A stretch of DNA of 64,000 nucleotides from Lingula anatina. Lineage: Eukaryota; Animalia; Brachiopoda. The stretch is taken from contig CM120646.1 of assembly GCA_051362555.1 (NCBI GenBank), positions 17,050,001-17,114,000 on the forward strand, written 5' to 3'. The notes under the pieces were generated by a model. The model ran no database searches. It saw nothing but the letters and a program-made list of their open reading frames with translations, and was not told where the DNA came from. The position numbers and the translations under genes were made by a program. Below, in pieces: positions 1 to 64,000 of the stretch; the stretch's first letter is position 1, and each line of letters starts with the position of its first letter.

Positions 1-1005
1 TATGAACGCCTTTGTTTGAGCAGTCGATGTGTTTCTCGCGTTGCCATGGATACCAAATATGTTACACGGGAGTCTTATGTCCATACCAACTGATCCAGCT
101 TCAAAAACAACATTGGCGTACGTCAAAATGACGACTCGTTCTAACTTACTCGATCTATTCACTTTCATATAAGCTGATTGTGAAAAGTTAACGTTGACCC
201 TGGCCACTATTGCAATATCAACGTCTCTGTCTATGGATGCCAGTCTTAACATAGTCTCGGAATCAATCCAACCTGCTGGATCCGTCCATTTGTCGAACTC
301 GAAGCTGGTATCTTTCAGGTTGGTTTTATCCAGGTGTATATCCACATGCCCTAATATCTCGTGGATGAAAGCGCGCTCATTGTTTAACATCGCCAATATG
401 GCTGCAAAATCCATAAGAAATGCTGCAGTAGATATTGCAGTTACTAAAATGGACAACAAAATATTTAAAAAGGTGTGCCAACAGTCGCATCTACGCACTG
501 CTTTGCAAACTTTAAACCAAGACGAAGCTGCTCTGAATACCGTTGCTGCTAAACTTACAGCTCTTGACACAAAAGCTGCAGTTGATGTAACTTTTGTTCG
601 TACTAAACATGATCCAGTCGAGAACATTCTTATCGTCAAATATGCTAAAGGAAGGTCTTCAAAGGCCTCCTCAAAAAGAGTTATTATCTGTTCAATTAAA
701 CGCTCTTGTTTCAAATGAACCTTGTCAAGTTTGCAAAATTTCCTTATTGCAAAACAGAAGTATATAGTATGAATTGCCTGTGCCACAAATACTAAAGTTC
801 CGGTGATACAAAAAACAAAATAATAATCGTTCAAGTAAGGCGTCAGTCCTGCGTCATCTGGTTCTTGGTACTGAAAGTCGTATTCTTTAACTTCTTGGTA
901 TGCCAACCAGTCAGTGGCGATATCAAAAGTTGCTAATACAAAATTAGCTGCAACATATAGAAAACAAAGAGTGGATTTGCCCTCCCTCGTACAGCACTCC
1001 ATCAT
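1..1005 (-). CDS. Uncharacterised multi-pass membrane protein, paralog A (distantly XK-related-like); 3' end lies outside the window
   Basis: Not in the ORF track because it has no stop codon in the window. Open from ATG at 1005 (MMECCTREGKSTLCFLYVAANFVLATFDIATDWLAYQEVKEYDFQYQEPDDAGLTPYL...EEAFEDLPLAYLTIRMFSTGSCLV...FDKWTDPAGWIDSETM...DIRLPCNIFGI) to base 1. Collinear with the 4981..6681 protein; no introns. Confidence 0.85.
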   Translation of the reverse strand, partial: MMECCTREGKSTLCFLYVAANFVLATFDIATDWLAYQEVKEYDFQYQEPDDAGLTPYLNDYYFVFCITGTLVFVAQAIHTIYFCFAIRKFCKLDKVHLKQERLIEQIITLFEEAFEDLPLAYLTIRMFSTGSCLVRTKVTSTAAFVSRAVSLAATVFRAASSWFKVCKAVRRCDCWHTFLNILLSILVTAISTAAFLMDFAAILAMLNNERAFIHEILGHVDIHLDKTNLKDTSFEFDKWTDPAGWIDSETMLRLASIDRDVDIAIVARVNVNFSQSAYMKVNRSSKLERVVILTYANVVFEAGSVGMDIRLPCNIFGIHGNARNTSTAQTKAFI

Positions 1006-1239
1006 TAGTTCACGCCCACTAAATCAATATTCTTGTGAGGTCTTTGAACATTCGATGGTTACAAATAGCGTCAGTTAAATTCCAGCAGGCCTAACTTCCC
1101 TGTCGTTACGGTAAATTTTTTCTATTGGCAAACTATTAATCTTACCAGTACGCCTTTAGCAGCGTGGTTACGAAGTTTCGTTTATATCCTGCGCATTTCG
1201 CCCCTGAAACTTATAAGGTCTAAATGGAAATATGATCTG

Positions 1240-2372
1240 ACCAGTTTTTAGGTTAAGCCTTTCTTGCTTTACAAAAGCAGCTGTCTGCTGACACAATGTC
1301 AAACTATTCGGTGTAGTTATGAATACAGCGGGATTCGCGCTCTGGTGCGTTTATAGAATTTTATTGAAAATGTTTGAGACAATATATCACCAAACTGTTC
1401 TTGTTTATAACCGTCTGAGATGTTATAGTCTAAACAGCTGTAATTGGTGTACATTATTGGAGTTAACACTTTTAGGACTTGTCTAGGGACAATGTTTTAG
1501 ATTTTACTTTTGCTTTGTATCATCCTAGATGATTTCTAATCAGTATTCCGTCCGCGTATCCCTTGAATAGTGGTTTGAAAAGCTTATTATGGCTGAATGA
1601 GCATAATTTAAATGCTACCAGTTTTTAGGTTAAGCCTTTCTTGCTTTACAAAAGCAGCTGTCTGCTGACACAATGTCAAACTATTCGGCGTAGCTATGAA
1701 TACAGGGGTATACGCGCTCTGGTGCGTTTATAGAATTTTATCGAAAATGTTTGAGACAATATTTCACCAAACTGTTCTTGTTTATAACCGTCTGAGATGT
1801 TATAGTCGAAACAGCTGTAATTGGTGTACATTATTGGAGTTTACTCTTTTAGGACTTGCCTAGGGACAATGTTTTAGATTTTACTTTTGCTTTGTTTCAT
1901 CCTAGATGATTTCTAATCAGTATTCCGTCCGCGTATCCCTTGAATAGTGGTTTGAAAAGCTTATTATGGCTGAATGAGCATAATTTAAATGCTACCAGTT
2001 TTTAGGTTAAGCCTTTCTTGCTTTACAAAAGCAGCTGTCTGCTGACACAATGTCAAACTATTCGGTGTAGCTATGAATACAAGGGGATTCGCGCTCTGGT
2101 GCGTTTATAAAATTTTATTGAAAATGTTTGAGACAATATATCACCAAACTGTTCTTGTTTATAACCGTCTGAGATGTTATAGTCTAAACAGCTGTAATTG
2201 GTGTACATTATTGGAGTTTACACTTTTAGGACTTGTCTTGGGACAATGTTTTAGATTCTACTTTTGCCTTGTATCATCCTAGATGATTTCTAATCAGTAT
2301 TCCGTCCGTGTACCCCTTGAATAGTGGTTTGAAAAGCTGATTATGGCTGAATGAACATAATTTAAATGCTAC
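1240..2372. repeat. Tandem repeat, three near-identical 377-bp units
   Basis: Units start ACCAGTTTTTAGGTTAAGCC at 1240, 1617 and 1994 and end ...ATAATTTAAATGCT; only scattered substitutions. Confidence 0.95.
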
Positions 2373-3612
2373 TGGACGTACACATGCAGTAAGCTAGCTG
2401 GTGCTATATATCTTGTAAAAGTATATATTGCATTAATCTCACCGGTAGCCTTTTCGACGGCTGAGAACCAATACTGCACTTTCACTTTCAAACAAGCACT
2501 CCATTAGTCTTGTTGACTCAGTCTCAGTCAATCCTTACTAGTAATCTTTCATTAACGCGATCGTTAACAATACTAGAGGATAAGCTCAAATTACGCTTTT
2601 TCATTGTACCTGCTGGTTTGGCACATCATACAAACGGTGGTAGCTAGGCACTAATTTGCTTGCGTTGTGTGCAAAATCAGGGCAACAAAACTGTCAAATG
2701 TACGGACAAAAAGTAGAAAAAGGTTGTCAATTATGATGCAATAGGGCACCTTTGTCTCGTTTGCATGTGCGCCACAATACCGCGATGTCGCGTCGTTATT
2801 GCGAGACGTACCCACTTCCGGGGACAATATTGCCTAGATTGTTAAGATAGAATGGCAATATCTCTTCAGTTTTGAGTAATATGTCAAACTACAGAGGAAA
2901 GGAAAAGACGCTGTAGAGAACAGTCAAGTTCTAAAGTGTATCTATAGAAAAAGAGGTGCAACATTTAGAGACAGTCGTTCAGGCTTCTACTCTACATTTA
3001 AGGACTGAATTAAGTAACAGAGTCAAGGTTGCTTTCAGTGCCCAAACGTTGCACAATATCTTATAGCCCCCGGAAGTTACGAAATCTTGAATTTTTTTAG
3101 GAAAAATAGTCCAATCAAGCTGATTTCAAAGGTGACCTGCCCTTTACTAATATTCATCTATTCTGTATCTTTTAAGAACAAAAGGTCAAACTGTTTTGCA
3201 CTTATTTCTGAGAATGCACGGCGGTGACGACGACGGCGACTACAGACACACATGATAGCTATGCACGTACTAACAGACAAAATGTGTTCATCATTTCAAC
3301 AGCATGGTTTACATATAAGAAGTACATTGTGTATAGTTTCTTTTTCCTTTTATGGCTGATATTATATTTCAATGGTGAATCCTGGAGAGGGAATAGAGAG
3401 CACGTACCCCTTCCTTAGTTTTCGTTGTGACCCATTCTTCGCCTTTTCCCTTTAAATGAAAAATATAATATATATAAATAAATAAATATCTAGTATTTTC
3501 ATCACTTTTGAAAACAATTTTGCCAGTCTATTACTCTGCTTGTTTGTGAGTTTGTGCGCTTATAGTAAAATTTTGTCGGCGATAGCGGCTACAATTTTAG
3601 AGATTTTTGTTG

Positions 3613-3652
<40 letters not shown>

Positions 3653-4149
3653 TAGATAGATGATAGACCTAGGATGAACTGATATGATTGTTAGTGCAAC
3701 AGGGGGTTAGGCTGTTCCTGCGGATGGTCGATTCCTTACTCTTTTTGCATTTTAAATTCTGTCATCTCTTCCGATATTATTAGAGCGAGGAATTTCGATA
3801 TAAAACAGAATTATAAAATCGCCTAAAGAAGGAATGATAAAATTTTGGTAATGATGAATTAATTAGATAATGGTTAGTTATTAATTAATTAAATCATGGT
3901 AAGTTATTGATTAATTAATTAATGAAAATAATTGTTAGTTATTCATAAATTATATGGTAACTATCTACCTGTCCGCCAATGAAATGCTTTTCCCAAAACT
4001 TGACACTGTTTTTGAAACGGGCCCCGAACGCAGAATCGGCGCTATAATTCTTGAAATGTCAAAAGTAAAGTTTTAACGTTTTTTTCCTTTTTTTCACAAA
4101 AATTTTTATTGCTGGATGGATTGCTTTTCTACCAGTTAGAAACATTGGT

Positions 4150-4396
4150 ATCCGGTGCGAAGTGACAGAGAGACCCCATTGATAGAGAATCTGGTTCCCA
4201 TTCATTTGCACAGGTAAGCCTCGCCCTAGATTTTGAGCCACTTCCGTCAGGCTAACCCTAACCTGTATAATTAAATGGAGGGTGGACTCTCTGTCACACG
4301 GATCCTTAGTTTCGTCACACCGGCGCGAAAAGCAAAACACTTTCGTTCCCTAGGATGACCCGAACCTAGATTTCCACCTGTATTTCTACATAGTTA
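4150..4396. mobile_element. Dispersed repeat (non-autonomous element), homologous to ~51380..51745
   Basis: GGTTCCCATTCATTTGCACAGGTAA..CCCTAGATTTTGA..CCACTT..ACCCTAAC.TGTATAAT.AAATGGAGGGT.GACTCTCTGT..AGTTTCGT (4193..4315) recurs at 51438..51745. Ends are approximate. Confidence 0.7.
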
Positions 4397-4749
4397 AGAA
4401 ATATGTTCCTATGGGATATAATTTCCTTTCACAGAAACGCATGCCCTATGTAATAAATGTCAATATAATTGGTATTTAAAAAGAAAGCGATGAGCATTTC
4501 TAATTTTCGATTGGTCGACAGCGGCCATCACGCAACCTCATTGGTAAGGCGGTGGGATGGAAAAACTTTCAACAAATCTAAAAGGTAAGAAAATTCGTTT
4601 TCTTCTTTCTTTCTATTATGTATACTAGCCAGAAATCCGTAAATTTTAATAGGTGTGACAACAATTTTGAGCAACAGTGTATAAATAAATGTTTTAAGTA
4701 CTCTGCTTTTCAACAAAAGAACTTTTCGACAAAAGCAGTTGTGAAAGCA

Positions 4750-4968
4750 TCCGTGATATGCAAATACCCTTGACAAGTACAATAGTAAGGCTGATCAACA
4801 CTAGTTTAGAAAAACGCTTTAAAGTGTATGTATTAATGCTCACAATTCACACAGAGCTTATCTGGAAGTAAAGGTGTCGCCATTGTAACCTACGCCTTTG
4901 TTGGAGCTGGATCGGAGGGGTAAAGTGTATCAACATATAAGACTTCTAGGTAACATATTTGGTATCCA
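4750..4968 (+). pseudogene. Decayed fragment of a further copy of the membrane-protein gene, directly upstream of paralog B
   Basis: TCGCCATTGTAACCTACGCC..GCTGGATC..ATAAGACTTCTAGGTAACATATTTGGTATCCA aligns to internal CDS 5891..5978 (TCGCCATTTTGACGTACGCC..GCTGGATC..ATAAGACTCCCATGTAACATATTTGGTATCTA) with indels. Left boundary is approximate. Confidence 0.7.
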
Positions 4969-4980
4969 CAAGAGTTTAGA

Positions 4981-6681
4981 ATGGGGATGTGTAAAGGCTA
5001 TCTTAACCTCTTGTATATTATACCAGAAGTTAGTTTAATATTAACATCTTTTGATGTTCTCACTGACTGGTTGGCATACATCGAACTTAAAGAATTCGAT
5101 TTCTATTACCAAGAACCGAATGACCCAGGACTGACGTCTTATTTGCACGAAACTTATTATCAGTTTTGTATCATCGGAACTATAGTATATGTGGCACACA
5201 CCGCCTATAACATATACTTTTATGTCGCAATCGAAAAGTATATCAGAGAAGAAGACAGAGATGAAGACAGAGAAGAAGACAGAGAAGAAGGCGGAAAGCT
5301 GGACATACAGTTACTCATTGCACTGGTAATAGCGCTTGCTGAAGAGTCCCTAGAGGACCTTCCTTTAGCATATCTGACAATAAGAATGTTCTCGACTGGA
5401 TCATGTTTAGTACCGACAAAAGTTACATCCGCTGCAGCTTTTGTGTCAAGAGCTGCAAGTTTAGCAGCAAGGGTGTTCAGAGCAGGTTTGTCTTGGTTTA
5501 AGGTTTGCACTGCATCGTGTACCTGCAGATGTAGGCACGCTCCATTTCAGGTGTTGTCAATCATTTTTGTAATTTTAGTAAGTACAATATCTATTGCAGC
5601 ATTTCTTATGGATTTTGCAGCCATATTGGCGGTGATTAACAATAAGCACGCTTTCATCCACGATATTCTAAGGCATGTGGATGTACACCTGGATAAAACC
5701 AACCTGAAAACTGCCAGCCTCGAGTTCGACAAATGGACGGATCCAGCAGGTTGGATTGATTCCGAGACTATGTTTAACCTGGCATCCATAGACAGAGACG
5801 TTGATATAGCAATAGTGGCCAGGGTCAACATCAACTTTTCACACTCAGCTGCTTATATGAAACTGAACCAATCCAGCAAATTAGAACGAGTCGCCATTTT
5901 GACGTACGCCAATGTAGTTTATGAAGCTGGATCAGGTGGTATGGACATAAGACTCCCATGTAACATATTTGGTATCTATGACACATCGACTATTCAAACA
6001 AGGTCGTTCATAGAGACAACTCCGAACAACCATTCTTCGAACCAGTGGACGGAGAGAACCACAACTTTTAACCAACGGACAAACACAGAAATGACCCCTG
6101 TCAATAACATATCAACAAGCTTGGAATATCCGTTCAATTCAACTCATTCGTTCATACCGGACACGACAACGGGACACACCCCCACAACTACCGCCGCTCC
6201 ATTCAGCACCGATAGCCTCACTTTATCAACCGAAAATCAAATATCGGATGCAACACAGTCTGGAAATGTGTCTTCAATTAGGAACAACACTTTGAGAACA
6301 TGTGACGTCGTTTTTCACCTTCTGTACATGTCAAGCAAGTCTACAATATTCTACGACTACAAGATAGAGACCCGAAGTTCGCCCGACGACTGTAATCTTC
6401 AAAACGATTCGGTTGATCTAACTTTAGACTTTCAAACGATTATGCCGGATGCCAATGTTTCTAACTGGAAGCCCAGTGATTCGCCCAGCAACGAAAAATT
6501 ATTCTGTGGAGCCAGGAAACCGTTTCAATTCGACTTTGGACATATCACGACATGTGATGCCGATGCTGTTTTCGGAACCGTTTCCAAAAACAATATCAAG
6601 TTCTGGGAAAAGCATTTCAGTGGCGGAGAGGTAGATACGTATCAGTGCTTTGACGTCGGACGTTGCAAGAGGATGACTTGA
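4981..6681 (+). CDS. Uncharacterised multi-pass membrane glycoprotein, paralog B (566 aa; XK-related-like TM bundle, Ser/Thr-rich stalk, Cys-containing C-terminal domain)
   Basis: Single 1.7-kb ORF with several hydrophobic segments in aa 1-220. Motifs FDVLTDWLAY and EESLEDLPL recall the XK-family D-x-x-[ST]-D and E-x3-E-x-x-P motifs. C-terminal half has many N-x-S/T sequons and a T/S/P-rich tract. A conserved paralog lies at <1..1005. Confidence 0.85.
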   Translation: MGMCKGYLNLLYIIPEVSLILTSFDVLTDWLAYIELKEFDFYYQEPNDPGLTSYLHETYYQFCIIGTIVYVAHTAYNIYFYVAIEKYIREEDRDEDREEDREEGGKLDIQLLIALVIALAEESLEDLPLAYLTIRMFSTGSCLVPTKVTSAAAFVSRAASLAARVFRAGLSWFKVCTASCTCRCRHAPFQVLSIIFVILVSTISIAAFLMDFAAILAVINNKHAFIHDILRHVDVHLDKTNLKTASLEFDKWTDPAGWIDSETMFNLASIDRDVDIAIVARVNINFSHSAAYMKLNQSSKLERVAILTYANVVYEAGSGGMDIRLPCNIFGIYDTSTIQTRSFIETTPNNHSSNQWTERTTTFNQRTNTEMTPVNNISTSLEYPFNSTHSFIPDTTTGHTPTTTAAPFSTDSLTLSTENQISDATQSGNVSSIRNNTLRTCDVVFHLLYMSSKSTIFYDYKIETRSSPDDCNLQNDSVDLTLDFQTIMPDANVSNWKPSDSPSNEKLFCGARKPFQFDFGHITTCDADAVFGTVSKNNIKFWEKHFSGGEVDTYQCFDVGRCKRMT

Positions 6682-7252
6682 GGTGAAATACTAGCAGTAA
6701 ATCTAACTGTAAATTTGAGAATCTTTGTAACTGAGTTGCTTATAGTACTGTTCATTTACCTTTATAATAGGCCTTGATATCGCATCACGCAACAACCCGT
6801 ATATTTTGTATATTTTTTGTGAAATAATCATTTCCAAACGTTTCCTCATACACATAGAAAGTATTTTTTTGTGTATTTATCCAGTTTAGATCGAGAAAAA
6901 ACTAGAACTATGCATTAAATTCTTATTTACATGGGTTGTAAATTTTAATTTGCCTTAAACGCATCACTGATAAAACTTTATGAAATCTGTGAAAGTTTTT
7001 AGCCACATGTATGTTAAAGACGTGTATATTTAGATAGCTCATTAATATTTAATAAGGAAGGGGATACGCCTTACAGTCGAGTACAGCAGCCAGTTATCCC
7101 ACTATTGATTCTTTTGTTTTAATGCGTCTATATCAACCCCTTTGTAGAAGATTCGAGTGTACTTGAATGCGATATCACATCTACTGCAATTATCTAGCAT
7201 TACCACAGCCTATGTTAACATTACAGTGTACACAGTGAGTGGTGTACAGTAA

Positions 7253-7466
7253 GAGGGCATTCCCAGAGATTTAGATCGTTCTTGCTAGATCTACCTAACT
7301 CCCTGGGGGTTCACGCTAAATTGCAGTCAGCCGACCGCGCACGGAAGTTAATTATCCCCTTACAGCTTTTAGTAAGCGGGACAGACATTTAAGCCGGCTA
7401 AGCTGACAGTAATCTAGTGAGACTCCCCACGGGGATGGATCGATCTAAATCTCTGGGAATACACTC
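7253..7466. mobile_element. Tourist/PIF-Harbinger-like MITE (family 1)
   Basis: TIRs GAGGGCATTCCCAGAGATTTAGATCG / CGATCTAAATCTCTGGGAATACACTC, TAA on both sides (7250-52, 7467-69). Related copies at ~26371 and 52513. Confidence 0.85.
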
Positions 7467-9059
7467 TAAGGCTAGCTGATCTTCGATTGCACCCAGCTTA
7501 ATGATGCCCCTTACATCATTTAGATAACTATCTCGGATATAGAGAAAATCCCAAAACCGAAACGGTATTTTCTCCCCAAAATGGCGCTATGAACAGCGTC
7601 GTCCGTGAGACACTGCACTTAATCTCTATATTTAATTGGACTTTTGGAAAGTATGTTTTATTTCTTTAAATAGCAAAAAAAAAAAGGGGGGGGGGGGTTG
7701 TCTCCAATGTCTCAATGACTTTTACCGTTTTACCATTTCCCGACTTATTTTTTTTATGGCATAAAACTTGTAACGTCTATTTTCTGAAATGCATACTTTA
7801 TTTTAATAGATGTGCGAATTACCAGAAAAATATGTAATAATATATAATTGTTTAAATTTTATTGTCATTAATAACAGATTTAATAAAGCGTGTATAATCC
7901 ATCTTAATAGTTTTAATCGGAAACTGTCCATTAAATTGCTTTTGGATGATGCATTACATATTCGTAAGAATTGGGGATTGTTTGAACAAATGATAAAAAG
8001 AGAAAGCATTCTCAAAGGGTTCATTCAAATAATTTACAATTTATTCATTTGATCCATTTATTAAGACAGGAAATATATATATAGTTTACGCCATTTCTAC
8101 AAGCAAGTGCTCTATTTACAGCCAACTAACGGAAAGTTTGCCTAGTCCACAAGTGCCACTGCCTTATCCCCGTCGACCCCATTCTAAATTTCAAACCAAA
8201 CTGAAACTTCTAATTCAAATAAATATCCCGGCACTTCAGAGTCTCTTTTATCGCTAATGTGAAAGTTATAACACTCTTCGTTTAATTGCGAAATGCAAGT
8301 AATTGTGCAATAATATAAGGCGAATGTATAAGGATATTTAAAAAAGGCTGAAAAGAGAGATTCTTCTTTATTGAGATATTGACGTCTTTTGGGAATTTTA
8401 CCCTGTCTTTATATTTAACACAGTGAGGAGGCAGTATTTCTCTTATAAATTCTCAGGTTTACCAAAGACTTTGGAGTTTTTCATTTTAGAATTATTATTT
8501 GGTAATACGATTAAAAGATGCACAGTCTTTCAATTAAATATCGTAAAAGGCGCTGACGGTAGAATAGAGTGATGCAACGAACCTTTACCCTGAAGTAAAA
8601 TTGCCTGTCTGTTATATGTAAATGACACTAAAACTCAACCCCCTTCTATCCATGTAATAGATCAAGTTAACAAGAAGTTGCATTTGTCTCAAAATTTGGG
8701 AATGATAAGTTCTGTAAGGAAAATAAAAGAGAATTTAAAGCATATGCAGTAATATTCCCATGTATACGCAGTTAAACTGGCGCACTTATTTTCTGTCACA
8801 TAACCGTACATTTTCAAATCAATGATGTCGAGTTCATGGACAAAGTCTGCTATTTTCAGAAATTGAGTAAACAGCGTTTAGTTCTTATGAATTCATCTAG
8901 TGCAATTTGTACGAGAAAGTGCGCATGACTGCTAATGTGTTAGCATCAGTGATGGCAGTTAGTCCTAATCCAGAGTCTTTCGAATGTTTTGGAATACAGC
9001 GGGAATTCCAGTCGTAGAAAGTACAGTGGGCGTATCCGGCACGTGCCAGTGTTCAAGTG

Positions 9060-9911
9060 CTACTGCTCTATCGTTGTTAACGCATCCCCCACGGATCTCC
9101 CCCAGCGCGACGCTGAGCCACCGAAACCGTTGGCTTTCCTCTGGTACTTTTGTAACAAATCTAAGAGTTCCTCGGCAAGTTTAGGCTTTGACCGCCGAGT
9201 TCGCTTACGGCTACCAACGGACCGACCCCAACGCGAGCTTGAGTTTCCATACCCGCCACGGTTTTGCTTTTGGTGTTCTAACATCGCTAACAATTCCTCT
9301 ACGGTTGGTGAACTGCCGCTGATGCCACTGATGAATCTTTTCTTCCGTGCTGCGGAAAGGCCATTGCGCTTTTGGACCTTTGTATAATGAACGGCCGCTG
9401 ACGCAGAACGTTGCGACGTAGCACTATTTTTAATTCGATCGCCAGATGAAGATAGATATGCCTCTAGATACTGACTAAATTTTTCGTCGATTTCACAGAT
9501 TTTCTCAAGCTTGGCAACGCGTTCTAGGGCTTGTTGGTCGAAATAGACAGTTGCATGCGCCTCCAATTCTGGCTTGTTCACATGAATGTAAGTTTTCAGG
9601 AATGTTAGAAATTGCTCATCGTTTGCAACTAAGTCGAATAATCGTTCTTTAGATGGGTTACTTTCAATATCTGAATTAATATAATCGTCCAGTCCACTCT
9701 TTGGAACGTCGCCGTCACGAACATCTGGCGTTGCTTTAATTTCATCTAATTTCTTTAATGTTTCGGATAGTTTGTTACTTTCGCCGCCCTTTTTGCTGCC
9801 TGGAAATGTGGCAAGTTGGTTGTTTTGTTTTTCAATTCGGTCCTCTGTCAGCGGTTTAGCCACAACGAGATACACAAGAGAAAGAATGGCAAGGCAAAAA
9901 AATTCTCTCAT
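9060..9911 (-). CDS. Neuropeptide precursor (283 aa) encoding two C-terminally amidated SRWamide peptides
   Basis: Signal peptide MREFFCLAILSLVYLVVA; basic cleavage sites KR, RKKR and RKRTRR; two repeats ending SRW-G-R-SVG (Gly amide donor plus basic residue). Splice acceptor (ttcag) 9 nt before the ATG; coding exon starts at 9920. Confidence 0.9.
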   Translation of the reverse strand: MREFFCLAILSLVYLVVAKPLTEDRIEKQNNQLATFPGSKKGGESNKLSETLKKLDEIKATPDVRDGDVPKSGLDDYINSDIESNPSKERLFDLVANDEQFLTFLKTYIHVNKPELEAHATVYFDQQALERVAKLEKICEIDEKFSQYLEAYLSSSGDRIKNSATSQRSASAAVHYTKVQKRNGLSAARKKRFISGISGSSPTVEELLAMLEHQKQNRGGYGNSSSRWGRSVGSRKRTRRSKPKLAEELLDLLQKYQRKANGFGGSASRWGRSVGDALTTIEQ

Positions 9912-11484
9912 CTTGGAAACCTGAAGTTGAAATAATGAAGGAATATTAACATCTATCGTTTATTTATCAAGGCAAAGGTTAATAATGCGTAAAAATATTG
10001 CACTTTAGGCTATAGAACAACGAAAACTTTATTTTATGTCATTTTGATAAAATCTTTAAAAAAGTAGCCTTGCTTTTATTCAGGTTCATTGTAGGACTAG
10101 GAAGTTTAAAACTATACTAAAAAATAGCTTCTATATCGCCCATTCATAAAAATCATAAAAATTGGGCAAGACGTTCGATATTGAGCAACGGCGTGATAAC
10201 GATAATGAATAAAAGTAAATAAAATATCTTACTTGTATGCATTTATGATATAATGTTATTTGTACAATTTTCATTTAAATTGTTAAATTACTTTTCGAAT
10301 AAGCGGAGAATATAAATTATGTAATTTTGTTGTTTTCATAATTCAACACCTAGGCCTCATATTTTTTATATTAACCTGATCTACTTTTTCACATTTTGAT
10401 ATTATTCCATCCTCTTTAGCCTTAGACGTAAACGAACATTCAACAATACGTCTCGAAACTAACGATCTATTTTCCTTGTCGCATATACATGCAGTGAAAT
10501 CCATAGCATTACTTACTGTTCTGAATGAGATCAATGCGGAAGTTGAATCTATAATCAGCTTTCTTGGAAGAACCCTTTTTAGCGCGAACAAATTTGAAGC
10601 GCCCCTTTTGAAATGACTTTCAGCTTATGCATTAATTTTTTTTCTTTTTTGTCATTCATTCACTAATCATTACCATTACTAGTACTTTGCATTGTTTTAT
10701 TGTATTTTAATCTTACCTATTAATTCATTACAATTTTTCTGATGAGAATTGTCAGAAAGTCCTTTTTCATCAGAAGAGAGATTATTCACAATCAATCTGG
10801 TTAATCGTTTAAAATGTATTTCTTAAAACTTGAATATCTAAACACCTCCCAATGCGTTAAGACCGCACAGAATTGCGTTAATATTTATTAGGCACAAATA
10901 GTTAATACACTATCCACACTCTGACGTATTCTGAACACCTGCCGTCAAGTTTCTCTTTATTCTTGCCGCCGCCCCACCCCCTACCTCCTACTGCTTAGAA
11001 ATAGATAACCTTTAGGGCATGTATACAGCACACACCTGTTCTTGAGATAGTCGGCAATTTTTTCTTCTTTTGTTGACATTTTTTCTCCAACAGTTAGGAC
11101 TCACGGACTCTGACTGCACTTAACAAACGCGAAATAAAAAAAATCTTTGAAGATTTTCGAGTTATTTTGTTCTGGTGTCTATCTCGGTTCTCAAATGGTG
11201 ATGAATAAATTATAAGATGTATTTGAAGCGCTCATGGCATGTAGTTTTTGATGAAACAGTTAATTCTTTAGTTCAATGCAAAGAGGACAGAAAAAAGGTG
11301 ACGCCTATTTCGAATTCTAAAGGACGGCTTAAAATCAAAGATCTTTTTTATTAGAAAATAATTCGCGTTATAAAGCATAATAAATTCCTCCCGTATTGAT
11401 TTAAATGAACAAAAAAGAACCATAGAACATTTACGTTTTTAATCTAAAATGATTAAAAAATATAAATTAAAACAGTAGATTTAC

Positions 11485-11613
11485 CTTTCAAAAATCAATC
11501 CCTTTCAAATGTGTTTTCTTCTTTGATTCAGTAAAACGCGCTCTACAATATCCTTCTGCTGTCGCTGTCTACCGCACAACTACTGAACGTCTGTTGGTTG
11601 GGAAAAGCATTCT
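11485..11613 (-). other. Putative non-coding first exon of the neuropeptide gene
   Basis: Donor AG|GTAAAT at 11485/11484; Inr-like TCAG with its A at 11613, 30 nt downstream of the first T of TATAAAA. Confidence 0.6.
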
Positions 11614-11636
11614 GAAGCTTTATAATCCCGGTGGTC

Positions 11637-11790
11637 TTTTATAGCCGTTGATAGTGGGGTGACCAGCCACAGGTGAGAGAAGCAGGTCTCCCGGAGCGAG
11701 CACATGCCTGGCGAGAGGGCTGAGAGGAGGGTATCCGACCTCTCATACAACATTTTATTTTCTTCGTTGATTTACGACTTAATGACGTCA
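11637..11790 (-). promoter_or_regulatory. TATA box and palindromic CRE of the neuropeptide gene promoter
   Basis: Minus-strand CTATAAAAG (TATAAAA 11643..11637); perfect TGACGTCA at 11783..11790, about -170 from the inferred TSS. Confidence 0.65.
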
Positions 11791-14700
11791 TCATGTTTCT
11801 TTACTCGACCCACGCTTGTTTTTTGCAAAGGTCCTTGAGAATTGTCAAAATTATATTCCACTATTTAAATTGTCATTTTTATTATTATTGATGTTGTTGT
11901 TGTTACTTGTATTGTTATTAAATAATTTGGCAACCGTAAAGAGTTGGATAAATACATGACATAATGGCACAATCTGATGAAATTACTTATTGATAAGAAT
12001 AAGAATTTTAATGGATATCAAAAACCAAGATAAATTTCCATTATATTTATGTTAACAAATTAAACAACTTTTGGGTTTTTTAATTTACCAGTTGGCTTTG
12101 AAGCTTTTAGTAATAATAAGTACTGTAAAGTAAGTGGTCCTACACTGATTTCTACAAAATAGTTCAATATTTAAGAGGTATTATACAAGTATTCAACTGA
12201 GTTAACATTAATACGGAGGTGCGTAAGATATTGCTTCCAATCACGAATAAGATGAAGGAACAGGGGTGGCAAATAAGAGGAAGAAGACGGTAAAGAGTAC
12301 GTCGGCACTTTGGTCGGTTACCGTTTCAGACCTCACCGCGTTATCCTAAAGATACCTAGACCCGACAACAGATTAAACCTTATTAATATAATACCTCTGT
12401 GTCATTTCCACTACGGTATGATTATGTAGTAGTGAATAAATATGTGTGTAGATCTTTGATATGTAGCGCCGGGGAGGGCCGCTCAATCGCGCCCGAATCT
12501 CTCCGTTATCAGAATCTTACGAAGTAAGGAATGCGAGGAAATCACGTTGGTAGGCTAAATATGAAAGGGAACCTGTTTGGTCTGCGGGAATAAAATTCGC
12601 CGCCGGCTTTCAGTTAAAGCGAAAGATGGTATTTGGACAATTATCCATGGGCTACAGGAAGAAGATTGGTTCCTTTTCGAAAAGTTTAAATTTGGTTTGT
12701 TTCACAATATTTGATGGTTTGATGATTCTATATACAGTGTTAAGATTTATTTTGGTGAAAACGGGATGCACAAAATGGTGTTAAAATAATGTTGGACAAA
12801 TCAACTTTTATGAAAAAATGACTATGATATATATATAATGTTAAATAAAATTAGAGATATATATTTCATAAAAGTATTGGACAGATGAGCAAGAAGCGAA
12901 TCAAATTATTATCAAGTGAATTATTTTATTAGCTAGTCAGAGTGCTTCGTTTCTTTAATGGGAAATTTGTTGAAAATTTTTATTTTAAATTTTGATTGAC
13001 TGGTAATATCATGTTTGTTATTTCACAAAAGAGAGAGAGAGAATGCACGAATAGAATTATAAAAAAACTTCTACCACGAATAACCAGCAAGCATGAAATC
13101 GTCTAAGTTCTTACATTTGGAAAATGATTTCAACAATATCGATTAAATACAGATAAAAGGGTGGTGTTGATTAGAATAAGTTTTTTGTGAGTGCCTATAT
13201 TAGTAAAACTGAATAAAGCTGCCCATAGATATAGTACAGTTAATGATAACTAAGAGTATTTGTTATGCACCCTTGATAATTATACTGTGCCAGCGACTTT
13301 AATTTTTTTAATAAATATATTATCAGGTTATTAAAATGTGCGATTAAATGTGCGAATCCGTAAATGTAAGTCGTTGTATGCTAAAGCTATTAAAAGAAAT
13401 TGAAATGCTTAAGTCGTTTTATCATAATACTACAAAAGCAAATGAAACACATAAATCTAAACTTGAAGGGACCCTCTCGGTAAAAAGTAAAACGGCAACA
13501 CTTACTGCTATAGTAAAATAGCATAATAATAACAGTGTAATAGTATTTATAGTGTAACCCAAGCCAAAGGTGTTTCAGTGTCCAATTTATCTCTTTATTG
13601 TTTGAAAACAGTAAAATAATTGTACGTTTTTAAAATAGCAATTTTTGCTTGTACGGTGATGGGGGTTGACTAATGAACAAACAGTGTGTCATAATAAATG
13701 AGTCTAAGAAAGGTTATGTAATAAGCAAAGGTGGGAGTATAGGGCCTATAAACCAGGATGGTTAATCACCATTTCAATTTATTTGAAAATGTGTAAAAAT
13801 ATTCAAATTTCTTCTCTGGATTCGATGGCCAAGGCGTTGTGTTTAAAATGGCCTTATACCAATACAGGAAAACATGAAAAATTAATAAAATGAATCTTAT
13901 CAAACCAATCCAATTTTACAGATAAATTTGGAGTAATTTAACGGATCTGCAGTCCTATTAGAACGACTAGAAGACAATACAAGAAACAAACATAAGTTGA
14001 ACACGTGCTTCAAGTGCGCTTTTAATAAGTGGACTATTTTCAATCGGTTCTGTTTACTTTCCACTCGTAATCAAGTACCTTGTTTGTATCATTGAACTTG
14101 GATAACAACTGTGTAAACTTCTGTGAAGACTTCAAAGTCGGTGTTACATCTTTTCTTTCCCAGCCAATAAAAATGGGTAAATCTGATGTTATATCATTTA
14201 AATCATTCAAAGTAACATTATATGCAAAAAATGAAAAGTGTAAATTTGATGGAATATCATTTTAATCATTCAAAGTAACATACGGTGGTATTAAATTCTA
14301 TCTACCTGTAAGATAATGGAAAATTTGTGAATTTTTTCATTTTTCAACAAACACCTGCGTAAAAAAAAGATACTAGACCTTCAAAGTCCGTGCTGCGTCT
14401 TTTCACTCCCACATAAAATGTCAAAATAGATATGATGTAGTTTTTTAGCCATTCAAGGTTGCGCAAGTTCTATTTACCGCAAAAAAAAAAAAAAAAAAAA
14501 AATATGGACATTGCGAATGAATTTTTCAACTGGTTAGTCGAAGTGATACAATTGACTTACAAAAATGTGAAATTACAGCAAGTTTCCTCGAATTTACCCC
14601 ATGAAGGATACCTTGACGATCCTCACCGTGGTATAGATATTTTTCTCCAGCCGTCGGTAGCCGTGAAACTCGACAGGGCAGCAGACGGCATGAGATAAGA

Positions 14701-15568
14701 AAATGGCGGGGCACTTTGCAGCTGTGAGGCAACCAAGAAAACTGGAAGTCAACCAAAGATGGCATTTGTTTACTTGTCTCTTGCTTCATGATTAAGGTTA
14801 CCTAATTTCAGCAGTGGTTTCCTAGGCCCTATTTAAATCGAAATGAAAGCGTTCTAATGGATAAATAAAATGGATTACACCGGGTAATTGTATTAATGTA
14901 GGCCCGATTCTTCTGCAATAATGGTTCTATTGTTTGTAGGTGTTGGGATAAGCAGCTATTGGGAAATTAAGAGGCTATCAATTGGTCAAAGTACGATAAT
15001 TCTACCAATTCAAGTTATACCAGATATCATATCTTCCTTCTGAAACTTACAAAAGAGATTGGAAATATTTTCGCCAGGAACACGTACTGTAGTTGAGCGC
15101 TGTTCATCAAGATTTACTCCTCCGGGCGATTTGATCTATTTACATTCTTTATTGCTTTTATTATTTTCAATCATTGCAAAAATAAAGAAATGAATGGATG
15201 AATAAATGAATAAACCAAAAAAAAAAAAAAGAAAACTTATATAACTCATCTTGTAGAAAGGGCCTGCTTGTAGGAAAGGTTTTACCATTTGTAAGACAAT
15301 CAACGGACAATGAATCTCTCTCTCTTAATACTAAAGTGACTGTTACATGCCTTTCTGGTCAAATATAACCGTAATTAATGGGAAACTTTGCTCTTTGTTC
15401 AAGTAATCTGCCTGTCACATGATGCCTGAAGGTGTGACCCCCCAGGAGCGTCTGGCGGGGGGCTCATCCTGACTTGTTTACGAGCACTGTCGTCGTGGGA
15501 AACTGAAGGTCAGCTACGTCAGCAACTGTCACCCTGTATAACATAGACCAATCGGCAACTTATTGGCT

Positions 15569-15847
15569 GCATTCACAACAGAAAATCCTCGGATCTACTG
15601 ATCCGCAGATCAAATATGGCGGACCCTACATGAAAGAAGAGCCGACCAATCCGCTGACGGTCTCCCCGCTTTCGCACGCGCCATTAAACGGGATCAAATC
15701 ACGGCTCAGAGGTTTAATTGCTAGATCCCACAAGGACGGCGCGTGTTGAGGCAGAGAGAACATCAGCAGCTTAGTCGGCTCTTCATGTAGGGTCCGCCAT
15801 ATTTGATACGTGGATCAGTAGATCCGAGGATCATTTGTTGTGAATGC
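15569..15847. mobile_element. Fold-back MITE
   Basis: Arms GCATTCACAACA..ATCCTCGGATCTACTGATCC..ATCAAATATGGCGGACCCTACATGAA..GAGCCGAC and the reverse complement at ~15774..15847. Confidence 0.8.
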
Positions 15848-17187
15848 CCTTGAGGTCATTCTAAGCTATGGACGTAGTTCAACCGCCGCTTCCGTGCCGT
15901 GGAAGAGCAGTCAGCTCCAAACATGCTGCGTTACGCGGGGTAGAGGGGTGAGTTTACGAAACCAAGTCCAAGGCTGAAAGGCCATGAGGCAGGTGAACCC
16001 CTGCTGAGGGGGTGGGGCCAAGAGACAAGATCCCTGGATATTTTTTTCAACTGGGTATCAGGTTATGATTGGTAAATTTGGAGAAATTATAGACACGAAT
16101 ACATCATACGCATTATGCTTGCTACAATAAATGAATAAATAAATAGATAAATAAATGATAAATAAACAAAGGAATAAATGGAAGAATTAATGATGAAAGG
16201 GTGACAAAATAAATCAATAAAGAAATAGATAGTTCAATGGATCAGAGAATAGATGAATGAAAAACAGTAAAACTAATTAATTAGTGAATTTATTTATGAT
16301 AGAGACTAAAGAGAATATTAAAAAGCAGAAAACTAAACAAGTCGGACTTATAAGAGACTTAGGGAACAAATTATAGTATATAAAGCAAGTGGTTTTGTAT
16401 ACATCTAAGATAATTGGCTTTAAATATAATTATTTAATTATATTGTGCTCTCTGATATCGGACCAATACAAAATGATTTTCCTTAAAGTATTAAATGAAA
16501 TATTTACAAGTCTAAAGATGATTTTCATCGGCATCAAATCTACCAGACGGCTGATGATTTTTTTTTTATTATTTTCATTTTCAAACCTCACATATTCCGG
16601 TATCATCGAGGTTTTTTCTTCATAGATTAAGTCCCTCTGTTCTAAGATATAGGACGGTATCCACAGCTGAGTTCTAGTTCTGAGGAATTCAAAAATAAGT
16701 AAAATAAAAAAAATGTTATCAACTATCTAACTTTGATTAAACAGTTATAAATATCAGTATAATTAACTACTGTTAAGTAACATAAACAGACCGGGGCCTT
16801 GGCCCCCTTCTTGGCGTGACAACAGCGCGAGGTGATCAGTGCTTCTCACGTGTATGCCTTGTGCAGCTGGGGCGCTCTTGTTGCGAGGTTTCCTCAGCAA
16901 CCCACTCTCTATATATAACTGTGAGCGATTTCCACTCTGACTGCACGCAAGATATCCGGAATGTTGTTAAAGGAATACTATTCCCTTTGAAAATATTCCA
17001 AAATCATGTTTACTGTCTACATACTCTGCAAAGCTGTATATTTATCTTTCCCAGACTTTAAAAAGTGCAAAAGTACAAAAAGTATAGAAAGACATGGACT
17101 GTCATGTAGAACTGAGGTTTCAATTAGAAATTATATAAAACATCAACTCCGAGAACCTGGGACGGGATGAACAATGATTCGTAAATG

Positions 17188-17244
<57 letters not shown>

Positions 17245-17746
17245 GTAAATTCGATTTTGCTGGAAAATCACGAATAGAACGGTGATAGATATACCTTTGA
17301 TGAGATGTTGGGGGTAGAAAAAAATTACAATAATAAATAAGTTAATAGGCTAAATTTATAAGTAATATTTTTCTTTTTTGAGAGCAAGATCGATTGTAAA
17401 GATTCATAATCATATTACAATAATTCTTGGAAGTGCTCTTGTGCTCGGAACTAAGGAAAGTCTATATTCATTTGAGTAATGTAATAAAATTGAATCATCA
17501 CCTTTAAGTATGTGTGTGAAATAATATCAATAAGTACGCTCGTACTCATCAGCTGTGCACATCCTGTAGTACTTAGTAAAGTAACATTGTCGTTAGGGCT
17601 GTACGTACCCTTTGGAGGTAATACATGGTTTACGGCATCTTTCAATACAACTTCCGGTCTGTGGGGGTGCGTCAAACATTTCGTCCTTTTACAGTTGCAC
17701 GATTTGTTCTATATGTAATACTCAGGGATCTCAAAATTTGCAAAAC

Positions 17747-20700
17747 ATGCCGCCCAAACAGCGGAAGATAGCGGTGATGGGATTTAGGGCAGTTGGTAAG
17801 TGTGGGTTTATTGACAGCCGCTGATTTTGTTTATGACATGTCGATATTTCGATGAACAGATGGTTGTGCAGTAATGCACGAACTGCTGAACGAAGTTGGT
17901 GGTCGTACTTTAATGTTTTCAGTGATCCGAGCTAAAAAAGGCATCTGAAGATCGCATAGTTTAGCTTCAATTTTGCACACGAAGCGGTAGATCAATAATG
18001 ACAGCTGCACAATATGTTAATAGACAGAATACAGATACTAGACTTTGTGTATTACCAGGACTAGTGCATGTGCTTGTTTGCAGCGCTCTCATACATGTAG
18101 TTATTAACGATCAAAACATTGTCTGGTTGTTGACTGTTGTATGGGCATTTATACAGCTCGGTCATTATTCTGGAGTGAACACTGCCAAAGTTATTGGTCT
18201 GTTCATTTAAAGTAACAGGCTCCACTTCTGTGTGATATGTCCATCTTGTACATTATGATGTGAGACCTTGAATTTACCTGCAAGTTCTATGAGCATTATC
18301 TGTAGATCAGCTTCTTTATTTACTGTAAAAGCACATAAACTATGCAAATGATTAATGACTGAGAATTACAACGAAGAAATGGAGTGGTGTGACCTATGTG
18401 ATAGAATTAGCAGGAAATGTTTGACATCTCATCAACTGGTTACTTGTACTTGGGCTGTCATTAGAAATTGAGGCGAAAAAGTCATTCCTTTGGCACTTTT
18501 TCTTAACAAAAATTAGCATTCTGCATTTAGAGTGACCAGTAAACATTTCAAAATCTAAAGTCAGTCACATGTCGAAGCATTATTTTGTTAAAGAAGAATA
18601 ACAGATAGTAATGATATGGTCTGTCTACAGTAAAGTGTCAAAGTAATTGATAAATCACAGTTTTTCTACTACTCGATGCCATGAGGAGACGTGTTAATCT
18701 GATTGCATCTAGAGACAGTCCCCCTGGAGTTAGTGCACACTAGTTTGTACAATAAGTTGTGAATACACCCTAAATTAAGTTGATCTAGCAAAATAAATAA
18801 TACACACTTGAACAACAATTGAATTAAGGTTTGTTTTTCATGCTTTGTTTTTTGGGTTGCAGGAAAATCCTCCCTAACCATCCAGTTTGTAGAGGGACAG
18901 TTTGTGGATTCCTATGATCCTACCATTGAAAACAGTGAGTATCTTGTATCAGATGATTATTGTTTTTTTTTTTTCCTCAGGGGTATCCCTTTTTTCCATT
19001 GGGGTTATAATGGAAAGTCTGTGTATACCACACACCTCATTGGTTAAGTTAATGAGTCAGAGTGGTAGAGCTATGTAAAAGGAGAGGGGAGGGATCTAAA
19101 ATTACACACTCCACTCATGATAATTAAATGCCATATTATCAGTTGAGTTGTTTTAGTCTGAAACTACTTTAAGTCCTGAATTTACAACCCACACCAAGTT
19201 AAATCAGTTTTGGTTGTTTTATTTATTTATTCCTTCCAGCATTCTCCAAGGTTTTCAAGTTTAGTGGTCAGGATTATCAGTTACAACTTGTTGACACTGC
19301 TGGCCAGGTGAGCTCTTTTTTTTTTTTTTTCATATTATTGGACTTTGTACTTTAAATGTCTCAGTACAAGTAATTGTGCCCTCTTGCTGATTCTTTTTCT
19401 TTGAGCTGTTATGTTGATTTCATGGCAAGTGGGCAGTGCCCCCCCCCCCTTAGCCCCCCCCCCCCCCCCCCCTCCACCACTACGGTCTACCCAAATCCTC
19501 GAAATTAGAAATCTTCCAAATATGAAAAAGTGCTCATGGTTTTTATTTTGATACCTTTATAATTTGAATGCCAATGTTTTATAAATAGAAATGCATTTCA
19601 TAATTAATAAATTGTGTCTCTTAACCATTAGTAAAACTGTTAACTATTAGTAAAACACTATTTTAGGATGAATACTCTATATTTCCACAATCCTATTCCA
19701 TGAACATAGATGGTTATGTACTAGTGTATTCAGTCAACAACGAGAAAAGGTAAGTGCTAGTAGTGTGTGTGCATGTGTTTTACAGAATTTTCAAAATTGT
19801 TTGAGTTTAAAATGTTTTGTTGCTGATTGATAGATGAGTCCAGTCCTCAGTAGTAAGAGCTTGGAAGTTTATCAAGTATGCATGTGACATTTTGCATGCA
19901 TGTAACATTTTGAATTCATTTTTAATATAATAGATAAATCAACATTTGTCTTATTTTATTTTACAGTTTTGAGGTTATAAAAGTGATCCATGAAAAGATT
20001 TTAGATATGACAGGAAAAGCTCAGTAAGTACAGTTAGCTTGTAGATTTTTTTCATACTGATATATGAGGTGCTCTTTAGTCCAGTATAAGTATCAATAGT
20101 TCCAGCATTTTGCCCTTTTAGTTTGTATGAAGTCTTTTTCCAGCCCATTTTCCTTTTGAATACATATACATGTAATTCATAGAATTTTCATTATTGTGTA
20201 AGGCTCCTTATAAAAATTTTATATTTGTTATTATTATTAGTTTAAAATTTACCCTATACATGCATACGATTTTATCTTTTCTGCTTGTCATAAAACACTT
20301 TTGCTGAAATGACATATTAGATATTAACTTAAAGTTTTTGCTGAAGAGTTGCTCACTTGTCATTAAAAAGTAACATCTAAGACAGTTCTGCATTTTTATA
20401 TACTATACTTTCCTGTTTCTCCAAATAAAGTGCCATTGTCCTTGCCTCTTTGTAACAGTATGATTTGTTTCATATTATTCACATGCCTCTCTTCAGTCCT
20501 GTTATTGCTGATAAAAAGAGAAATACAAAGTTGGGTTTCAATTCTATTTTTAAGGGTTCCTTTGGTTGTTGTTGGAAATAAAACAGATCTAACCATGGAA
20601 AGGTAAGCTGTGGAATAACTTTAATTCTCAGGCTTGTCTTACTAATGGACATTTCAAAATCCTCTGGAAGGAAGAAAACAATGAAAATTTTCAAGTTAAC

Positions 20701-21588
20701 TTAATATTAATAAAACTAGATTTAAAAGAAGAAAAATCTTTGCAAGAACAGATATTAAATGCTGTATTTGCTGACCTTTTTGAAAGATGGTGGGTCAATA
20801 GTTTAGAAATACTAATTATTAACAATTTTTATTGATTTTGAAGTAAAGGGAATTTTGTATAGTACAACCTTGTTATATTGGTTTGTGTAGAATATTTTAA
20901 AAAATTGAATGATAATCGTCCAAGATTTCTTCTATTTTTTACCAGAATAATCAGCCCTGAGCAAGGGAAAAAACTAGCTGACTCCTGGAATGCTGCTTTC
21001 CTTGAAGCATCTGCAAAACAAAACAGGGTATTGCAATCAAAAATATTGTTTTTCTATCAGCTGTTAATTTCTATGTTTTTCAAATTGCTCCAGAGTATTA
21101 ATTTATCTGAAGAATGTTATCAGCTGAATGTCAGGAATTAATTTTCTTTCCATATTTATTTTTAACATTAATTCTCCAATAAAATGTCATTGCCCAATTT
21201 TATAACCTTAAAAATAAACTTTTATCCTATTTGACTGGTTTTAATGCAATTTCTTTATCGTCATACCCTCAGCTTCAGTTTTGACGCAGGTCAGTTCATC
21301 TTCAGCATATTTAAACTTTCAAACTGCCTGCTATTTGCATCCAATAAGCATGCACATGGGCAAATTTGAAAATGAAGAAGTTGGCATGCATTGGAACTTA
21401 ATAAAGGTCAGGGTATTTTATCAGCAACTTTCAAACATGAAACTTCTTGATTCAAATAAGCTCTGTCGCATGTTAATTGTTTTGTTTTTGTCTTTCAGCA
21501 AGTGTCAGATATCTTTGGCAAGATCATTTATGAGATCGAGAAAGCTGAGGGCAACATCAAGGAGAAAGGAGGGTGCAGTATATCATAA
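17747..21588 (+). CDS. RHEB: GTP-binding protein Rheb (182 aa)
   Basis: Exons 17747-17795, 18863-18934, 19240-19307, 19667-19749, 19967-20023, 20555-20602, 20946-21027, 21499-21588; all GT-AG, 549 nt. [62 protein letters not shown]..CSIS* with Rheb-specific P-loop Arg, effector loop YDPTIENT and a CAAX box. Confidence 0.97.
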
Positions 21589-22617
21589 TCCAGAGTCCAG
21601 GGCACGTGGCAATTTCATTAAGACCTACCATGTATAATGATAAGCATGTTTGCTATGGCAACGGGGAGGATACAAATTAGTAAGGGGGCACATTCAGAAC
21701 AGTTATAACTTAAACTGGACTTAGTTTCTCTCTAGATGGTCAAGGATGGATGCACAAAGCTATAATCATTGAGTAAATGTAAATGAGTAAAGGCACATTC
21801 AAACCAGGTGTAACATAAACTGGAAATAGTTTTATCTAGTCACCAGGGGAAGTGTTATTTGAAAGGCAGAATTAACAAGAACTACTACATCCCTGTACAG
21901 CACTGTCACTCACCAAGGAAGACCTCAAGCACCAGGCACCAGATCTCTCTAAAAACAGGATTCAAAACCCTAAAATTGCAGCAGAAAGTCTTATATTATG
22001 TGCTCCTCTTTTGGCATTTGCTGGATTTTTTTTAAGTCTATGCTAGTACCCCTCTGAGTGCCCCTTTAAAACTCACAAGATGACAGTACCGCTATTTAGT
22101 TGTCACATTTTGAAAACGATATACATGCCTAAAATCTGAATTATCTTCATAAATATAAGTAGTTTGAAAAGCTTGTTAGTGCTGAAATGGGTTGGGGCAA
22201 TCAGATGTTTTGTAGAAGATACCAAACTCTCGGCTGTAAAGCAGGCACTTGGGCACTAAGCAACTTTGCTATAAGAATCATGTTTGCATTTATACTGAAG
22301 TGAACCATATAATCATCATTACGTACACTGTATTATAACTCATATTAAAGCCAAAAAGATTCTTTTCAGCCTAGTCAGGATTTAACTTGGGTCAAATCTA
22401 AAATCGTTGAACAGAAATTGCACACTCTATCCTCATTTAATAAGGTTTGGGCATTGGTAAACATTTAAATGCTAAGATATTGGCATACTTGCATGTAGAT
22501 CATACTGTATTATATGATAAAACTAGTCTCATTTACATTAATGTTTTCCCATTTATTTGTATGTGAAGCTGTCCTGGGGTATATATGTCACATTTTGGGG
22601 TTGAAAGCCTTGATTTG

Positions 22618-22788
22618 CAGGTTTGTAGCCAGCAATTTCAAAGGGGGAGGGGTGGTCTTTTCTGAAAAAAGTGGACCTATTACCATGAAAACTTTGTGTA
22701 CCTAGATCAAATTTACCCAGAGTGGCCCTTTTCCCAGCAAAAAAGGGCAGTTTGTTTGAAACCCTGAAATTTCCTGGCTACAGGCCTG
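22618..22788. mobile_element. Short hAT-like MITE remnant downstream of Rheb
   Basis: Imperfect TIRs CAGGTTTGTAGCCAGCAATTTCA / TGAAATTTCCTGGCTACAGGCCTG; no clean TSD. Confidence 0.55.
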
Positions 22789-23882
22789 ATTTGGCAGTGT
22801 TTTTTTCCCTCTCTTGTTCAGCACCATTCTGTATAATACATCTCCATGAATACACTGAAATATTTCTTTGTGCCAAGTAAAATTTATGTAACATTTTAAT
22901 TTATTTTGCACTTTTCCAAGTGACACAACAGCAAATTTCCTGATATGCATGAGATTTTTTCCTGTGGCAATTGTTTACATATTCCTCTCAATTCTTAGAC
23001 TTTTTGGAAAAAATGGATGTGTGGGTTTTGGTCTTATTTTTTGTAAAACAAAGTTAAAACTGAATCAAAACAAGGTTAAACCAAAGTGTTTTACTTTTAT
23101 CATACATTTGACTTAAAGCAGAGGGTCTGTTTTATAAAATGCTTAGAATAGTAAGATCAGTCTTGGTAGAACTGAATTTTAGCCAACTATGTTGCATTTC
23201 ACAGAGAATCTTAAAAACCACACATTTTATTTTTTTTCTGCCTTTAAACTAAATCCCTGAGTAATTTTTGTGACTATTTAAAAATGTTAAAACTTTTTTT
23301 ACTCTCAATGGTGACTGTAGCCCATTTACTGTTAGGTATGTCAACTATAGTTATTGGGTGAATATTGTAAAAATGCCCAAGGAAATACATCCCAAGGTTG
23401 ACAGAATGTAGTCGACTATCATACAGTATTTATCAGGCCTGTGGGCACGATTCTTTTTCCATTGGAACCTTGAGAAATGGCTTGAAATCAAGATCAAATT
23501 TTGATCCAAAGAGAACTTTTTTTCCCTGCCCACAAGGCAATTCTTTTGACCCCATGCCATGCCCACAGGCCAGTGAAGGCAGTCAAAACCAAAGCCCAGA
23601 AACTCGAGGCTTTTTGTGAAATGGACCTCTGGTTAATATATTGTATCAGATTTATACTATGGAACCCTGAGTTACAAAGTGTATTGAAAAGACTGGTATC
23701 TGTCTGCCAGTTATGATGACTTTTCAATAGGGAGAATTGTGAATTTTATAGATAGAATAATTTTTGAAGTCTTAAATCTTTTAAATTTAGAACATATCTA
23801 TTCAGTGGAAGAAACAAAACTGAAGAGAAGACTATCTTAAAATTCTATTCTATACAGCTAAAGCACCACAAATGCCCTACAG

Positions 23883-24027
23883 GGCTCCGTATCTCGAAAG
23901 GTTCGCTTTGTTGCGCACGTGCGCAAGTGTCTCGATTCCATAACCGATTCTTTCGAGATACGGGGCCATTGGAATCGAGACGCTTGCGCATGTGCGCAAC
24001 ATAGCGAACCTTTCGAGATATGGAGCC
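23883..24027. mobile_element. Harbinger-like palindromic MITE
   Basis: ~58-bp arms GGCTCCGTATCTCGAAAGGTTCGC..GCGCAAGTGTCTCGATTCCA and reverse complement; CAG on both flanks (CWG-type TSD). Confidence 0.85.
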
Positions 24028-26370
24028 CAGATATCTATTTTTAACTATTCCAAAATTGTGTGTCTGAAAGATTAATAATTTTCCCCATTGAAAAGATAGA
24101 GTCATTACCAAGTATAAATACCTGTTGTGGTTTATTATGAGTGCATACCATGTATTAACATATTCAAACAATAAAAACTATGCTTCTTAAACTCAGGTTC
24201 GAATATAAAATGGATCTTCAGTATGGTAGTTACATGAGATTTTCAATTGCTTCACTGTTTCTAATATTTTACTTTTCAAGATTTGGCAATATCAGACAAC
24301 AGCATACTTTCTGACTTAAGCTTCAATAACTTTTGAAATGTTTAGAATGAAGTAATAGTAAGTGAAAGGGGGGGGGGGAGGATAATTATAACGTTAAAAT
24401 GTAGTTAGTTATTACCATACATTGTTATGCTTGGTTATATAGCTTAATTCACACTATTTTGAAGTCAATTACTGCGTTAAATCCTAATATAAAATTCATA
24501 AAGGTAAAAAGTGCTCTCATTAGTTTATAAAGTGTGCCTTAAATTGTTTGCTATAGAACATAGGATAATGCTTCGTCACATTTTTCAAATTTTCTATTTA
24601 AATACTTATTAAAGATATTCTGACAACAGAGTAGAAATCATGCAAAAAGAAATAAGGGATATCCAAGAGAAGTTCAATATAAAAAATGATTTCTCTCTGT
24701 TAAATCTGCTGATATAGTTTCACTTAATGTGTATATTTGGTGTGTGATGGCATGAATGTATTATTACTGTACAATGTAATGTTTATCACTTCCAGGATAA
24801 TGGCAGCTACTTGTACTGGGCAGTATATAAAGACCTTTTCATACTGAGCATTGTATTTAATTTTAGCAAAATAGCTGTACCAGTATGTTTTGAGAGGTTC
24901 CATCATGTAATTTTTCTTCAGGAAGCTTAACTCCCTTAATATAAAGTCTGCTGCCTGGCGCTTTAGTGGAAGTTTATAAATTGGCTGTGTCAGGTATGGG
25001 ACGCCTGTTTAGGTGGCTCTTTTTCATATTAACCAGGCTCTAAAGGAGTCAGTCTCGTGAAATATAACAGTACAGCTGTATTGCTAATATGTGAAAAGGC
25101 CTGAAGAGATATAAACATGTGGTAACCATGCATATACATTATGCCAAGGTCATTGATTATTGTTTGAAGTTCTGTTAGTGTCTTAAAGTGGAGTAGTCGC
25201 TTGGAAGAAGGTGAAAACCTTTGTGAACTGATAGCAGCATTGTTACCCTAAATTTCACGGTGCAGCATATCCATTCCTTGTTTTGGGTCTTGGTTTTCCA
25301 TAAACCCTGTTAGTGAAGTAGTCAGTGTATGGGCTTGCACGGCATTTTTTCCTGTTTTGAAAAACATCTTATCACCAACCAGTACCTTTTAATAAAAAAT
25401 ATATATACACCTATCTTTTTAGTTCAAGAAAAAAGGCAAAAGAGTTGAGATTAGTCATAACTATTGTAGCTATGATATTTTTTTTTTCTTTCTAAGGTTG
25501 CGGACAGATATCAAAACAGTTAAGAAGGTAAAAAAAAAAATGCTTAAGAGTGGTCTGTAAATAAGAAGGCAACGGGCACTATAGTTAGCAAATTGCTCAG
25601 TGAAATTTGGTTAAAATAATGCACTCACATACACACACACACACAAAACAAGCTACATATGCATGAAAATGCTGAGAACATTAGCAGGTGTGGATTTAAG
25701 TTGACAAAGGTGGTAAAAATTATATTTATTATATGATTACATTATACATTCTAATTTGACCCAAAATAGATAGGTTCTAAGGTAGTAGTCCCATATATTA
25801 CTCCTGCTGTATGGAATGCATGGCCAAAATTTAAAAATGCTAACAAAAAGAAAAAATCAATTGATTATTCAAGATTCATGCATTCAAGTAGACAAAAATT
25901 TGATTTAACAGTTTAGCCAAACTTCAGTAAAATCTTTAGCTCTTATGTAAAATTGCTCCCCGTACTCCCTGCTATCATATGCATGTACTGGTATGTACAC
26001 TTGTGCCATAATGTTTTATTTATATATGGTTATTACAAATTTCATGCGCCACAGCAACTTAAGTATTTCATTTTTTCAACATTCTTCATATTTACACCTC
26101 ACAATTTTCTCCATGGGCTTGACTTGCTATTGTGAAAAAATTTTAAGCAGCTTGTCCAGGACTTTCAGGCAATGGATTGTTTTAGGACATGTAACATCAG
26201 AAAATTAATGGGGGAATTGCTAAAGATTGTTTCATGTTATGCTAGTCTTGCTTGTGATAAGGCACCTCACTTCTGTTGTGTGGTATCTATTTTCATTATG
26301 GTGCGTTTCCTGTATCACAATCCATAACAACATTTCATAGCATATTATAAACAGAGTCATCATAGTCTGG

Positions 26371-26586
26371 TTCCCATACTTGGATCGATCCATCTGGGGG
26401 TTCATGCTAAATTTCTATCAGCTCAAGAGGCTTAAATGTCTGTCACGCCTACCGAATCAGCTGGGGGTAAAGATATTTCCCCTCTCACAGTTTTACTGGG
26501 CGTGACCGATGTTTAAGCCAGTCATTTTGATAGCAATTTAGTGAGACTCCCTAGGGAGATAGATTGATCCAAATATCTGTGGGAAT
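26371..26586. mobile_element. Diverged copy of MITE family 1
   Basis: TTCCCA..GATCGATC..GGGGGTTCATGCTAAATT..TTTAAGCC..TAGTGAGACTCCC..GGGAAT matches 7253..7466. Confidence 0.65.
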
Positions 26587-29229
26587 GGTCCCATCAACAG
26601 ATGCTACACAGGCCCAGCACCACAGCTGACTCCGAGGTGATATTAAACCTCTGACATGCCCTGTAATGTGTTATTTTGAAATAAATCCTTATTGTATAGA
26701 TAACAATTTTGGGAGTGTTGGGTGCAGAACTTGAATTAGTGACACACAATATCAGTAGGTTTCTCTGGTACCAGTTCCACTTTCCTTTTTAACCAGGACT
26801 GATTAGTTAAATTAGCAATAGTTGTAACATGACATGTATAACAATTACCAAGTTATATTGCAGACATCTTTTCCTTAATTGTGATTTTCTTTGTTTTTAT
26901 TTGTTGTGAGATTTCACGTTTATCTGTTGTTTGTGGGATGACATAATCATATGTTATAGGGGTAGTTATTTGTAGACTCAAATTCAAGAAATTGAAACTC
27001 AACTTAAAATGAAATTGTGTCATCTTATTTTCTATCAAGAACTGAAACAAAAAAAAAAAGTATTTGATCATTGTTCATTATATTTAGAGAGACAAACTTC
27101 TTGCTTTGTAAAGAAGAGAAGTTGATTTTGAAATCAAGTAAAAAGTATTGTGTTTGTATTAAACAAAAATTGTTTAAGATTGAATTATTTCTGGGGTAAA
27201 AACTTACTTTGCTATTGAATACTGTAACTGTTGAGGTTTCTGTTGAAATTCACCCACTGATACATCTTTCTGTGCTTAAATATAAGATGCATTCACATTG
27301 GCCAACAATCTCATATATAACCTGAAATGGAAATGGTCTTGGTCGGCAAAATGTTAGAATATTTAATCCCTGACCAGTGTTCTCGATTGCCTGTGCTGCA
27401 GATAATAAAATAGTTCTGAAGTGTCATTTTGGGAAACGGAGTTGGGTAGTGTAAAGGTGGGCTAGTGCTTGGCTGGCAACTTGTCTTGATAATCAACTGA
27501 TGTCAGAGTAGACAGTCGATTAATTAATTAATTAATTGGTTAGTATTATCATTTTGGCTTGCTGTTTGCATCCCAATGAGCAAAATATCTTCACAGTGTT
27601 AAAATTCATTTGGTTATTTATTTTTTCACGACTTAATTGTACAAATAAATTTATACAACAGAGGCACTGACAATGTACTTTTTTTTAAATCACATTTAAA
27701 AATATTATATCCAGTTCAGGAGTAAGTTACTTTAAGCTACATATTTAGTGGACAGAAATCAAGTAAGAAATGTATGAGAAAAAGAGTAGCCATAACATTT
27801 CAGGTTTGCAACTGAAGAGTTCCCCATTTTTCAAAGGACACTGGGAACTTGCCTATTACATGTAGAAGGGAATGGAGTTTCAAGTGTCCTCTGTAACTCA
27901 GGGTGATCTTAGACCAACTGAGCTGACACAACCATTTCAAACAAGTTGTAATGATAAGTATTTTTGTATTATTCTGTTCGAAAGGATCACTTAATTTAAG
28001 AATCACTTGAATTGTTTACTTCTAGTACATTTATTTCTTGTAGTGGTACAGTGTTCAAGTGTAGCCCAGTGTGAGACCCTGTGAACTAGGTCAATTTTTC
28101 ACTTTAATTCTTTGTTAAAGTATAAATAGCGGAGGTAAATAAATCTTTTGAAACTGTATTCTCTTTGTGTTCTCTAGATTTTGAGTCTTTGTGTGAAAAC
28201 ATTTGGGAAGGAATGCTGGTTTAATAATATCATAAAGAAAGACGAGTAAAACGATGCCACAGTGCAGTGTCTGAGTAATTGTCATTTGTATTCATATACA
28301 GTACCTTCTGCAAAAGTGATGCGGAGCATGTTATAAATATAAAATACAGAAAAACCAAGAAAACTTGTAACAAAACCACAATTTTTTAAATTCTGTCCCG
28401 ACTACTAACCTTTTTTAGCATATAATTACCACACGTTGTTTCTAAAGTTGGAGATAATAGTACAGTAATTAAAGCAACTCTTTCTTGGTCTTGTGTATAA
28501 ACAGGTTACCTTAAATTTACCTGGGCATTTTACTTTAGTTTACCTGAAATTTCTACTCGGAGACTTTCTCGGATAAGGAACAAGAAGCAGGTCTGCACAA
28601 AGGAAACTATTAATAATTTTTTTGTGATTTATCAAAATTCTTACTCTGACTGCAAAGGACCAGATGCTGATCTTTTGCCAAGTTTAATAGAGAAACAAAT
28701 ACTCCTACTCAAGTGCACTATAATGCGAAAGAAAAATACAAAGAACCAAGTACCGGTTCACTTTGTTTAAACAAAGAGGATAAAAGTCATACATATATAT
28801 GTAAGATATCTTAAGTGTTGAAGACTAGTTGAAACAGTGCAAGCATTCCAGTAGAAAGCCATTTTTGTGCAAAAGCCCCGTATGTTGCACTTTTAGGTTG
28901 CTTGAATTTTGTTCAACACAAAATGGACTATAGCTCTTTTTCCTTTCTATTGAGAATTTGATGCAAGACTGAAAATGGATAATGGTAACTGATTTAAGTC
29001 CTCTAAAGCATCTATAAAAGAAAAGTTTCTCAGACACATGATCATAGCAGTAGCCATAGGGCAATTGTAGTGCTTGTGTTATACTTTCTTTCAAAACCAT
29101 AGAAGTATGTCACAAAAGTTTCTATTTGTAATCAAATGCACTTAGTACTTTCATTAGCTTAACGTACAGAAGAATTTAGAGAATAATCAATTAAGAATTA
29201 CATTTGAGCACATATATATATATATATAT

Positions 29230-32200
29230 TCAATTGCCACTTAACACTTCATATTGGGAGACCATTGATGTTTCATCTTCAAAGTGACTGTTCACATGAC
29301 TTTCAAAATCGGTTTGTGGAAGCATCTTAGGGAAAGCAGCGCTGCACATTGGGCAGACACGTTCATCGGTATTAACTGGCCCCTCGTCATCAAAGGAGTT
29401 GTGCACAATCCCCGAAGTCTCCCCAGGCATGCAGTCCATGACGTGTTGTTGTAACTCCTCCATTGGCATTGACACGGGAAAAACTCGATTACAGGACGGA
29501 CAAATACGGTCATATTCATCCATGTTGTCTCTCAGCGGGATATGTATAGTGGCTCCCTCTGGTTGGCTCCTCTCATCACAAAGGAGGTTTTTACTGGGTA
29601 TCATCCCAACCTTATGGCCTAGCAGGGGGTCATTGTTCAGAACTGTTGGGCTGGTAGATGGTGACCCCAGTTTGGACCCCCCTGGCTCCTCTGTGTACAG
29701 ATTCGGATTTTGTTTACTATTATCACGGGTTTGAGGATGCTCTTCATTTCTTTCAAAATTAAGAGCCGACGTGTTTCGAACAGATGAACCGGTAGATCTC
29801 TGATTGTTACTACTGGAAGGCCCAAGTCTACTTCCAGCCATATTGTTTCCTGCTGATCCAGACCTAGAAAGATTAGAGTTCCCAGCATTCCCACTCAGGG
29901 GAGGATTAGAAGCACTCCCTCGAGATCTATGGGATGTGTTTCTTGGTGACACAGATGGAATGTCCATGAGGGCAGAGCCAAATATATCTCCCTGATCTGA
30001 TGTCATACTGTCCCCTCCCAACCCCTCATCAGGATCGGCAGTTTGGTCCTCTCTCAATGCCTCTTCTCTTCCCTGACTATTCAGTGATCCTACTCCTCCT
30101 GTCTCTGAAGGAAGAGAACCAAACTGCCCATCTGGCGTGAGATTGTCCGTGTTCCCAGTGGCTGGTATCATTGTTGCATAGGTCATGTCTTGTCCTGGCT
30201 CCATCCCAAGCTCATCTTGCATTACGTCCTCGGAGCATGGAATGGCGTAACTTTCTGTCATCACATCGCGTGCGGATGAGGCATTTGCCTGAGGTGATGA
30301 CGCTCGGGGGGAGATACTGCTATTGGCACTGGTTTGTGGATTTGCAGCTGGTGTCCTCTCTTTTGTACGTATTGCTGAAAATATCATAAAATCCTTAAAA
30401 CATTTCATCAAATACAATATCTTTATAAAGTGGTGGCCTTCTCCTTCCTCCCAGTTCCACGAAAGTCTCTTACTAGTCTTTTTCTTCTTGCCTGCATGTA
30501 TTGCCCCCCTTCCTCCTGCATTTTTCTCATTTTTTCATATTATTCTCAGCCTATGGCCCTGAAGTTGTTTGTAACCACACTCACCTGCTTTTTCTCTCTG
30601 CACGGCTTTTTCTATAAATAAGTGTTGCTCTCGCACCATCTTTTTCAAATTCTCATTGTCTTTTTTCACAGCTTCAATTTGAAATTTTAAGCCAAGCAGT
30701 TCTTTTTCTCCTATTCCTGAAACATGAAAGGAATTCATTCAATGACAACCATCTTGGATTCCTTAACAGCCCTCCACAGCAGCCAGGATGTTTTTGTTTA
30801 TGTACATTATCTGAAGGATTGTTTACAGCTTTACTGTATACTACGTCGACATAACTCACTTTGAATGGTCCCCAACTTACCTGTCCCTGAGGTCTCTGTG
30901 TTCTGTAACAAGGACAGCCTGTCTAGATATACTTGTTTTTCTTCTTCCTTTTCTTTTAAAGCATCTTTGAGTTGACGATCTAGCTCCAAGCACTGCTTCT
31001 ACAATGAAAAAGATTTTCATTTCAATTTACACTGTAAAGTGTGCCAAGTAGACGGAAAAATCATTTTTTTTTTTTGGTGAAAGTCGCCTCCTTCAAGTAA
31101 TCCTGGGAAATTTTTCATCAGCTGAGTCTCTTATTTCCGTTTAAAAAGCTATTTATATGTTTTAAAAAAATATACAAATCATCCTGATTTATTCACTTAA
31201 TGTGAGGCATAACAGGATAAACTTTTTATAAATGCAAATGCAAACATTAATTTGTTAAAAGCACTGAATAATCTAAACTGCCTTTGGGAAAAGTAATACC
31301 TAAAAATATATAGAGAATCAAAGTGTGCAATATGTTATCAAGTCAAATTATAAAGTTAAATAGATTTTCGCATATTCAGTTTCCAATAGCTTGAGTAATA
31401 CAGCAACAGCAACTCTCTCTGCAGATGGATGCTTCCTCCAGGCCTTGTAGTCTAGATGACTGGTGCAAAAATTGCTCAAAAGGTGGAAAAAGCATGAAAC
31501 TTGGCACAAATGTTCTTTGGACTATGCTGATCATTTTCAAGGGCAGTGCCCAAAATTTCAAAGCGTTGCTTAGCAACCGTTGCTAAGGAAGTGATTTACC
31601 TTAGTAGCAAGCTAATTGGACCTTTCTTGTTCAGTTTAAATGATTTAAAAAGGCTTTTAATTATGTTTCAAACCATCAGAACTATCACTATACTATTTTA
31701 AGACATTAAAAACCCAAGTAAACCATTGCAACAGTTGCTAGGCAGCATATTACCCTAGCAACAAGTATTTAACATGCTGAATTAGCCCAGAAAGTTAGTG
31801 TTAAGGTTGATTTTTTGTTGAGTTCCTCTAGACAGAGGGGAGTTCAAATGTCATTAATAATATCATTGATGTAAAAAAAAACAAAAACATTTTTACACCA
31901 TCTTTTATGGAAAATATTTTTTTAATTATTTTCAATTTTTGAGTTTTGACATAATGGTTGTGATAAGATTTCATCTGGGGTTAAATTGAAATTTTCCAGA
32001 ATTTCACTCAAAGAACCAATAATGTTTGCCAAAAGGGATAAGAAGTTGCTTTTAGTATTTTTAATCCACCTTTTGTTACTACCGATTCCTGACATTTTGC
32101 CAAGAAAAACGCACCCCACTTACTCTTATTTTCTTCATAAAGAAGTCTCTTAAGCCATGTAAAGTTTAGGGCCTTGGAAAAATTTTTATTTGCTGTACCT

Positions 32201-34537
32201 TTTTCCGTCCATTTTTGTAATCAGACGCCATCCTTGCTCATTTTATTTTGTATCTTTTTCCATTCCTGATAAAGTTAAATATGATATGCATATTTTAAGT
32301 ATTGAGGGAGGGGGGGGGGCTGGTAGGAGAGTTTATACATGCCCTTCGTAAGATGAGAAATACTAAAGGTTTAACCACTGTTGACTTTCCTATTATTGAA
32401 AGGTTTCTCAGAGACCAGATTTCCAAGATATTTTTCATTTTGTTCAATATTTTCTAAAAAGTTTTTTCACATTGTATTTTGTCAGTTCAGCATGGTTCTA
32501 TTTTAATTCTATTTGTTAATCAATAAAGTTCAAAAGTTTCTGTTCACACCCAAAGGCCGTTAGATGCCATATCTTACTTCCACCAAGGCTGCTCTACATC
32601 AATATAAGAGTATTCTTGCGAGATGAACATATCTGAATCAGCACTACGGTGCCATGTCATCAGATACCATGTGCTCACTCTGGTTGGACTTGTGCAGAAC
32701 AGTGGGCCTAAGTGGACACATTTGCCAAAAGCTATTGACCTGTCCAGAGTTGCTCCAGTGTGCATGTAGGTGCAGATGTAGAGGCTGACAATGTGCAAGG
32801 GCAAAATGCACTGTATATTGCACATACAAGGGAGAATTAACTATTATTATTATAATTATTAACTATTGCAAAGTTTTATAAAGAGTCGTAAATGGAAATG
32901 GCTGGTTACTAATTTTGAACATGCTGCCTTAAGTATCTGCACTGGCAATTTATTTGATCGGATGTGTGTAAACACACAATTGGTTCAACTTACTGGATTA
33001 AAAGTATGAACATCTTGCTCAAAAGTGTAGTTCTTAGCTAGTATTATAGATTTGCCTTACTTAATAGACTAACGCAACTTTAAATGCTTGTTGCTAGGGT
33101 AATATGCTGCCTAGCAATCGTGGCTAAGGTTAATTTGGGTTTTAATTGCCTTAAAATAGTCTAGTGATAGTTCTGATGCCCTGAAACATAGTTATTAGCA
33201 TTTATAAACTTTTTAAACTGGACAAGAAAGGTCTAATTAGCTTGTTACTAAGGAAATTCACTTCCATAGCAACGGTTGCTAAGCAACGCTTGGAAATTTT
33301 GGGCACTGCCCTTGAAAATGATCAGCATAGACCAAAGAACAATTGTGCCAAGTTTCATGCTTTTTCCACATTTTGAGCAATTTGGCCAAAATATAGCACC
33401 AGTCATCCAGACTATTGGTCCATTACAATTATGGACCACGAGGTTTTAAAGCTCCACCTTAGAGAAGACAAGACCAAGTCTGAGGACTGTGCTGTAGAGA
33501 TGCAATGTCCAAAAGCACCCCTGCTCAAAAATTAAACACACAATGAAATTTTTATCGTGAAATGCTGCTTTATATCATGTTTGTTTAGGGACAAAGACAC
33601 TTACTGTTTAGCAATGCAATTCTGTCTGAAAAAGTTTTGGAAGCATGTAATATGCACAACCAAGGTTTTGCCTTGTGCCTTTTAACCAAATTATGTTTAA
33701 CCATTTTCAAACATTACTATTTTAGACAAAAAGCGCACGCACGCACGCACACAAGCGCGCACACTCACACACACACAAGACCGGAGTATATAAATGAAAG
33801 AGACTTCAGTAAAAAATTTGTACAGCTTATTTTCAATATTGCCATACCTTGAAACCTGCTAACTCCCTCTCCTTTCTTTTTAAAGTAGTATCAAGGACTT
33901 CAACCCTTGACTTTGATGCCTCTTTTTCATCGCTTAGCTTAGACAAATTTTCTTGCAATTCTGCAATTTCCATTTTATGTCTTGTAATCATTGTTTGAAT
34001 TTTATCCTTAATTGCCTGACTCTCATTAATCAATCTTTTGTTGTCTGCTTCAATTCTTTTGAGCTTGCTATTCAACCTGTCAACTTCTTGTTGTTTGTTC
34101 CTCATTTCTACCTGCAACTTGTATATTTCTGACTCTAGATATTTGCTCCTCATTTCGAGTGATCTAAACTGAGCAGACGACAGGTCACTGCCAACACTCT
34201 CTGGCTGGCCATTGGTCACAGGCGACCCTGACCTGGGGGCAGTGTCTTCACCAGAGTCCACATTCCGCGATGCCATTCCAACACGACCTTCTTTAACAGC
34301 CCGTACAAGCTGTCTGTGTTTTCCGTCAAGTTGATTGTATCGCTTTTTTAAATCGTTGTATGCAGTTTGGAGTGCAAACTGTGATGATCCTAAACTAGCT
34401 TGTGGTGAGGTATAGATCTGAAATTCTGGACGATGGGAAGATGGTGGAATTGCGCTTGGATGGTCCACATCTGAAGGACTGTCTTCCAGTATAGCGATGT
34501 CATTTTCCACAGACAGTTCATTTTGGTACTCTGCCAT
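29230..34537 (-). CDS. TANK/AZI2(NAP1)/TBKBP1(SINTBAD)-family TBK1 adaptor with two C-terminal UBZ1-type zinc fingers (~694 aa)
   Basis: Coding exons 34537-33848, 30998-30881, 30716-30585, 30374-29230; phase-consistent GT-AG, 2085 nt. N-terminal ENDIAILE resembles AZI2 EDDICIL; SQFALQTAYNDLKKR resembles AZI2 SHFALVTAYEDIKKR; long coiled coil; TBD-like helix AVKKDNENLKKMVREQHLFIEK; AIPCSED resembles AZI2 PVGCSED; CPSC..HVMDC and CPMC..HVNSHF fingers. Confidence 0.85.
31448..33414. mobile_element. ~2-kb non-autonomous DNA transposon with ~325-bp terminal inverted repeats, in an intron of the TBK1-adaptor gene
   Basis: 31448..31772 (TAGTCTAGATGACTGGTGC..ATGAAACTTGGCACAA..CAAGGGCAGTGCCCAAAATTTC..GTTGCTTAGCAAC..) is the reverse complement of 33079..33414; TA at both outer ends; no transposase ORF inside. 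Confidence 0.85.
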
Positions 34538-35056
34538 ATTATTATGAATGTTTTCTCTGACTTCTAAGGCATGCCTTTATAAAAAGAGAGGAAGAGAAAT
34601 GTGTATATAATTTTAACTGTTACTTATATTTCAAAAATTATCATTCTTATACTGGACTTACAAAAAAATAAATAAATAAAAAATAAAAAACAAAAAAGGT
34701 GTTTACAAACATGTAAGACATTTTAATGACACTTATCCTTCATTGTTGTTAAAGGAAGGTCAAAATATGCCCCTTTCAACATAAATTGGATCCATCTTTC
34801 AAATGTATAAAATAACACATACATCTGATTCTCATTTTTTTATATTAAAATATAAAATAAAAACAAAAATAAAAAATATACTGGCATGTTCACTAATATC
34901 AACTCAAATACCTGAAACAGTAAATGACCATATACAGTTCACCTATAGATTTTGCCATTTTTGCTGTATCCAATTTCATGTAAATGTCTCATAGTAGTAA
35001 ACAGCCTTGTCCTGTGAAATATGTTACTGGTACTCCAGCCCTTACCAAACAGGATA

Positions 35057-35612
35057 GGGAAATCCCAACAATAACATAAAACATGACACCTTTTTTACAA
35101 TAACACTACATAATGACCCGAAGGTCACACAATGAATGAAAGCGCTAGACAACGTGACTGATTTTTCATACACAGGGTTAGTTCCTTAATGGGAATTCCC
35201 CACACTAGCCTCAAGAACATGCTTGGTGTCACTGCTTGAAAACTGACCCAATTCTTGGAAATATGTGGGTTTCCCTGACACAGATCTGGAATGCTCATTA
35301 TCATATGTGACCTGTGTTGACTAGGAGAGAATTAGAACTGGTTTTAACTAGAAATATTAACATATTAAGAAAACATTTTGATACTATAATGAATCAACAT
35401 CAAATGGGACAAATCTGGAATTTTATATTTTCCCTTTAATTACAGTAAGTATATCTCATAAATCAAATGTCCATCCCATCGCATATATATCATATGCTAG
35501 ATTCTGTTATCAGAACGGAATTTCCCAATATAAACTGGAAGTATGTTACTGGTGAGCTTTTAGAAAAAGGATTGTTAGGGCTGGACAAAACATCATGAAA
35601 AATGGGAATCCC
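35057..35612. promoter_or_regulatory. Cluster of NF-kB/Rel motifs in intron 1 of the TBK1-adaptor gene
   Basis: GGGAAATCCC 35057, GGGAATTCCC 35191, GGGTTTCCC 35267, GGAATTTCCC 35517, GGGAATCCC 35604. Confidence 0.65.
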
Positions 35613-38600
35613 TGATAATGTATTACATGGGTTAGAACCAGGTTTTTCCAACCTCTCCCTTTTACGATGAATTCTTTTCGAAATGGCTTTTTATGAAACT
35701 TTCTAAAAACATTGATAGATTTTCTGGATGCATTTTCCCTGTAAAATATTTGATTTAACTCAGGGCTTTTCCCAGAAATGGGGGTACAGTTTGTCCAAAA
35801 TTATCCCCTGTAATTTCCTACAACATTTCAGTGACCCCAAGCCATCATTTTTCAAAAGAAAAAAATTCATAAGCTGTCCAGCGGTCTTTGAAAATATTAG
35901 CCATCCAGTGATGGTGGCGGCCATCCAAATGACAACTGGACGGTTTGCTGGGAAAAGTCTTGATTTGACTATAAAAATAAACTTAAAGGTTACCAAAAGT
36001 CATAATATGTTAGTTCAAACAAAGCAGAATGAAGTGGAAATAATATTCAAAGACAGATTACAACAACTCTACATAAAAGTTTAGACAAAATAAGAATTCA
36101 AGTAAAATCCAGCTGTCTATCATTACCTTCTTACAAGCAAGGTTGTATTTTTATTTATATTTACTTCAAACAGGACACAACTTCACTTAAAATACACTAC
36201 AATCATATTTGTTAAATACATTTGTTTTTCAGTATGATCTCATTCACAAGCAATAAACTTTCAAACCATAAAATTCTATTTTTAACAGAATGTGCATTTT
36301 AGCAATAGTATTATTATTTTAGGGTACAATTTCACCCCTGAGCTTAATAGACAAGGAAGTAAATTGAAGTATGCAACAGGTAACTTCATGACCTTGGTAA
36401 ACCAAAATACATAAGTTTACAAATTACCTGAGGTAAGAATCTGTTATGTAGAATACACTAATCAAATTACTAGCATTTACAAAAAATCTTCCTTAATCAA
36501 AATGTAACAATTCAACTATACTTTAAGGCGGAAAATAACTGAGCAAGCCTTAGGTTCTGAAATGTTTGAACATTTTTACTGCTTCACTTCTATGCCTTAC
36601 TAGTACATGTCAATAATCAATACCTATAAGGAAGAGATCGTCTCTTCCAAGAAAAGCACCAGGGGTTTTAACAGGTCATGATTATCGTTAAAGGGCAACC
36701 CTGGTTTTCCGCCTTGCAGGAAGCAATTTAAACCAGTGTACGTGCTCTCATAGACCCCTGTTTCCCATAGACAGCATCAGCCAACCTAGATTGACCCAAT
36801 TCTGCTGGGACTCTCACCAAGTGCAATCAGAATTAAATTTTACATGTATCACTTTTTATAATACTTCCATTCAATTTTGCCAGTAACAGAGTTACACTTT
36901 TTCATACATTGACACCGCCACCATCTGCATTTGTGGGACACTAGTACCTGATGGTTCATACATTTATGGATAAAATAGTAGAGTTAATTCAACTCAACAT
37001 TTTGTCTGATTTCCACATTTTGAGAATATATTTTCTCTCCAAATCTATGAAAATTGGGAAAGGAGATTTTCCATAATATTGTCATTTCTTTTATTAATCT
37101 CATCTACTGTATTTGACACATTTTCCAAATGAAATACCTAACATCTTCTGACAAATCTTGTCTGTCAACCATTTTGACTCAGTTTGGTACTGCATACAAT
37201 CCAGAAATCAGAGCTGGAAATTATGGTTGAATTCTCAAAAAAACATGCATACTATAAGCATATAAGATAAGGACTTTTTAAAATTTCCCAGATTATTACA
37301 GAGCTATGGCAAACATCATGCAGGAAAAGAGGACCAAAGGTTGGTTTTGAAAAATTACTGTTTATCCCAGGAAAATAAGTTAAAAGTTGATCTTACTGAA
37401 AGGTGCAAAAATCAGCCATATAAAATCTACAGTAAAATTGGCCTTTAGACCATACAGTAAATGAAAAAGAAAAATACTTCAAAAAAGGAGTCCTCATTAT
37501 GAACCTCACCAACCAAACAAGAGAAGATGACATAAGCCATTGCCACTACCCTTATAGCATAAACACCACTTAACTGTAGGACAGATATTGCTTTTTCTAT
37601 AAAATTAAATTGATCTCAAACCCTATCATCTGATATTTGTTTTCTCAACTGATTGGTGTAAGGTAAACCTTGGTATTCATAAGAACAATATGTGAGAACA
37701 ATAATGTTTCAGGGAAAATTCCATGTAACTGTAAGCCTTGCTTTAATGAGAATGAGTTATTTGTGAGATCATAATGCCATAGAATCACTGTAATGTTTTT
37801 TTTTTGTTTGTTTTTTCTCATATCTACTATATAATGTGACAGACTTGCCTCAGTGTTATTTGCCTTGGTTTTTAGACTTACATGAAGCACAAGAAAGGCC
37901 TATGTTACCAATTCTTGAGAATTTACAGAGAGAATGTGACGTCACTTACAATTGAGATATTAAGTATTATAGCACTAAATACTAGCATGTGTAAGTGCTT
38001 ACAATGGAAGCTTTATTCGCCCAAGAAAGGTGCAATAAGAAGTCCAAAATGTTATCAAACTGGTACTTGAGCTGATATAAAAGCACTTTATATGCCAATT
38101 ATTTACTACATGGTGTAAAGGACTAGCTCACAGCTTTGCCAGGATGGGGATATTTATACGTGTTGTCCTCTTAGTTTGTAACACAGGGTGTTATTACTTC
38201 TACCTAGCATGTAAGGCTGAAAACTGAGGCAACAGTGTTACCTGGCTTAAATATGGACCTAATTAACGCCTCACATTGAAACAAGTCACAGTCCCAATTT
38301 TCTACAGTTGAGTTGGGTAATAACTAGTAATTATGTCAATTACTTTTGAGATACATGTACATATACTTACATATCTTATGCTGAACCAAAATTAGTGTTT
38401 AGATATTAGAGATAGTCCTTGCTTTTTTCTCATGCATGTACAGCGCAATACAAATGACCTTTCAACATTTTTCTCGTCATCGTAATTTTTAGCCTGCCTG
38501 TCTAGAATCAGCTGACCATTGCGATATGTATCCTACATGAAGTGTTAATCATTTTCAGCATACTGATACTGTACTATACATCTATTACCACACCCTAAAG

Positions 38601-38776
38601 TAAATGTCCCTATGAATGAATAATACTATGTAACTAAGGTACAGCTGTATCATTAAACACAAGGGCACTTTTCATGTGCTTTCGAAACTAAACAAAGGGG
38701 CAGGTCTATTATACTAGCACGACTTTAATAAGTGATTTAAATCTATTCTTTGAGATTGAACATACGTAAAACATAC

Positions 38777-38931
38777 CTAGAAGTGTATCGTCCTTGAATT
38801 CAGACATTAACGCCCTCGCATTGTCTCCTTTTAGAGGACGCTGCCCACAAACACAGGCATTCAAACAGCTTAGTTCATTATGAAAAGGAAAATGGCGAAG
38901 ATTTTATTGGATTTTTCCGAGGGGATTCCCC
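38777..38931 (-). promoter_or_regulatory. Putative non-coding exon 1 and core promoter of the TBK1-adaptor gene
   Basis: Donor CTAG|GTATGT at 38777, pairing with acceptor ..tttttataaag at 34575; YY1-like CGCCATTTT at ~38890; GGATTTTTCC 38909 and GGGGATTCCCC 38921..38931; CpGs reappear here. Confidence 0.6.
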
Positions 38932-39178
38932 ACTTAGCCTCGTTTTCATCGTACTCATACTTTAACCTCATATAAAATGACAATGTCGCGTACGGTTCAC
39001 ATCAGGTTTAATATGTAACCAAGATGCATGGCACTATATATTATTGCCTCAGTTTTCGGCCTAACAAGGCCTCATAACATTGTAATGAATTATAAAAGGA
39101 TTCAGTGTCATATTTGCTATATGTCCACTATAATACTGGTATCCTGCAGAGCTAATTATCTATATATCCCATTTCAGA

Positions 39179-39180
<2 letters not shown>

Positions 39181-39213
<33 letters not shown>
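39181..39213. repeat. (GT)n microsatellite
   Basis: Seen directly; similar tracts at 49010..49056 and 58851..58905. Confidence 0.95.
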
Positions 39214-39214
<1 letters not shown>

Positions 39215-40172
39215 TGATATTTCTTTTCAAATGACCAAACAAATTAAGAACTGAATTATTCAGTCAGAAATGGCACCAGCATACTAGTTAAGCATCAAAT
39301 CCAAGTGCATCAGGGACGGATGAGCAATGATTCGTTAATAGGATTTTTTGAAAGGAAAATTCGATTTAGCGCGAAAATATAATGGTCGATAAGACTCATT
39401 TATACATTCTCTGGACTTAATAACTGGATCAAGTAGTCAATGAGCATTAGCCCGATAAGATCAAAATCAATCTGTCTATAAGAGTTCAATCATATGCTTC
39501 CCTCTCTTTCTTCTTTTTAGCTCCCCCTCTACTCCTGACCGGTTGAAAAACAACTAAATAAATATAAACATTTGTAAATTCAGTACATACTCAGTACAAT
39601 GTGTATAGGCATGTTTTGCGCCTCTTTGAGAGCGTTAAATTATTTTTCTTTCTTGTTCTTCTTTAAAATTAATGATCAAGACTAATTTGTCAAAAAAAAA
39701 AAAATCATTTCAGGCGAATAGCTTGCTAACAAGAGATGTACTGTCGTGTTTCGATTCCAGTGCACTTGCCAGTGCCATATATAGACGGTGTGACTTTTTA
39801 TCACTCTCGATCTATTCACTGCTTTCATGTATGGTGCTCTTTGTGTCCAAATGCGCTGTCACTAAGTGTCCCCAAACCGAACGCGCTTTTCTGGGGGGTT
39901 ATCAGTTTTAATTAATGCTACCTTTATTTCGCAACCGAGCGAGTCGCCGGCGCTCTTTAGGGGTTCCCTTAACTTCCATAAATGCCGCTGTAGTTCCCGG
40001 TAAAAAGAGTAGTAGAGTGAAGAAATAATTAAGCTTTTTAAGAGTGCAAGTGGCAATTAACATTCTAAACTTACTCATACTTAGTGTTATACTCAGTCTG
40101 GAAATTTAATGATGAACAAGCGTGTATCAAATCTCAATACTGGGGCCACACGAAAAGAAAAGTTTATTATTG

Positions 40173-40204
<32 letters not shown>

Positions 40205-40322
40205 TTAGGTAAAATGGATGGGTGGCAATGAGCTCTAGTACGTAGGCCTATGTTTGAGGGGAGCTGATCGTTGGACGTCGGGGGGGGGGGGGATTACAAG
40301 ACGCTAAAATTACAGAGATTAA

Positions 40323-40579
40323 GGCTTCGTTCACATGCAATGTCTATTTTCTAAATTCTATTTTCTATTCGCGGTATGTCTTATGATCACGGTCTGTGCA
40401 CTGAATATCCCGCGGCGTAATTACAGGCAGCGCGAGCCAGTAACTATAAGTTACTATAAATTACTGGCTCGCGCTGCCAGTAATTACGCCGCGGGATATT
40501 CAGTGCACAGACCGTGATCATAAGATAGCGCGAATAGAAAATAGAATTTAGAAAATAGACATTGCATGTGAACGAAGCC
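40323..40579. mobile_element. Young Tourist/Harbinger-like MITE forming an almost perfect palindrome
   Basis: GGCTTCGTTCACATGCAATGTC... / ...GACATTGCATGTGAACGAAGCC; ~120-bp arms; TAA TSD at 40320-22 and 40580-82. Confidence 0.9.
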
Positions 40580-40911
40580 TAAGCCAGTGATTAAGCAAGA
40601 GTATCACTGAGTGATCGATTTTAAGTCTTCCCAACAAATTGGCACCGCCACGTGGACAATATGTACAGCCCTTCTACAAAAATTCCCAACTTTTGGTGTC
40701 CAGGAGCTGTTGCCTTTCCCCATGTTGAGGTAGACACGCTGCAAATGTTTTAGACATTACTTTTTTACACACAATAATTGTAATCAAAACATATCTAGTT
40801 TTTGTTTGAAATTTGAAATAGGAATTCGTTTTACTGGAAAAAGAGATAAGATGATTAAATAAAAACTTTTTAGATGGAGATATTGGGGAGACGCTTGGTT
40901 ACCAGAACAGC

Positions 40912-40971
40912 TGGCGGGACTTTCTCTTCTAATTTAGGTCAACATAAGCCACGTGATCGAGTTGGCGCGAA
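40912..40971 (+). promoter_or_regulatory. E2F sites and E-box in the MCM6 promoter
   Basis: TGGCGGGA 40912..40919, CACGTG 40950..40955, TTGGCGCGAA 40962..40971, 70-130 nt upstream of the ATG. MCM genes are established E2F targets. Confidence 0.7.
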
Positions 40972-41039
40972 TTGTGCACGTCAACAAAGCCTGGGTTGAT
41001 CAGAGCTCGAGCACCGCGTAAATTCCGTTAAATTTTGCG

Positions 41040-49958
<8,919 letters not shown>

Positions 49959-51456
49959 TGGCCCTCACCACCAGGATTTGGTGACTGACTTATTATATTT
50001 AAATACTGTATTTTCCTGAGAATTAGTGAATAGATTTGGCTGAGGCATGATTTTTTTTTCTGCCAAGTGCATCAAAGGTAAACAACCAACTTTGGCTGAA
50101 GAAAAGAAGTTCAACATAAAAAAATCCCAATATTTAATGCCAATTTAGTATTATTTTGACTAAAGAATTTCAGCTATTTTACGGAATAAGAACTTATGCT
50201 GGTATGAGCCAGCTGTTACAGGTTATTTGTATATATATGGCAACTTCATGGTTGGTCTGAACTCAAAAAAAATTTTTTTAAAGTCAACTGGAGTAAAACA
50301 TACCCTCAAATATGTTGATTAGTGCTGCCTCTTCAGTGAAGTGTTTAACTTGGAGCAGTTTTGCCATTTTTTAATTCTTATACGGTGATTTTGTGTAATT
50401 TGTAAAATTATGATTTTTATACATACATTTCTGTTGTTTTTGCATAATGTAAATATTATAACTGGTTATATTTAGAAAACCGTGCAAATTGATTCTTAAT
50501 AACAAATGGATAATTCCTAGACCATAGCTTTTGGAACAACCCGGAGCAATTGCTTATTTTGCATACATCTGAGTCTTTAATTATTTATTTGTTTATTATC
50601 ATTACTTGTAAATACACAAATGTAGCTGTGCTACTTTGTCACCTTTCGAAGTGATTGATAACAGTTTAAGTGGAAATTGAAATAGCAGTGCTTTTGGTAT
50701 GTAAATAAAAGGTTATAAAACACAATTGAAGTTTAAATCCAAACATTCGTGCATGCACACATACAAGCTGTGCTCAGAATAATCCCAACATTTTAAAGGA
50801 ACACACATACAATATCTAACGTTAACATCAACATTGGCCTTATACTCGCAGTCCCGCCGTATTTTCGACTTACTTGGTTATAGATGTGAGGGCGTGCGCC
50901 GTACTCAACACGCAAAGGGCACTTTCTCCTTCATTACTTGCGACGTGCATCTTGGACCACGCAAGTCTCACTTGCAAACTCCTCGCAAACTCCTTGCGAA
51001 GGGAGCAAGTTACGCTTGCGGCCTCGCTGTTCGAAGATTATTTGTAGAATCTATTGGAAATGTTCAATATCTTCTGTACGTGCTTATTTGGACTCAAACG
51101 GGTGGTAAGAGCCCGTGCGACCGGTTGTGACCGAGACTGTGTTGTCGTCCAAGATTTTTTTAGGAACTTTGCGGCTTCTTTTGTATATTACCGATGTTCA
51201 ATTTTAAGCAATTGAGATTTGTATGCACCGCGCAATAGCATAAAAAAAACATCACGAAGGATTTCCCTGCGGCCATTTTTTTCCACGTCTCGCCAATATC
51301 CATAGCGTTTTTCCATTTGAAAAAAGTATTTCTTATACAGTGTAGGCCGTGCTTCCGACTCGTTGACCAATTTATCAAATCTATATGTAGAACAATATCG
51401 ATGTGAGGTGACAGACTCCCCCCATAATAGACAGTCCGGTTCCCATCAATTTGCAT

Positions 51457-51629
51457 GGGGCCGTAGCGATAGTCCGAAGGTTCAATAGTCCGAAGGTTCA
51501 TTGGTCCGAATGTTCACTATAGAACCTTCGGACCAATGAACCCTTGATTAAAAAAGCGATGAAAATGTTACCACTTTTCGGACCAATGAACCTTCGGACC
51601 AATGAACCTTCGGACTATCGAGACGCCCC
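51457..51629. mobile_element. Merlin-like MITE with 16-bp subterminal repeats and 8-9-bp TSD
   Basis: Ends GGGGCCGTAGCGATAGTCCGAAGG / CCTTCGGACTATCGAGACGCCCC; repeated GTCCGAAGGTTCA(A/T)T; ATTTGCAT duplicated at 51449 and 51631. Confidence 0.8.
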
Positions 51630-51756
51630 CATTTGCATAGGTAATCAAGCCCCTCCCTAGATTTTGACCCACTTACGTAGACTGACCCTAACTTGTATAA
51701 TGAAATGGAGGGTTGACTCTCTGTTACCCACACCCTCAGTTTCGTGGAAATTGCAT

Positions 51757-52011
51757 AGGGGGGGAGGGGGGGGGGGAGTAACGGTGCGGGGAAACAACAA
51801 TGCGGGGGAGTAACGGTGCGGGGAAACAACAATGCGGGGGAGTAACGGTGCGCGTATAACGGCAGTTTTAGAGGGGATTTATCGATGCGGGGATCTATTG
51901 GTGTGGGGTCGTATCGATGTGCATGATGCAAAAATTTACTAAGGGGAAGTATCGGTGCGGGGGAGTATCAGTTCGGGGGAGTAACGGTGCGGGGAAGTAT
52001 CGGCATGACCC
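51757..52011. repeat. G-rich 16/32-bp subrepeat array, probably the right half of another GG..CC-ended MITE
   Basis: GGGGGAGTAACGGTGC / GGGGAAACAACAATGC units, ending ..GTATCGGCATGACCCC. Confidence 0.65.
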
Positions 52012-52404
52012 CTTATAGATCTGGTGAAGGTCGTCCGTTGACCTTGACACCTGGGTTGTGCGTACGTCACGTACGTTAATTTTGTTAATGTTTTACCTGT
52101 TCACAAGGGTGGCATAGGGTCATTCCATAGAGAAGCGGAGATTTGAGTCGTGTCAATGAGATGCACATTTGTCGAATATTTGCCTAATTACGACTTGACC
52201 CAATAATTTGATGTTTTATACTACAGAAGCCTAGCCTCCAATAAGGAAAAAAATCAACGGTAATAAGAAAGTGAAATTAAATAGCTATGTAAATATTTCA
52301 CAAAATGAGTGCGTCACTGACTTGAGCTAAGTATTCACTGTTGCACGACCCTATATATATGAGACTCTTTAGAGTGTGTACTTTCGTAGCACGCCCAGCA
52401 CAAT

Positions 52405-52815
52405 GGCCCCATTCCTATACACACCGTTGGTCCATGTAGATTGATCTAACTCTGTGAGTGCAATCAGCTTAACTGAAAGACATGCCTCCTCCTGGCGTTG
52501 AGTTGGAAATAAGAGGGCATTTCCAGAGAAACTAGGGTTTCACGCTAAATTGCAGTCATTCGACCGCGCACGGAAGTTTATTAGCCTACCCCCTTACAGC
52601 TTGTAGCCGGCGGGAAGGACATTTAAGCCGGATTATCTGACAGTAATCTAGTGAAACTCCCCACGTGGATAGATCGATCTAAAATCTATGGGAATGCGCC
52701 CTTAGGGAAGAGAAGACGTGTTATTAAGTTCAGCTGATTGTACTCAGCTAAAGTCCCTGCGGAGTTGTCCAGAGCGATCTACGAGGACCTATGATGTTTT
52801 CGAGAAATTGGATCT
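52405..52815. mobile_element. Older palindromic MITE interrupted by a family-1 MITE (52513..52701)
   Basis: Outer arms GGTCC..GTAGAT..GAGTGCAATCAGCTTAACT / AGTTCAGCTGATTGTACTC..ATCTAC..GGACC. Inner element GAGGGCATTTCCAGAGA..GGGAATGCGCCC, with TAA/TTA flanks, matches 7253..7466. Confidence 0.7.
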
Positions 52816-55440
52816 CTGTCCCTTCAATAATTAACAGAACAAAGCACCTGTAATGTTTTTGTGCGTGCATGTCAGTGTGCGTGCTCTGCGTAACCAAGTT
52901 GGTCTATGCTTATTTATTCAGTTTTATAAGACATAGCTGGAAAGATAAAACGTAACGCCTACATTTTGTTAAGGTTTATTGCTCACATTGAGACATTTGA
53001 TACCAAACGATTTATACCATAGCAATATTTGTAAAAAAAAAAAAAAAAGAACTCAAGAAACGGTGAATCATGTACATCGACTTAATTTTTCATCAACAAA
53101 ACGTCAAATGCGTCATAAAGAGAATTAATAACTGAAAGAATCGTGTATAAAATATAACCAAAGATGAATTTTGCGAATTAAATTCATTTCTAATTTCTGC
53201 GTCTATTTCCTTTTTCCTTTTTTATCATTTTTAACAGGTAAGGCAAGTACAGCAGGTATAGCAACGAATATATTTGCTTACAGAACAAAACGTGTACTTG
53301 AACTAATTTTTACTTTTCTTTTTAAACAACCAAATGACGTGACTCCAAATTAAATAGGTTCGATACCTGGCCTCATTCACAGATAACAAAATGATCAAAT
53401 AACTGAAAACCAGTTACCTAATGCTCTTACTCATTTTATGCAGATTATATTATATACTTCTGTAATATATACATTATAACACACGCATGGATACATGTAT
53501 ATACATATACAGCCTGTTCAAACAGTACACGTTTTATAGAACATTTCAAAGCATTAATGGTTACATATTGCAAACTGTGAATATTTTTTCCTGAATACAT
53601 TTTAACAGGGAGGTCATTACAAGAGTAAATCACTGTGATAAAATGCACCTGGTCCATATTTCGTTCAAATACGCTGATTTGAAATTGTTTTTGAATAGCC
53701 TAATATTATTTTCTTTGTGACTTTGTTTATACTTTATAGGACCACTAAAAAGTTTTGTTTATTGGGTCCTAGATTCAATATCAAAATAGAAATATACGTT
53801 AAATAACACGTATTTTAGCCATAAAACGATTTCATACTTTTAGGGGCCCTGATTATCTTAAAGAAAGGTTTTAACAAACTAATAACATTCAGTTTATCGT
53901 CAAAAAGCAATAATATGTTCGCAAAGAAAATCGTTATACAGGCTGTAGGCCTACTTCTTCAACCCTGAGAACACATCCTATAGGCCTACTATTAGACGAC
54001 ATGAGGTATCAAACAAAAAAGAAAAAAAGATAAACACTTGATCAAAATTTGCTTAAACGACTCTAGAAAGTAAAACAGTTGTATAGAAGTACTCTGATTT
54101 AGGGGAAATATAAATCAGGATTACTAGAATTATGAGTCTTCTGTGATGCATGAATATGCCACTCGCGTCTTCTCACGCGAGACTTCAACACCATGAGTGA
54201 ACCAAGTGTCGCGTTAAAGGACGTGATGAATAATAATTTAAAGCGTCATGTATAAAATGTTTCATCGCACACACTAAGAACGTGGAATATCATATTCAAA
54301 GGAATGCTACAGGTGTTAAAATGAGATTCGAAATGATTTCAAGCTAATAAACACCAAGGCTGATAATGTACTAGAAGTTTCCCGACTAGGCCTGTTGAAT
54401 CATCTAAACATCATCATAACAATCTCGAAGAATTCCACTGGTTTAAAATTTTCAAATTTATGTTATTAAAATAGATTAGCAATTAGTATTTTTTTTTTCT
54501 GTTATCAAAACTTTATGAACTTGAGAATATTTTCCATAATTTTAGTCGTCTCGAAACAGAATTTGAAATATTTCAAACTCACCGAAACGTTTCTAATTTT
54601 AATGTTAGATATAGCAGGAGCTATATCCAAATTGATACTTATATTTACATCTGTGGGGCAATTTCAGAAGCCTACCTGTGAATGAAACCGAACATCTGAT
54701 ACAGAATTCTACAAATGTACACTGAATTTAGTTTTTCTATAATATACACGAAAATCCCATGTTCTGATCAACATGTTAACCCATGTGTAATAAATAGTGT
54801 TCCCTGACTTGTTTAAAATAAAATATTTATAGGCCTAATGGAGATACAATATTATAATACCTTGCATTGTGCCTGGCGTTTTATCAAGAACGGAATTCTT
54901 AATTTCTACAATATTGGGTGGCCCTCACAAACAAGCTTAATGTAAACCATAAGTTTCTTCAAAACAACGACTAAGATCGGAGTTGTTTGCACTTCGGTTT
55001 CTGGGGTCTATCTCGTAACCTTCTTCGTGAAATAATAAGATTTGAAAGACACGAACTAATTCTGATCTTAGCTGTTGTTTTTAAAAAACCAATTATAGTA
55101 ACTGATGGTATTCTTAATTGGTGTTCAACCACCTTTTTCAGCGACAGCAACCAGTTTCATAGCTATGGTCAGACATAGAAACAGGAATGTGAGAAAAATA
55201 TATACAAAGATCACATTACACACTTTATACAGTTACGTAAGTGGCATTACCAACACGCGATATATTCTCTCTTAATTTTTTTAATTAGATCAAAAGTTGT
55301 CCAGAGAGAGAGAGAGAGAGAATGAATAATGCAATTAAGCGGACCAGAGTTCTAATTGCCAAGGATTAAAAAAACCTAGCGTCCATTTTGCAATCCATAG
55401 AACTAAATATGTCAAAAACACACTTAGGTTAGGATCAGTC

Positions 55441-58400
55441 TTAAATTTCGGAAGAAGCTTCTTCGCCAAGACGTTCTATTTCGTCCAGCAGGAAATCTAT
55501 ATCGGACTTGGTGGAGGCATTGTTGGAGATTATCATGCGGAAGAAGTTGGGTTGATTCCCGTGAGGTTGGTAGCCAATCATAGTAGTTCCCGCCTCCATC
55601 ATCAGACCCTTTACACGTGGAGCCACCTATAGACGAAACGGTGAATTGTCTCTGTGAATACCTAATTTTACAGCTTCAGAATTTAAATCTAAAATTTTCT
55701 TTCTTGAACAGAAACGCACAAGAAGATAATCGTACCAAAAATTAATCATAACCTTAATTGCGCACTGAGTAAACAAGATTGACTTGAAGACTCGATTATA
55801 ACCCATCCCATTTTTTCTTAGCGAACCACCTGTCTGTAATATTTCTCCCGTTACTGAAATTCTATCTTACCAGGTTAAGTTTGTAGTCTCTGTCTGGCCC
55901 GGGGGCCATCTTTCTCATGGACCTGGGCACATACCAGAAGCAGATGTTCGTACACTCAGGCTGTAAGAAAAATAAGGCACTGCTACAAATTTTACAGAGA
56001 GAGAGAGAGAGAGAGAGAGAGGAGGAAAGGGAGGCACGACCGACGGAAACATGACTGAAAAGCTGCACGGCTGAGAGCACAGGTAGAACTGTCAACATTT
56101 ACTGTTAAATAATTGAAGTTAACATCTTTATTTTGCTCATATTACTTACCTCTTCTAGAACCATTTCAAAGCCTTCCCTTGCGGCAAGCCTATCAAGCAT
56201 GTATCTAAAAAGAAAAGCAAGGCAATGAGCTTACAGCGAATCAGACAAGAAAAACAAAAACAATTCCTGCAAACGAGATCTTGAGACTTATTTGCAAAAC
56301 TACTTCTTGACATGATCTCTAAGTAATTTTGAGACAGTCACGTGTGCGTCACTTACAATGCAAGCGTGAGGTTGTGCAATTTCCTTTTAGTCTTGGAAAT
56401 ATGTAAATATTACTTTTAAAATATTTTATAAACAATGTTCAACCTGAATAACAGCGTTTGCTTTCCCTTCAATACTAGGAATAAGAAAACCAATGATCAA
56501 TTTACACATTCATGAAGTTAAGTTTAACTGCCGTTATGAATAAGAATGAAATCGAAATATTCTACAGTGAAATAAACACTAACCTTTTCAGATCAAACAA
56601 CCTGTTAATATGGCTTTCAAGACCAGCATCTCCCTGCAACGAAAAAGCTTTTGTTGAATTATGTATGTTTTCAACAATGGTTGATATATAACCTAAATCC
56701 CATCGAAACTGAGGATCTACATGTAGTTCCGCTATAAAATGGGACATAAATTCCGTAGACACAATGTACTTTTATTTGTAATACGACCAAAAATAGGTAA
56801 GGAAAGTGTTAAATTAACAAAATCAAAACAACTGCTAATAATTAAGGCAGCGAATCAAATTAAAAAGTCTGAGAAAATACTGCAAGAGAAGTAACATGAC
56901 GGCAAACAATACTTTGGAATTATTGTGATGACGGAATCTAGCATGCCTCGATCAGAACGAAACGAAATGACCAAATTTCCAGTATGAAAGATCTGCGTTC
57001 TTAGTCACAAAGTAAATGTTCTGCAATATATTACTTAACCTTGTAAAAATAAGAGAATAACAAGTACACAAGGTGACGCTCATACATGAGTCTTATACAA
57101 CCCATGTGTGTTAACCAGTCGAAGAAGCTCTTTTGCTCCACATTTGCCATACCTTCGCTCTCCACATGAGCCAGAACTTGAAGATGTCGTTGTGCCGTCC
57201 ACATTGGATCGCCTTGTCACCTGTGTCATAGCTGACGTCATAGTTCTTGTCCTGCTGAAACAGGTAGTCCGCGCACATGGAGTTACAGTGTGCCAAAAGA
57301 TCCTGCAAAGATATGAAAAAAGTTTAATATTTTGCTTTCGTTTTTATTCTCTTGAAATTGTTCGCTCATAACATGTCAAATTACTAAAACTGTGTAATTA
57401 TTATTATTATTATTATTTGTAAATAAATTCCAAAAGGAAAATAAAAGTATTATTTCGATTCTGAGTTAGACACTTTCGCTTTCAATAAAATGCCCTATTG
57501 CTTGTCTGAGTAGAGATGATTTATTTTTGTTCCTGATATGTTACTCATAATAGCAGTAAATTCAAAGTAATTAAAAAATTAAAATTAAATAATAAAAAGA
57601 ACCAACCTTGTGTTTCAACAGAATTGCCGAGCACTGCAGAGTAACGCCCAACATCTTATGTGGGTTCCATGTCACAGAATCGGCTCTGGGAATAACGACA
57701 GATTACATAGTATTATATATTAATGGGATTGACGAAAAACGGTGAAATATTGGCAAAGACAAACCAAGAAATTTGTTTGAAAACCATACCAATGATGCGC
57801 TTAGCTTTTTTTTTTTTTTTTTCGAATGCCGGTACTACTACGAAAAAGATCCCCTACTCTTCTTAAGCAAGTATTTATATTTTTCAAAACAAAACGGCGG
57901 ATTGAGCGCCAGGTATGATCCAGAACACATGCTTACCTGTGGATCCCCTTCACCAGATGTTTGTGTTTGCTAGACACCAATACACCACCGCCCCATGCGC
58001 ACTAAAACATAACACAAAAGCACGGTCATAGAATTCAAACTTCAGTTAAAGAAAACGGCATTTGACACACCTGACTTCAGCACATTGGAGAGTAGGGTAT
58101 TCAAGAAACCTGAGAATATGCGTCGAAGCACATGGCATTTTTAAAATTAAAATTAACATTACCTGCCTCAGTAAAGCACTTTTCGTCCCTATTTTAAACA
58201 CTTGAATGTACATGTATGAAATGCCTGTTCTTCCAACGACCTCAGGTACTAATAGCTAATGGCCAATATTGGTCTTGCTGTATTTAACAGATATCTTCAC
58301 TCATTGTCTTTAGTGAAAAATTAAAAAAAGCGATACGTAAAAACCTACATCAACGTGAAGCCAAATGTTATGTTTTTCACAGACATCGGCGATTTCATCA

Positions 58401-61400
58401 ATGGGGTCGTAAGCACCGTAGACAGTAGTGCCGCCGGTAGCGTTCACGAAGAACGGGACAGCACCGTCACATTTGGCGGCCACTATGGCTTTCTCGAGTT
58501 CTGCAGGGATCATTTTCCCTCTGAAACAAAACAATACTCATCATCATCATCCTGTCTCATTTATCTCAGAAAGCAGATATTACTGGAAAATTATGACAAC
58601 TCTGATATTCTTTTATTTATTTGATAAAAAAATATCAAAGCGAAAATAAAAATGTCAACATTCAGTCCTGCGGGTGCAGACAAACGTCTCGAGTTTGTCC
58701 AGCCATATAACGTGGAACAAATTCATTGCGTAAAACAGACCATGGATATGCCGTTGGAATGAGTGTATCTTTGGACGGGAATCAATGTATGCGACCGTAG
58801 CTATATACTGTAAATATACACTTTTGCTTTTATGTGCTGTCCATTGCGCGCTCTCTCTCTCTCTCTCGCTGTGTGTGTGTGTGTGTGTGTGCGTGTGTGT
58901 GTGTGTCCGTAAATGGAGGGGCAAGCGCGCAACGTACCTTTTATCTGTTTTGATGGCCATCACGTTGTCTGTGCCTATTCCAAGTACGGCTCCAGCACTT
59001 TTGAACGAAAAATGACTCTGGAATAGAAAAACACAAAATGAATATGGAATAACAAGAACAAGTGCGGAGAAATGTTCAAAGGAATAGGAAAAAGACAAGT
59101 ACAATGTTTTAAACATAAAGGGAAAAGATAATCAGCATTGAAATGGCAAGGATACTGCAACACAAACCATCGTTTATTATTAACCGCCATACTAATTATA
59201 AGTGCTGAGTGACCGATACTAGTAATTCAATTTTAAATCATTTAAAATGATTAATACATCAAAATCAATAAGCTCTCCTTCACCAAATATAATTTGTTTC
59301 AAGTACACCGTAACTCGTAATTATTAATTTTCACTTACGTCCTCCGATGTAAACATCACCATACGAGGAAGCCCGTTCAAGCCCTTGGATTTAACATCAG
59401 GGTTGGCACGAAATCTGGCCACCAGAACACCGTACAAATTGGATATAGCACCACCTGGCGAGGAAAAATACTGTATTTAATATAATGGTTTTACTGGTTT
59501 GTTCGCTCCTTCCAAATTTGAAGAAAAAATACATCGAATATAAGATAGTTATTGTCTTTTTTCTAGTACGTTTACGTGGTTTTCAGACATTCCAACATCA
59601 ACTCTAGGAAGGCCAAATGATAGATAGAATGGAATAATAAAATAAATTAACAGATGTAAGGAACAGAACTTCCCGTCCTTTGGCTGGGTGGATAAAAGGA
59701 TAGACAGAAAGACTAACAAAGTGACAAAGTACATACAGTCAGACACGCACGCCAGAGCCTAGCACACTGGTTGGTGGGTCCTTAATCAAGAGAAACGTGT
59801 CGGACGGATACTTTGTTAGATTGGGATGAAAAATTACTTTCACTCAAACGGCGATACAAACTAGACTCGGATACAAAGTATGTAGTAATTTTGTCTACCT
59901 GGTGCAAAGATGCCATCGCCGTCTTCCCAGCCGATCACTTGGCGCATGCGCTGCAGCACCATGTCTTCCATCAGAGTGAAAACAGGGGCGATTTCATAGG
60001 TGAACCTTTACAAACAGAACAAAATACCTTTATTAGCATTCCCATTTAAAAGAAAAATGTTGTGAGTCTTATATTCGATATTTTTAAATATTAAAATAAG
60101 GTGTGTTCTTTTAAGAGGCTTTGAGCAAACTCCGAGTCAATCATTGGTGACATTACCGGTTGAAGATTTCCATCACGTCCCAAAAAGTGCTACATGGATG
60201 GAACGTTATTCTCTGTGAGTTACTAGTAAATAGTTTAAGGGAAATCTCAGGCGAAAAGCCGTCTTAACAGAATTAGAATTTATGCTATGATATCGCGGTT
60301 TGACTCGTTATTAATTCGGCGTTCGTGCTCACAAATCTGAGGCTCGTTGTCGCAAACGGCAATTATCGTTTATGAGACCGGGCTTAGCCCCAGGGCCCAG
60401 CCTACTGTACTTGTATACTGGGTGGGTCCTAGGTTCAGGGGAGGATCCAGCGATATTTTCTGACAGGCCTCCAAATTATCTTTATTGATCCATCCTCCAT
60501 TTTTGAACGTCTTCTGACAGAAAAAATTAGATACCCGTCAATGTAAACTTGAAATCTGACCGTCTCCCCGAAAACCCAGAAGACGGCCTAAATCCACCCC
60601 TGTAGTTAACCATAGGAAGGACGCACCCTGGGGTTCAAACGCGAGGGGTGACCCTCCTCTACATACAGCATACTAACTTACATATTGGTATTAGCGGTGG
60701 CGGTAAGCCATTCTCCAGCTAGAGCGATGACGTCAAGTCCACTGGATATTTGATTGAAGAAGCGAGGGTGACCTGAGAAAATAAGTAATTATGATAGGCA
60801 TTTCTTTCATAGAAAAAGATACATGATTGCTAAATCTTGTCTAAGACTGGCCAGTTTGAATTGGAAGTGATGTCGGTGCGATGGCCTCATGGAAAGCACA
60901 GAAAGGACGCGAAAGGAAGGCTTAGAGGTAATATAAACAACTCGTAGGCGTATTTTGACAGGTTTTATCGGATACCAGATGTTTCTTTCCCATTTTCATG
61001 GCATCTATTGCAATGGAGTTGTTCAGCGGTATGACTCAATGTATTCTAGGAGTGCGATGCAACTTATTATGCATAATAAATATTATATTTGCACAAACAC
61101 ACAAACAAAAGACGCACAGAGAGAGGGGGCGAGGTAAGAAATAACTTTCCTCTGTTGGTAAGTTTGGCACACGAACTCAAACAATACTATAACTTATTAA
61201 ATGGATACCTATTTTAATCTAGCTGTTATTCCGTTGGTGGTCGAATCGTTCACGTTTACATATCATACTGTACTGACAACAAAATGTCAAAAAAATTATA
61301 ATACGATAACCACATGTACTTTACTTCACCAGTTAAGGCGATTGTATGTTGTATGTGGATCACAAACATCACTCCAAATTTAAAAGCGTTATTGATCAAG

Positions 61401-63725
61401 TAAAATCCCTTACAATCAGCATGGATAATTTCTCATTAGGCAAAAACAAATACATTATTAGCGCACGTTACTTCAGTAGTATTGTATTTAATAATTAGAC
61501 TGGTAATTAGATATATCTGTATGTAAGAGGATTACACTCATGAGGGATGGTCGATATAATAAGGTATTGACACTCTACTGGCTGTCTTAATGTCACACTC
61601 AGATTATGAAAAGATGAATTATAAATGAGGATAGTTATACACTTAATTTGCCAGCGTTTGGTTTGCTGTCATCAAAGCGAATTCCATAAATAAACGTTTC
61701 TGATAAACTTTTTGATTTGATTCCATTTAAATATTTTTTTCACAGATTACGAGAACAATGCAAGATAAGCTATGGATCCACTTCGGGCAGGGCCTTATAG
61801 AGTAATTAATTAATATATTTTTTGTTGTTTATTCATAACTAATCGATCGATCTTTGTATTTATCAATTTATTAAGTAATCAGTTGATTTATTTGTATATT
61901 CATTACGATGGAAAGAACATCATCATAAGCCTACATGTCCATACCTGTTTTGACGCAATATTTCAACGTTTCTTTACAATCGCTGAGAATCTGTTCCAAA
62001 TCTCTGGCAGTTTCTGGGAGCTCTAGGCAATGGCCCATCTCCTCCTTTAGTTGGTGTGGGTGGTGGAAATCCAACACCTACAAAACATTAAGAATGACAG
62101 TAACTCGAGGAAAAACAAGGCGCATTTATTTTGGTATCTTCATCCTTTTTAAAACTCTAATCTTAACTTTCAGTAAATGAAAATAAATTGTGCCGCAATG
62201 GTCAATTTTTAGCCCGTTTAAAAATGGTGCTGCATATGTCTGCGTGCGTTCAGCTCAGACATGCTTCGTACTGGGAGAACTTAGGGCCTTTCAAATATAT
62301 TTTTACCCTCTGTTTCCAACATGGAATATCTTAACTTTAAAGGAAATAATGGATTAAAACATTTTTAAATGTCGCCATAGAACTGTGCTTGATATAATGG
62401 CATCAATTTTGATGTTGTGGTAAGGTACTCACTTTGCTTGAGCGATCGTTGCTCTTGCGCACATACTCCATCAGAATATCGGTCAATTCTAAAAAGAACT
62501 GCATGGTCCTCGCAGATCCCTGAGGGGTAGGGAGTAGGTCTGGAGAAAAACATGAACAAAAAAAAGCTCCAAATATGCTGGTTAACGGAAAACGTTTCTA
62601 GAGATACATTCATGAAATTTCATTTAGAATGGTTAACGGAACCAGTTGCAACAATGATAAAAAAATGAGTACCCTAAAATAAAAACTGAACCTCCAAGAC
62701 AGTCTGTATCAGTAAATAGACGATGGGTTACCCTAAAAATGTAGAAAAGGGAAAGGGGTGAAAGTTGCACCTATTCTTAACCTATCATTGCCCCAAATTA
62801 CTTGAAACACAAAAGGTAAAATTTGGAAGGTACTGTAATTGTTCCTTTTTTACGCGTGGGGGTGGGTCTAAACTGGTCATTGGGTTGGGACCCAGAGGCA
62901 CAACCTATAGCCGACAGACAGACCGCATTTGATAACCACACCGATCATATAAGTTTGATTGCAATATCACATTAGTTTGAATGGGATATCATGTAAGCAA
63001 CGCCTACAGCTGTATCTATATAACAACATGATATGTACGTCCCTTCACTGATATTGAATATCGAAGGGAAAGCACAGATGCTGTCTTATATACAATTTCA
63101 AGTTCTGTTATTGTTATAGAAGTAGAAGATGTACAGTCACTGTACAAATGATTTCGATTGAGAAACTAGTAAACATGGTTGTGCACTAAGAAACCCGTGT
63201 GATTCTTGCCGAAAGTTCCGTGTCAAGTAAAGTGATATTTTCGATTACATATCCATATCGATATCGCAATAAGTTACGCATTAGTGACATTGCAGTCATC
63301 GATTTGCTTCTAACTGGTACAAACCTGACATTTCTTGAATTATAGTGCTATGCTGCTTTCTTGTTTGCTGCTTAAATCAAGCTTTGATGGGCATTTTAAA
63401 ATTGTCGTGCTGCGTTGCTTTCAGCAATTTAAATCGGACAAATAATATCATTACTATACTTAGGAACCTGAAATATTAGACTTAAAAATAAATGACCAAT
63501 CCGTGGTATCTAAAGAGCATTCCCAAATAAAAAAATCGCACGCGAGAACCTACCTCGGCCATAAACGCCTTCAAACGGGGTCCAGTCGCTCGATTCTTGG
63601 ACCTTTTTCTTCTGGTTATTCTCATCGTCCTGTGAAAGTCTGTTCTTTGACGCGTGGCCCGCTTTGAACGCATTACGTCTTCTTTGGTATCTCAGCACTG
63701 CTTCCAGGTCAAATGATGAGGACAT
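55441..63725 (-). CDS. GAD1: Glutamate decarboxylase (PLP-dependent group II decarboxylase), at least 550 aa
   Basis: Exons 63725-63554, 62539-62433, 62077-61945, 60772-60682, 60005-59899, 59454-59339, 59017-58938, 58520-58349, 58001-57937, 57685-57607, 57302-57153, 56633-56584, 56204-56150, 55960-55871, 55626-55441 (1653 nt, in frame). Motifs [46 protein letters not shown] (PLP lysine), [31 protein letters not shown]. The frame stays open up to the acceptor at 63819, so the true start may lie outside the window. Confidence 0.93.
60436..60602. mobile_element. hAT-like MITE remnant in a GAD intron
   Basis: Termini CAGGGGAGGAT / ATCCACCCCTG; TSD not clear. Confidence 0.5.
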
Positions 63726-64000
63726 TGTGAAGGTTTTGTGTCTCTTTCGCTGGATACCCGGTATGTTATCGTGATATTGGAGGGCTTGGTCCAATATTGT
63801 TAACTCTGAGATGTGGTTCCTGGAAAATATAAAAGGTGCATGTGTTGTGTTTCCCGTAATTCAAAAATTTTCAGGAAAAAAAACGAAGTTATCTGTCTGG
63901 ATATGTACTCCGATATTTAAGGGTCCTAGATTGACATGGGTATCTCTGTTCAGTTGTATTATGTCACTGAAACGCGGAAGTTGTTCATGTGGTCGCACGC

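Follow-up and report, generated by a model that had tools for sequence, protein, structure and literature searches.

A likely brachiopod member of the lophotrochozoan Tail-DREP/GGRWamide peptide family in Lingula anatina

A gene on the minus strand of a 64,000-nucleotide stretch of Lingula anatina DNA (the window) encodes a secretory-type precursor with two predicted amidated peptides that end in Ser-Arg-Trp. Judged from sequence comparison, this gene is likely a Cys-less, two-copy and divergent member of a lophotrochozoan family to which the Tail doppelganger-related peptides (Tail DREPs) and the GGRWamide peptides also belong. The preliminary description of this DNA had presented the peptides as an apparently undescribed, novel family, and this view is not supported: the relatives include nemertean GGRWamide, which was reached by sequence searches, and Tail DREP, which was recognized by a motif register compared by eye, and through these two links the precursor clusters with families that already have names. 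What is apparently new is the brachiopod member itself and the unity of Tail DREP, GGRWamide and multi-copy annelid precursors.

The gene, its transcript and the predicted peptides

The coding sequence occupies positions 9060..9911 of the minus strand as a single exon. Its open reading frame (9911-9063, translated with table 1) specifies 283 amino acids with a hydrophobic N-terminus, and the product (P0001) is 98% identical to L. anatina LOC106160985 / XP_013393261.1, which is annotated as 'uncharacterized'. The RNA reads contain no joints inside the coding sequence. Spliced reads instead define a GT-AG intron of 6666 bases in the 5' UTR (9921..16586, minus strand), upstream of which lies a non-coding first exon (16587..16880, minus strand, 5' end approximate). 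This exon is supported by the GT..AG joint 9920/16587, covered by 3, 15 and 3 reads in the RNA runs X1, X2 and X3, by a loose read end that maps to it and by the donor context; a TATA-like box can be read from the sequence at about 16910-16917 of the same strand. A minor alternative upstream exon (14627..14700, minus strand, with an open 5' extent and a placeholder as the upper coordinate) is spliced through the joint 9920/14627 with a GT donor, seen in four reads of X2 and one of X3. The 3' UTR of about 1 kb (8000..9059, minus strand) has an approximate end placed by read depth and by AATAAA/ATTAAA signals at about 8062 and 8045; depth reaches the bin starting at 7968-7972 and is zero in 7538-7971.

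Reads of X1, X2 and X3 span about 8.0-9.9 kb at a depth of about 2-11x, and their first mate always lies on the plus strand. In most stranded libraries, a first mate on the plus strand corresponds to minus-strand RNA. The gene is thus expressed: a transcript, on whose detection the preliminary description had made its proposal depend, was found in spliced form in three of the seven RNA runs analyzed out of nine listed, all three from one study, while runs X4, X5, X7 and X9 gave no reads over the gene; the tissues of the runs are not stated. Next to this gene, the window carries Ras-family, zinc-finger autophagy-receptor and MCM genes.

The predicted signal peptide comprises residues 1 to about 18 (9858..9911, minus strand), as suggested by inspection of the hydrophobic N-terminus and by a helix at residues 2-18 of the structure model. 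All further elements, on the same strand, lie near the C-terminus. The putative convertase site RKKR (residues 189-192, 9336..9347) precedes predicted peptide 1 (36 residues, 193-228, 9228..9335), which ends in SSSRW-amide and is followed by a Gly-Arg amide donor and monobasic site (9222..9227) within a junction, R-W-G-R-S, that is invariant in alignment A2. The second site, RKRTRR (residues 235-240, 9192..9209), whose Arg240 is likewise invariant in A2, precedes predicted peptide 2 (30 residues, 241-270, 9102..9191), which ends in SASRW-amide and is again followed by Gly-Arg (9096..9101). The two peptides with their flanking sites had been described exactly as the translation gives them, and the EELL-x-x-L and G-[YF]-G-x-S-x-S-R-W motifs are indeed present in both. 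The reading of the second site as RKRTRR agrees with the window, but Ser was found at residue 237 in 6 of 6 reads of X1, 3 of 4 of X2 and 11 of 11 of X3, and also in the RefSeq protein; the site is therefore usually RKSTRR, which leaves a dibasic site in place. Similarly, the amphipathic helix proposed for both peptides is strong in peptide 2 (moment 0.6-0.67) but weak in peptide 1 (0.38 or less). The structure model (mean pLDDT 62, pTM 0.23) predicts helices at residues 204-218 and 245-260 with pLDDT of about 67-79, followed by low-confidence tails. Neither copy contains Cys. The two Gly-Arg junctions are the only R-W-G-[RK] sites in the six frames of the window, and tblastn found no second copy of the gene there.

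In the course of maturation, signal peptidase would remove residues 1-18, convertases would cleave behind the basic sites RKKR and RK[RS]TRR as well as at the monobasic Gly-Arg, and a carboxypeptidase together with the amidating enzyme would yield the amidated 36- and 30-mers. Shorter forms, released at an internal Arg in peptide 1 or at Arg-Lys in peptide 2, are possible, but the long forms are favored because conservation within the family runs up to Tyr-16 (positions are counted back from the terminal Trp, taken as 0). For Lineus, PMC8557429 (Thiel 2021) reports related peptides detected by mass spectrometry and monobasic processing of GGRWamide.

Relatives of the precursor and the case for family membership

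A phmmer search with P0001 against 1.84 billion proteins returned four proteins at E up to 0.001, namely the RefSeq protein, P0003, P0004 and P0005. When read, the sequences of P0003 and P0004 proved to be unrelated repeat proteins and were dropped; since they outscore P0005, repeats evidently inflate the E-values of this search. P0005, an unnamed 247-residue precursor with five amide sites, was matched at E 1.1e-4 over residues 216-277, both copies being covered. Used as a query, P0005 found another 12 proteins at E values of 10 or less, ten of them below 1e-3, including Lineus longissimus XP_064644014 (P0008, E 5.6e-32) and Capitella teleta CAPTEDRAFT_210930 (ELU14475, E 9.4e-13); the remaining matches are unnamed proteins, and the Lingula precursor was not among them. 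A word-index search with P0001 returned the RefSeq protein, that is, the query itself, alone. P0025 and P0026 were gained by a profile search, in which the score of the Lingula protein is circular and was left unused. Searches that are insensitive for short peptides gave nothing further: Pfam assigned no neuropeptide or QRFP family to P0001 and 11 members of alignment A1, and the PDB sequence search with the A1 profile gave two chance matches (E 2.9 and 3.9) and no neuropeptide chain. The best scores in feature searches of the ESM Atlas, 0.84 and 0.83, were under the 0.9 level taken as a lead, with assorted hormone families lower. The metagenome scan with P0011 gave no match, and that with alignment A3 recovered only the P0014 and P0016 loci, both uninterrupted open reading frames; absence of introns is a biased character in this set, because such relatives are called as single open reading frames.

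The consensus of the family was derived from 30 of 32 copies, belonging to 12 non-Lingula precursors; two N-terminal copies of the GGRWamide type were left out. On the helix side, Tyr-16 is present in 25 of the 30 copies, Trp-13 in 23 and Arg-12 in 26, and in the tail Gly-8 is found in 24, Tyr-7 in 24, Gly-6 in 25, Gly-2 in 21, Arg-1 in all 30 and Trp0 in 29. The common consensus of the relatives is Y-x-x-W-R-x-x-[NH]-G-Y-G-x3-G-R-W-amide, and the conserved positions are concentrated in the amidated C-terminal 17 residues, a pattern that would fit a receptor ligand.

An HMM of the 12 precursors, built without Lingula although from a training set seeded by Lingula's own match, gave P0001 38.8 bits (E 3.4e-4 at a database size of 5.77e9). 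Decoys that kept the signal sequence, both basic sites and both RWGRSV blocks reached at most 26.8 bits, and those in which the peptides alone were shuffled 21.1 bits, so that 0 of 2000 in either set attained the score of the natural sequence. On the copy matrix with the terminal Arg-Trp excluded, the two Lingula copies scored 12.5 and 15.4 bits when one 2-residue gap was allowed, a level reached by none of 3000 shuffles of each. Without the gap they scored 0.9 and -1.1 bits, and 14 and 36 of 20000 shuffles were as high; typical members score about 17-43 bits in leave-one-out, with a few below zero. The invariant elements of the alignments, G-[YF]-G, R-W-G-R-S and the Arg site that precedes the last copy, are also present in Lingula. 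The likeness of the pro-region is marginal (4/1000 shuffles for Capitella and 2/1000 for P0009, among 13 comparisons).

The alternative that the Lingula gene is unrelated to Tail DREP and GGRWamide, and is a brachiopod-specific RWamide precursor with a convergent amidated tail, draws on the absence of Trp-13, Gly-2 and Cys from its copies, on the weak ungapped scores, on the word-index result and on the absence of its strings from the Thiel 2021 supplement. We regard it as quite improbable, since the likeness extends past the tail (0/4000 decoys that keep tail and sites reach the HMM score), both copies independently fit the matrix with the same kind of gap, which corresponds to a 2-residue deletion, and the layout of two terminal copies with the R-W-G-R-S junction recurs in relatives. 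Family membership therefore remains the preferred reading. The Lingula copies contain no Cys, and in P0005 and P0009 a copy with a loop that closes at -23 stands beside copies lacking Cys; we therefore class the gene with the wider family, as a variant without Cys, and not as a strict Tail DREP.

The link to the named families is of two kinds. P0008, the Lineus precursor, is the GGRWamide precursor of Thiel 2021; although it lies outside the training set, the family HMM gives it 77.3 bits. In P0005 and P0009 it is the first copy (Cys at -31/-14) that the P0008 copies resemble, and not the Cys-less copies, and nemertean copies score -13 to -22 on the Cys-less matrix; the connection of Lingula with GGRWamide thus runs through P0005 and P0009. 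The Pomacea and Mercenaria Tail DREPs, in turn, share [YF]-16, W-13, [NH]-9, G-8, Y-7, G-2, R-W-G and the Cys-23 register with the family, in a comparison made by eye and unscored, on the sequences as printed in the source. The second copies of P0005 and P0009 have the Cys loop closing at -23, so these precursors hold all three copy types and bridge Tail DREP and GGRWamide. The family seems to be made of an N-terminal GGRWamide type (Cys -31/-14), a Tail type (with its loop closed at -23) and a type without Cys; nemerteans would have expanded the first, molluscan Tail DREPs would keep one copy of the second, and Lingula would keep two derived copies of the third.

As defined in PMC10501145 (Koch 2023), Tail DREP is found in molluscs and annelids and consists of one peptide copy at the C-terminus, with a helix and a single disulfide loop; Capitella ELT87057, Pomacea XP_025084112 and Mercenaria XP_045210103 are examples. 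The molluscan genes are listed as intronless, and the model for Capitella contains a single intron, at the very 3' end. In 2026 it is still given as a mollusc/annelid peptide with function and receptor listed as unknown in PMC13542836 and PMC13311285. GGRWamide (MS peptide 4), identified by mass spectrometry in Lineus, is reported only from nemerteans and marked absent in all six brachiopods, Lingula included, in PMC8557429. Strings of the Lingula precursor are absent from the portion of the supplement of that paper that was searched, from five supplements of Koch 2023 and from those of De Oliveira 2019 (PMC6425005; two files covered in part). Multi-copy or brachiopod sequences may be present in nine FASTA files of Koch 2023, the ortholog list among them, which lie outside this scope. 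A full-text search, which mostly leaves subscription journals aside, found no paper joining Tail DREP, GGRWamide and brachiopods; using accessions and motif strings as well, it found none that holds the Lingula gene or both family names, and the accession ELU14475 was not found in print. The term 'SRWamide' occurs in PMC9793003 and PMC7523074. Two separately published orphan families thus appear joined; with brachiopods added, the resulting family spans four phyla or more and has a defined core of conserved positions.

Deeper ancestry and candidate receptors

The preliminary description had compared the peptides with QRFP/26RFa. The general layout of this comparison stands: according to PMC11148045, 26RFa binds as an N-terminal helix, a basic loop and a tail started by Gly, which is the layout predicted for the Lingula peptides. 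The defining residues are, however, mostly absent. Chordate QRFPs are single-copy 25-mers with Leu4, Ala8, Lys18, Gly20 and RF-amide (Elphick and Mirabeau 2014, PMC4062910). Peptide 1 has one of these four positions and peptide 2 has two, Leu-21 and Gly-5; over the 32 copies, Leu-21 occurs in 2, Ala-17 in 3, Lys-7 in none and Gly-5 in 1, the matches at Leu and Gly being those of the Lingula peptides. The string LAE-x-[LF] is found in 3 of 32 copies. The Y-x-RK spacing of peptide 2 arose by the Lingula-specific deletion that removed Trp-13, and the alignment of this peptide with 26RFa offered earlier requires two gaps, of 4 and 3 residues. The likeness to QRFP lies mostly in features that are specific to Lingula.

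A reading that is compatible with family membership, because it concerns deeper ancestry, is that QRFP/26RFa has its missing protostome orthologs in the Lingula peptides and their wider family, which would act on the orphan lophotrochozoan QRFP receptor. QRFP-type receptors without a known ligand exist in lophotrochozoans (PMC4062910), and the supplement of PMC8557429 scores the QRFP receptor as present in brachiopods, phoronids, nemerteans, molluscs and annelids, among them the phyla in which the peptide family has been named so far; these phyla are, however, known for four named species only. The shared layout and the two chordate positions of peptide 2 also speak for this ancestry. Besides the rarity of the chordate positions and the single-copy organization of chordate QRFP precursors, it conflicts with the residue at -2: Phe24 is crucial to human 26RFa activity (PMC11148045), and an aromatic residue occurs there in 1 of 34 family copies, both Lingula copies having S-R-W. 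The Pfam and PDB searches, with their low sensitivity for short peptides, gave no support, and our search for recent deorphanisation met no report of a protostome QRFP ligand, including in the available portions of PMC13485628 and PMC4208404. We consider such an ancestry unlikely. The broader conjecture, that Tail DREP, GGRWamide, the unnamed annelid group and the Lingula gene are one ancient lophotrochozoan RWamide family and at the same time supply the protostome ligand that has long been missing for the orphan QRFP (GPR103-type) receptor, has a slightly smaller chance still; if the family is the ligand of the QRFP receptor, the cone-snail Tail toxins would be QRFP mimics. The joined family is by itself no demonstration of a protostome QRFP.

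The second comparison made earlier, with the tails of molluscan CCK/sulfakinins, is borne out for the whole family. Among 34 copies, [YF]-7 is present in 27, Gly-6 in 27 and Gly-2 in 23, with 17 having all three, and this tail can be aligned without gaps to those of molluscan, phoronid and brachiopod CCK/sulfakinins. Correct, too, was the remark that an acidic residue for Tyr sulfation is missing (Asp/Glu at -8 in 0 of 34 copies). The family could accordingly be read as a non-sulfated, N-terminally extended lophotrochozoan paralog of CCK/sulfakinin that acts via a GPCR of the CCK-receptor clade. An RW-amide end is also found in oyster CCK2, second CCK copies likewise end at a monobasic Gly-Arg, unsulfated oyster CCK1 activates both oyster receptors at 0.2-0.5 micromolar (PMC6219549), and Tail DREP is expressed in gut tissue. 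Yet the same source finds the RW-ended CCK2 almost inactive on both oyster receptors; Gly-Gly before the Arg-Trp occurs in 4 of 34 family copies and the HVD tail motif in 0 of 13 precursors; at -2 the Lingula copies carry Ser; the conserved helix is absent from the CCK peptides shown; and Lingula has a separate canonical sulfakinin precursor (comp114177, in the PMC8557429 supplement). CCK/sulfakinin orthology is excluded and paralogy is possible, and the reading as a whole seems to us rather improbable.

The earlier separation from luqin was sound: the Lingula precursor does not have the luqin layout, with the peptide beside the signal peptide and a C-terminal two-Cys domain, and the Lingula luqin is a separate gene, g29755; luqin/RYamide identity was rejected. 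The Trp...Gly...G-R-aromatic spacing of the family gives it what we take to be a PrRP-like look. PrRP-type precursors have a single peptide beside the signal peptide and a phase-1 intron in the peptide (PMC7314547), and this identity was rejected as well, the Lingula coding sequence being intronless with two C-terminal copies.

Instead of neuropeptides, the products may also be peptides for exocrine secretion or defence, which would enter gut or mucus as cationic amphipathic helices. Koch et al. state that functions other than that of a neuropeptide cannot be ruled out for DREPs, and they found Tail DREP in earthworm digestive and calciferous tissue, not in the nerve cord, while it seemed absent from Aplysia data (PMC10501145); peptide 2, moreover, is basic and amphipathic. 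Against this stand the clustering of conserved positions in the amidated C-terminus, the venom mimic of Tail that worm-hunting cone snails have recruited (same source) and the low read depth in runs of unstated tissue, which does not suggest bulk secretion. We hold an exocrine or defensive role to be very unlikely.

Taken as a likely family member, the Lingula gene might supply a gut or neuroendocrine signal to a peptide GPCR of the rhodopsin-beta group, whose pocket would take up the RW-amide tail while the extracellular loops face the amphipathic helix; involvement in gut function or feeding is a guess, as the earthworm tissues are the sole tissue datum for the family. The orphan QRFPR is a doubtful candidate for the receptor, as are, to about the same degree, the sNPF/PrRP/NPY/luqin clades; the CCK/sulfakinin-receptor clade is somewhat less probable, and for another receptor or a non-GPCR target the chances are a little short of even. 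Since orphan peptide receptors, QRFPR among them, exist in lophotrochozoans, the family provides a concrete set of ligands to screen.

Comparison with known peptide systems

In common with QRFP/26RFa, the Lingula peptides have a predicted helix, a basic loop, a Gly-started tail, an Arg-aromatic-amide end and a core of 25-26 residues, although the combination of helix and tail is widespread among peptide families. They differ in their RW-amide and Ser at -2, where QRFP/26RFa has RF-amide and Phe, and in the presence of two copies per precursor instead of one. With CCK/sulfakinin (oyster Cragi-CCK1/2 and Lingula comp114177), the family shares the register of [YF]-7, G-6, G-2, Arg and aromatic amide, and the monobasic Gly-Arg after the last copy. 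CCK/sulfakinin peptides are short, acidic at -8 and sulfated, with a poly-Gly tail and HVD after the last peptide, unlike the Lingula RWamide copies.

GGRWamide precursors are multi-copy, and their copies end in R-W-G-R-S as in Lingula, with Gly-8 and usually an aromatic residue at -7. The Lineus copies all contain a Cys pair (-30/-13) and finish in a D/E-G-G-R-W tail, whereas the Lingula copies have no Cys and end in S-R-W. Tail DREP, like the Lingula protein, is a secretory-type precursor with basic sites; in Lingula these are RKKR, RR and G-R, and the predicted signal peptide was recognized by inspection. The two molluscan sequences have a C-terminal basic helix and then [NH]-G-Y-[GP]-x3-G-R-W-Gly, and Lingula likewise has a helix followed by a G-[YF]-G...R-W tail; the coding sequence lacks introns in both. 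Tail DREP has one copy per precursor, one disulfide loop and Y/F-x-x-W-[RQ] in the helix, whereas Lingula has two Cys-less copies without Trp-13, which require a 2-residue deletion to be aligned and have Ser at -2. The nearest layout is that of Capitella ELU14475 and of the unnamed P0005, P0009-P0016, P0018, P0025 and P0026, all annotated as hypothetical or unnamed. Like the Lingula precursor, they have two Cys-less C-terminal copies, an Arg site before the last copy and the same junction; unlike it, most of them keep Y-16, W-13, G-2 and an N-terminal Cys-loop module.

Sequence variant in the second cleavage site

Within the minus-strand RWamide precursor gene, a two-base variant at positions 9202-9203 replaces Arg237 with Ser inside the second cleavage site of the precursor (RKRTRR, 9192-9209), which precedes predicted peptide 2. 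Ser237 was carried by nearly all RNA reads and is also present in the RefSeq protein.

Genes and repeats around the neuropeptide gene

A Ras-family small GTPase gene (exons in 18823-21138, plus strand; Pfam E-values 4e-5 and 6e-4) lies head to head with the neuropeptide gene, whose first exon is about 2 kb away. It is followed by a minus-strand coiled-coil gene with autophagy-receptor zinc fingers at its end (29230-34576; Zn-C2H2_12, E-value 1e-9), presumably TAX1BP1/CALCOCO-like, and by a plus-strand MCM helicase gene (41425-47081; MCM_N, MCM_OB and MCM domains), which we take to be MCM6.

Directly past the 3′ end of the neuropeptide gene, there is a short interspersed repeat (7271-7470), of which a search within the window located copies at 52532-52695 (85%) and 26380-26586. 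Partly fitting reads by the hundreds, together with opposite-strand joints, were found at this repeat in all four RNA runs examined. Beyond it, a single plus-strand ORF (4954-6681) encodes a 575-aa protein with several N-terminal hydrophobic segments, for which a Pfam search returned no real match; no reads from this region were present across four RNA runs. An inverted paralog of the ORF occupies the window start (1-949, minus strand; 78% DNA identity over 998 bases), and comparison within the window revealed an additional related fragment at 3962-4155 (minus strand).

Copy types in related precursors

The founding Tail DREP model, Capitella ELT87057, is without the R-W-Gly end, and an intron is located at exactly that point; its 3′ end may be mis-modelled. 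Among the unnamed precursors retrieved as relatives, P0012 and P0013 contain a fourth copy type, with an M-R-R-W tail and Cys at −30 and −11 relative to the terminal Trp. The family HMM, built from 12 non-Lingula precursors, scored weakly on P0017 (28.0 bits) and P0019 (15.1 bits). These two and P0024 are likewise unnamed; two of the three, which lie on a contig of equal listed length, are perhaps a tandem pair. All three contain only Cys copies of the type found in the nemertean GGRWamide family, ending in E-G-G-R-W.
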